A stretch of 33,980 bases of DNA from Chlamydiota bacterium. GTDB taxonomy: Bacteria; Auribacterota; UBA3054; B51-G9. Shown here piece after piece: positions 1 through 33,980 of the stretch. Under the pieces are notes generated by a model. That model saw nothing but the letters and a program-made list of their open reading frames with translations. It did no database searches and was not told where the DNA came from. Position numbers and translations under genes: made by a program. The stretch is taken from contig QMOL01000002.1 in assembly GCA_003648225.1 (NCBI GenBank), positions 1 through 33,980 on the forward strand, given 5' to 3'. Each line of letters begins with the position of its first letter. The first letter of the stretch is position 1.

Positions 1-1969
1 CCCCATCACATTTTTCCTGTTCATAAATTGCCATTACATCTTCAAAAGTAAGCGGCTCGAAATAAAGTTTGTCGGAAGTGTCGTAATCTGTACTAACGGT
101 TTCCGGGTTTGAGTTAACCATAATAGTTTCATAACCATCTTCTTTTAAAGCAAACGAAGCATGAACGCAACAGTAATCAAATTCGATACCTTGACCGATT
201 CGATTTGGTCCGCCCCCAAGAATCATAATTTTCTTTTTATCGGATCTTACGGCTTCATTTTCTCCGTTCTCATAGGAAGAATAGTAATAAGGTGTAAAAG
301 CTTCAAATTCCGCCGCGCAGGTGTCAACAAGTTTATATATCGGCTTAACATTCATTTCTTCACGCATATTGCGTATATCGTACTCGGTTTTTCCGGCTAT
401 GAAAGCGAGCTGCTTATCCGAAAAACCAAATTGTTTGGCTTTACGCAATAATTTTTCCGGAAAGTTAGGCACAGCGATTTTTAATTCCTCTTCAAGTTCA
501 AAAATCTGAGCAAAATTATCTATAAACCAGGGATCCATTCCGGTTAAATTACAAATTTCTTCACAATCAATTCCGAGTTGCCAGGCGTATCTGATATAGA
601 AAAATCTCGCTGAATTCGGTTGGCGCAGTTTCGCGCAAACTCGTCGTTTGATCTCTGATGTGTTATCAATAATTTCTGTTTCAGATTCATGCCATTCCCA
701 ACCAATATCAGTTTTCTTGAGCTTGTCTTTTCCATCAGCTCCAAAACCTCCACGACCTATCTCGAGTGAGCGCATGGCTTTCCCGAAAGATTCTTTGAAA
801 GTCCTTCCTATCGCCATTGTTTCGCCAACGCTGCGCATTTGAGTGGTGAGCTGGTCCGGCGTTCCCGGGAACTTCTCAAAAGTGAAACGTGGAAATTTTA
901 CAACACAATAATCTATTGTCGGTTCAAAAGAAGCCGGAGTTTTTTTCGTTATGTCATTCGATATTTCATCCAAAGTGTAACCCACAGCAAGCTTTGCCGC
1001 AAATTTCGCAATAGGAAAGCCCGTCGCCTTTGACGCAAGAGCAGAACTTCTTGATACACGGGGATTCATCTCAATAATTACCATCCGACCGTCTTTGGGA
1101 TTCACTGCCCACTGAACGTTTGAACCGCCGGTTTCCACACCAATTTCCCGCATTACCGCGATAGAAGCATCACGCATGTATTGATAACATTTATCGGAAA
1201 GAGTTTGCGCGGGAGCCACAGTAACCGAATCACCGGTGTGAATTCCCATGGGGTCAATATTTTCAATTGAACAAATAATGACTACATTATCATTCAAATC
1301 ACGCATAACTTCAAGTTCGTATTCTTTCCAGCCAATGATAGATTCTTCAACAAGAATTTCGTTGCTCAAGCTGTAATCCAAACCCGTGCGGCATATTTTC
1401 TCAAATTCCTCTTGATTATAAGCAATTCCTCCGCCTGAACCACCGAGAGTAAAACTAGGCCGGCTGATTAACGGGAATGCACCAATATCCTTTGCAACTG
1501 CTTCCGCTTCAGTAAGATTATGCGCGAAGCCGGATTTAGGCATATCAAGCCCGATATTTGCCATTGCAGTTTTGAATAAATCCCGCTCTTCCGCTTTGCG
1601 GATGGATTCGGGATTAACGCCGATCATCTCAACACCGTATTTTTCTAAAATTCCTTTATCGGCAAGTTCAATTGCTGTATTCAAAGCTGTTTGACCGCCG
1701 ATAGTCGGCAACAGCGCGTCCGGCTTTTCTATTCGGATAATTTTCTCAACCATTTTAGCGTCAATAGGCTCAATGTAAGTACGATTGGCAAATTCAGGAT
1801 CGGTCATTATTGTCGCCGGATTGGAGTTGATGAGCACAACTTCATATCCGTCTTCTTTAAGCGCTTTGCAGGCTTGAGTTCCCGAATAATCGAACTCGCA
1901 CGCTTGTCCGATAACGATTGGTCCTGAACCGATCAGGAGAATTTTTTTTATATCTGTTCTTTTGGGCAT
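1..1969 (-). CDS. carB: carbamoyl-phosphate synthase large subunit, N-terminal 656 codons (3' end runs off the window)
   Basis: Absent from the ORF track because no stop lies in the window. My reverse-strand translation from ATG 1969-1967 reads [56 protein letters not shown]... At the window edge it reads ...[19 protein letters not shown]. This is the canonical CarB ATP-grasp N-terminus. Confidence 0.92.
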
Positions 1970-1998
1970 ATTACATATTTTTAAGTAAAATATTAAAT

Positions 1999-2051
1999 TT
2001 CTAATTGCTCTAATTCTTGACCCGCGTATGCTGGGTTCTAATTGCTCTAAT
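1999..2051. repeat. 16-nt perfect direct repeat TTCTAATTGCTCTAAT (1999-2014 and 2036-2051) flanking a GC-rich core (GACCCGCGTATGCTGGGT), upstream of carB
   Basis: Read directly from the sequence. Each copy is itself two 9-nt units (CTAATTGCT CTAATNNN). Confidence 0.85.
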
Positions 2052-2111
2052 CAAATCCCAATCATCCAAAAAAATGAACAAATTGGTTTTTTCTTTGTTT
2101 GGTCATTATTT

Positions 2112-2147
2112 AGATCAATTAGATTAATTAGGTCAATTAGGTCAATT
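2112..2147. repeat. 4 x 9-nt imperfect tandem array AG(A/G)T(C/T)AATT abutting the purH stop codon
   Basis: agatcaatt agattaatt aggtcaatt aggtcaatt. The same array, with an identical 16-nt flank ATTATTTAGATCAATT, recurs at 18267-18300. Confidence 0.9.
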
Positions 2148-2149
2148 CA

Positions 2150-3721
2150 TTAATGCTTAAAATGGCGCATTCCGGTGAATACCATCGCTATGTTAGCTTC
2201 ATCGGCCGCAGTAATCACTTCTTCATCGCGAATTGAACCTCCCGGCTCAATTATTGCCGTTATCCCCGCTGCGGCCGCAGCGTCAATTCCATCGCGGAAC
2301 GGGAAAAAAGCATCGGAAGCCATAACGCACCCTTTAATTTCTTTTTGAGCTTTCATAACGCCTACTTTTGCGGAATCTACTCTGCTCATCTGTCCCGCGC
2401 CAACACCGACGAGTTCCAGTCCGTTCGCGTAAACAATAGCGTTTGATTTCACGTGTTTAACACATTTCCAGGCAAACATCAATGATTTCAACTCTTCTTC
2501 GGTCGGCTGGCGTTTAGTTACGCATTTCAAATCATCGATTGAAATCATTTTTGTATCGCGTTCCTGAACGAGCAATCCGCCTACAACTTTTCTTGTGACA
2601 AATCCTTTAAAAATGTGTTCTTTTTCTTTCACCCAGTCTTTTAATCCTTCAAGTAAAAGAATACGAATATTCTTTTTCTTTTGAAGAATTTCTAAAGCGT
2701 CTGAAGCGTAATCAGGAGCAACCACTCCTTCTACAAATGTTGAAGCAATTTGTTCAGCAGTCGCTTTGTCAACTGTTCGATTAAAAGCCAGTACACTTCC
2801 AAACGCGGAAATCGGGTCGGTCGCGCGTGCAAGTCTGTATGCTTCGGAAATATTTTCTGCACAAGCCGCTCCGCATGGATTTGTGTGTTTAACAACTATT
2901 GATGTCGGCTCAGTAAATTCTTTTAACAATTCTACTGCTCCGTCAACATCAATAAAATTATTATAAGACAGCTCTTTACCGTGGAGTTGTTTTACCATAG
3001 TAACGCAGGGCTCGGATTGGACTGTTTCTTTATAAAAAGCAGCTTTTTGGTGAGGGTTTTCTCCGTAACGTAAGTCCTGTACTTTTCTGTAACCGAATGC
3101 GCGTGTCGGGGGAAACATTTCTGTTCCTTCAGTTTTTTCTTCAAGATAATTCGCAATTAGTGAATCATAAAAAGATGTCGAAGCAAATACTTTCTGAGCA
3201 CACAGTTTATTAAATTCATAAGAAACCGCTCCGGCATTTTTCTCCATTTCTTCAAATAACGGCTTGTAATCTGAGGGATCAATGATAACTGTAACATCAC
3301 GGAAATTCTTCGCTGCTGAACGGAGCATTGTAGGTCCGCCGATATCGATATTTTCGATTGCGTCCTCAAATTTCACATTTTCTTTTGTAATTGTTTGCTC
3401 AAAAGGATATAAATTCACTATTACTAGATCAATGTAGGGGATTTCATAATCATCCATTACTTTTTTGTGATAAGGATCATCACGCAAAGCAAGAAGACCC
3501 GCATGAACTTTCGGATGAAGAGTTTTAACTCTGCCATCAAGCATTTCCGGGAAACCGGTATAATCGTCAATTAAAGTAATCGGAACTCCTTCATCTTTTA
3601 AGAGTTTAGCTGTTCCACCAGTGGAAATAATTTCCACACCACGCTTAGTTAGTTGATGCGCGATTTCCGCGATACCGGTTTTGTCGGATACACTGATTAA
3701 TGCTCGTTCGATTTTTTTCAT
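2150..3721 (-). CDS. purH: bifunctional AICAR transformylase / IMP cyclohydrolase
   Basis: 523 aa. The N-terminal MGS-like domain reads [11 protein letters not shown]...STGGTAK. The long AICARFT C-domain ends ...FTGMRHFKH. Length and motifs are typical of PurH. Confidence 0.95.
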
Positions 3722-3754
3722 TTTTTGAGTTTTGATTTTATGGTTTACGGTTAA

Positions 3755-4141
3755 TTATTTATTTTGCTGCTTGCCCATCTCTCCCATCAATTTCCTGTAC
3801 AAAGCGCATTCCATCATTAGCTTCTTTTCCGGCCGCTGCCATTCATAAGGAAAAGTGCGGCATTGCTTCGGGCGCGCGGAATAAACGCGGCACCCGTTTT
3901 CATCTACAAAAATACATCGACCGTCATTGGTCGGTTTGGTTTTTAAACGAATTCTGTCTTCGGCAAGATCAAAAAAAGTGTCGGCGCATGTTCGTTCATC
4001 TATCCCGAGACATTCAGCAACTTTTGTCAATTCGCTTTCTTTAAAAAAAACTTCGCCGGGCCAAAGACAGCAGTTAATACAGCCATCGCAGAATTTTTCA
4101 TCACCGTCCATTTTTTTAAATGATTGATTAGATTTGCTCAC
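3755..4141 (-). CDS. YkgJ/UPF0153-type cysteine-cluster (Zn/Fe-chelating) protein
   Basis: 128 aa with CDGCINCC near the N-terminus. Further Cys sit in GRCIF, NGCRVY and CRTFP, which is the pattern of the YkgJ family. Confidence 0.65.
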   Translation of the reverse strand: MSKSNQSFKKMDGDEKFCDGCINCCLWPGEVFFKESELTKVAECLGIDERTCADTFFDLAEDRIRLKTKPTNDGRCIFVDENGCRVYSARPKQCRTFPYEWQRPEKKLMMECALYRKLMGEMGKQQNK

Positions 4142-4161
4142 TTCGCCTCTCTGTCAGCCGT

Positions 4162-4188
4162 GTCCGTTTAGTCCGCTTAGTCCGTTTC
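4162..4188. repeat. 3 x 9-nt tandem array GTCCG(T/C)TT(A/C) abutting the purM stop codon
   Basis: gtccgttta gtccgctta gtccgtttc, read directly. Confidence 0.85.
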
Positions 4189-5222
4189 TATTTCAAAATC
4201 ACTTTTTTATTTCCTTCAACCACTTCACCGATTATTTCCGGTTTCAATCCTGTTGCGGAAATTTCTTCCATAATCTTTTCGGCATCATTTGCATTTGCAA
4301 AAATTGTCATTCCAATTCCCATGTTAAACACGCGGAACATTTCTTCGAGTTCAATTTCGCCGAGCTTTTGTATCAAAGCATAAATTGGCGGTATGTCAAT
4401 TTTTGCCAAATCAATTTTCGCGTCAACATTTTCCGGCAGAATTCGCGGCACATTGTCTATTAAGCCGCCTCCGGTAATATGCGCCAATCCCTTGATTTTA
4501 AATTTCTCGAGCAAATCAAGAAGCAGGGGAGTGTAAGAACGATGCGATTCAAGCAGAATATCTCCAAGTGTTCTTTCACAGCCTTCGGGAATTACATTCA
4601 AATCGAGTCGCGCGTCATCAAGTAAAACTTTTCTCGCGAGAGAATAACCGTTTGTGTGAAGCCCGCTTGATGGCAATCCTATAATCACATCACCTGTAGA
4701 AATATTTTTCCCGTCAATGATTTGTTCACGATCAACCACGCCGACTATACAACCGACTAAGTCGTATTGTCCCGCGACATACGTTCCCGGCATTTCAGCG
4801 GTTTCACCGCCGAGCAAAGCGCATCCGTTGTTTTTACATTCATCAGCAATTCCTGTAATTATTTCTTTAATAGCATCGGGACCAAGTTTGGCCGATGCAA
4901 CATAATCCATAAAAAATAACGGACGTGCCCCTTGCACAACGATATCATTGCAGCAATGCGCGACAATATCCCGTCCGGCATTGTAAAATTTATTTAACTG
5001 TGCGGCAATGTGGAGTTTAGTGCCAACGCCGTCAATCGATGATACGAGAACTGGATGAGCAGGGGAATTCGCTTTATTGATGTCAAATAATCCGCCGAAG
5101 AGACCGATGTCTGTAAGAACTGCGGGACTGAATGTTTCGCGCACTTGTTTTTTTATATCTTTTACAATTTGCATTCCTGTGTCAATATTGACACCGGCTT
5201 CCGCGTATTTTGATGTTGCCAT
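4188..5222 (-). CDS. purM: phosphoribosylformylglycinamidine cyclo-ligase (AIR synthetase)
   Basis: 344 aa. Contains the motifs SIDGVGTKL, LGGETAEMPG and HITGGGL. Length is typical of PurM. Confidence 0.95.
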   Translation of the reverse strand: MATSKYAEAGVNIDTGMQIVKDIKKQVRETFSPAVLTDIGLFGGLFDINKANSPAHPVLVSSIDGVGTKLHIAAQLNKFYNAGRDIVAHCCNDIVVQGARPLFFMDYVASAKLGPDAIKEIITGIADECKNNGCALLGGETAEMPGTYVAGQYDLVGCIVGVVDREQIIDGKNISTGDVIIGLPSSGLHTNGYSLARKVLLDDARLDLNVIPEGCERTLGDILLESHRSYTPLLLDLLEKFKIKGLAHITGGGLIDNVPRILPENVDAKIDLAKIDIPPIYALIQKLGEIELEEMFRVFNMGIGMTIFANANDAEKIMEEISATGLKPEIIGEVVEGNKKVILK

Positions 5223-5350
5223 AAGTACAATATGTAGTGTTACGAGTTGAAACTAATTACTTTATAAAGTATATCAAAATTTTAAAAAAAAATAAAGTGG
5301 AATAAATTCTCTTCAAATCAAAAAATCGCGCAAGGTATTTTTACAGTTAT

Positions 5351-5379
5351 TTGACATTCGGGTATAGAAATACTATAAT
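5351..5379 (+). promoter_or_regulatory. consensus sigma70-type promoter for the flavodiiron gene
   Basis: TTGACA (5351-5356), a 17-nt spacer, then TATAAT (5374-5379). It lies about 57 nt upstream of ATG 5436. Confidence 0.6.
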
Positions 5380-5435
5380 ATCTACTGTAATTGAAAGTAA
5401 TTATAAGTTAATCCTCATATTTGGAGAAATATAAA

Positions 5436-7991
5436 ATGGCTAATGTTAAAATATCCGATAATTTGTTTTGGGTCGGTGTGCAAGACCACGACTTAAAAGT
5501 ATTCGATGTTATAATGCAAACTGAATACGGAACGAGTTATAATTCTTACCTGTTGAAAACCGATGACGGAGCAATTTTGTTTGAAACCTCTAAAGGAAAA
5601 ACTTTCGATATATTCATTTCTAACCTTCAGGAAGTTTGTGACTTATCTGAAATTAAATATATCGTCATTGACCATACTGAACCTGATCATACCGGTTCGC
5701 TGGAAAAATTACTGAAAATGACCCCTAATGCCACTATCTTAGCTTCTGCAATCGCGCTTCGCTTCCTCAGAGATATTTGTAACCGCGAAATTCCTGGAAT
5801 TGCAGTTACTGAAAGTGATGTGATATCTCTTGGTGGTTATGATTTAAAATTTCTTTCAGTTCCTTTCTTACACTGGCCGGATTCGATTTACACTTACATA
5901 GAAAAGATAAAAACATTAGTTACATGTGATTCTTTCGGATGTCATTATGCTGATGACAAAGTTTGCAATGACCTTATTGAAGGAGATTTTGTTGACGCTT
6001 ACAAATATTATTTTGACGCGATTATGGGACCTTTCAAGCCTTATGTTCAAAACGCTTTGAAAAAAATCGCCCCCCTCGATATTAAAACTATTTGTCCAGG
6101 CCACGGACCCGTTCTCCGTGAAAAACTCGACTTCTACATTAATTTATATGATGAATGGAGTAAGGAAACTACTCCTGCTATTCACGCAAAACCGAAAGTT
6201 ACAATCGCTTATGTAAGCGCTTATGGCTACACAGAAGAATTAGCAAACAAAATCGCCAATGGAATATCAGATGTTTCTGACGCGGATGTTAAAAGTTATG
6301 ATATGGTTACCGCGAAACACGACCACGTTTTAACTGAATTGATCGATTCTGACGGTATTCTTCTCGGGTCGCCTACTGTTAACGGTGACGCCCTTCCGCC
6401 CGTTACGGATTTAATCCTTCAAATGAACGGAGTTCTTCATGGCGGAAAAGTCGCCGGCGCTTTCGGCAGTTATGGTTGGAGCGGTGAAGCTGCCGATATG
6501 TTGATGGGGCGATTAAATGTTTTGCGAATGAAAACGCTTGAGCCGCCTTTGAAAGCTATCTTTAAACCGTCTGATGATGAACTTAATGCGGCTTATAATT
6601 ACGGCAGAAGATTCGCGAGAAAATTAATCGAAGAATGGAAACCTGTCGGTAAATCCGATGACGGCGCTACTCTATGGAAATGCACCGTCTGCGGCGAAGT
6701 GTTCGAAGGCGCTTTGCCGCCAATGAGTTGCCCCGTTTGCGGCGCGGGTCCCGAAGCATTTGTTGAATTCACTGAAGAAGTTATTACTTTTTCTTCCAAA
6801 CAGGAATTTAAAACCGTTATTATTGGCAGTGGACCCGGAGCGATTAACGCTGCCGTTGCTCTTCGCAAACGAAACAGCAAAGCAGTGATAGACATTTACA
6901 GCGCAGATAAAGATTTGCCTTATTACCGTCCGTCATTAACTAAGAGACTTTCTGAGGAATTAAAGTTGGAAGAGATTTTACTTTTCCCGAATGAATATTA
7001 CGAAAAAAATAAAATAAATCTTCATCTTGATACCGAAATTACTAAAATTTCCCCGGCTGAAAAAACAATATATGACGCTAATAATAATAAAATTAAATAT
7101 GATAAGTTAATTATCGCGACCGGCGCGCATTGCTTTGTGCCACCTCTTCCGGGAGCTGATTTGCCTGAAGTGATTACATTAAGAAATTTCAGAAATTTTA
7201 CTTCCATAAAAAATTTGATTGAAAACGACGCTAAAAAAATTGTCGTTGTCGGCGGAGGTTTACTCGGCTTGGAAGTCGCAAACTCACTGAAAAATCTCGG
7301 CGTGAAAGTTACTGTCCTGGAAATGGCTCCAAGAATCCTTCCAAGACAAATGGATAATGCCGGCAGCGAAATACTAACTAAAATCATTAATGCAAGCGGC
7401 ATAGAAATGAAAACTGATATCTATGCCGAAGAAGTCGTTGGTGACATGAAAGTGCGCGGCGTTGCAACTAATAAATCAGGCGTTATCCCTTGTGACGCCG
7501 TTATATTCTCAGCAGGTATCAGAAGTAACATCAATCTCGCCACCAATGCGGGAATAGAAGTTAACCGGGGAATTGTTGTTAATGAAAAAATGCAGACGTC
7601 TCTTACCGATATTTACGCGGTAGGGGATTGCTGTTCCTTTAATAATGTCGTTACAGGCTTGTGGGAACCGGCTATCGAACAAGGAAAAGTCGCCGGCGCG
7701 CATATCGCGGGCGACAGCGTAAAATATGAACCGTCTGTTATCGGCGCGACAATGAATGCTTTCGGCACAAGTATTTTTTCAGTCGGGGATTTAGGAATAG
7801 AAAAGGGAAGTGATTATACTCAAATTACTTGCAGAAACGATGTGAAACCAACATATAAAAATATTTATTTCAAAAAAAATGTTCTTTGCGGTGGATTGCT
7901 GCTCGGTGATTTGACAATGACTAACCCACTGCTTTCAGGTGTTAAAAAAGGAATTAATACAGAAATTGCCATGGATAATAAATTGATTTAA
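5436..7991 (+). CDS. multidomain flavodiiron protein: metallo-beta-lactamase diiron core + flavodoxin-like + rubredoxin + NAD(P)H:rubredoxin oxidoreductase-like domain
   Basis: Diiron ligand motif DHTEPDH. Flavodoxin-like segment VTIAYVSAYGYTEELA. Rubredoxin CTVCGE...CPVCGA. Two Rossmann motifs, IIGSGPGA and VVGGGLLG. The ORF track starts at TTG 5421. I prefer ATG 5436, which is preceded by GGAGAAA. Confidence 0.88.
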   Translation: MANVKISDNLFWVGVQDHDLKVFDVIMQTEYGTSYNSYLLKTDDGAILFETSKGKTFDIFISNLQEVCDLSEIKYIVIDHTEPDHTGSLEKLLKMTPNATILASAIALRFLRDICNREIPGIAVTESDVISLGGYDLKFLSVPFLHWPDSIYTYIEKIKTLVTCDSFGCHYADDKVCNDLIEGDFVDAYKYYFDAIMGPFKPYVQNALKKIAPLDIKTICPGHGPVLREKLDFYINLYDEWSKETTPAIHAKPKVTIAYVSAYGYTEELANKIANGISDVSDADVKSYDMVTAKHDHVLTELIDSDGILLGSPTVNGDALPPVTDLILQMNGVLHGGKVAGAFGSYGWSGEAADMLMGRLNVLRMKTLEPPLKAIFKPSDDELNAAYNYGRRFARKLIEEWKPVGKSDDGATLWKCTVCGEVFEGALPPMSCPVCGAGPEAFVEFTEEVITFSSKQEFKTVIIGSGPGAINAAVALRKRNSKAVIDIYSADKDLPYYRPSLTKRLSEELKLEEILLFPNEYYEKNKINLHLDTEITKISPAEKTIYDANNNKIKYDKLIIATGAHCFVPPLPGADLPEVITLRNFRNFTSIKNLIENDAKKIVVVGGGLLGLEVANSLKNLGVKVTVLEMAPRILPRQMDNAGSEILTKIINASGIEMKTDIYAEEVVGDMKVRGVATNKSGVIPCDAVIFSAGIRSNINLATNAGIEVNRGIVVNEKMQTSLTDIYAVGDCCSFNNVVTGLWEPAIEQGKVAGAHIAGDSVKYEPSVIGATMNAFGTSIFSVGDLGIEKGSDYTQITCRNDVKPTYKNIYFKKNVLCGGLLLGDLTMTNPLLSGVKKGINTEIAMDNKLI

Positions 7992-8045
7992 ATAATACAA
8001 TTAACAATTAGTTGTTCCCGAAATAGCGTTAGAAAAATTAAAAAT

Positions 8046-8130
8046 CTTAGTGCTCTTAGTGCCTTAGTGGTAAAAAATAATGAGAGTTAAGAAATTTATT
8101 TTTTTCGTGTATTCTGTGTGTTCCGTGGTG
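8046..8130. repeat. two short tandem arrays (CTTAGTGN x3 at 8046-8070; TTC(N)GTGTN x3 at 8104-8130), each ending GTGGT(G)AAAAAAT
   Basis: cttagtgct cttagtgc cttagtgg taaaaaat, and ttcgtgta ttctgtgtg ttccgtggtg aaaaat. They lie downstream of the flavodiiron gene. Confidence 0.8.
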
Positions 8131-8320
8131 AAAAATAAATTTTAACAAATAACAAAATCACTGGAGCAGACGGCTTGGTTACCTGTTTTTTGCGCCGCTG
8201 CTCAGTTCAATCGTTGTTATGTGCCGGGACATTGTGGGCACTGCGAAAAAATAATTTTGCCTGTAAAGCAAAGATGAAATAATGAGTGAATCATTAATGC
8301 TTTTCAATCAACCTCATAAT

Positions 8321-9679
8321 TTACTTCAACTGACGTTCTTTTTCCAAAAGCGAAATTAATGATTCCTTTTTATTTAATTCAGGATCCTTTAAAACTTCTT
8401 CAAGACAATAGTGTAACGCTTTGCCTACTTTCCTTCCCGGCTTAATTTTGAATATTTTTATTATATCATCTCCATTTATTGCAAGATCGGTGATTTTTAA
8501 CGCGTGATCCTCTTTCTCAATTTTTCTGATTCTTTTTAAAACATATCTCAATAACTTGATCTGCTCATCAAGTGAGTAGGGTTCACGCAAATTCCCTCGC
8601 ATATCAGCAATTTGAAGACGAAGCAAATCCCTGATAGATATATATTTTAACCTGCCCATTAAACGCCTGATCGTCGCGTCTTTCATCTCATGAACAAACA
8701 TTATCCGCGTCATATGATAACGTGTCGCTTCTTTTACATATCCGATAGTGTGCAAGCTGTATTTTAAATAACGAAGTTCTTTTTCTACCATTTTTACGCC
8801 TTTAATTTCGTGACCGTAAAAATGATCAATCCCATCCTCATCTCTTATTCGTTGCGTTGGTTTTGCAACATCATGAAGCAAAGCGGCGAGTCGAAGATTT
8901 AAATCCTTTTTTATTACCGCCTGGGTCGCCTTTACAGCATGCGTCCAGCAATCTTCCGCGTGATAACCTTTTTGAGGCACATTAATTGATTTTGCAAGTT
9001 CAGGTAAAATTTCTTCAAGTAAATGCAGCGATGAAAGCAAAATCAACGCCGCCTCCCGATTGTCAAGCATCAAAATTTTATTTAATTCGAGCTGAATTCT
9101 TTCTTTCGCGACTTTCCTTAATAAAAAATGATTCTGTAAAATAACTTCTTTTGAATTCTCTTCAATTTTACCTCCAATAAGCGCGGCAAAACGGCACGCT
9201 CTAAGCGCGCGTATGGGATCTTCAGAAAGCCGCTTATCCGGTTCACCTACGAATCTGACAATTTTATTTTCTAAATCTGTTTTCCCGCTATAAGGATCGA
9301 CAAGTTTTCCTTCAATATCCATCGCAATAGCATTAATTGTAAAATCACGACGCGATAAATCTTCTTCAATTGTCGGAACTATCTTTACAAAATCTGGATG
9401 ACGAAAATCTGAATAGGGTCCATCTTGACGAAATGTCGCAACTTCAATTCTGTGGACTAACGCGACAGAAAACGCTTCACCTATGATTGCCGCTTTTGGA
9501 AAAATCCTTTTTATTTCATTAAGACAGGCATTTGTGGCAATATCAATGTCTGAAGAAATTTTTCCACGAAGTAAATCACGAACACAACCACCAACATAAT
9601 ACGATGAAAAACCCGCGTCCAGAAGACTTAATATAATACTTTCCGCACGTGAAGAATATTTATTTTTCTTAAAAAACAT
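8321..9679 (-). CDS. cca: CCA-adding tRNA nucleotidyltransferase with HD domain
   Basis: 452 aa. Contains GGCVRDLLRG...DIDIAT, RRDFTINAIA and HD-domain residues (LLHDVAKP, FYGHE). Confidence 0.85.
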   Translation of the reverse strand: MFFKKNKYSSRAESIILSLLDAGFSSYYVGGCVRDLLRGKISSDIDIATNACLNEIKRIFPKAAIIGEAFSVALVHRIEVATFRQDGPYSDFRHPDFVKIVPTIEEDLSRRDFTINAIAMDIEGKLVDPYSGKTDLENKIVRFVGEPDKRLSEDPIRALRACRFAALIGGKIEENSKEVILQNHFLLRKVAKERIQLELNKILMLDNREAALILLSSLHLLEEILPELAKSINVPQKGYHAEDCWTHAVKATQAVIKKDLNLRLAALLHDVAKPTQRIRDEDGIDHFYGHEIKGVKMVEKELRYLKYSLHTIGYVKEATRYHMTRIMFVHEMKDATIRRLMGRLKYISIRDLLRLQIADMRGNLREPYSLDEQIKLLRYVLKRIRKIEKEDHALKITDLAINGDDIIKIFKIKPGRKVGKALHYCLEEVLKDPELNKKESLISLLEKERQLK

Positions 9680-9776
9680 TACGTAATAGTTCGTAGTTGA
9701 TAATTATTGGCCCGTTGTTAGTGATTAATTTCACTCTCAACATGTCTCCTGTGATTCCCATATTCCCGCATTCATA

Positions 9777-10928
9777 TCAATTGTCCGTTAAAGCTTTAAG
9801 AATATCGGAAGCGACCGGAGGGCAGCCTTTAACTAATTTATTATCTCCGCATTTTTTTATAGTGCAGTTTCCGACACACAAAGTCCCTTCCGGGATTACG
9901 TCATGCCCTTTTCCAATTGCGAATTTTAACGGAAGATAATCCGCTATGTCTTTATAATTACGCTTCAGAAACATTGTGAGTGTCGATACACAAGCACTGC
10001 ATGATTCACAATCAAGTACCTCAACTTTAGGAAAATTTAAACTGATTTCCTTAGGCGGTAATTCAAATGGCTTGATCCAGTCTCGCCAGTTTGAAGGGTC
10101 AATTGAAATATCATCAATTGAAATCGATTCTCCGGCGCGTTCGGCTGTAAGACGAAGATGCGGAATATCTTCCGGCTTAATTCCCATTATTGCTGCCGCA
10201 ACCGCATCGGCGGCAAAACAATTTGTTGACGCTAAAACTACATCAACTCTTTTCGGTGTGCCTGCGCTGGGACCAAGTCCCTCCAAGCCTAATGAACCAT
10301 CAATTAAAACGATATCAGGAATGAGAACTGTTGAAAGGTCAGCGATTGCAAGGTCAAGTGTTTTTTCATTTACGGGAGTTGAAGGTTGGGGGAGCTGATG
10401 AAGTCTGACTTTCTCTCTGCCTTTCAGGCAGCCTTTCATATTTTTAATGCTCAAAGTAACAACGCAGTGCATGTGAGTCTTCATCACCGGTATGGAAACT
10501 ATATAATCAAAATTGGTTATAGCACTTGATATTCGCGCAAAATTTAACACAACCGCATCCTTGATTTCTATTTTGTCGGCCGGAGCGGCATCAAGATCAA
10601 TCATGGGAATCCCACGCTTCTCAACTTCATCTGCTATACCTGTTGATTCGAGACATTCAAATGGAGTAACACCGAGAATTGTTCCTTCGCCAACAGTAAC
10701 TTCCGCACCAATTTTTTTAAAAAAATCGCAAGCTGCCGCCACAACATGTGGATTAGTAGTAATTGCTTTTCCCGGTTGAACCTTTCGTCCGGCATTAGGT
10801 TTAAGCAAAATTTTTTTACCGGATAAGTCAGGTAAATCTATCCTTTCGAGAACATTGATTGCGTTTGCGTAAGCGTTATTGCCATGACAAACAGCCACAA
10901 AATTATTATTTTTGATTTTAGTCTTCAT
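9777..10928 (-). CDS. DUF362 domain protein with C-terminal Cys-rich extension
   Basis: Contains KILLKPNAG and TLSIKNMKGCL, typical of DUF362, plus a C-terminal CESCSAC...CVGNC...C...GC. The ORF-track start at 10985 is a TTG. The first ATG (10928, MKTKIKNN...) is more plausible. Confidence 0.7.
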   Translation of the reverse strand: MKTKIKNNNFVAVCHGNNAYANAINVLERIDLPDLSGKKILLKPNAGRKVQPGKAITTNPHVVAAACDFFKKIGAEVTVGEGTILGVTPFECLESTGIADEVEKRGIPMIDLDAAPADKIEIKDAVVLNFARISSAITNFDYIVSIPVMKTHMHCVVTLSIKNMKGCLKGREKVRLHQLPQPSTPVNEKTLDLAIADLSTVLIPDIVLIDGSLGLEGLGPSAGTPKRVDVVLASTNCFAADAVAAAIMGIKPEDIPHLRLTAERAGESISIDDISIDPSNWRDWIKPFELPPKEISLNFPKVEVLDCESCSACVSTLTMFLKRNYKDIADYLPLKFAIGKGHDVIPEGTLCVGNCTIKKCGDNKLVKGCPPVASDILKALTDN

Positions 10929-11067
10929 AGTATTTATTATAACATAACCGACATTTTTTGTCGATTGCAACTTAAGACCGGACAATTATTCAATTAATAA
11001 TTAAAAAGGCTTTTTTTATTGATGTATTAAGGATTTTTTATTCGTAAAAAATAATAAACCAATCCCC

Positions 11068-11101
11068 GGAAAAAAAATTTGTCCCGATAAATCGGGACAA
11101 A
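11068..11101 (-). terminator. intrinsic terminator closing the lipoprotein operon
   Basis: The minus strand reads TTTGTCCCGA-TTTA-TCGGGACAAA (10-bp stem) followed by TTTTTTTT. It lies 64 nt downstream of the stop of the 430-aa gene. Confidence 0.7.
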
Positions 11102-11164
11102 TTTCCTCGCATTTCTCGACAACCATTTTCATTGTATCAACAAATTAATATCTTTATTTATCTT

Positions 11165-12457
11165 TTACTTTTTTACGGGTTTATCCTTTACTTCCTTTTT
11201 CACTTTATCTTTTGCTTTATCTTTTGCTTTATCTTTTGCTTTATCTTTTGCTTTATCTTTTGCTTTATCTTTTGCTTCATCTCCCCAGCCGAAATTAACG
11301 ATCGGAAAAACAGACAAAAAACCACTTTTATTAAAATTCAAAAGTCCAAGTTGAAATCCGGAGTCACATTTGTTGAATAATGCCAATTGTAGGCCGTTGA
11401 CAGTATCAGCTGTATTGAGAATACTTCCTATTTGTAAACCATTCACAATATCAGCAGCATTGCCAAGAGCACCAAGCTGTACCCCTTTAAGTTTTTCGCA
11501 AGTGCTAATGATTCCAATAGCTAAACCGAAGATATTGCTATTATAGGAGTACGGCATGCACAATTGCAAACCCCTAACATCAGTTTTCTCTGGATATAAG
11601 GATCCTGATGATTTTTTATTTAAACTCCCAACGCCAAACTGTAACGCTGTCCATTTTGCCTGATCGGTTAAATAGGGTACTTCTGAAAGATTAGTTGAAG
11701 TCGCTGTATCAAAGTTTAGAACAGGGCAAACCGGAAGAAAACCGCTTTTGTTAAAGTTTAACAGACCAAATTGGCATCCTGACCAAGCACGGTTAAAGCA
11801 GGCAAGCTGCAATCCATTCACTCTTTCTGCCTCATTCCAAAGCCCCGCGCATTGTAGGCCATTTACTTCTCCACTGAAATTTGCTAAGCCGCCTATCATC
11901 CCGCCATTTATTTTATTAGCACCAGCCACTAAACCACCAAATACTGCACCGGTTAATTCACCACCACCTGCCATTAAACCACCGAATACCACACCGACAC
12001 CCTCACCCATTGCCATCCCACCGCTAAGAGCTACACCGGTAAAATTTCTACCACTACCTGCCATTAAACCGCCAACCGCCACACCACTAACATTTTCATC
12101 GCCACCTGCCGCTAAACCGCCAAGAGCTACACCACTAACATCATTGCCACCTGCCGCTAAACCGCCAAAAGCAATACCCATGAGACGTTTGGAAAAAGCT
12201 ACTCCTCCAAAATCAATGCCATACATATTAACATCCTTGCCTCCCCACGGCATAGATAGCCGCATGCCGTATATGTTATAGTTAGTCGGGAAAGCGTGCA
12301 GCCATCGTAGATTATCCCATATAGAAATTTGCATCGGTGTCCATCCAGCACTTACTTTTTCATCGACATCATTTGTTGTTTGATTTGCCCATGCACTGCT
12401 AATGGTCAAAATAAATGCTATTACTATACTTGATATTATTTTTTTTCGTGTTGTCAT
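11165..12457 (-). CDS. secreted Gly-rich surface-repeat protein with C-terminal (AKDK)n tail
   Basis: Signal peptide ends ...SSAWA/N. It carries many GGL(A/M)AGG..(V/F)(S/T)GVA(L/V)GG and VNGLQ(L/I) repeats. Two modules each end QFGLLNFNKSGFL(P/S)V.P..NF. This resembles the Leptospira LA_2272-type surface-repeat family from memory only, which is a low-certainty match. Confidence 0.75.
   Translation of the reverse strand: MTTRKKIISSIVIAFILTISSAWANQTTNDVDEKVSAGWTPMQISIWDNLRWLHAFPTNYNIYGMRLSMPWGGKDVNMYGIDFGGVAFSKRLMGIAFGGLAAGGNDVSGVALGGLAAGGDENVSGVAVGGLMAGSGRNFTGVALSGGMAMGEGVGVVFGGLMAGGGELTGAVFGGLVAGANKINGGMIGGLANFSGEVNGLQCAGLWNEAERVNGLQLACFNRAWSGCQFGLLNFNKSGFLPVCPVLNFDTATSTNLSEVPYLTDQAKWTALQFGVGSLNKKSSGSLYPEKTDVRGLQLCMPYSYNSNIFGLAIGIISTCEKLKGVQLGALGNAADIVNGLQIGSILNTADTVNGLQLALFNKCDSGFQLGLLNFNKSGFLSVFPIVNFGWGDEAKDKAKDKAKDKAKDKAKDKAKDKVKKEVKDKPVKK
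11203..11286. repeat. 12-nt tandem repeat CTTTATCTTTTG x6 perfect plus 1 degenerate, encoding (AKDK)n
   Basis: Perfect copies run 11203-11274 and the degenerate copy is 11275-11286. The repeat is in-frame (12 = 4 codons) inside the 3' end of the 430-aa gene. Confidence 0.95.
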
Positions 12458-12489
12458 TTTTTCTCTCGTCTGTTTATTATTAGCTAATT

Positions 12490-12714
12490 TTAAGGTTTTA
12501 CATTTTTAAAGACTCTTAGCAAAGGATGGGCATCGGGATCTTTCTGTACAACACCAACAGTTACTGTTGAATTTAATAATTTTCCATTACCGTCATAATT
12601 GTACGTTGCATGTCGTTGATAAGTTGGATATGTGCAGCCGGTAATAAAAATTATAGCTGTTAAAGCTGTTAATGTTACAAACAATCTTAATGTTTTTTTC
12701 TTTTTGTCATTCAT
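12490..12714 (-). CDS. small lipoprotein (74 aa), unknown function
   Basis: Lipobox FITGC follows a basic, hydrophobic N-terminus. GGAGA sits upstream of the ATG. Confidence 0.7.
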   Translation of the reverse strand: MNDKKKKTLRLFVTLTALTAIIFITGCTYPTYQRHATYNYDGNGKLLNSTVTVGVVQKDPDAHPLLRVFKNVKP

Positions 12715-12745
12715 AATTCTCTCCTTAAGTTAAAGTTATATTATT

Positions 12746-13393
12746 TTACTTTACAGAAATATCTTCCGATTTATAGTGTACAAGAGCATCGCTCTTCCCA
12801 CTTACAAGCCTGGATACTTCTCCGGTTCCTCTTTTAACAATAGACGGCAAGCCATCTTTTCTTGGATACGCGGTAACTCTGATTTTTATAATCCCTTCGT
12901 AATAAACATCAGGACTTCCCAAAAGTCCCCAAAGAATAGATGATCCCTTTGTAAGTTTATCAACACCACTTGTTTCAAGAGCAACAACAACTCTATAATC
13001 CGTATCAGGAATAATTGATTTAGTGGGTACAAACTCTATTTTGCTGTTTTTGCTGTAAACAGGTAGATTTTCATAAGATACAGGAAGAACTATCCCTCCA
13101 CTTTCAGCTATTTTACTCGCAACGCTGTCAACCACATAATCATAAAGCGCGCTTTCTGGCAGACAGCCCACAACTTCCATATAAACTTTTTTTGATTTCA
13201 ATTTAGGAAATGACAAATTTTTTACCGCGATTGATGTAGCCTCAGCGAAGAGAGATTGCTGCGAAGCATAATTAGGAATTATTCCCGCATAAGTTTTCAT
13301 AGGCATAAGCCGATAATTAACCGCACAGCCTGTAAAAATAATAATAGTAATAATTGTAATACAAGAAAATTTAATTGTTCTTAGAATGTTCAT
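12746..13393 (-). CDS. lipoprotein (215 aa), unknown function
   Basis: Lipobox IFTGC, with GGAGA upstream. I recognise no motif. Confidence 0.75.
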   Translation of the reverse strand: MNILRTIKFSCITIITIIIFTGCAVNYRLMPMKTYAGIIPNYASQQSLFAEATSIAVKNLSFPKLKSKKVYMEVVGCLPESALYDYVVDSVASKIAESGGIVLPVSYENLPVYSKNSKIEFVPTKSIIPDTDYRVVVALETSGVDKLTKGSSILWGLLGSPDVYYEGIIKIRVTAYPRKDGLPSIVKRGTGEVSRLVSGKSDALVHYKSEDISVK

Positions 13394-13480
13394 AATAGTC
13401 TTTCTCCTTAATGTTTATTGATTGTTAAAAATTTTCGGCACATTGTATTTAATCACCGAAACCGGATATCAGTTAATGCT

Positions 13481-14440
13481 TTATCTTTCGTCAGATAGAA
13501 TTATACGGCAATATGATTTTCCTCTCATCGCCCTACTTCTTAATGCTCTATATTTATAAGTTTTTACTTTTGATGTTTTATTTCTTAATGTATGAACAGA
13601 AATAGCTGCTGCTATTTTAAGTTTAGTCATTTTCGGTTTATTTTCCATAAAATTTGTGTCAACACTTCTAAACGGAATATTTAATTGTTCTTCTTTCGCT
13701 CCTATTGTATCATCAATAAGCCTCATTTGTCTTTCATATTCTGTTAAAGCAGGCTCATATTTTAGTGTTTCATCGTACTTACATGCTTCAACAACCAGCA
13801 TTGTACCTAAAACTATAAAAGGCGGTGATGCCGGACTTCCAATAATACTAACAATCAGCCCGCCTGCGGTAGCATATGAAGCAACCGCGCCGGCGATAAA
13901 ACCTGCGATTTGTTCTTCGCGATATTTTCTACTCATATTTAAAATACCTTTCAACTCATTTATTTCTCCTTTTGTCAACAAGTTTTCTTTAGCATTGTTT
14001 AGCATATTTTCAAAATCATCATACAATTCAGGAATATAATCAATACCGCGAAAGTGGCATTCTTTAGCCGGTCTGTAAATATACCCGTTTGGGATTTTGT
14101 GTAAATCTTCCAAAAGAAAGTCCCAGTTTGCTGTAACTAACCTGCCTGATTTATTTTTATAAACCACAGGTTCAATTAAAACACCGTATTTATTCCCTGA
14201 CTTATCTTTATGAACGAACAAATACGGATAAAAAGGGTTATCGATTTCTCTCAATAATTTTTCAGGAAATTTTACGATATTGTAGAAACGATGTGTATAA
14301 AAACCTTTTCCCCATAAAAATCTGTTAGCGCCAATGAATTTTGTTTCTAAAGTCACATTCTCTTCTGAAAAAGCAATCTTTGCCTGTCCGAAAATTAATA
14401 ATAGAAAAATAAAATAACATATTTTAAACTTGTCTCTCAT
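13481..14440 (-). CDS. secreted/membrane protein (319 aa) with internal Gly/Ala-rich hydrophobic hairpin
   Basis: Signal peptide ends ...KIAFS/E. The hydrophobic segment reads IAGFIAGAVASYATAGGLIVSIIGSPASPPFIVLGTMLVV. Confidence 0.7.
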   Translation of the reverse strand: MRDKFKICYFIFLLLIFGQAKIAFSEENVTLETKFIGANRFLWGKGFYTHRFYNIVKFPEKLLREIDNPFYPYLFVHKDKSGNKYGVLIEPVVYKNKSGRLVTANWDFLLEDLHKIPNGYIYRPAKECHFRGIDYIPELYDDFENMLNNAKENLLTKGEINELKGILNMSRKYREEQIAGFIAGAVASYATAGGLIVSIIGSPASPPFIVLGTMLVVEACKYDETLKYEPALTEYERQMRLIDDTIGAKEEQLNIPFRSVDTNFMENKPKMTKLKIAAAISVHTLRNKTSKVKTYKYRALRSRAMRGKSYCRIILSDER

Positions 14441-14452
14441 GACTTTTCCCCG

Positions 14453-14863
14453 TTACTTTTTATTATATAGCCAGTTAGTAACTCCAATACCCATAATAAT
14501 ATCATCATATTCTTTTGTTCCCGGTGTTGGAGGAGTTAAACAATGACCGCCAAAAGCGACATGAGGTCCATTTTCACACAATCCGTTACAACCGCCCCGA
14601 CAGCCGTGATTTTCCCAGACTATCCCAAACTCTTTATATGCTTTTATCAATTCTTCATCATCATCCCGTGGCATAGATAAATCACACCCTCCGTAAATAA
14701 ATGGTTTGGCATCCGGGATTGGCGGTGAGCCGTCAAAACAATATTTAGGCGCGGAATCCGGAGTTATAGGGTATGGTTCAAAGGTTCCGCGTTCAACAAC
14801 AGTTGTGCACGCGAAGCCTAAGAAAGAAATAATTATTAATAGAAAAAGTTTTATGTATTTCAT
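14453..14863 (-). CDS. Cys-rich lipoprotein (136 aa)
   Basis: Signal sequence plus an FLGFAC lipobox-like site. Seven further Cys include HGCRGGCNGLCENG. Its ATG lies 2 nt after the stop of the upstream gene. Confidence 0.7.
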   Translation of the reverse strand: MKYIKLFLLIIISFLGFACTTVVERGTFEPYPITPDSAPKYCFDGSPPIPDAKPFIYGGCDLSMPRDDDEELIKAYKEFGIVWENHGCRGGCNGLCENGPHVAFGGHCLTPPTPGTKEYDDIIMGIGVTNWLYNKK

Positions 14864-14865
14864 AG

Positions 14866-16290
14866 TTAAAAAATTGTAAGGTTATCTACTTCATTCTCTT
14901 TCCAAAAAGCCGGAGCTAACGGAATAATTCTAATATCTGATTCTTCATCAACAGGGTCAATTTCAAGATAATGTCGAGAGCTTATTTGCGAATCAACAAT
15001 ACTGCTGCTAACCTCTTCAGTTTCAAATTTATATTTCCCGAAATGGTCAAAAGTAGTTCGGCAATAAATTAAATTATCATCCTTTTTTATAGGATAATAA
15101 TAATAAACCTGCCGCCATTCAGGTAATTCCGCATTAGAAGAAGAGTAAAAACATACAGCAATATTGTGAAATCCGGGTTCAATGTCAAGACTTCCTACTC
15201 CTATATCCTCTGGTAATAAATCCCATACACGAACATCCGCTTCGGTTCGTACTGCCGCGCCGGCAACAAGTGCTGCTCCTATTCCTGCAGCTGTTGCTGC
15301 GGCTCCGTTTCCTTTAGTAGCAATCAGAACTCCTGTAAACGCTCCTGCGAAAGCGCAGACTCTAACAGTCCATTTTGCACCAATTTTAATTTTTTGGATT
15401 GTCTCGGCAGTTTTTTCTGTATTACACGAAAGTTGACAAAAAGTAGAAGTGCATCTATTAATTTGTATTTTTTCATTACCGTCAACGAATATTTTAGCGT
15501 ATTCAATTTTAGAGCTTCTTGGAATATATTCTGCAAATGCCGAGCATGACCATATATCTTTAATATTATTTTCTCGCTGTTTAAGCGGGCTATCCCCCCA
15601 TTCAACAATAAAGATAGTATTATCAGAATCTATTCCATTTCTTTTGTTTTCATAGTTGTCATTATTTTCATCATTAACTACGACTTCTTCTTCATCAGTA
15701 TCATCAATTTTTTCTTCGATTTCGTTTACAAATTTACTTTTTTGAATATAAGTATCTGCGGTATCCGGTTCACCAAGTAAATAATTACATCTTGCCGCCA
15801 TAACATAGCCGGCAGAGAAATCGGAAGTATCATCTTTATTTAAGCTCATAGTATCTTTATCGGCATCAATTCCTCGACGGAAAGCTGCAAGAGCTTTTTC
15901 ATAATCACCTCGGCGATAATGAATAATTCCGCGATACCAATGACACATTGAGCGTTCAAATGGCTCGCCTTTAAATTCTTTAAAATCTTCTCTGGAGACG
16001 GAAGACCAAAAAGCGTTATCGGAACCGGTAACGGTTCGCTCCATCACTTTCCCGGCATTTAAAAACGGAAGGAAAGCGAGATCGTATCCTCCGCCGGTAA
16101 AATAAAATTGTCCAAGTTTTGCGTTATTTAAAGCAAAATTTCTATTTAGTTTATCTGCACATGGACGTGATAGTTTTGCGGCTTTGCCAAAATCATTCAT
16201 ATAGAAAGCATCTTCAGCTTCTTTTGGAATTTGTGCCGCGCAACCTGCCAGTAAGAATAGAATTAATATTATTAAGATTTTATTTATCAT
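14866..16290 (-). CDS. lipoprotein (474 aa) with TPR-like helical region, acidic linker and glycine-zipper-like segment
   Basis: Lipobox LLAGC. The TPR-like segment reads HWYRGIIHYRRGDYEKALAAFRRGID. The acidic run reads EEKIDDTDEEEVVVNDENNDNYE. The Gly/Ala zipper reads AFAGAFTGVLIATKGNGAAATAAGIGAALVAGAAV. Confidence 0.75.
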   Translation of the reverse strand: MINKILIILILFLLAGCAAQIPKEAEDAFYMNDFGKAAKLSRPCADKLNRNFALNNAKLGQFYFTGGGYDLAFLPFLNAGKVMERTVTGSDNAFWSSVSREDFKEFKGEPFERSMCHWYRGIIHYRRGDYEKALAAFRRGIDADKDTMSLNKDDTSDFSAGYVMAARCNYLLGEPDTADTYIQKSKFVNEIEEKIDDTDEEEVVVNDENNDNYENKRNGIDSDNTIFIVEWGDSPLKQRENNIKDIWSCSAFAEYIPRSSKIEYAKIFVDGNEKIQINRCTSTFCQLSCNTEKTAETIQKIKIGAKWTVRVCAFAGAFTGVLIATKGNGAAATAAGIGAALVAGAAVRTEADVRVWDLLPEDIGVGSLDIEPGFHNIAVCFYSSSNAELPEWRQVYYYYPIKKDDNLIYCRTTFDHFGKYKFETEEVSSSIVDSQISSRHYLEIDPVDEESDIRIIPLAPAFWKENEVDNLTIF

Positions 16291-16304
16291 TTTTATTATT
16301 TTAT

Positions 16305-16868
16305 TTATCTGTTTATTGGTTCATATTTACCATAATATTTATATTCATCATCATCACACCATACAATCCCACCTGTTTTGGCATCGGTAAGTCGAAATGA
16401 CAATCTGTAATATACTTCCCGACCTCCTCCTTTACGAATAGAATCGGCATAAGCCCGTCCGGTAAGAAAATAATCCACATTCATCAATTTAGCGATTTCC
16501 TTTCTTTTTTCCAAATCACTTCCTGATAAGTTATTTATTATTTCCGGGAATTGTTTTCTGTCAATAAATTCAAAATTATTACTTGCTATAAGCTCCTTTC
16601 TGATTTGGGAAAGCAGGTTATATGAATCGAATGTATCGTCAAAAGTTCTGTTTTCAACTTTCATAAAGACAATTCTTAGCGGTTTGTCTTTAGAACTTAT
16701 TTTACTTTTAGCAATTGATCTTGACATTTTTTGAGCCGTAGCTTTTAAATCCGTTACAGTTAAATCTGTGTCTATTATTAGATTGTCATCAAGACCCATC
16801 CGCGTTTCCGGAGGAGTACATCCGTTAAGACAGATTAAAATTATAAAAATATATATTAGAAATTTCAT
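16305..16868 (-). CDS. LpoB-like (COG3417-type) lipoprotein, paralog 1
   Basis: Lipobox LNGC. The core reads VENRT...DSYNLL..IR..L....F.F.DR...DYFLTG...YYRLSFRLTDAKTGGIVW. This matches the E. coli LpoB C-domain pattern (VNNRT...LRNAL...YVLYS...LQMQLMLVQTGEIIW). Confidence 0.7.
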   Translation of the reverse strand: MKFLIYIFIILICLNGCTPPETRMGLDDNLIIDTDLTVTDLKATAQKMSRSIAKSKISSKDKPLRIVFMKVENRTFDDTFDSYNLLSQIRKELIASNNFEFIDRKQFPEIINNLSGSDLEKRKEIAKLMNVDYFLTGRAYADSIRKGGGREVYYRLSFRLTDAKTGGIVWCDDDEYKYYGKYEPINR

Positions 16869-17010
16869 ATTTGTTTTTTGTTTTGTTATTTGTGATATCC
16901 GTGTCTAACTTTTTTGACACTGATTACACTGATTTACACTGACTTTATAATTTTTTTAATTTAAATAATTTCTTTTCCGTGAATATCTGTGATATCCGTG
17001 TCTGTATTTT
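16869..17010. repeat. intergenic spacer module, copy 1
   Basis: Block order: TTGTTTTTTGTTTTGTTATTTGTGA, then TTTTTTGACACTGATTACACTGATTTACACTGA, then TTTTTTTAATTTAA, then TTCTTTTCCGTGAATATCTGTGATATCCGTGTC. The same order recurs at 20095-20220. Confidence 0.85.
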
Positions 17011-17020
17011 TTGGTTGTTC

Positions 17021-17584
17021 TCATTCCACCGGAAGATACTTTTTCACTTCATAATCATCTTCCCAGACTACCCGGCCATCTTTTGTATCAACAAGTCGAA
17101 AAGAGAGTCTGTAATTTTTTGATTCTCCTGAGCTATCGCTCTGGTCATCACAAAAAGCTGTTCCGGTAAGGAAATAATCAATACCGAGCAATTTTTTCAA
17201 TTCTTTATAGTTCTCATTATTAATTTTTCTCCAACGCTTTTCAGCAACAATTCGATTAATTGATGCCCGATCAACAAACTGTAATTTCCGGTTACTATTT
17301 TCCAGAATCAACTGTCGAATTTTGTCAAGCAGATTATAAGAATCAAAATCTAAATCTCCGGTACGATTTTCTATAACTGCAAATCCTATTATCGTGGGTT
17401 TATTAGATGAAATGTTAGCTGATGTAACTATTGATCGTGCCATTTGCTGCGATGTGGAACGCAAGTCAGTTGAACTCAGATGTGTATCAAGAATAGCGTC
17501 TTCATCAAGTCCTTTTTTTTCCGCGGTACCGCAAGAGAAAATTATAAGACAACAAAAAAGAGAAGTAATTATTTTTAAATTCAT
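17021..17584 (-). CDS. LpoB-like lipoprotein, paralog 2
   Basis: Lipobox IFSC. Shares IENRTGDLDFDSYNLL, DYFLTG and YRLSFRLVDTKDGRVVWEDDYE with paralogs 1 and 3. Confidence 0.7.
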   Translation of the reverse strand: MNLKIITSLFCCLIIFSCGTAEKKGLDEDAILDTHLSSTDLRSTSQQMARSIVTSANISSNKPTIIGFAVIENRTGDLDFDSYNLLDKIRQLILENSNRKLQFVDRASINRIVAEKRWRKINNENYKELKKLLGIDYFLTGTAFCDDQSDSSGESKNYRLSFRLVDTKDGRVVWEDDYEVKKYLPVE

Positions 17585-17792
17585 AGTTTTTTGGTTAAGT
17601 TTAATTTTTGATACTAATTTAATGGGGAAGTTAAAAGCTTTTTTTTAGATAATTCATTTGCATTTTTATTGATATATCGGAACAAATTTTTTACTTATAT
17701 TTTCTTATGCGGTTAAGTTATTTCGTAGTTTCTGTGCCTGAGTATACGTTATATCCCCCAATATTCCATGAGTAAAAACTTCGTGGTTTGTT

Positions 17793-18194
17793 TTATTCTT
17801 CTCCACCAACCCAATCTGCCTGCCAAACATAATCAGGAAAACTTTCCTGATTATAAAAAGAATTTCCAAGTGAGCCAAAAGTAATTAAATCTATACTACC
17901 AGAACCAAACCGACCAAGAGTGTAAAAAGGCCCCTTCACTGCACCTGTTAATACGCCAAGTCCCGGCAAAACTATAAAGTTATCATTAATCATATTGCGG
18001 GGGATTTCAAGCCAGCAGGTTAAAATATTTACTATTCCGCGACTAAACGCTTCGTCGCGTTTGACATAAGTCCTTTCAACTCCGCTTTTGGTTTCAACCT
18101 GCGAACTGACAGTATCAAGACTTTGCTCGGCAACGACATAATTTGTTCCGCCCAAAACACATGATACAACGATCCATACTAATATTTTTTTCAT
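17793..18194 (-). CDS. TIGR04073-type (exosortase-system-associated family) small secreted protein
   Basis: 133 aa with a signal peptide. Contains SRGIVNILTCWLEIPRNM, G..KG...TLGR...G..DL.TF and PDYVW. This matches my recollection of the TIGR04073 family signature. Confidence 0.55.
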   Translation of the reverse strand: MKKILVWIVVSCVLGGTNYVVAEQSLDTVSSQVETKSGVERTYVKRDEAFSRGIVNILTCWLEIPRNMINDNFIVLPGLGVLTGAVKGPFYTLGRFGSGSIDLITFGSLGNSFYNQESFPDYVWQADWVGGEE

Positions 18195-18266
18195 TTCAAA
18201 CTCCTATTTTAATTTTTATTTTTCATACAAAAATAAACAAGTAATATATATTTTTTCATTTGGATT

Positions 18267-18347
18267 ATTATTTAGATCAATTAGGTCAATTAGGTTAATT
18301 AGAAATTCAGAAAGTAATCCATCAATCCATCAATTCATCAATTCATA
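18267..18347. repeat. 9-nt array AG(A/G)T(C/T)AATT x3 (18274-18300) plus 8-nt array AAT(C/T)CATC x4 (18316-18347)
   Basis: agatcaatt aggtcaatt aggttaatt, and aatccatc aatccatc aattcatc aattcata. The first array duplicates the purH-proximal array. Confidence 0.9.
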
Positions 18348-18366
18348 CCGCACTAGGAAGCGCGGC

Positions 18367-18939
18367 TTACTCTATTCTTTTAAGTTCATAATCATCTTCC
18401 CAAACTACCGCGCCGTTAGCAGTATCAGTCAGTTTGAATGATAATCTGTAATAACTTGTTCGATTATCTACTCCCACTTGTCTGTCTTCAAATAAATACC
18501 CACCGAGCAGAAAATCGGCACCGGCAAATTTTCCGGCTGTACCGGTTACCGTCCCATCTTCTTTCATTCTGTTTTCATTAAGGATTCGTTTTGTAACTCC
18601 TGCAGACCGATCCAAAAACACAATATTTAAGGATCCGTTTTTCAGTAAATTTTTTCTTATATTGTATTGCAGGTTTTTAGCATCAACACCTTTGTATGTT
18701 TTATCTTCAACACCTGTAAAAGATATTTTTGGCTGTGAACCATCTGTTGGATTAAGTGCTCTGCATGCTGCAAGTGATCTTGCCATTTTATTCACTGTTG
18801 CCCGTAAATCATCAGCTTTTAAATCTGAGTTTAAAACTTGTTCTTCATCAATAGCCACACGGGTAGTTCGCGGACCGCCTGAAGCGCATCCTTGCAATAT
18901 TACCATTACGATAATATTTATCAATAAAAATGTTTTCAT
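18367..18939 (-). CDS. LpoB-like lipoprotein, paralog 3
   Basis: Lipobox LQGC. Contains VEDKTYKGVD, DFLLGG and YYRLSFKLTDTANGAVVWEDDYE. Confidence 0.7.
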   Translation of the reverse strand: MKTFLLINIIVMVILQGCASGGPRTTRVAIDEEQVLNSDLKADDLRATVNKMARSLAACRALNPTDGSQPKISFTGVEDKTYKGVDAKNLQYNIRKNLLKNGSLNIVFLDRSAGVTKRILNENRMKEDGTVTGTAGKFAGADFLLGGYLFEDRQVGVDNRTSYYRLSFKLTDTANGAVVWEDDYELKRIE

Positions 18940-19017
18940 AAATATTCTCCAAGTTAAATTAAAAAACTCTCTTTTGAGTTTTGTTATTTGTTATTTGAAT
19001 TTTGCTATTTTAGAATA

Positions 19018-20094
19018 TTATTCGATAAAGTCCTTTGGTATAAATGTTCCTGTAAACGGTATTATTCTATCCCCGCGCTGTATTCTTTTCGTTTCTGATT
19101 CTATCATTGCGATACTGTATCCGGGATAAACTTCCGTAACGCGAAGCAACCCTATTTTCAGTTCCGCGTGGCCGAGAGATCTTCCTGTTTCCGGGTCAAT
19201 CAAATCTCTTGCACTGGCATTTGCACCCATATCCCGAACAACAAAGAAGCGGTCGTTTTTCAGCACTCCTTCTTTTTGACCTGCGGAAAGGTAAACTTTA
19301 ATAACAGTTTTTGTGCGTTTTTTCCCTGTTAACATTTCCTGTTCATACTCTTCCTTGTTTTGAGATGAATCGGAAATAAAACCACCTTGTGCCGCTCCGC
19401 TACGAAGAACATCTTTACCCGGTTTATACGCTTCTATCCTAATAATTCGCGCGTACCAAGCGTTATCACCAAGTCGATTCAATACTTTTGAAATTGCCGC
19501 TTCTATAGTTTCATATCTGTCTGCTTTTCGCGCACGACCGGTAATAACTTCTCCGGTTCTAATATCAAATAGTCGTACCCGAACGATAAAATTATCTCCG
19601 CTTTTATTCCAACTTGCCGTAAGATAATAATGAATACCAAGAATCGGCTTGTCCTGATTTTTTACATCGGAAGCTACTATTCCGTTATCCTGCAAACTAC
19701 GCTCATTTAAAATTGATCGCAGTTTCGCCCGCTCGATGACATTAACTTTTTCCGTGTCATCAACCGCGCAGACCAAATCATCGAAGAAATCTTCTTGTGG
19801 AGTATCAAAATTAAATGTAAGATTTGATACAACAGGACTTGTTCCGCTTTTCAACAAAATTTCAAACCAGTTTTTGGGCAGAACAGCAATATTATATTTC
19901 ACCCGTTTAGTAACCGATGGAACAGTATTTTGAGCAGTTTTGGAATCGGTTTTCGGGGTTGTTATTTTTTTAGGAACTATTTTTTCAATTGATTTCTGTT
20001 TTAATGGCGTAGCAGGCTTATTTGTTTTAACCGCAAATAAAAAATTCGCTGTTAGAACAAAAACCGTACAAAAAATTATAATGGATAGTTTCAT
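19018..20094 (-). CDS. secreted protein (358 aa): Pro/Lys/Thr-rich linker, CsgG/LpoB-like core, C-terminal beta-domain reminiscent of FlgT_C
   Basis: Has a signal peptide. The core reads YNIAVLP...VNVIERAKLRSILNE...HYYLTASW...VRVRLFDIRTGEVITG. The C-terminus reads VIKVYLSAGQKEGVLKNDRFFVV...IGLLRVTEVYPGYSIAMIES...IQRGDRI. Domain naming is by pattern only. Confidence 0.6.
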   Translation of the reverse strand: MKLSIIIFCTVFVLTANFLFAVKTNKPATPLKQKSIEKIVPKKITTPKTDSKTAQNTVPSVTKRVKYNIAVLPKNWFEILLKSGTSPVVSNLTFNFDTPQEDFFDDLVCAVDDTEKVNVIERAKLRSILNERSLQDNGIVASDVKNQDKPILGIHYYLTASWNKSGDNFIVRVRLFDIRTGEVITGRARKADRYETIEAAISKVLNRLGDNAWYARIIRIEAYKPGKDVLRSGAAQGGFISDSSQNKEEYEQEMLTGKKRTKTVIKVYLSAGQKEGVLKNDRFFVVRDMGANASARDLIDPETGRSLGHAELKIGLLRVTEVYPGYSIAMIESETKRIQRGDRIIPFTGTFIPKDFIE

Positions 20095-20346
20095 TTTTTT
20101 GTTTTGTTATTTGTGAAATTTGTTTTTTTTGACACTGATTTACACTGATTTTATATTTCTTTTTTTTAATTTAATCTTTTCTTTTCCGTGAGTATCCGTG
20201 ATATCCGTGTCGGCATTTTTTTTACACTGATTTCACTGATTTCACTGATTTACACTAATTTTAATAATTCTTGGTTTATATAATGCAAAGTTTTTAAATT
20301 TATTTATTTCCGTGAATATCCGTGATATCCGTGTCGGCATTTTTTT
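20095..20346. repeat. intergenic spacer module, copy 2 (20095-20220) and partial copy 3 (20221-20346)
   Basis: Both copies contain CACTGATTT arrays followed by TTCCGTGA(G/A)TATCCGTGATATCCGTGTCGGCATTTTTT. Copy 2 also shares the GTTTTGTTATTTGTGA leader with copy 1. Confidence 0.9.
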
Positions 20347-20743
20347 ATTTCGCGTATCTTATACTTATCACATAATCAACAGGTTTATCCGATAAAGAAT
20401 TCGACTCGAAAGTATAGATTTCATAATGACCGAGAACAACCGGCATCCAATTAGTTTCATCAACAAAGAAATTATCTTTATCTTTAAAGCGAACTTTTAC
20501 TTGTAAGGGTAAAGATTTATCTGTTTGATTTTTAATTTGTGCTTCGACTTTCAGCAGACCATTTGCTAATCGGCTACTCCGTAATCCGGTTATGGTAATA
20601 TCATCCTGTAATTTGTCGTCCATTAAAACAACTTTTTCTGTAACTTCAAGAGCATTATCTTCACGCGTTGCTGTATAAGGACCAACACACGAAGACAGGA
20701 AAACTACCATTGCCATACTTAATAATAAGATTATTTTCATCAT
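20345..20743 (-). CDS. YcfL-like (DUF1425-type) lipoprotein
   Basis: 132 aa, lipobox LSSC. The beta-rich body reads LLKVEAQIKNQTDKSLPLQVKVRFKDKDNFFVDETNWMPVVL...DYVISIRY. This parallels E. coli YcfL (..VTVHYRFYWYDARGLE...VRLYLYL). GGAG spacing favours the second Met (20740) as the start. Confidence 0.6.
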   Translation of the reverse strand: MMKIILLLSMAMVVFLSSCVGPYTATREDNALEVTEKVVLMDDKLQDDITITGLRSSRLANGLLKVEAQIKNQTDKSLPLQVKVRFKDKDNFFVDETNWMPVVLGHYEIYTFESNSLSDKPVDYVISIRYAK

Positions 20744-20810
20744 AACTCCTTTTTTTGTTTAGTTGCGATTTTTAAAAAGCATAATTCAGGTTAAAATAAT
20801 AGATTACAAA

Positions 20811-21059
20811 TTATTCATCGCGACAGGTGGAACATTGTTCACAAACTTCTATACCAAGTGCTTTGAACACGGCTTGCATTGTTCGATATGTAACTCCTAA
20901 ATCTCCTGTTTCCAGACGCGACAACGTTTTTCTGCTTATTCCCGCTTTAGCTGCTAGAAATTCCTGTGTCCAACCATATTTTTCTCTTAATCTCAAAACT
21001 TTTGAAACATAATTGCAAACAATGTTTTTATTTTTATGCATATTTTTATTTGATTTCAT
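20811..21059 (-). CDS. XRE-family helix-turn-helix regulator with C-terminal CxxCxxC
   Basis: 82 aa. The HTH reads WTQEFLAAKAGISRKTLSRLETG. The tail reads CEQCSTCRDE. Confidence 0.8.
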   Translation of the reverse strand: MKSNKNMHKNKNIVCNYVSKVLRLREKYGWTQEFLAAKAGISRKTLSRLETGDLGVTYRTMQAVFKALGIEVCEQCSTCRDE

Positions 21060-21074
21060 AAATTTAATTATTAA

Positions 21075-21116
21075 ATTATATTAAAATGATTACTTAAAGT
21101 CCACGTCATATATGAC
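21075..21116 (-). promoter_or_regulatory. candidate promoter of the XRE gene with adjacent 12-bp palindrome (possible operator)
   Basis: The minus strand reads GTCATATATGAC (21105-21116), G, TGGACT (21098-21103), a 17-nt spacer, then TATAAT (21075-21080). Confidence 0.4.
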
Positions 21117-21345
21117 TCATGCAGTGCCGATATATGATAAGTTACAGGCACTGCTGAGGAATCAGGCTGCCGCCTGATTAATTTTCATGTGTTTGCATGC
21201 TGATAAATTGCTGGGCAAATTGCGGTTCTTCAACCGCTCACCACTCACTACTATGCCCTATGAAGTCTTACTCAACCAGGGAAGAGGTAATTACCTTCTC
21301 ACCTTTCAACTGTGAACAGTATGACTGTTCATTATATATACGCAA
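21105..21345. ncRNA. candidate structured non-coding RNA or regulatory hairpin cluster (strand unresolved)
   Basis: GC is about 46% over 21121-21300 by hand count, against about 20-25% in the flanks. Local hairpins: GCAGTGCC/GGCACTGC (21121-21154), AATCAGGC-TGCC-GCCTGATT (21160-21179), GCGGTT-CTTC-AACCGC, GGTAATTACC and TGAACAGT-ATG-ACTGTTCA. There is no ORF of 60 aa or more. Confidence 0.3.
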
Positions 21346-21390
21346 GCCAGCTAATTTTCTTGCATTTGCAAAATAATTTAATAACAAAAC

Positions 21391-21410
21391 GAATGATTGT
21401 CATTCTTTTT
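21391..21410. terminator. weak bidirectional hairpin terminator downstream of the CHAT gene
   Basis: GAATGA-TTG-TCATTC is followed by TTTTT on the plus strand. On the minus strand the same hairpin is followed by GTTTTGTTATT. Confidence 0.35.
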
Positions 21411-21488
21411 ATCTGTAAGATAATAAAATTATATTTTTTAATTAGTGGGAATTAGTGAAATCCGTGTCTAAGTTTTAAAATATCGAAG

Positions 21489-24452
21489 TTATTCCGCATT
21501 ACCATTGAGAATAAACGAACTCCAAAAAAAAGGATGGCAGAATTGTTTGGAGCTTTTCAATTGAATTTTTGCATTGAATAATGATTTAACAGGACTCTGT
21601 TTTTTATTTAAATTTTCATAAAATTGTTTCATTAATTCATTAGTCCCTTTGTCATCTATGCTCCAGAGAGACGCAACAACATTTCTCGCTCCGGCATAGA
21701 AAAAAGCGCGTGCAAGACCTGAAATGGATTCGTCATCACCACACTCAACTAATCCTGACTGGCAAGCGCTTAAAACGATAATATCAGCATTAAGGTTCAG
21801 GTTAAAAATTTCGCTCATTTTCAGAAAACCATCGTTCTCTTTATCACCGTAAATTGACAGCACAAGACAAGGTTCAGCAAAACCTTTAATTTGTCCGGGT
21901 AATATTCCATGAACAGCGAAATGAATATATTTATATTTATTGAGACCGCTGTTGTTATTCAGGCTTTTTAATATAGATTCGCTTGCTCGATTTTGAATAT
22001 AAATAAATTGCTTGTTATTGTTGCCGTAGAAAATACGTGAAATATATTCCACCTCCTTTTTTGTGGCAGGTAAAGGCTTTAAAGATATGTCCCCGTTACT
22101 CCCAAATTGCAATGATCGGGTTGCTATTCTATTATGAGTAATATCAAATGAAACAAGAGCATTTGCAATTTTATAAGAAGTTTTATTTAGAAATATAGAT
22201 ATTTTAGATTTTATAGCCTGCTCTTTTGTGTAAATCGGGTCTCCAACAAGAAGCGCCGGAAAACGTTTTTCTGATGACTGACAGTTAGTCTCAAGCATGA
22301 CCACGCTTTGCGTGTTACTTCGTGAGCGCCGGGCGCTTGCACGAGTTGATAGATGGTAGTTAATATTTAGTCTTTCATTTTTTTTGACTGCTCTGAGTAC
22401 CGTAGCAGAAGGAATATAAGCAAACTTAACATTATTCAACATATAATTTAATGTTGAGAATGAAGTGCCGTTGGTATTTGAAATAAGAGCCGAAAAAGGT
22501 ATAGCGGCAAGATTACCGTGTGGAACTATAAATATAGTTTTGGGATTATCATTTGTTATTTTCTCGGCAAAGGGTTGTAAAATTTGACTATACAAGTTAA
22601 AACTTGCAGATTTAAAATCACTTAATTTTGAAAGTGCACCGTGGAATTCAAGGGTATGACGAAAATTCGCAATAAGGTTATTTAGTCTTTCAGAAGAAAT
22701 TTTATGGGCAAGGAAATAAAAATTAGTTTTGCCAATGACAATAGCAAATAGATGCTCATTTCCAATCCAGTAGTTTACAAGGACTTCATTATTTTTTAAT
22801 ATTTTATTTTGCACCTGACTTACAGTAATAGGTTTAGGTTTTCTCAATTCAGAATAACGAGGGTATTTATTATCAAATTCAGTTTTAAGATTATTCAGCT
22901 TCGATCTTACATCCGACAGTTGCAGCTCAATATCCGCTATAAGGTTATTATCTTTTAATTGTTTCGGTTTGGCGATTTCGTTACGCATTCGTTTTTCGAG
23001 ACTTTGCTTTTTTACAATGAGTCTTCTTTCTCTTTTTTTATCTTTGGAAGTTAAATTACATCTTTTTGTAGCAGTAGCATTGTAGATTTGCTGAAGCAAT
23101 TTCCTTGACCGGGAGATTTCAGTTATCCAAAATGTTTTTTCAGCATAAACGTCAGCCAAATCAATAGTGTTTTTGAGCAACAATAATTCACATTCAAGAA
23201 AATCAGAACAACTTTTCTGCTGCTGCTTTCTAAGTGATTTAGAAAAATCTTCTCCACCGGCGGTAACGGTTGATAATTCGAGTATTTTTGTGCTTGAAAC
23301 AAATAACTTCACGGCCTTAACATAGTTTGTCTGCTTCACACATACACTTGCAAGTTTACCGATAATATTAGCGGTATTCGGATTACTTTTACCAAAAAGA
23401 AGTTTAGAGATTTTTAACGCTTTATTATATTCTCTTTCCGCGACATCATACTTTTCGAGTTTAAAATTAATATCGCCGAGCAAGACAATAGCCGACATAG
23501 TAGCTATATGGTTTAATGAATGGAATTCGAGTGCGGATTTGTAAGCCATTTCACCATATTTTTTAGCGAGCAGGTATTTTTTTTGAAGAAAATACAGATT
23601 TGCAATATTTCTTAAATTAAAGTTTTTGCCTTCTGAGGGGTAAGGTAGAGAATTATAAAAGTCAATATTTTCTAAATATATTTTTTCAGCTTTTTTATAT
23701 TTTTTTTGCTTTGAATAAATACCCGCGATCTTTGTTTTGATTTTACACGTGTCATGTGTTTTTTCTCCAATTAATGCTATTCGCATTTTCAAAGCGCGCT
23801 TTAAAAGTGGTTCTGCAGCTTCATAATTACCGATTGAACGGTAAAGCGAAGCGAGGTTATTCATTGATACGGTAAGTCGGTAAGCATTTGTATTTAATAT
23901 TTGTTTATAAATATCAAAAGCTTCTTTGTATAATTTTTCCGCCTCTGCGTATTTACTTTGAATATGATACAATAAAGCCTTATTATTTAAGTGATTAGCG
24001 GTACATAAATTTATTCTGCCAACTGCCTGCTCGATTGTTTTGATACCGTGATTATGGAAATGCTCTGATTTATCGTATTCGCCGATTAACCTGTAAACAT
24101 TACCGAGCCCGTAGTAAGTATCCGCGATCTCGATATGCGCATTTGTGTAAATTGTTTTACGAATATTCAGTGTTTTATAATAATAAGGAAGTTCCTCTTC
24201 ATATTTTCCGTTATAATAATACGACATAGCCATTTGATCGTAAAGATCCGCAATGTAGGCGTCATTAGTTCCTGTCTTTTGAATAGCCGCATCGAGTTTT
24301 TTTTGTATAATGTTTCTTCCTTCGTTAAATTTACCTTTATTATATAATACTTTAAGTTCATTTTTGAACTCTTCTGTTACTCGTTCGGCAAAAGATACCG
24401 GTGCGAAAAGTAAAAAAATTAATAATAATATTTGGTAATATTTTGAAATCAT
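21489..24452 (-). CDS. exported TPR-repeat / CHAT-domain caspase-like protease
   Basis: From the internal Met there is a signal peptide, MISKYYQILLLIFLLFAPVSFA/E. Multiple TPR-like repeats follow (Y..G.Y..A...Y..AL periodicity), then a basic coiled-coil-like middle. The C-terminal CHAT domain has a His (YIHFAVHG) and Cys (IVLSACQSG) dyad. The ORF-track start at 24503 would lie inside the candidate promoter. Confidence 0.8.
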   Translation of the reverse strand: MISKYYQILLLIFLLFAPVSFAERVTEEFKNELKVLYNKGKFNEGRNIIQKKLDAAIQKTGTNDAYIADLYDQMAMSYYYNGKYEEELPYYYKTLNIRKTIYTNAHIEIADTYYGLGNVYRLIGEYDKSEHFHNHGIKTIEQAVGRINLCTANHLNNKALLYHIQSKYAEAEKLYKEAFDIYKQILNTNAYRLTVSMNNLASLYRSIGNYEAAEPLLKRALKMRIALIGEKTHDTCKIKTKIAGIYSKQKKYKKAEKIYLENIDFYNSLPYPSEGKNFNLRNIANLYFLQKKYLLAKKYGEMAYKSALEFHSLNHIATMSAIVLLGDINFKLEKYDVAEREYNKALKISKLLFGKSNPNTANIIGKLASVCVKQTNYVKAVKLFVSSTKILELSTVTAGGEDFSKSLRKQQQKSCSDFLECELLLLKNTIDLADVYAEKTFWITEISRSRKLLQQIYNATATKRCNLTSKDKKRERRLIVKKQSLEKRMRNEIAKPKQLKDNNLIADIELQLSDVRSKLNNLKTEFDNKYPRYSELRKPKPITVSQVQNKILKNNEVLVNYWIGNEHLFAIVIGKTNFYFLAHKISSERLNNLIANFRHTLEFHGALSKLSDFKSASFNLYSQILQPFAEKITNDNPKTIFIVPHGNLAAIPFSALISNTNGTSFSTLNYMLNNVKFAYIPSATVLRAVKKNERLNINYHLSTRASARRSRSNTQSVVMLETNCQSSEKRFPALLVGDPIYTKEQAIKSKISIFLNKTSYKIANALVSFDITHNRIATRSLQFGSNGDISLKPLPATKKEVEYISRIFYGNNNKQFIYIQNRASESILKSLNNNSGLNKYKYIHFAVHGILPGQIKGFAEPCLVLSIYGDKENDGFLKMSEIFNLNLNADIIVLSACQSGLVECGDDESISGLARAFFYAGARNVVASLWSIDDKGTNELMKQFYENLNKKQSPVKSLFNAKIQLKSSKQFCHPFFWSSFILNGNAE

Positions 24453-24504
24453 TAGCTTTTGTTTGTGTTTAGGATTGGTACTAATGTTATGCCAAATTTG
24501 CAAT

Positions 24505-24530
24505 GTCGAATTTTAACAATCTTTGTTCAA
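24505..24530 (-). promoter_or_regulatory. ECF-type promoter candidate upstream of the CHAT gene
   Basis: The minus strand reads TTGAAC (24525-24530), a 16-nt spacer, then CGAC (24505-24508). The layout resembles AAC-N16/17-CGxx promoters of ECF sigmas. It sits about 50 nt upstream of ATG 24452. Confidence 0.3.
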
Positions 24531-24646
24531 CCACGGAAGGTTTTTACCTATTTATTAAAAATCTTAACATAAAGTTATTTCTCCAAAATGATTAAAAAAA
24601 TATTATTTATTCACAAAAAATAATAAGCAAATGCCTGCAAATCAAA

Positions 24647-24669
24647 TTTGTCCCGATAATCGGGAGAAA
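24647..24669 (-). terminator. hairpin of the GTCCCGAT/ATCGGGA family, possible terminator of the anti-sigma gene
   Basis: The minus strand reads TTTC-TCCCGA-TTA-TCGGGA-CAAA followed by TTTGATTTG. About 37 nt are near-identical to the terminator at 11074-11110. Confidence 0.4.
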
Positions 24670-24675
24670 TTTCCT

Positions 24676-24786
24676 CCGAGTGCCTAAAACTTAACAATTA
24701 CCGGCACGATATCCGAATGCCTGCCGTTAACCAAACCTCGGTACGACAACCGAGTGCCTAACGTATGGCAATTATCGGGTCTTCAT
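24676..24786. repeat. three degenerate direct repeats with exact 37-nt period
   Basis: Units start at 24676, 24713 and 24750. Each begins CCGA(G/A)TGCCT and ends with an AA..(A/C)(C/T)CGG.(A/T)C block. Confidence 0.7.
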
Positions 24787-24815
24787 CTCGTGAATTTCGG
24801 TTTACGGGATGGTGA

Positions 24816-25301
24816 TTAATCGACATTGTTATTTTTATTGGTTATTTGTAACTGATAAACATTGGTTGATGCTGTTACTCCGCGAAGAGTGATTTGCGAC
24901 TCCGAAGTTTCGGAAGATGATTTTATTTTTCCTGCAATAAAAAATGATCCTGTAATTATAATAACCAAACATGCCGCACAGCTAAGTATTGAAATAGCAG
25001 TATGTTTTGAAAAATATGAAAGATTTAAAAAACTTGACGTTTGACGTTTAATGTTTGCTGATTGAGTTTGATGCTCTTCATTCAAGTCTTGTGATGGAAG
25101 AGTTTGTAATATTGTTTTTAATTGCTTATTTGTTTCCGACAAAGTTTCAATTTTCCTAACTTCTTCCGGTGAAGCAGTTCCTTCAATATACCTTGCAAGC
25201 ATATTATCATCAATATCATCTTCTTCCGGCGGCATAGCCGGTTGATTTCTAATTTCACGATAATAGTCGTGCAGCATTTGTTCTAAATTTTCTGTTTTCA
25301 T
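24816..25301 (-). CDS. putative single-pass membrane anti-sigma factor
   Basis: 161 aa. The cytoplasmic N-domain contains LARYIEGTASPEEVRKIE, as in FecR/RskA-type N-termini. One TM helix (AISILSCAACLVIIITGSFFIA) and a short exported tail follow. It lies downstream of an ECF sigma gene. There is no zinc HxxxCxxC motif. Confidence 0.4.
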   Translation of the reverse strand: MKTENLEQMLHDYYREIRNQPAMPPEEDDIDDNMLARYIEGTASPEEVRKIETLSETNKQLKTILQTLPSQDLNEEHQTQSANIKRQTSSFLNLSYFSKHTAISILSCAACLVIIITGSFFIAGKIKSSSETSESQITLRGVTASTNVYQLQITNKNNNVD

Positions 25302-25360
25302 TTTTCAAACCACAATTCTATTTTATTTTGATTCTCCTGTCTGTCTTGTAAATCCCCGTT

Positions 25361-25389
25361 ATAATACACAATCGGGGCAAGCTTATCAA
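25361..25389 (-). promoter_or_regulatory. sigma70-type promoter candidate for the anti-sigma gene
   Basis: The minus strand reads TTGATA (25384-25389), a 17-nt spacer, then TATTAT (25361-25366). Confidence 0.35.
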
Positions 25390-25678
25390 AGTAATCCCAA
25401 TCGCGCAGCAGAAGCTACGCGCAACGTTTCATTTTATCCCGACAATCGGGACACATAGTAAATGCCGCTGTCGCGTCTTTACGACTGCACTTTATACTCA
25501 ATATCCAACAACCAACACGGAACACCCAAGTTATGAAATTGTTCTATACTTTTACATTGCTCATTTCTGCTTCAAAAGTGCGCCTGTGGCGTATTGATTA
25601 TTGAGTGTTTAATTGTTCCATCAACCCATTCATCCAATAATCCATTATCCATTATTCATTAATATATACGCGCTCCGA

Positions 25679-26236
25679 TTAATTTTCTTGCAAGAGATTT
25701 TTCAATTTTGCGTGAATTTTCTTAAACTGTCTGCTGATTTTTGATTCACTGCATTGGAAAATCTCTGCAATTTGTCTTAACTTTAATTTCTGATAGTAAT
25801 ATAATTGAATAAGATTCTTTTCGTTTGCCGGAAGTATTGCAATTGCATCTGTCAATTCTTCATTGCGTTCATTTTCAATTAATTCAGCCCCTTTAGGTTT
25901 ATACAACTCTTCAAACTTATCTGAAAAGATAATAAAACCTCTTGTTTTTCTTTTTCGATGATAACTTAATACAATGCGGCTGAAAATGACCGACAAATAA
26001 GTTCTTAATGATGTTGAACCATCGTAACGTTCAAGTGCGCTTTTAACTTGCCCCGGCATACCGAGTAATTTGAAAATGAATTCAGAGAAGACATCATCAA
26101 AATAATAAGATACATTAAACTTCCGAGCTATAATTATACAATCACGTCTGTATGTTGCAATGAGTTTTGACCAGGCTTTTTCGTTGTTTTGAGTGCAAGC
26201 AACGGCAAGTTCAATGTCTTGTTTATGTTTCGACAT
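25679..26236 (-). CDS. ECF-type sigma-70 family RNA polymerase sigma factor
   Basis: 185 aa. The region-2-like segment reads AWSKLIATYRRDCIIIARKF...DDVFSEFIFKLL...SLRTYLSVIFSRIVLSYHRKRK. The region-4 HTH reads LKLRQIAEIFQCSESKISRQFKKIHAKL. Confidence 0.8.
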   Translation of the reverse strand: MSKHKQDIELAVACTQNNEKAWSKLIATYRRDCIIIARKFNVSYYFDDVFSEFIFKLLGMPGQVKSALERYDGSTSLRTYLSVIFSRIVLSYHRKRKTRGFIIFSDKFEELYKPKGAELIENERNEELTDAIAILPANEKNLIQLYYYQKLKLRQIAEIFQCSESKISRQFKKIHAKLKNLLQEN

Positions 26237-26385
26237 AAATGAGCATTTGTAAAGATTAAATGTAAACTCTTTTAAATAGAACCCAATCGTTCAAAATACC
26301 CGGCGTGTAAAAATAGGTTTTTTGGTCAAGTACTAAATATCATTTTTAACAAAGTTATAAAATTATAGTCAATAATAGAATGATT

Positions 26386-26424
26386 GTCAATTGATTTGAC
26401 CTTCCCAATTCCGGCGACTAAAAT
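26386..26424 (+). repeat. repeat element E, copy 1: GTCAA/TTGAC hairpin plus CCCAATTCCGGCGACTAAA
   Basis: The 19-nt block CCCAATTCCGGCGACTAAA (26404-26422) is identical to 30548-30566. Both are preceded by ATTTGACCTT. Confidence 0.9.
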
Positions 26425-26599
26425 CTTATAAACTGATTAATAAGTTAATAAATATTTAATATTCAGTTAATAATTAGAAAGATTTAGTGGCGGGATTATT
26501 CGCGTTAATTTTTTCAATGCTGAAAATACGACACGATAAAAAGAATGCTAAAAACGGCTGGATGTGCCTTAAATAAAGGGAAAGACGAGTGCTTAATGA

Positions 26600-26676
26600 T
26601 GGTACGCCAGACAGGACTCGAACCTGTGACCCCCGGATTAGAAATCCGATGCTCTATCCAGCTGAGCTACTGGCGC
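26600..26676 (-). tRNA. tRNA-Arg (anticodon TCT), CCA encoded
   Basis: The reverse complement is GCGCCAGTAGCTCAGCTGGATAGAGCATCGGATTTCTAATCCGGGGGTCACAGGTTCGAGTCCTGTCTGGCGTACCA. It folds as a cloverleaf with a 7-bp acceptor stem (G1:U72 wobble), a GCTC/GAGC D-stem, a CGGAT/ATCCG anticodon stem with loop TTCTAAT, and an ACAGG/CCTGT T-stem with loop TTCGAGT. Confidence 0.93.
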
Positions 26677-26707
26677 ACGAATCATCAAAAGCATAAATTC
26701 GGGCTTT

Positions 26708-26736
26708 ATTATATCCATTTTCCAATTTTCTTGCAA
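26708..26736 (-). promoter_or_regulatory. sigma70-type promoter for the tRNA-Arg gene
   Basis: The minus strand reads TTGCAA (26731-26736), a 17-nt spacer, then TATAAT (26708-26713). It is about 32 nt upstream of the mature 5' end. Confidence 0.55.
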
Positions 26737-26854
26737 GCTGTTGAGTCAAAATCGATGTTATGGTAAAATTATACTATAACGGCAAATTCCATATTTACCG
26801 TTGAAAGGTCAATTGGTGATAAATTAATTGTAACTTTTAAAAACATTGATTAAA

Positions 26855-27385
26855 ATGAAAAAGAAATTTATACTTAAACTGTTTATGTTAACCGGTGTGT
26901 TCTGCTTTATATCTTTAGGAGCAGAAAGTAAAACTAATTTAAATCAAAATGTCGTAATTAATACCAAAACAAATGGTGTCATCAAAACTAAAAAAAACAA
27001 AATTGAACATGAATCTCCACGACGTAAACGTTCTAAGGCGGTAGAAACTTTTCTGAATCGGGAAGGTTGGCAGTCAGGTGCCGGTTATAAAGAAATGCAA
27101 AGATATCTTAAAAGACTTGCTCATCTTTGTGAAGATAGAATTCCCGGACTCGTAAATGGCGTCGCGGGCGGTAAGCGCGGGATATTGTTGAATGTAACTT
27201 TTAAAGGTCAGAAAAGTTTTTATATGGCACGTGAAAACACCGAAGAATTCCTTCGCGCTATAATCGGTGATCTTGAAAAGATGCCTGAACCGGTAGCGTT
27301 AGCTGTATACGTTACTCATAACAAGCATAATATAATTTCAGCTATAAAAGAAGGTGGGAAAATAAAAGTGAAATTTTTATTGTGA
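26855..27385 (+). CDS. small secreted protein (176 aa), unknown function
   Basis: Signal peptide MKKKFILKLFMLTGVFCFISLGA. The ORF-track start is TTG 26846 and the first ATG is 26855. I recognise no motif. Confidence 0.6.
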   Translation: MKKKFILKLFMLTGVFCFISLGAESKTNLNQNVVINTKTNGVIKTKKNKIEHESPRRKRSKAVETFLNREGWQSGAGYKEMQRYLKRLAHLCEDRIPGLVNGVAGGKRGILLNVTFKGQKSFYMARENTEEFLRAIIGDLEKMPEPVALAVYVTHNKHNIISAIKEGGKIKVKFLL

Positions 27386-27460
27386 ATTGTGAGTAGTGAG
27401 TGTGCGCCTTTGGCGCGGTGAGTGGTGAATGGTTATATGGAATAATAACGGAGTAAAAAT

Positions 27461-27859
27461 ATGGCAGGGAATAATGTGACTCATAAACAAAACTTTGAAC
27501 AACTTGAATGCTGGAAAGCATGTCGGGGTCTTCGACTGTTCGTTGTAAAAAAAGTTGTTCCTATTTTGCCAGCAGAAGAACGGTACAGATTAACTGACCA
27601 ACTTATTCGATCTGCCAGATCCACAACTGCAAACATTGCGGAAGGTGATGGTCGATTTCACTATTTAGATAACGCTAAGTACTGTCGTATTTCTCGCGGT
27701 TCTTCTAAAAAAGTGCTTGATCACATAATAACAGCAAATGATGAAGATCTTATTACTGATGATATGCTTCTTGATTGTCGTATATTAGTAGAACGCGCTG
27801 TAAAACTATTAAGTGCATATATTCGTTATCTAACAAAAGCTCAAATATCCGACAACTAA
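27461..27859 (+). CDS. four-helix-bundle protein (TIGR02436 / 23S rRNA intervening-sequence protein family)
   Basis: 132 aa. Contains LP..E.Y.L.DQLIRSARS..ANIAEG.GR and RGS..E(K)V..H, the characteristic pattern of this family. ACGGAG lies upstream of the ATG. Confidence 0.8.
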   Translation: MAGNNVTHKQNFEQLECWKACRGLRLFVVKKVVPILPAEERYRLTDQLIRSARSTTANIAEGDGRFHYLDNAKYCRISRGSSKKVLDHIITANDEDLITDDMLLDCRILVERAVKLLSAYIRYLTKAQISDN

Positions 27860-27894
27860 CTACTCACGACTTAACCTTAAACCTTAAAATAACA

Positions 27895-28707
27895 ATGAGT
27901 ATAACAGGAAAAAAAATAGCCTTTATCGGCGCGGGAAATATGGCGGAAGCATTAATAAATGGTCTTTTGTCCTCTAAAATTGTATCAGCCAAACAGATAA
28001 CCGCGTTTGATGTTAATACCAGGCGGTTAAATTGGCTCAAAGATGAGTATAAAATAAACATATCGGCTTCCAACACAAAATTAATAGAAAAGTCCGATGT
28101 GGTAATTCTTGCAGTAAAACCTCAGATTTTGTCTGAAGTTCTTGAAAAGAAAAATAAAATAATAAACGATAAGCTTGTTATTTCTATTGCCGCGGGAATC
28201 TCAACTCAAAAAATAGAAAGTTATTTATCTAAAAAAACCCCGGTAATACGTGTTATGCCTAATATGCCGGCAGTGGTTTGCCGTGGTGCAACTGCAATTT
28301 GCCGCGGGAAAGTTGCAACCAAGACTCACGCTGCTCTTGCGCTTGATATTTTCCGTTCTGTTGGTTACGCAATACTCGTTGAAGAAAAATTAATGGATAT
28401 GATCACCGCTGTTAGTGGTTCGGGACCGGCATACGTTTTTTATTTAATGGAAGCTATGATTAAATCGGCAATTGATGGTGGATTACCAAAATACAAAGCC
28501 ATAAATTTAGTTGCTGAAACTGTTCGTGGCGCCGGTGAATTAGTCATCCGGGGACAGGAACTGCCGGGTAAATTGAGGAAGCGGGTAACTTCTCCGGGTG
28601 GAACAACGGAAGCGGCGATAAAAATTTTTGATGCAAACAAGGTTAATTTTACTTTTCTTACAGCAATTTCAGCTGCAGAAGAAAGAAGCAAGGAACTTTC
28701 TAACTGA
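27895..28707 (+). CDS. proC: pyrroline-5-carboxylate reductase
   Basis: Starts MSITGKKIAFIGAGNMAEALI (Rossmann motif). Also contains VILAVKPQ, VIRVMPNMPA, SGSGPAY and VTSPGGTTEAA. The longer ORF-track start at 27775 overlaps the upstream gene and is unlikely. Confidence 0.92.
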   Translation: MSITGKKIAFIGAGNMAEALINGLLSSKIVSAKQITAFDVNTRRLNWLKDEYKINISASNTKLIEKSDVVILAVKPQILSEVLEKKNKIINDKLVISIAAGISTQKIESYLSKKTPVIRVMPNMPAVVCRGATAICRGKVATKTHAALALDIFRSVGYAILVEEKLMDMITAVSGSGPAYVFYLMEAMIKSAIDGGLPKYKAINLVAETVRGAGELVIRGQELPGKLRKRVTSPGGTTEAAIKIFDANKVNFTFLTAISAAEERSKELSN

Positions 28708-28777
28708 TTAACCGAATATTAAATAACTGAGTTAGCGGGTCAACCGATACTAACAATTGGTAATTGAACATTGGATT

Positions 28778-28825
28778 ACGAATAACAACTACCGATTAAC
28801 GAATAACGATTAACAATTAACGAAA
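28778..28825. repeat. 7-9 nt imperfect tandem array CGA(A/T)TAA(C)
   Basis: cgaataacaacta ccgattaa cgaataa cgattaa caattaa cgaaa, immediately upstream of ATG 28826. Confidence 0.75.
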
Positions 28826-30502
28826 ATGCACGAAACTTGTTCAATATTAATTTTACCGGATAACAGGAGAATAATAGTTCCTGAAAATGCATATTTACAT
28901 GAAGCGTTAGACCGGCACGGTATTTCTTTGACCGCGTATTGCGATGGAATGGGATTATGCGGAAAATGCATAGTACAAATAAAACTTGCTGGCGGATGTC
29001 TCCCTCCTGCAACAGAAGCCGATCAAAAATTCTTGTCTGATGATGAAATTGAGAACGGGTATCGGCTTGCTTGTCAATGGCGGGTAATTTGCAATGCGGA
29101 AATAACGATTCCGGAAAAGTCACGCGTCAATCATCTGAATATATTAACAAAAGGAACTGGAGAAAGTCCACTTAAATTATCATCGAATTTTTCTGAAGAT
29201 AAGCCTTACGGATTCGCGTTTGATATTGGAACCACAACTGTTGTTGGTTCCCTTGTCGATTACCACACCGGTCAAACTGTTGGTGTGTCATCGTATTTAA
29301 ATGGTCAGCAAAAATATGGTGCTGATGTTATTTCAAGAATAAGTCATTCTATAAACGGAGCAGGACTTGATGAGTTGAATTCCGAGCTTGTCGCCACAAT
29401 AAACAAAATTATCGAAGATGTTTTAGGCGAAAGTAAAATTCCACCTGATAAAATCGCTGAAATTGTGTTAACCGGCAATACGGTTATGCTTCATTCATTG
29501 CACAAGGAGTCAATGGAAAACATGGCTCATCTTCCTTTTGAGCCGAGTTATACGAAAGCAAAAAATATTTACGCGGAGGAAACCGGTATAAAAATCGACT
29601 CTAAAACAAAACTATACAGTTTCCCTGTGATCTCCGGTTTTGTTGGTGGGGACACCGTTGCTTGTATGCTCTCCACAGATATGGATGAATCTTCAAAAAA
29701 GCAGCTGATTATCGATATCGGCACAAATGGTGAAGTGGCTCTCGGAAATAAAAACGGATGGACAACCACTTCCGCTCCGGCAGGTCCTGCATTTGAAGGT
29801 GCCAGAATATCCGCCGGAATGCGAGGCGCAAATGGAGCTATTGAACATGTTCAAATAACAGATGCGAAAATGATTATTGATGTAATTGGTCAGCAGCCTC
29901 CGGTTGGTCTTTGCGGCACAGGCCTTATTGATATTGCGGCAGAATTATTAAATAGGGGAATCCTTGATATCACAGGTAGAATTAATGACCTTGACGAATT
30001 GCCTGATGGAATGCCTGATTGGCTGACAAAACGTATAATTAATCAAGATGGTGAAAACGCGTTTTTGTTATTTGATCCGGATACAGACAAATATATTAAA
30101 AATAACGTTGAACCGAAAAAAATTTATATTACTCAACGCGATTTGAGAGAATTACAACTCGCTAAAGCCGCGGTAGCAACAGCTTGTGATCTCATTTTGA
30201 AACATGAAAACTTAAAACTTGAAGATGTGTGCTGCGTTCTTCTCGCGGGAGCGTTTGGGAATTATCTTCGTCCGGCGAATGCTCGAAGGATAGGATTAAT
30301 ACCGAATGTACCTATGGAGAAAATACATTTTATAGGTAACGCGGCATCAACAGGAGCTAAGCGCGTTCTTGTTTCTCAAAAAGAAAGAAAGCGTGTGGAA
30401 AAAATTGCTAAAGAAGCAGAACATATTGAATTAGCAGCCGACCCGGATTTTCAAATGGCTTATGCTGAGCAGATGTTCTATCCTGACTGTGCCGGGATTT
30501 GA
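28826..30502 (+). CDS. RACo-like protein: N-terminal 2Fe-2S ferredoxin fused to ASKHA-fold ATPase (DUF4445 / corrinoid reductive-activase family)
   Basis: Ferredoxin Cys pattern CDGMGLCGKC...YRLAC. ASKHA phosphate motifs FDIGTTTVVG and IIDIGTNGEVALG. Length is 558 aa. Confidence 0.8.
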   Translation: MHETCSILILPDNRRIIVPENAYLHEALDRHGISLTAYCDGMGLCGKCIVQIKLAGGCLPPATEADQKFLSDDEIENGYRLACQWRVICNAEITIPEKSRVNHLNILTKGTGESPLKLSSNFSEDKPYGFAFDIGTTTVVGSLVDYHTGQTVGVSSYLNGQQKYGADVISRISHSINGAGLDELNSELVATINKIIEDVLGESKIPPDKIAEIVLTGNTVMLHSLHKESMENMAHLPFEPSYTKAKNIYAEETGIKIDSKTKLYSFPVISGFVGGDTVACMLSTDMDESSKKQLIIDIGTNGEVALGNKNGWTTTSAPAGPAFEGARISAGMRGANGAIEHVQITDAKMIIDVIGQQPPVGLCGTGLIDIAAELLNRGILDITGRINDLDELPDGMPDWLTKRIINQDGENAFLLFDPDTDKYIKNNVEPKKIYITQRDLRELQLAKAAVATACDLILKHENLKLEDVCCVLLAGAFGNYLRPANARRIGLIPNVPMEKIHFIGNAASTGAKRVLVSQKERKRVEKIAKEAEHIELAADPDFQMAYAEQMFYPDCAGI

Positions 30503-30514
30503 TAAGTTTTGGGC

Positions 30515-30568
30515 AAATTTGACCTTAAAGTCAAATTTATTGTGAAGCCCAATTCCGGCGACTAAAGT
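30515..30568 (+). repeat. repeat element E, copy 2 (9-bp hairpin AAATTTGAC-CTTAAA-GTCAAATTT, possible terminator, plus CCCAATTCCGGCGACTAAA)
   Basis: The hairpin is at 30515-30538, directly after the stop at 30500-30502. The 19-nt block at 30548-30566 is identical to 26404-26422. Confidence 0.85.
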
Positions 30569-30622
30569 ATTTAAAAATTTAATTATAGAAAAATCATATC
30601 AATCATAAAATCACTAAATATA

Positions 30623-32089
30623 ATGAACATAACCCAAAAAATCAAAGTCGAATTGGCAAATCTTAAGAAAAAAGGCGCCGAATACGCTGATGCAAGATTT
30701 TATCCTTCACGTGAAACCGAATCAATAACTTTTTTGCAGGGAAATTTAAAAGAGTGTAGAAGTTCCGCGACAACCGGAATAGGAGTGAGAGTGTTATACA
30801 ACGGTGCTTGGGGGTTTGCGTCATCATCATTAACGGAAAACTTACCGGCGCTTTTCGGATCAGCGTTTGAAAACGCTGTTGCAGCATCAAATCGTCTTTC
30901 GTTTCCTGTTAAATTAGCTAATCGCAAGCCGATAACAGCAGAGTACAGTTCTCCGCGAAGAATTGATCCGTTTGATATTTCGGTATCGGAAAAGCTTGAT
31001 TTTCTTAGGAAGATTGATAAAAAGTTGGAGCATAATATTGTTGCACAAAGAATTTCTTATGTAACATCCGACAAACAGAAAATTATTTTTATTGATACCG
31101 ATGGCTCTCATATAGAAAAAAATATTTGCGATACGTTTGCAGGTATGAAAGTTATTGGCGTTGAAAAAAATGGTAATTCACAGGAACGCTCTTATGAACT
31201 TGGAGGCGACGGATTCGGAACACGCGGTTGGGAAGCGCTTGTAAGCGGCGATAAATTCCCTGAGAATGCTGATAGAATTGTTGATGAACTTTCACAAATT
31301 CTTGTTGCCGAATCGGCACCTAAAGATACTCGCTCGGTAATACTTTTACCGGGTATAATGTTTTTGCAAACTCATGAAGTTATTGGGCACGCGCTTGAGC
31401 TGGATAGAATACTTGGATATGAACTATCTTACGCAGGCGGTTCATTTGTAAGATTAGAAGATTTCGGGAAATTGCGTTATGGTTCTGATAAATTAACTGT
31501 TCGCGCTGACGGTACACTTCCGAATTCGCCAGGCAGTTATGGATACGATGATGATGGAGTAGAATGTCAGGATACCGTTTTAATTGATAAAGGTATTTTA
31601 AAAAACGCTATAACTTCTCGACAGACTATTGTTGAAGCGAATGAAAAAGCAGGTGAAAAGATTTTTGAAAAAGCGGGTGGTTGTGCCCGCGCGTCGAATT
31701 TCAATCGTATTCCGCTTGAAAGAATGACAAATATAAATATTGATCCTGGAAATGATGGCTCGCTTAATGATATTATTACTTCAACTGAAAGTGGAATCGT
31801 CTTAGATGGAGCCCGTTCCTGGTCGATTGGTTCAAATCGCGAACAATTCCATTTTGCAAATGAAATAGGATGGCTTGTAAAAGATGGCGAGAAAGGAGAA
31901 GTTGTTAAAAATCCCACATACAGTTCAGATACATTGCCGTTCTGGCGCTCATTATCAGCGGTAGGGGATAAATCGACTGCTGAATTAGTGTATGTGCCAA
32001 ATTGCGGAAAAGGATTGCCGAGTCAGCAAATGTATCTAGGCCATTTGATTCCTGTATGTAAATTTGACAATGTGAAAACAGGGGAGTAA
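30623..32089 (+). CDS. tldD: TldD-family metalloprotease
   Basis: 488 aa. Contains ADARF, the HExxxH motif THEVIGHALE, and a C-terminal GxC...G.P region (VPNCGKGLPSQ). Confidence 0.85.
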   Translation: MNITQKIKVELANLKKKGAEYADARFYPSRETESITFLQGNLKECRSSATTGIGVRVLYNGAWGFASSSLTENLPALFGSAFENAVAASNRLSFPVKLANRKPITAEYSSPRRIDPFDISVSEKLDFLRKIDKKLEHNIVAQRISYVTSDKQKIIFIDTDGSHIEKNICDTFAGMKVIGVEKNGNSQERSYELGGDGFGTRGWEALVSGDKFPENADRIVDELSQILVAESAPKDTRSVILLPGIMFLQTHEVIGHALELDRILGYELSYAGGSFVRLEDFGKLRYGSDKLTVRADGTLPNSPGSYGYDDDGVECQDTVLIDKGILKNAITSRQTIVEANEKAGEKIFEKAGGCARASNFNRIPLERMTNINIDPGNDGSLNDIITSTESGIVLDGARSWSIGSNREQFHFANEIGWLVKDGEKGEVVKNPTYSSDTLPFWRSLSAVGDKSTAELVYVPNCGKGLPSQQMYLGHLIPVCKFDNVKTGE

Positions 32090-32133
32090 GTCGCACCTGC
32101 GGTGTATTAAATATTGATATTTCCTTAAGAGCA

Positions 32134-32162
32134 TTGACATAAAATGCCTCTATTATTACAAT
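32134..32162 (+). promoter_or_regulatory. sigma70-type promoter for the radical SAM gene
   Basis: TTGACA (32134-32139), a 17-nt spacer, then TACAAT (32157-32162). It is 45 nt upstream of ATG 32207. Confidence 0.5.
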
Positions 32163-32206
32163 ATATCTATTGTGCAAAATAAAACTAAACCGAAAGCCAA
32201 AACCTA

Positions 32207-33742
32207 ATGAAAATAGTTGTTGGATATCCTCCTATTGAATCACCTAAAGGTGTGCCTTTGCTGTCACAAAACCGGCAGTTTCAATATTTCAACGCACCCA
32301 CATATATTTATCCGATGGTACCCGCTTATGCGGCAAGTAATTTAGCCGCTAATGCTTATGACGTTATCTGGCTTGACGGAATTGCAGAGAAATTGGGTTA
32401 TGATGAATGGGAAAAGAAAATAATTGAAGCCAAACCTGATGTTTTTCTCCTTGAAGTTAAATGCCCGGTTATTAAAAAATGTTGGGAAATTTCTAAAAAA
32501 CTTAAAAATGTGCTGCCGAATATGTTGCAGGTATGGGTAGGCGATCATGTTACTTACCTTCCACAGGAGACTTTTGATAATTCGCCTGTTGACTGTATAA
32601 TCACCGGTGGTGATTATGATTTCTTGATTGTTGATTTTATGAATCATCTTGAAAAGGGCGCATCGCTTCCTCCGGGTTTCTGGTTTCCTGAAAATCATAA
32701 TCGCATAACTTCAGATTCTGCCGAGATATTTAAAACATCCGGCGGTAAAATATTGAAGACAACGGGTAAAGCCCGGCTGACACATAAACTTGATGAATTA
32801 CCTTTTATAGACCGCGATTTGACTAAATGGGAACTTTACGCTTACGAAAACGGGAATTATAAATATACTCCCGGAACTTATGTTTACAGCGGACGTGACT
32901 GCTGGTGGAATAAATGCACATTCTGTGTTTGGGATCATACATTAAATCCTCCCGGTACTTACCGATCATTTTCAGTTAAAAGACATTTCGCGGAGGTAAA
33001 ACATATCATCGAAAATTATCCGGTTAAAGAAATATTTGATGATGCAGGCACTATGAGAGCAGGAACATGGCTGAAAGAATTTTGTGAGCTTGTAATAGAA
33101 CACGGCTATCATAAAAAAATTGTCTTTGGATGCAATATGCGTTTCGATGGCCCGGACGAAAAGTTATATAAATTGATGAGCAAAGCGAATTTCAGATTTA
33201 TTCTATATGGACTTGAATCCGCTAATCAAAAAACTTTGGATAAAATTGACAAAGGACTCACTCCGGCTCAGATTGAGGAAGGGGCAAGAATATGCAAGAA
33301 AGCCGGGCTTGAACCGCACATAACCGTGATGCTTGGTTATCCGTGGGAAACGGTTGAGGAAGCTCAAAATACAATTACTTTTGCTAAAAAACTTTTTAAA
33401 AAAGGATATATCGACACTTTGCAGGCAACTATTTGCATTCCGTATCCGGGAACACCGCTTTATCGGGATTGCAAAGAAAACGGATGGCTTTTGACAGAAG
33501 ATTATGAAGATTTTGATATGAGAATGCCGGTAATGAAATCTAAATTAACTGATGAGCAAATGATGAAAATGACGCAGGAATTGTACAAATCATTTATAAA
33601 CCCGAAATTTATTTTGAGAAAAATTATTGGAATACGTAATTGGCAGGATATTAAATTTCTTTTTATGGCCGGAACACGTGTTATAGGTCATTTGCTTGAT
33701 TTTAAGCCGGGACAATCTAAGGAAAAGAGTGGGAATTGTTAA
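32207..33742 (+). CDS. B12-binding-domain radical SAM protein (class B-like)
   Basis: The N-terminal Rossmann-like B12-type domain reads DVIWLDG...KPDVFLLEV...VWVGDHVT. The cluster motif is RDCWWNKCTFC, which has Cx4Cx2C spacing. A downstream radical SAM core contains ILYGLESANQKTLD. Confidence 0.75.
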   Translation: MKIVVGYPPIESPKGVPLLSQNRQFQYFNAPTYIYPMVPAYAASNLAANAYDVIWLDGIAEKLGYDEWEKKIIEAKPDVFLLEVKCPVIKKCWEISKKLKNVLPNMLQVWVGDHVTYLPQETFDNSPVDCIITGGDYDFLIVDFMNHLEKGASLPPGFWFPENHNRITSDSAEIFKTSGGKILKTTGKARLTHKLDELPFIDRDLTKWELYAYENGNYKYTPGTYVYSGRDCWWNKCTFCVWDHTLNPPGTYRSFSVKRHFAEVKHIIENYPVKEIFDDAGTMRAGTWLKEFCELVIEHGYHKKIVFGCNMRFDGPDEKLYKLMSKANFRFILYGLESANQKTLDKIDKGLTPAQIEEGARICKKAGLEPHITVMLGYPWETVEEAQNTITFAKKLFKKGYIDTLQATICIPYPGTPLYRDCKENGWLLTEDYEDFDMRMPVMKSKLTDEQMMKMTQELYKSFINPKFILRKIIGIRNWQDIKFLFMAGTRVIGHLLDFKPGQSKEKSGNC

Positions 33743-33788
33743 CTAATTATTATTCAATTTAATTATTTAAAATAAAAACTTATACATT

Positions 33789-33980
33789 ATGTCTGAAAAA
33801 GCTTTAATTGTTATTCCTACTTATAATGAAAAAGATAACGTTGAAAAATTATCAACAATTCTTACCTCAACTTACGATAACGTTGATATATTATTCGTAG
33901 ATGATGGATCCCCGGACGGAACAGGAGAGATCATTGATAGCCTCATTGCTGCGAATGATAAAATAAACGTGATTCACAGA
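33789..33980 (+). CDS. GT2 glycosyltransferase, polyprenol-phosphate mannosyltransferase-like (N-terminal 64 codons, runs off the window)
   Basis: Reads [21 protein letters not shown]...[23 protein letters not shown] and DDGSPDGT are GT2 / Dpm1-like hallmarks. Confidence 0.75.

Follow-up and report, generated by a model that had tools for sequence, protein, structure and literature searches.

An eight-gene block encoding LpoB-like, TPR, and YcfL-like lipoproteins with accessory exported proteins is conserved among metagenomic relatives of a Chlamydiota bacterium

The window analyzed here is a 33,980-nt stretch of contig QMOL01000002.1 (assembly GCA_003648225.1) from Chlamydiota bacterium (Auribacterota in GTDB). 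On its minus strand, 12 consecutive open reading frames run from 20743 down to 11165, all located where an initial annotation had placed them. The genes (g1 through g12) and accompanying features are as follows, with L, T, and Y denoting the LpoB-like, TPR, and YcfL/DUF1425-like proteins.

20811..21059, minus strand: XRE-type HTH protein, 82 aa; HTH_3, 49 bits; 67 nt upstream of g1
20345..20743, minus strand: g1 (Y), YcfL/DUF1425-like lipoprotein, 132 aa; lipobox LSSC; Pfam DUF1425
19018..20094, minus strand: g2, secreted protein, 358 aa; signal-peptidase-I leader; LpoB/CsgG-type core and FlgT_C-like domain
18367..18939, minus strand: g3 (L1), LpoB-like lipoprotein, 190 aa; lipobox LQGC; PF13036, 60.6 bits
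17793..18194, minus strand: g4, small periplasmic TIGR04073-type protein, 133 aa; signal-peptidase-I leader
17021..17584, minus strand: g5 (L2), LpoB-like lipoprotein, 187 aa; lipobox IFSC; PF13036, 52.4 bits
16888..17012, minus strand: composite repeat, GACACGGATATCAC... and tandem AAATCAGTG, in the g5-g6 spacer
16305..16868, minus strand: g6 (L3), LpoB-like lipoprotein, 187 aa; lipobox LNGC; PF13036, 65 bits
14866..16290, minus strand: g7 (T), lipoprotein, 474 aa; lipobox LAGC; TPR_2, 30.4 bits
14453..14863, minus strand: g8, small Cys-rich lipoprotein, 136 aa; lipobox GFAC; closes the conserved block
13481..14440, minus strand: g9, exported protein, 319 aa; internal Gly/Ala-rich hydrophobic hairpin at ~178-217 (hydropathy)
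12746..13393, minus strand: g10, lipoprotein, 215 aa; lipobox FTGC; lineage-specific
12490..12714, minus strand: g11, lipoprotein, 74 aa; lipobox ITGC; lineage-specific
11165..12457, minus strand: g12, secreted repeat protein, 430 aa; GGLAAGG/VNGLQ repeats of the LA_2272 type; (KDKA)n tail
11066..11104, minus strand: intrinsic terminator; 14-bp perfect stem, 2-nt loop, T8 tail

Lipoboxes, taken directly from the translations, were found in eight of the genes (g1, g3, g5 through g8, g10, and g11), and signal-peptidase-I-type leaders in g2, g4, g9, and g12. The lipobox Cys of g1, g3, g5, g7, and g8 was kept in five relatives, and that of g6 was also kept in relatives where the called start takes in the leader. 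The leader of g2 was of the non-lipoprotein type in five of five relatives, as was that of g4 where the called starts were comparable. None of the 12 proteins gave an enzyme-domain match in Pfam and NCBIfam profile searches. These results confirm the initial description of the run as twelve exported minus-strand proteins without an enzyme domain. By a rough estimate that takes ~30% of diderm proteins to be exported, 12 in a row would arise by chance with a probability of ~1e-6; the synteny described below is a stronger case against coincidence.

The distal seven genes (g6 through g12) are separated by 14, 2, 12, 87, 31, and 32 nt as calculated from the coordinates, in agreement with the 2-87 nt first reported. 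The strong terminator reported at their end was also present, the hairpin at 11075-11104 and its T8 run lying 60 nt past the g12 stop codon. A simple terminator scan overlooked this hairpin because its loop is just 2 nt. In the g8-g9, g10-g11, and g11-g12 spacers, the scan gave no hairpin resembling a terminator, and its minus-strand matches at 14546-14560, 13083-13099, and 12911-12929 all fell within coding sequence. With no such hairpin in these three spacers and a strong terminator past g12, co-transcription of g9 through g12 with the upstream genes is therefore likely. Two more copies of the composite repeat were found in the g1-g2 spacer (20124-20345), and both of its motifs far exceeded the shuffle expectation (6 matches against 0.35 and 5 against 0.10).

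The family calls made initially (one YcfL-like, three LpoB-like, one larger protein with the same core, one TIGR04073-type, and one TPR/Gly-zipper protein) held in profile searches. The three LpoB-like proteins scored 52-65 bits against PF13036 (LpoB; gathering score, 22.3), and g5, whose identity is 44% with g6 and 32% with g3, also gave weak Pfam matches to FlgO and CsgG. Among solved structures, the L profile matched LpoB best (4q6l, E 5e-6) and, weakly, PelC-like 5t11/5t10 (E 0.015-0.025). The larger protein, g2, is predicted to comprise an LpoB/CsgG-type alpha/beta core at ~102-184 and, at ~267-345, a C-terminal beta domain resembling FlgT_C. It scored 22.8 bits against Pfam CsgG (gathering score, 20.8) and a sub-threshold 19.2 bits against FlgT_C, its middle domain matched an LpoB-like profile (hhalign probability 89%, E 2e-6), and its relative P0191 has a precomputed PF16538 match. 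This architecture is read from weak profile matches, the AF2 model being of very low confidence (pLDDT 36); the g2 family has just 8 members among 5.8 billion proteins. Slightly sub-threshold scores were obtained for g1 against DUF1425 (26 bits; gathering score, 28.3) and for g4 against TIGR04073 (45.4 bits, E 6e-12; cut-off, 50), and g8 had no family match in Pfam or NCBIfam.

In g7, Pfam recognized a single TPR_2 repeat above the gathering score and a weak glycine-zipper match. An AF2 model (pLDDT 70) predicted an N-terminal TPR-like helical domain, an acidic disordered insert, and a beta-sandwich with an Ala/Gly-rich helical hairpin, the hydropathy of which was too low for a membrane-anchor call in most family members. 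T represents a large, conserved family (4,420 clusters at E<=1e-3, 1,941 at <=1e-10, and 780 at <=1e-30) that shows the invariant motifs KxFKGEPxE, DYxxAxxxF, VExGxxPxK, and ADxRxWxxLP and is named only by its TPR repeats; PDB sequence and fold searches with T gave matches confined to the TPR part. In the family member P0136, the T domain is fused to PG_binding_1 and caspase domains, a one-protein hint that T works close to peptidoglycan.

The order Y-2-L-4-L-L-T-8 of g1 through g8 (20743-14453) was retained in six independent metagenomic relatives (loci L002, L003/L004, L090/L091, L092 [partial], L093, and L094), with wholly different flanks in each and identities down to ~42% (g2). The block opens with g1 in L002, L003, L090, L093, and L094; a g3 ortholog occupies the equivalent position in every relative, and all six have g4 between L1 and L2. 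In L003, the block genes are spaced by 2-73 nt. In the window, a 2-nt gap separates g8 from T; g8 also adjoins T in L002 through L007 and L090 through L094, even where T identity is only 29-41%, and the T-8 pair of L005/L006 stands without L or Y close by. The dN/dS values relative to L002 were 0.05-0.12 across all eight genes (0.06 for g1), and the eight genes are under purifying selection. What is shown for g1 through g8 thus comprises the genes present, their export signals and homologies, their synteny, and the purifying selection on them; random juxtaposition fails as an explanation because the genes co-occur elsewhere. A homologue of the XRE-type HTH protein precedes the block in L002 but not in L090/L091, where rplM-rpsI sit upstream; this protein is a possible regulator, with inconsistent linkage to the block.

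By contrast, g9 through g12 were absent from all six relatives, and the sequence after g8 differed in each of the five whose contig runs beyond it. No homologue of these four genes was found in 94 loci and two metagenome scans. In particular, g9 had no Pfam or NCBIfam match and no relative in the fetched loci or metagenome scan, g10 and g11 had no family match in either database and no homologue in the fetched loci, and g12, which contains DNA repeats with periods of 48 and 12 nt, matched nothing closely related in the metagenome scan and scored 25.1 bits against NCBIfam LA_2272_repeat (cut-off, 25) and 36 bits against VC2662_fam (cut-off, 140). On these grounds, g9 through g12 are probably fast-evolving proteins of the surface or other exported proteins, unrelated to the operon and lying behind it by chance, which would leave the twelve without functional unity. 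The g8-g9 gap of just 12 nt, the likely co-transcription, and the Gly/Ala-rich hairpin of g9, which recalls that of T, speak against this view. The twelve genes, initially regarded as a single unit, are not one conserved unit; only g1 through g8 travel together. Likewise, the close gaps and terminator of the proposed tight distal operon stand, but it mixes three conserved genes (g6 through g8) with four lineage-specific ones, and the "six further exported proteins" of unknown family are rather two conserved accessories (g4 and g8) and four orphans.

We surveyed the L-T-Y triad in 80 GTDB species-representative genomes. L directly preceded T in 66 of them, as g6 precedes g7, so that g6 occupies the place of L in the ancestral triad; 49 had the full L-T-Y order, and 11 had L-L-T. 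Proteins homologous to g1 were found after T in 66 of the 80, and 15 of 31 triad Y proteins matched DUF1425 at E<=1e-3. The triad occurred in Planctomycetota, Alpha-, Beta-, and Gammaproteobacteria, Desulfobacterota, Nitrospinota, Myxococcota, and Sumerlaeia (for example, in Magnetospirillum, Sphingomonas, Phenylobacterium, Alcanivorax, and Phycisphaerae), with lipoboxes on most T proteins and housekeeping neighbours at the loci with listed genes. The locus studied here shares the three families and their co-oriented clustering, whereas its T shares only 22-28% identity with theirs, Y has shifted from the last to the first position, and the unnamed D (~290 aa, 60 of 94 loci) and U (~200 aa, 23 loci) proteins often present in classical triads are absent. 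The expanded core suggested at the outset is thus borne out as an L-T-Y core with extra L copies, and g2, g4, and g8 are clade-specific additions to the triad.

Studied examples of the triad appear to be the Campylobacter jejuni operon cj0089-91 and Helicobacter HP0018/HP1457. The Campylobacter triad mentioned in the initial annotation exists: cj0089 (TPR lipoprotein, 453 aa), cj0090 (122 aa), and cj0091 are co-transcribed; Cj0089 was mainly in the inner-membrane fraction and Cj0091 in the outer-membrane fraction, and mutation of cj0089 gave no adherence phenotype (PMC3100323). Cj0091/HP1457 is homologous to LpoB, and hp0018 adjoins hp1457 in enterohepatic Helicobacter; deletion of hp0018 caused hypervesiculation and loss of helical shape, and HP0018 co-precipitated the peptidoglycan hydrolases AmiA and MltD in a single co-immunoprecipitation, with otherwise in-silico support (PMC11394524). 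Cj0089 and HP0018 are candidate members of the T family by their size, lipoprotein nature, TPR motif, and operon partners. Both there and here, a lipoprotein module lacks an enzyme, with vesiculation, cell shape, and adherence as the phenotypes there, and protein sizes are similar (~450, ~120, and ~200 aa for the Campylobacter TPR lipoprotein, second protein, and LpoB homologue; 441-474, 132, and 187-190 aa for T, Y, and L here). The gene order differs (T-Y-L in Campylobacter), and the present locus has three L paralogues as well as g2, g4, and g8. The initial claim that the assembly had not been described as a unit therefore does not hold for the core, whereas neither the eight-gene form nor the wide phylum distribution was found in the searchable literature.

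We slightly favor the interpretation that the eight-gene operon is an enlarged L-T-Y module that would act as a scaffold between the outer membrane and peptidoglycan, with g9 through g12 as a separate lineage-specific addition. Because no protein of the module is an enzyme, a periplasmic scaffold would be its role; we infer its physical interactions, localisation, and function. An ancient, widespread module would have been enlarged in this lineage by triplication of L and by recruitment into the operon of g2 (LpoB-type core and FlgT_C-like domain), g4 (TIGR04073-type), and g8 (Cys-rich lipoprotein), and the four exported proteins behind it would share its terminator. T would be the hub of the module, lipid-anchored and binding partner proteins through its TPR domain, with the LpoB-fold subunits as lipid-anchored adaptors docking on T or its clients. 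The DUF1425 fold is Ig-like, and Y may be a small Ig-like accessory. More LpoB-fold subunits could give a larger or hetero-oligomeric assembly, and, by analogy with the HP0018 phenotypes, the output would be control of cell-wall remodelling and outer-membrane attachment. Counting against this reading are the T-8 pair of L005/L006 with neither L nor Y close by, the unchanged adherence of the cj0089 mutant, the single co-immunoprecipitation behind the HP0018 partners, the weakness of the g2 profile matches, and the low hydropathy of the T hairpin in most family members.

An improbable alternative is a hetero-oligomeric outer-membrane ring, in which g2, g3, g5, and g6 would form a PelC/CsgG/PqiC-like ring beneath the outer membrane, docked on the TPR protein as PelC is on the TPR-porin PelB, and guide a substrate (a polymer, a lipid, or a surface protein, for instance g12) to or across that membrane. 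PqiC-, CsgG-, and PelC-type lipoproteins with a common alpha/beta core form homo-oligomeric rings, with fold matches that include Vibrio alginolyticus 3W1E ("flagellar"), and a TPR protein accompanied by a lipoprotein of that fold recalls PelB-PelC (PMC13631591). By weak profile matches, the LptE/PelC/CsgG-type fold class is shared with PelC/PelB, CsgG, PqiC, and FlgT, whose site of action lies beneath the outer membrane. The weak match of the L profile to the dodecameric PelC-like structures, the CsgG, FlgO, and FlgT_C sub-hits, the duplication of L in other lineages, and the exported LA_2272-type protein downstream are consistent with a ring. However, in none of the six contexts did the block or its surroundings include a beta-barrel, porin, MCE, glycosyltransferase, or ABC component, and CsgG-type transmembrane hairpins and polysaccharide, curli, and flagellar genes are lacking here. 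Because they are not conserved, g9 through g12 are not obligatory cargo, and the best solved match of L is LpoB, which is described as a monomeric adaptor.

It is also quite unlikely that the L proteins truly activate class A penicillin-binding proteins (PBPs) in the manner of LpoB, each stimulating a cognate PBP under modulation by T and Y, a role that has been proposed for HP1457 (PMC11394524). The PF13036 scores above the gathering score and the fit of the L profile to the globular domain of E. coli LpoB agree with it. In E. coli, ycfL adjoins lpoB, and a YcfL-family gene is clustered with lipoproteins of this type here too. However, all 34 L proteins tested, including g3, g5, and g6, fell far under the TIGR02722 equivalog cut-off (best E 1e-19; 60-65 bits for those of the window, with 64.9 for g3, against 110.55), and their conserved Cys-to-domain stretch is <= ~22 residues, compared with the disordered linker of ~50 residues that lets E. 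coli LpoB reach PBP1b. Because of these scores and the lack of a long linker, g3, g5, and g6 are, on profile evidence, LpoB homologues and not LpoB orthologues. The triad is also spread over many phyla, whereas the PBP1b docking domain UB2H is not known outside a subset of Gammaproteobacteria. Three paralogues and a secreted fourth occur here with a TPR partner, which is not known from E. coli.

A periplasmic ring associated with a flagellum (FlgT/FlgO/FlgP H-ring type) or with a secretin (TsaP type) is very improbable: the FlgT_C (19 bits) and PF16538 matches of g2 and its relative, the FlgO match of g5, and a weak match of the g2 profile (E 1.2) to the LysM-domain chain of PDB 6ve2, which we take to be TsaP of the PilQ complex, point to it, but every such match is sub-threshold, no flagellar, pilus, or secretin gene lies in the window or the six syntenic contexts, and the triad genomes are very diverse, with housekeeping neighbours where listed.

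The preferred reading thus remains an enlarged scaffold module. The three-lipoprotein envelope module is present in many phyla, and the eight-gene form enlarges it. Followed by four exported orphans with no detectable relatives, the enzyme-free operon with its multiplied LpoB-fold subunits would represent an enlarged version of this envelope module.

Twelve ORFs (g1 to g12) run from 20743 down to 11165 in the window, all on the minus strand and with no credible plus-strand gene among them. Eight of the twelve start with a lipobox (g1, LSSC; g3, LQGC; g5, IFSC; g6, LNGC; g7, LAGC; g8, GFAC; g10, FTGC; g11, ITGC), and the remaining four (g2, g4, g9, and g12) with a leader of the signal peptidase I type. 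Pfam and NCBIfam searches detected no enzyme domain in g1 to g12, and Rfam and tRNA scans of the region gave no match. ORF reading, leaders, and domain searches thus bore out the initial annotation, which had described twelve consecutive exported proteins without an enzyme domain. The components it had named (a YcfL-like protein, three LpoB-like proteins, a larger protein with the same core, a TIGR04073-type protein, and a TPR/Gly-zipper lipoprotein) were recovered in profile searches. The tight spacing that it noted from g6 to g12 was also confirmed, with gaps of 14, 2, 12, 87, 31, and 32 nt and a strong terminator after g12, a 14-bp perfect hairpin with a T8 tail (11104-11066).

By contrast, its proposal that the twelve genes form one unit did not hold. 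A word-indexed search with g7 returned only 24 relatives, whose contigs, together with one distant g2 relative found later, provided six independent contexts (L002, L003/L004, L090/L091, L092, L093, and L094). Wherever the contig was long enough, g1 to g8 were found in the identical order Y-2-L-4-L-L-T-8, in which Y is the YcfL/DUF1425-like protein (g1), L an LpoB-like lipoprotein (g3, g5, and g6), T the TPR lipoprotein (g7), and the numerals are g2, g4, and g8; conservation of gene order, which the initial annotation had put forward as a check, was therefore observed for these eight genes. Amino acid identity to the window proteins ranged from 82-95% (L002) down to 35-55% (L094), and dN/dS against L002 was 0.05-0.12 for each of the eight. 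The lipobox cysteine was kept among relatives in g1, g3, g5, g7, and g8, and in g6 where the called start takes in the leader, while the non-lipoprotein leader was retained in g2 and, where starts are comparable, in g4. In L003, the eight genes are spaced by merely 2-73 nt. The flanks of the block differed in every context. Upstream were rplM-rpsI, a radical-SAM gene, or an HTH gene with a TPR-CHAT gene. In the five contexts with sequence beyond g8, the downstream neighbors were AddB-like/UvrD-type helicase genes, folC, moaC, a methyltransferase gene, or tauE. Genes g9 to g12 were absent from all six contexts. These results indicate that the conserved unit is 20743-14453.

We then surveyed T across 185,579 species genomes, one per species. 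The scan returned 80 loci from Planctomycetota, Alpha-, Beta-, and Gammaproteobacteria, Desulfobacterota, Nitrospinota, Myxococcota, Sumerlaeia, and others. All were ≤28% identical to g7, with no T relative above 30%, indicating that this genome collection contains no close relative of the source lineage. In 66 of the 80 loci, T was immediately preceded by a co-oriented LpoB-like gene; any L was present in 76 and any Y in 66. The complete order L-T-Y was seen in 49 loci and L-L-T in 11, the latter mainly in Phycisphaerae and Tepidisphaerales. In the window, T-family, LpoB-like, and DUF1425 genes are likewise co-oriented within one cluster (Y-2-L-4-L-L-T-8). The core of the operon is an ancient and widespread triad, of which the window operon is a remodeled form with Y shifted to the front, L triplicated, and g2, g4, and g8 added.

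Two further families accompany classical triads, neither with a Pfam family: D, a secreted protein of ~290 aa downstream of Y (60/94 loci; e.g., L008 11873-12724), and U, a ~200-aa lipoprotein with a Gly-rich segment upstream of L (23 loci; e.g., L008 8743-9336). No homologue of either was detectable in the window. A likeness of D to the LpoB core or to g2, noticed by eye, was not supported by hhalign (probability <1%). A g8 homologue is found with T at more distant loci as well (L005-L007). In the clade of L005 and L006, whose T shares 41% identity with g7, the g8 homologue adjoins T, with housekeeping genes next to the pair; neither L nor Y was found near T in L005 (10 kb upstream and ~1.2 kb downstream to the contig end) or L006 (5.5 kb on each side). 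Because T and g8 are paired there without L or Y in the examined sequence, they may constitute a sub-module of their own.

LpoB has been treated as a gammaproteobacterial invention, and we compared the three L proteins with it. They scored 52-65 bits against PF13036 (LpoB; gathering score, 22.3) and 64.9 (g3), 60.6 (g5), and 63.5 bits (g6) against the PBP1b-activator equivalog TIGR02722, whose cut-off is 110.55 bits. The L proteins of triads behaved similarly, with 34 of 34 matching TIGR02722 at a best E of only 1e-19, all far under the cut-off. The L profile matched the solved LpoB structures 4q6l, 4q6z, and 2mii (E from 5e-6 for 4q6l to 6e-5) and, weakly, 5t11 and 5t10 (E 0.015-0.025), which are dodecameric PelC-like proteins (PMC13631591). 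In g3, g5, and g6 the lipidated cysteine occupies residue 17-18, with the Pfam domain beginning at residue 40-44 and between them a stretch of ~22 residues that is kept across orthologues (e.g., GLDDNLIIDTDL); in 2mii the matching domain begins at chain residue 69. In E. coli LpoB, the lipidated cysteine and the globular domain are separated by a disordered linker of ~50 aa, which is needed for reaching PBP1b across the periplasm. Judged by sequence, g3, g5, and g6 share genuine homology with the LpoB globular domain and are not LpoB orthologues, given the sub-cut-off TIGR02722 scores and the short conserved stretch in place of the long disordered linker. Identity among the paralogues was 44% between g5 and g6 and 32-35% between g3 and each of these, and every relative carries positional orthologues of all three, indicating that the triplication is old.

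Profile searches with T recovered 4420 clusters (50% identity) at E ≤1e-3, 1941 at ≤1e-10, and 780 at ≤1e-30. The invariant motifs are KxFKGEPxE...M...Y.G, DYxxAxxxF, VExGxxPxK, and ADxRxWxxLP. A second word-indexed search with a broad T alignment added few sequences, with no informative names and no Campylobacter or Helicobacter entry. Pfam placed a single TPR_2 repeat of g7 above threshold and gave it a weak glycine-zipper match; Pfam covers only the TPR part of T, and the C-terminal domain has no Pfam family. The AF2 model of g7 (pLDDT 70) was divided as follows.

Residues 23-185: TPR-like helical domain
Residues 188-216: acidic disordered insert, specific to g7
Residues 225-282 and 362-411: beta-sandwich
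Residues 283-346: long Ala/Gly-rich helical hairpin carried within the sandwich

Neither sequence and profile searches nor Foldseek of the g7 model gave a PDB match to T outside the TPR part, the Foldseek matches all being TPR proteins (MamA, OGT, and KLC among them); the sandwich and hairpin were left without a fold match because the search took the g7 chain as a whole. In the window clade the hairpin is rather hydrophobic; across the family it is Ala/Gly/Ser-rich and mostly small and polar. A transmembrane hairpin or membrane anchor cannot be called, as most members are not hydrophobic enough. Among ten long T-family members, no L-T fusion was found; these carry extra TPRs, except for a fusion in P0136 (787 aa), in which N-terminal PG_binding_1 and caspase (Peptidase_C14) domains are joined to the T domain. 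The window itself encodes a TPR-CHAT (caspase-like) protein (21489-24503) as a separate gene 750 nt upstream of the operon. Linkage of TPR-CHAT to T loci elsewhere was rejected, since the matches in L036, L045, and L065 fall within the TPR region only.

Among the other members of the block, the g1 protein matched DUF1425/YcfL (PF07233) over profile positions 3-95 of 96 with 26 bits (E 8.5e-6; gathering score, 28.3). Both the L094 orthologue of g1 and the L007 Y protein carry unmarked PF07233 matches, and 15 of 31 homologous Y proteins matched DUF1425 at E ≤1e-3. A PDB search with g1 found nothing, and the Y profile gave only a weak match to 3o0l (E 0.047). In g2, the middle domain aligned with the L profile (hhalign 89%, E 2e-6), and the C-terminus was weakly FlgT_C-like (19.2 bits; gathering score, 27); its AF2 model, built from an eight-sequence alignment, had a pLDDT of 36. 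The g4 protein scored 45.4 bits (E 6e-12) against the exosortase system-associated model TIGR04073 (cut-off, 50), and no exosortase gene is present in the window.

We also searched for relatives of g9 to g12. Iterative HMMs over 89 loci found no homologue of g10, g11, or g12, and their only g9 match was in the contig of the window itself; two metagenome scans, one for g9 and one for g12, returned no relatives. As far as these searches reach, g9 to g12 are lineage-specific additions, and they are probably co-transcribed with the block here because g8 and g9 are 12 nt apart and the terminator is shared. The terminator region (11020-11090) is 77% identical over 71 nt to 24589-24659, which lies 5' of the TPR-CHAT gene. 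The match takes in the AAATTTGTCCCGATAA hairpin arm, and the region looks like a repeated terminator or REP element. The g12 protein (11165-12457) just reached the cut-off for a single LA_2272 repeat (25.1 bits against 25), was far under the cut-offs of a lipoprotein N-terminal model and VC2662_fam, and found nothing in the PDB. It contains an internal duplication (GLLNFNKSGFL...NF, twice), GGLAAGG-type repeats with a 48-nt period (12020-12172), and a 12-nt tandem array (11203-11282; C-terminal (KDKA)n) that could vary by slippage. In g9 (13481-14440), an internal Gly/Ala-rich hydrophobic hairpin (~residues 178-217, IAGFIAGAVASYATAGGLIVSIIGSPASPPFIVLGTMLVV) resembles the T hairpin in character, with no sequence homology detected between them.

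The spacers of the operon contain repeats. A composite repeat, read on the coding strand as GACACGGATATCACGGATAYTCACGGAAA followed ~30-45 nt on by two to three tandem copies of AAATCAGTG(T), was located at the following positions.

20124-20345: g1-g2 spacer, two copies
16888-17012: g5-g6 spacer, one copy and a partial copy
21451-21476: just 3' of the TPR-CHAT gene, a degenerate copy

Both of its motifs were far over shuffle expectation. The element, which could be REP- or MITE-like or an operator array, accounts for the larger spacers of the window compared with relatives (23-73 nt in L003). A small PD-(D/E)XK_3 (PF13366) gene lies between the second and third LpoB-like genes in L002 (6798-7169), L090 (8804-9184), and L091 (6959-7339). 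Its insertion in two relatives at the junction that holds the window's repeat suggests an insertion hot spot within the operon. The g3-g4 spacer (18230-18346) contains tandem 9-mers (TTAGGTCAA, 3.4 copies) and 8-mers (AATCCATC, 3.9 copies); the TTAGGTCAA array and its flank are 74% identical over 73 nt to 2068-2149 downstream of purH, and the two constitute a second dispersed intergenic repeat family. A nearly identical A-rich leader (CACAAATAACAAAACAAAAAA) without a Shine-Dalgarno motif precedes the starts of g6, g3, and g2 (16874-16898, 18972-18996, and 20095-20119), unlike g4, which has AGGAG before its start. The common leaders suggest either that translation starts in an unusual way or that the leaders were copied together with their genes.

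The window DNA is from a metagenomic contig (ENA ERZ27227322) of a low-GC lineage. Three neighboring genes bear on its host.

5421-7991: 856-aa fusion of a flavodiiron-type metallo-beta-lactamase domain, flavodoxin, a rubredoxin-like domain, and an NAD(P)H:rubredoxin-oxidoreductase-type module
9777-10985: DUF362
28826-30502: RACo

Together, these suggest an anaerobic host.

What appears to be part of this system has been studied in Campylobacterota. In C. jejuni, cj0089 (453-aa TPR lipoprotein), cj0090 (122 aa), and cj0091 (207 aa) are co-transcribed; Cj0089 is mainly in the inner-membrane fraction and Cj0091 in the outer-membrane fraction, and a cj0091 mutant shows poor adherence and colonization (PMC3100323). 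When hp0018, the cj0089 homologue of Helicobacter, is deleted, cells hypervesiculate and are less helical; AmiA and MltD, both peptidoglycan hydrolases, co-precipitate with HP0018, and hp0018 adjoins the LpoB homologue hp1457 in enterohepatic Helicobacter (PMC11394524). By size, lipobox, TPR motif, and operon partners, Cj0089-91 and HP0018 appear to be triad members (PMC3100323, PMC11394524). The view that the cluster had not been described as a unit thus fails for the three-gene core, known as this C. jejuni operon, and stands for the eight-gene form, which, like the conservation across phyla and the size of the T family, was not found in the searchable literature.

Since no enzyme is present among its proteins, the module must act by binding. 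We favor a scaffold at the interface of the outer membrane and peptidoglycan, on the grounds of the Campylobacterota phenotypes and partners and the PG_binding_1-caspase-T fusion in P0136; localization, interactions, and phenotype we infer. T would be the hub, its TPR domain recruiting or restraining cell-wall remodeling factors, and the LpoB-fold lipoproteins would be adaptors. The multiplication of LpoB-fold subunits makes a ring machine at the outer membrane attractive by likeness to PelC-PelB, CsgG, and PqiC, although a porin or transport component was never linked to the block. A specific version, which we consider unlikely, is an undescribed envelope machine in which a hetero-oligomeric ring beneath the outer membrane would be built from four diverged LpoB-fold subunits (the three lipoproteins and g2, which is secreted and bears FlgT_C) and organized by T, whose family has no solved structure. 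Were it true, the L-T-Y triad would represent a new class of periplasmic assembly in its minimal form, and enterobacterial LpoB would be a derived, T-less offshoot of it. Classical PBP activation is less likely. It would call for a cognate PBP1b with a UB2H docking domain in the genome, of which the 34-kb window was covered and contains no PBP gene. A flagellar or secretin ring is also less likely. The C-terminus of g2 weakly matched the "LysM domain-containing protein" chain of 6ve2 (TsaP), and the identification of g2 as FlgT of the Vibrio H-ring was rejected, with no FlgT_N or FlgT_M match, a sub-threshold FlgT_C, and no flagellar genes nearby in the window or the six contexts. A curli-like channel is likewise less likely; g2 attains the CsgG (PF03783) gathering score over 57 residues, corresponding to profile positions 42-97 of 210 only, and no curli genes are present in the window; g2 was therefore rejected as a CsgG channel.

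The adherence, vesiculation, and cell-shape phenotypes of Campylobacter and Helicobacter are the sole experimental data on the module. The partnership of T with LpoB-like and YcfL-like lipoproteins across many phyla marks a common enzyme-free envelope module, and its enlarged form shows which parts are modular (L multiplies; g2, g4, and g8 can be added) and which is the hub (T). The finding also bears on the origin of LpoB, placing LpoB-type domains in an older and far wider three-gene context, and provides testable hypotheses on how outer-membrane lipoproteins communicate with the cell wall in bacteria without the E. coli Lpo system.

Follow-up and report, generated by a model that had tools for sequence, protein, structure and literature searches.

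The locus lies in a stretch of 33,980 nucleotides (hereafter, the window) at the start of contig QMOL01000002.1 from a Chlamydiota bacterium, and it comprises four genes, all transcribed on the minus strand, which we confirmed at the coordinates of a preliminary description (Table 1). An ECF-type sigma factor gene is followed by that of a small single-pass membrane protein, then by a gene for a predicted exported TPR-CHAT protease, and finally by an XRE-family regulator, with intergenic gaps of 377, 363, and 429 nt. The preliminary description referred to the small-protein gene as detached, and the 377- and 363-nt gaps around it are real, but such wide gaps are confined to the window and its closest relative; elsewhere the genes overlap or are separated by 17-230 nt. 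The window spacers hold REP-like palindromic insertions, one of which (repeat family D9) has a further copy at 11072-11102. The 363-nt spacer between the small-protein and CHAT genes, which is 17-166 nt in the relatives, contains this D9 insertion and a weak terminator-like hairpin, and co-transcription of the two genes in the window is therefore uncertain. Just past the CHAT stop codon is a degenerate version of a repeat (family D6) that occupies intergenic sites in the lipoprotein cluster further along. An Rfam scan of positions 20000-27500 returned nothing besides the tRNA.

Table 1. Genes and sequence features of the module (positions within the window)
Feature	Position	Strand	Basis
Consensus sigma-70-type promoter, TTGACA-17-TATAAT, upstream of the sigma gene	26362-26390	-	Promoter scan, 12/12
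ECF-type sigma factor, two-domain, 185 aa	25679-26236	-	TIGR02937 and Sigma70_r4
Putative ECF-type promoter, TGCAAG-N16-CGTATA, overlapping the sigma 3' end and pointing at the anti-sigma gene	25665-25692	-	Exact match
REP-like palindrome TCCCGATTGTCGGGA, sigma/anti-sigma spacer	25437-25451	.	
Putative single-pass anti-sigma, 161 aa	24816-25301	-	Place after sigma, topology, conservation
REP-like palindromic element GAGGAAATTTcTCCCGATTATCGGGACAAATTT (family D9), inserted in anti-sigma/CHAT spacer	24640-24675	.	
Predicted exported TPR-CHAT caspase-like protease, 987 aa	21489-24452	-	Pfam, homologue start, AlphaFold
Predicted CHAT signal peptide, residues 1-22	24387-24452	-	
Codon of predicted catalytic His848 (IHFAVHG)	21909-21911	-	Invariant in 51 sequences
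Codon of predicted catalytic Cys897 (LSACQSG)	21762-21764	-	At least 90% conserved, 51-sequence alignment
Putative ECF-type promoter, second copy of TGCAAG-N16-CGTATA, ~275 nt upstream of XRE	21337-21364	-	Exact match
XRE-family HTH regulator, 82 aa, Cys-rich tail	20811-21059	-	HTH_3 match

The sigma factor matches TIGR02937 (sigma70-ECF; E=6.7e-27, residues 21-181) and Pfam Sigma70_r4 (E=5e-9), and its profile aligns weakly, over the full length, with Escherichia coli sigma-E (1or7); the Pfam region 2 model (Sigma70_r2) gives no match, and region 2 is therefore divergent. By its length and domain matches the protein is predicted to be an ECF sigma factor of the group 4 type, and its family is small, with 18 clusters that are all at least 56% identical. 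The sigma-70-type promoter element upstream of the gene is also kept in two related loci (L007 and L017), and in the loci searched no TGCAAG-N16-CGTA, the putative ECF-type motif, was found upstream of any sigma gene. Positive autoregulation is common among ECF sigma genes, if not universal; judged by its upstream region, this sigma gene would not be positively autoregulated.

A single segment of the small protein is strongly hydrophobic (Kyte-Doolittle maximum of 2.51 over 19 residues, from approximately residue 105), and the AlphaFold model of the protein has four N-terminal helices (pLDDT 75-89) followed by one long transmembrane helix. The small protein is thus predicted to consist of a cytoplasmic helical domain (residues 1-67), a transmembrane helix (residues ~97-125), and a conserved periplasmic tail of 36 residues, in which the pairs Arg140-Gly141, Thr146-Asn147, and Asn155-Lys156 are invariant in 11 sequences. 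The tail reads (T/I)LRG in all six CHAT-bearing loci and (I/L)FRG in all five that lack CHAT, a correlation confounded by phylogeny, and its conservation persists in loci without an adjoining protease. When all 11 family members were scanned against Pfam and NCBIfam, no family was significant, the weak profile matches being to zf-HC2 (E=0.18-0.34) and to a Leptospira anti-sigma NCBIfam model (0.0029), each in a single member; the PDB, searched by sequence and by profile, yielded nothing relevant, and Foldseek with the small-protein model (pLDDT 57) gave no match at E<=0.001. The weak zf-HC2 alignment falls on a stretch, LARYIEGTASPEEVRKIE, that is similar to the helix usual in anti-sigma domains. 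There is no Cys in residues 1-96, and of three His residues (His11, His76, and His100) only His11 is inside the predicted helical domain. From its position, topology, and conservation, we infer that the small protein probably holds the sigma factor in check as its anti-sigma, an identity that homology does not establish.

The protease carries a CHAT domain (PF12770, E=3.3e-52; cut-off 24 bits) and six stretches matching TPR_12 (E=5e-49). An internal Met had been suggested as its start, and because all four close homologues (77-80% identical) begin there, at position 24452, and the upstream TTG extension of the reading frame has no counterpart in them, we assign a length of 987 residues. The resulting N-terminus, MISKYYQILLLIFLLFAPVSFA/E, combines a single basic residue with a hydrophobic core ~15 residues long, and S-F-A leads up to the predicted cleavage site; this signal-peptide character, which was the ground for proposing export, is kept in the homologues while the sequence drifts, although the segment could possibly be an uncleaved signal anchor instead. 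The notion that export sets this CHAT protein apart is not borne out, as ~74 of 120 listed CHAT-search matches, mostly TPR-CHAT proteins, have signal-peptide-like N-termini in a crude hydrophobicity test. The His/Cys dyad is intact, as had been described: His848-Gly849 and Ala896-Cys897, the HG and AC motifs, are conserved, and Cys897 aligns with Cys658 of Csx29, whose catalytic residues are taken from PMC10028731. With the domain present and both residues in their motifs, the protein is predicted to be a CHAT peptidase.

The AlphaFold model of the protease (pLDDT 86, pTM 0.83) has a TPR superhelix to about residue 530 and a CHAT domain at ~619-985, with pLDDT of only ~50-60 in helices 743-779. 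Its best Foldseek matches are Csx29 (8eey_B, 9e-14) and then DdvA (8rw5 and 8rot_A, 3-4e-13), followed by separase. Csx29 is a TPR-CHAT protein that cleaves Csx30, the inhibitor of an ECF-like sigma factor (PMC10028731), and Myxococcus DdvA is a transmembrane anti-sigma with a periplasmic TPR-CHAT, the partner of ECF sigma DdvS, for which it is proposed that the TPR-CHAT clips its own linker before RseP acts (PMC11506125). PDB sequence searches with the sigma and CHAT proteins gave no listed match named DdvA or DdvS, and Foldseek alone ties the CHAT protein to DdvA.

The XRE regulator matches HTH_3 (E=6e-13) and has a conserved Cys15 and a C-terminal CxxCxxC; its CEQCSxCRDE tail is kept in a 74% identical orthologue located two genes upstream of sigma in L007-L009. 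Lipoprotein genes follow it, as described at the outset, with one weakly DUF1425/YcfL-like, one weakly CsgG/FlgT_C-like, and three LpoB-like. The preliminary description proposed that a periplasmic CHAT protease, under the control of an envelope signal, processes or regulates these ~12 adjacent lipoproteins and exported proteins. The genes do physically adjoin, a putative ECF-type promoter precedes XRE, the 67 nt from the end of XRE to the first lipoprotein gene contain no predicted terminator, and the D6 repeat after the CHAT gene is of a family present in the lipoprotein cluster. However, tblastn searches with eleven cluster proteins (11165-20743) against L001-L011 found no homologue within 10 kb of the module, the flanks there being unrelated housekeeping or other genes, and nothing marks the lipoproteins as substrates. 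We consider this proposal very improbable.

We compared ten non-redundant loci (the window, L017, L001, L002, L010, L003-5, L007-9, L006, L016, and L018), all of which have the small-protein gene. The sigma gene is directly upstream of it in nine, which is everywhere that both occur; L018 is without a sigma gene, and L016 begins just upstream. A caspase-fold protease directly follows the small protein in seven of the ten loci, as a TPR-CHAT protein, a membrane-anchored Peptidase_C14-FG-GAP protein, or both, and these proteases are predicted to be exported or membrane-anchored. The slot is occupied by a heparinase II/III-like gene with no obvious signal peptide in two loci and is empty in one. 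The small-protein gene shares 29 nt with the C14 gene in L003 and is separated from the CHAT gene by 17 nt in L002. The flanking genes differ wholly between loci; in L002 an AbiEii gene adjoins the module. Scanning the GTDB species-representative genomes with the sigma profile added one true relative, the metagenome-assembled L010; another candidate from that scan, L011, was set aside as an unrelated Planctomycetota ECF sigma with a zinc anti-sigma. The comparison shows that sigma, membrane protein, and protease make up a conserved unit in an uncultured bacterial lineage. Co-occurrence in other genomes, which the preliminary description anticipated for the whole neighborhood, thus holds for these three genes and fails for the lipoprotein cluster.

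The putative promoter motif gives a view of what the sigma factor may transcribe. The 234 kb searched contain 22 exact copies of TGCAAG-N16-CGTA, where chance would give 0.3, and the motif is found upstream of the small-protein gene in L001-L009 and L016-L018, including where sigma is cut off; no copy turned up in L010, a short contig. The XRE orthologue has the motif ahead of it in L007 and L008, members of the one other locus type with XRE, and extra copies are upstream of a lipoprotein gene in L004 and of heparinase II/III-like and hybrid kinase genes in L006. ECF promoters typically carry AA (-35) and CGT (-10) elements (PMC6061681), and the motif has both, yet its -35 reads CAAG rather than the canonical AAC. 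With an AAC-like -35, a CGT-like -10, and a spacing of ~16 nt, it has the features of an ECF promoter. A sigma-70 promoter is a poor fit, as TTGCAA to TATATA would need an 18-19-nt spacer, and the motif is not a by-product of coding for the sigma C-terminus, as the L003 copy is ~90 nt beyond the stop codon and the motif recurs far from sigma. Because it shares the motif, XRE is tied to the sigma factor and likely belongs to its regulon.

These promoters also bear on whether the proteases act before or after sigma release. In one account, the sigma/anti-sigma pair works as any ECF switch would and responds to some other cue, and the CHAT and C14 proteins are mere regulon outputs with no role in releasing sigma, proteases that the cell produces and exports when it needs to remodel its envelope, turn over protein, or attack other cells. 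The putative ECF-type promoter in front of the small-protein and protease genes would make the proteases sigma-dependent products, the downstream slot varies among CHAT, C14, both, a heparinase-like protein, and nothing, the same motif precedes unrelated exported proteins, and many exported TPR-CHAT proteins have no sigma neighbor; the variable slot itself is as compatible with regulon cargo as with a sensor. Against this account, the anti-sigma tail has 36 residues and no sensor domain, and therefore some partner must sense the signal; the protease genes overlap or nearly abut the small-protein gene, which suggests that their synthesis is coupled; and both characterized cases of a TPR-CHAT protein with an ECF sigma, DdvA and Csx29, put the protease upstream of sigma release. 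That the proteases are outputs only seems to us rather unlikely, while deserving serious weight.

We favor, at roughly even confidence, the interpretation that the module is a split analogue of DdvA/DdvS, in which the separate exported TPR-CHAT protein is the sensing and proteolytic part of an ECF sigma/anti-sigma switch. In such a switch, the 161-residue protein would sequester sigma through its cytoplasmic helical domain, and the periplasmic TPR-CHAT protein would act on its short conserved tail. CHAT might serve as the site-1 protease and cut close to the invariant Arg140-Gly141, or it might instead bind the tail and shield it from a site-2 protease until the TPR array senses the signal (the window contains no site-2 protease gene). 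Once free, sigma would transcribe the anti-sigma/protease operon, and so set up negative feedback, as well as the genes for the XRE regulator and for lineage-specific envelope or exported proteins; in this genome, read-through from XRE into the first lipoprotein genes could occur. The narrower claim that the periplasmic caspase-fold protease (TPR-CHAT, or Peptidase_C14 in relatives) is a trans-acting, signal-sensing site-1 protease that cuts the tail at Arg-Gly is one that we put forward tentatively, as possible.

The likeness to DdvA also raises the prospect of a regulator of phage defence or conflict, in which the TPR-CHAT protein senses an invader protein and sigma turns on defence genes. 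The CHAT protein resembles DdvA and Csx29 in fold, conflict systems often include caspase-fold proteases, defence loci commonly carry XRE-type control proteins, and there is the AbiEii gene beside the module in L002. However, PADLOC reported no defence system and matched only generic TPR, HTH, and caspase models, the window has no CRISPR, CBASS, or other recognizable defence genes, and the extra promoter copies precede envelope or exported proteins and a kinase rather than defence effectors. A role in defence is thus improbable in our estimation.

The module shows the link between ECF sigma factors and caspase-fold proteases in an uncultured lineage as well, outside Myxococcota and CRISPR loci, and adds Peptidase_C14 proteins to it. 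CHAT-driven sigma release in DdvA/DdvS has stayed a proposal for two reasons, the lack of a known signal and the union of protease and substrate in a single polypeptide. Here the parts are split between genes (a small sigma, a minimal anti-sigma, and an exported protease) and the motif is sharp, which makes a simple heterologous test possible. If the protease does act in trans at site 1, the module would represent a new ECF group with substrate and protease as separate proteins, and would give direct support to the unproven CHAT-dependent release proposed for DdvA; if the proteases are mere outputs, it would amount to one more new ECF group, ordinary except for its regulon. In the literature that we searched, we found no ECF group defined by a separate CHAT neighbor.

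Similar exported TPR-CHAT proteins, with a signal peptide, a TPR_12 array, and CHAT, are found in Bacteroidota and other phyla at 21-27% identity. In the four distant homologues whose context we checked, no sigma/anti-sigma is directly adjacent, although one has an ECF pair 1.5 kb downstream; some are in tandem arrays. Single-pass ECF anti-sigmas of the RseA/DegS/RseP type are cut on the periplasmic side first and then inside the membrane, and the small protein described here would undergo the same order of attack. In that system the first cut is made by a serine protease, whereas here the candidate for site 1 is a cysteine protease of the caspase fold, and only 36 residues of the anti-sigma are periplasmic.

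Although the preliminary description knew of no system with this architecture, DdvA/DdvS (PMC11506125) and Csx29/Csx30 (PMC10028731) precede it. The resemblance to craspase (Csx29, Csx30, and CASP-sigma of type III-E CRISPR) lies in a TPR-CHAT protein acting in trans on a sigma inhibitor, as we propose here, and Csx29 is the best structural match to our model. In contrast, craspase is cytoplasmic and RNA-activated through Cas7-11, whereas the protease here is predicted to be exported, the putative inhibitor is a membrane protein, and no cas genes are present; neither Cas7-11/gRAMP, Csx30, Csx31, nor a CRISPR array was found in the window or related loci. With DdvA/DdvS the module shares an ECF-type sigma gene adjoining a (putative) single-pass anti-sigma gene, a predicted periplasmic TPR-CHAT with the His/Cys dyad, and sigma-dependent promoters within the locus, here putative and identified by motif. 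It departs from DdvA/DdvS in having no such motif before the sigma gene, no CHCC zinc ligands in the cytoplasmic domain, no sequence-level match to either the sigma or the CHAT protein among the PDB matches listed, no defence island, and, in relatives, a Peptidase_C14 protein that is added or substituted. Above all, DdvA is one polypeptide, whereas here the anti-sigma part and a TPR-CHAT protein with its own predicted signal peptide are encoded separately.

Every gene of the module lies on the minus strand (see table). From its domain content and size, the sigma qualifies as an ECF-type factor; region 2 is too divergent to give a Pfam match, the closest solved relatives in a profile search are FliA sigma-4 domains, and Escherichia coli sigma-E aligns weakly from end to end. 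Its family is very small, with 18 clusters, each at least 56% identical. The small protein, for which family-model scans returned no significant family match, is modeled by AlphaFold with four N-terminal helices (pLDDT 75–89), a single long transmembrane helix, and a C-terminal tail of 36 residues. It has no sensor domain; on its context and topology only, we regard it as a putative anti-sigma factor. Arg-Gly, Thr-Asn, and Asn-Lys are invariant in the tail, which reads (T/I)LRG in all six CHAT-bearing loci and (I/L)FRG in all five without CHAT, a correlation from a small sample that is confounded by phylogeny. An orthologue of the XRE regulator, 74% identical and with the CEQCSxCRDE tail, occurs in the related loci L007–L009, two genes upstream of sigma. 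Both Cys15 and the C-terminal CxxCxxC (CEQCSTCRDE) are conserved in the L007 orthologue, and these residues suggest that the tail senses metal or redox state. The DNA immediately upstream of the sigma promoter region carries a tRNA-Arg(TCT) gene, and a gene of the 23S rRNA intervening-sequence protein family is nearby.

Coordinates of features in the window and, where a contig is named, in other contigs
Feature	Coordinates	Strand	Description
Sigma	25679-26236	minus	185 aa; TIGR02937 full length, E=6.7e-27; Pfam Sigma70_r4, 5e-9
Small protein (putative anti-sigma)	24816-25301	minus	161 aa; single strong hydrophobic segment
XRE regulator	20811-21059	minus	82 aa; HTH_3, 6e-13
XRE Cys codons	21015-21017, 20841-20843, 20832-20834, 20823-20825		
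CHAT insertion	22266-22343		RASARRSRSNTQSVVMLETNCQSSEK; residues 704-729
Promoter motif	21334-21364, 25662-25692		TGCAAG-N16-CGTATA, direct repeat
Hairpins directly downstream of motif	21312-21330; L001 ~9185-9205; L003 ~10680-10700		short, perfect, e.g., GAACAGTcatACTGTTC
Terminator-like hairpin	24754-24737		weak
REP-like palindromic element	11072-11102, 24640-24675, 25430-25455; partial 17662-17692		GAGGAAATTTgTCCCGATnnATCGGGACAAATTT; intergenic
Tandem short-motif arrays	20124-20345, 16854-17012	minus	GACACGGATATCACGGATATTCACGGAAA, ATCAGTGTAAATCAGTGAAATCAGTG; between lipoprotein-cluster genes
Degenerate array copy	21451-21476		just past the CHAT stop codon
LpoB-like lipoprotein paralogues	16305-16868, 17021-17584, 18367-18939		
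Gly-rich exported protein	11165-12457		430 aa; 12-nt tandem repeat at 11180-11287
tRNA-Arg(TCT)	26600-26676		
23S rRNA intervening-sequence protein family	27461-27859		
C14-FG-GAP protein	L003 11188-13854; L007 6487-9150		888 aa
Distant TPR-CHAT	L013 5001-8621		22% identical
ECF sigma and overlapping 281-aa protein	L013 10123-11491		1.5 kb downstream of TPR-CHAT
Tandem TPR-CHAT genes	L015 1300-12979		at least four

The preliminary description had started the TPR-CHAT protein (CHAT match 3.3e-52, TPR_12 match 5e-49) at an internal Met, and had read a Sec signal peptide from there and an intact His/Cys dyad. All four close homologues (77–80% identical) start at this Met (24452) and none has a counterpart of the upstream TTG extension, so the protein is 987 aa. 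Residues 1–22 are Sec-signal-like, with one Lys, a ~15-residue hydrophobic core, and S-F-A before Glu; these homologues keep this form while the sequence drifts, as is typical of signal peptides, and export is predicted, with either a cleaved signal or a signal anchor. TPR-CHAT proteins with an apparent export signal are not unusual: among the 120 listed matches of the CHAT search, most of which are TPR-CHAT proteins, ~74 have signal-peptide-like N-termini when judged by crude hydrophobicity. The dyad, too, is intact: across a 51-sequence CHAT alignment His848 never varies, and Gly849 and Cys897 each show at least 90% conservation. The catalytic pair of Csx29 includes Cys658 (PMC10028731), with which Cys897 aligns. 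The AlphaFold model scores well (pLDDT 86, pTM 0.83), and its best PDB matches are Csx29 (8eey_B, 9e-14) and DdvA (8rw5 and 8rot_A, 3–4e-13), with further matches to other craspase entries and human separase. An Arg/Ser-rich insertion of 25–26 residues, absent from all four close homologues, falls within a loop that is modeled with low confidence. Elsewhere, a distant exported TPR-CHAT protein on contig L013, with its nearby ECF sigma gene, may represent an independent CHAT/ECF association, and another contig, L015, carries its tandem TPR-CHAT genes adjoining a Por_Secre_tail protein gene.

We compared ten non-redundant loci, comprising contigs with sigma-family members or the small protein. 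The small-protein gene is present in all ten, with sigma directly upstream in nine, the L018 contig being without a sigma gene. A caspase-fold protease comes next in seven of the ten: TPR-CHAT in the window, L017, L001, L002, and L010; a membrane-anchored Peptidase_C14-FG-GAP protein and then TPR-CHAT in L003–L005; and the Peptidase_C14 protein only in L007–L009. The C14 (caspase) protein is thus found either between the small protein and CHAT (L003) or in the place of CHAT (L007). The small-protein gene is followed in L006 and L016 by one for a heparinase II/III-like protein, and in L018 by nothing. That this slot varies between loci, and can be occupied by a heparinase-like protein, fits the main alternative, which we consider somewhat unlikely, namely that the proteases are mere products of the sigma regulon. 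The remaining flanks differ from locus to locus, with acetate kinase and peptidase S49 genes as upstream neighbors in L001 and L002, and PheT and mechanosensitive channel genes in L003 and L006; in L007 the upstream neighbor encodes a giant exported FGE-sulfatase/PKD protein. All that is known of the uncultured lineage carrying the module comes from metagenomic contigs and a single MAG.

The putative anti-sigma had been described as detached. The genes are indeed spaced apart in the window, by 377 and 363 nt, and the spacers are also enlarged in its closest relative, L017, but the genes of the other relatives are tightly packed: the C14 gene shares about 20–29 nt with the end of the small-protein gene (29 nt in L003), and a 17-nt gap precedes the CHAT gene in L002. 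Each window spacer contains the palindrome TCCCGAT(T/A)(G/A)TCGGGA, and a ~35-nt element in the second has another copy at 11072-11102; they resemble REP-like insertions, two copies of which enlarge the spacers. Because of the terminator-like hairpin, co-transcription of the small-protein and CHAT genes is uncertain in the window genome.

The window contains two exact copies of TGCAAG-N16-CGTATA and no other look-alike within two mismatches. The hexamers are identical and the spacers differ, and the repeat is therefore promoter-like. The motif is present in all of L001–L009 and L016–L018, where it coincides with the end of the sigma gene or lies just beyond it (on contigs without sigma, it takes the corresponding spot upstream of the small-protein gene) and points at the small-protein gene; the exact motif was not found in the short contig L010. 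It is not a by-product of sigma C-terminal codons, as the L003 copy lies ~90 nt past the stop codon. Exact matches number 22 in 234 kb against 0.3 expected from base composition, with the extended consensus tTTGCAAGaaaayyaatcggcttgCGTAtatata. ECF promoters typically carry AA and CGT elements (PMC6061681), and the motif has both, although its −35 is CAAG rather than AAC. Additional copies lie upstream of XRE (window, L007/L008), of a small lipoprotein gene (L004), and, in L006, of both the heparinase-like gene and a divergent hybrid kinase gene, with two more elsewhere in the L002 contig. A DdvA-like role in defense finds little support, as there are no defense genes behind the motif copies and PADLOC gave no specific match. 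From the co-occurrence of motif and sigma gene we infer that the motif is probably used by the module's own sigma. No locus has the motif upstream of the sigma gene, which in the window, L007, and L017 is preceded instead by a consensus TTGACA-17-TATAAT promoter; sigma would then be constitutive, the anti-sigma and protease sigma-dependent, giving negative feedback, and XRE sigma-dependent as well. The short hairpins downstream of the motif in several loci may be 5′-end stabilizers of leader RNA.

XRE is directly followed by the lipoprotein genes, in which envelope lipoproteins are unusually concentrated: their products are one weakly DUF1425/YcfL-like and one weakly CsgG/FlgT_C-like protein, three paralogues of LpoB-like type, and a TIGR04073-type protein associated with exosortase. 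The preliminary proposal that the protease processes or regulates these lipoproteins fails on co-occurrence, a test it had set itself, since tblastn with eleven cluster proteins (11165-20743) found no homologue in L001–L011. The YcfL-like gene starts 67 nt downstream of XRE with no predicted terminator between them, and the sole links are adjacency and possible read-through from the sigma-type promoter via XRE into this gene. The Gly-rich exported protein has no Pfam match at E≤0.01; it has internal ~45-nt repeats and a (KDKA)n C-terminal tail encoded by the 12-nt repeat. The tandem arrays are repeated ahead of several genes, where a regulator may bind them.

For the module itself we give roughly even credence to a mechanism in which the TPR array would sense a periplasmic protein signal, and CHAT would cleave the anti-sigma tail or release it from protection, thereby freeing sigma. 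In craspase, Csx29 cleaves Csx30, which inhibits an ECF-like sigma (PMC10028731); the locus has no cas genes and is ruled out as a craspase. The architecture had been thought to be without a described counterpart, yet there is one, and DdvA/DdvS is the closest. DdvA of Myxococcus xanthus is a single-pass anti-sigma whose ~900-residue periplasmic part is TPR-CHAT; the proposal, so far undemonstrated, is that within a dimer DdvA cuts its own linker in trans, which lets RseP complete the process (PMC11506125). The fusion and zinc centre of DdvA are both absent here, and the locus lies outside the DdvA family as defined. It plausibly works like DdvA and resembles DdvA split in two, with a minimal anti-sigma on the one hand and a TPR-CHAT protein free in the periplasm on the other, and this split form would make the hypothesis of CHAT-dependent release directly testable.
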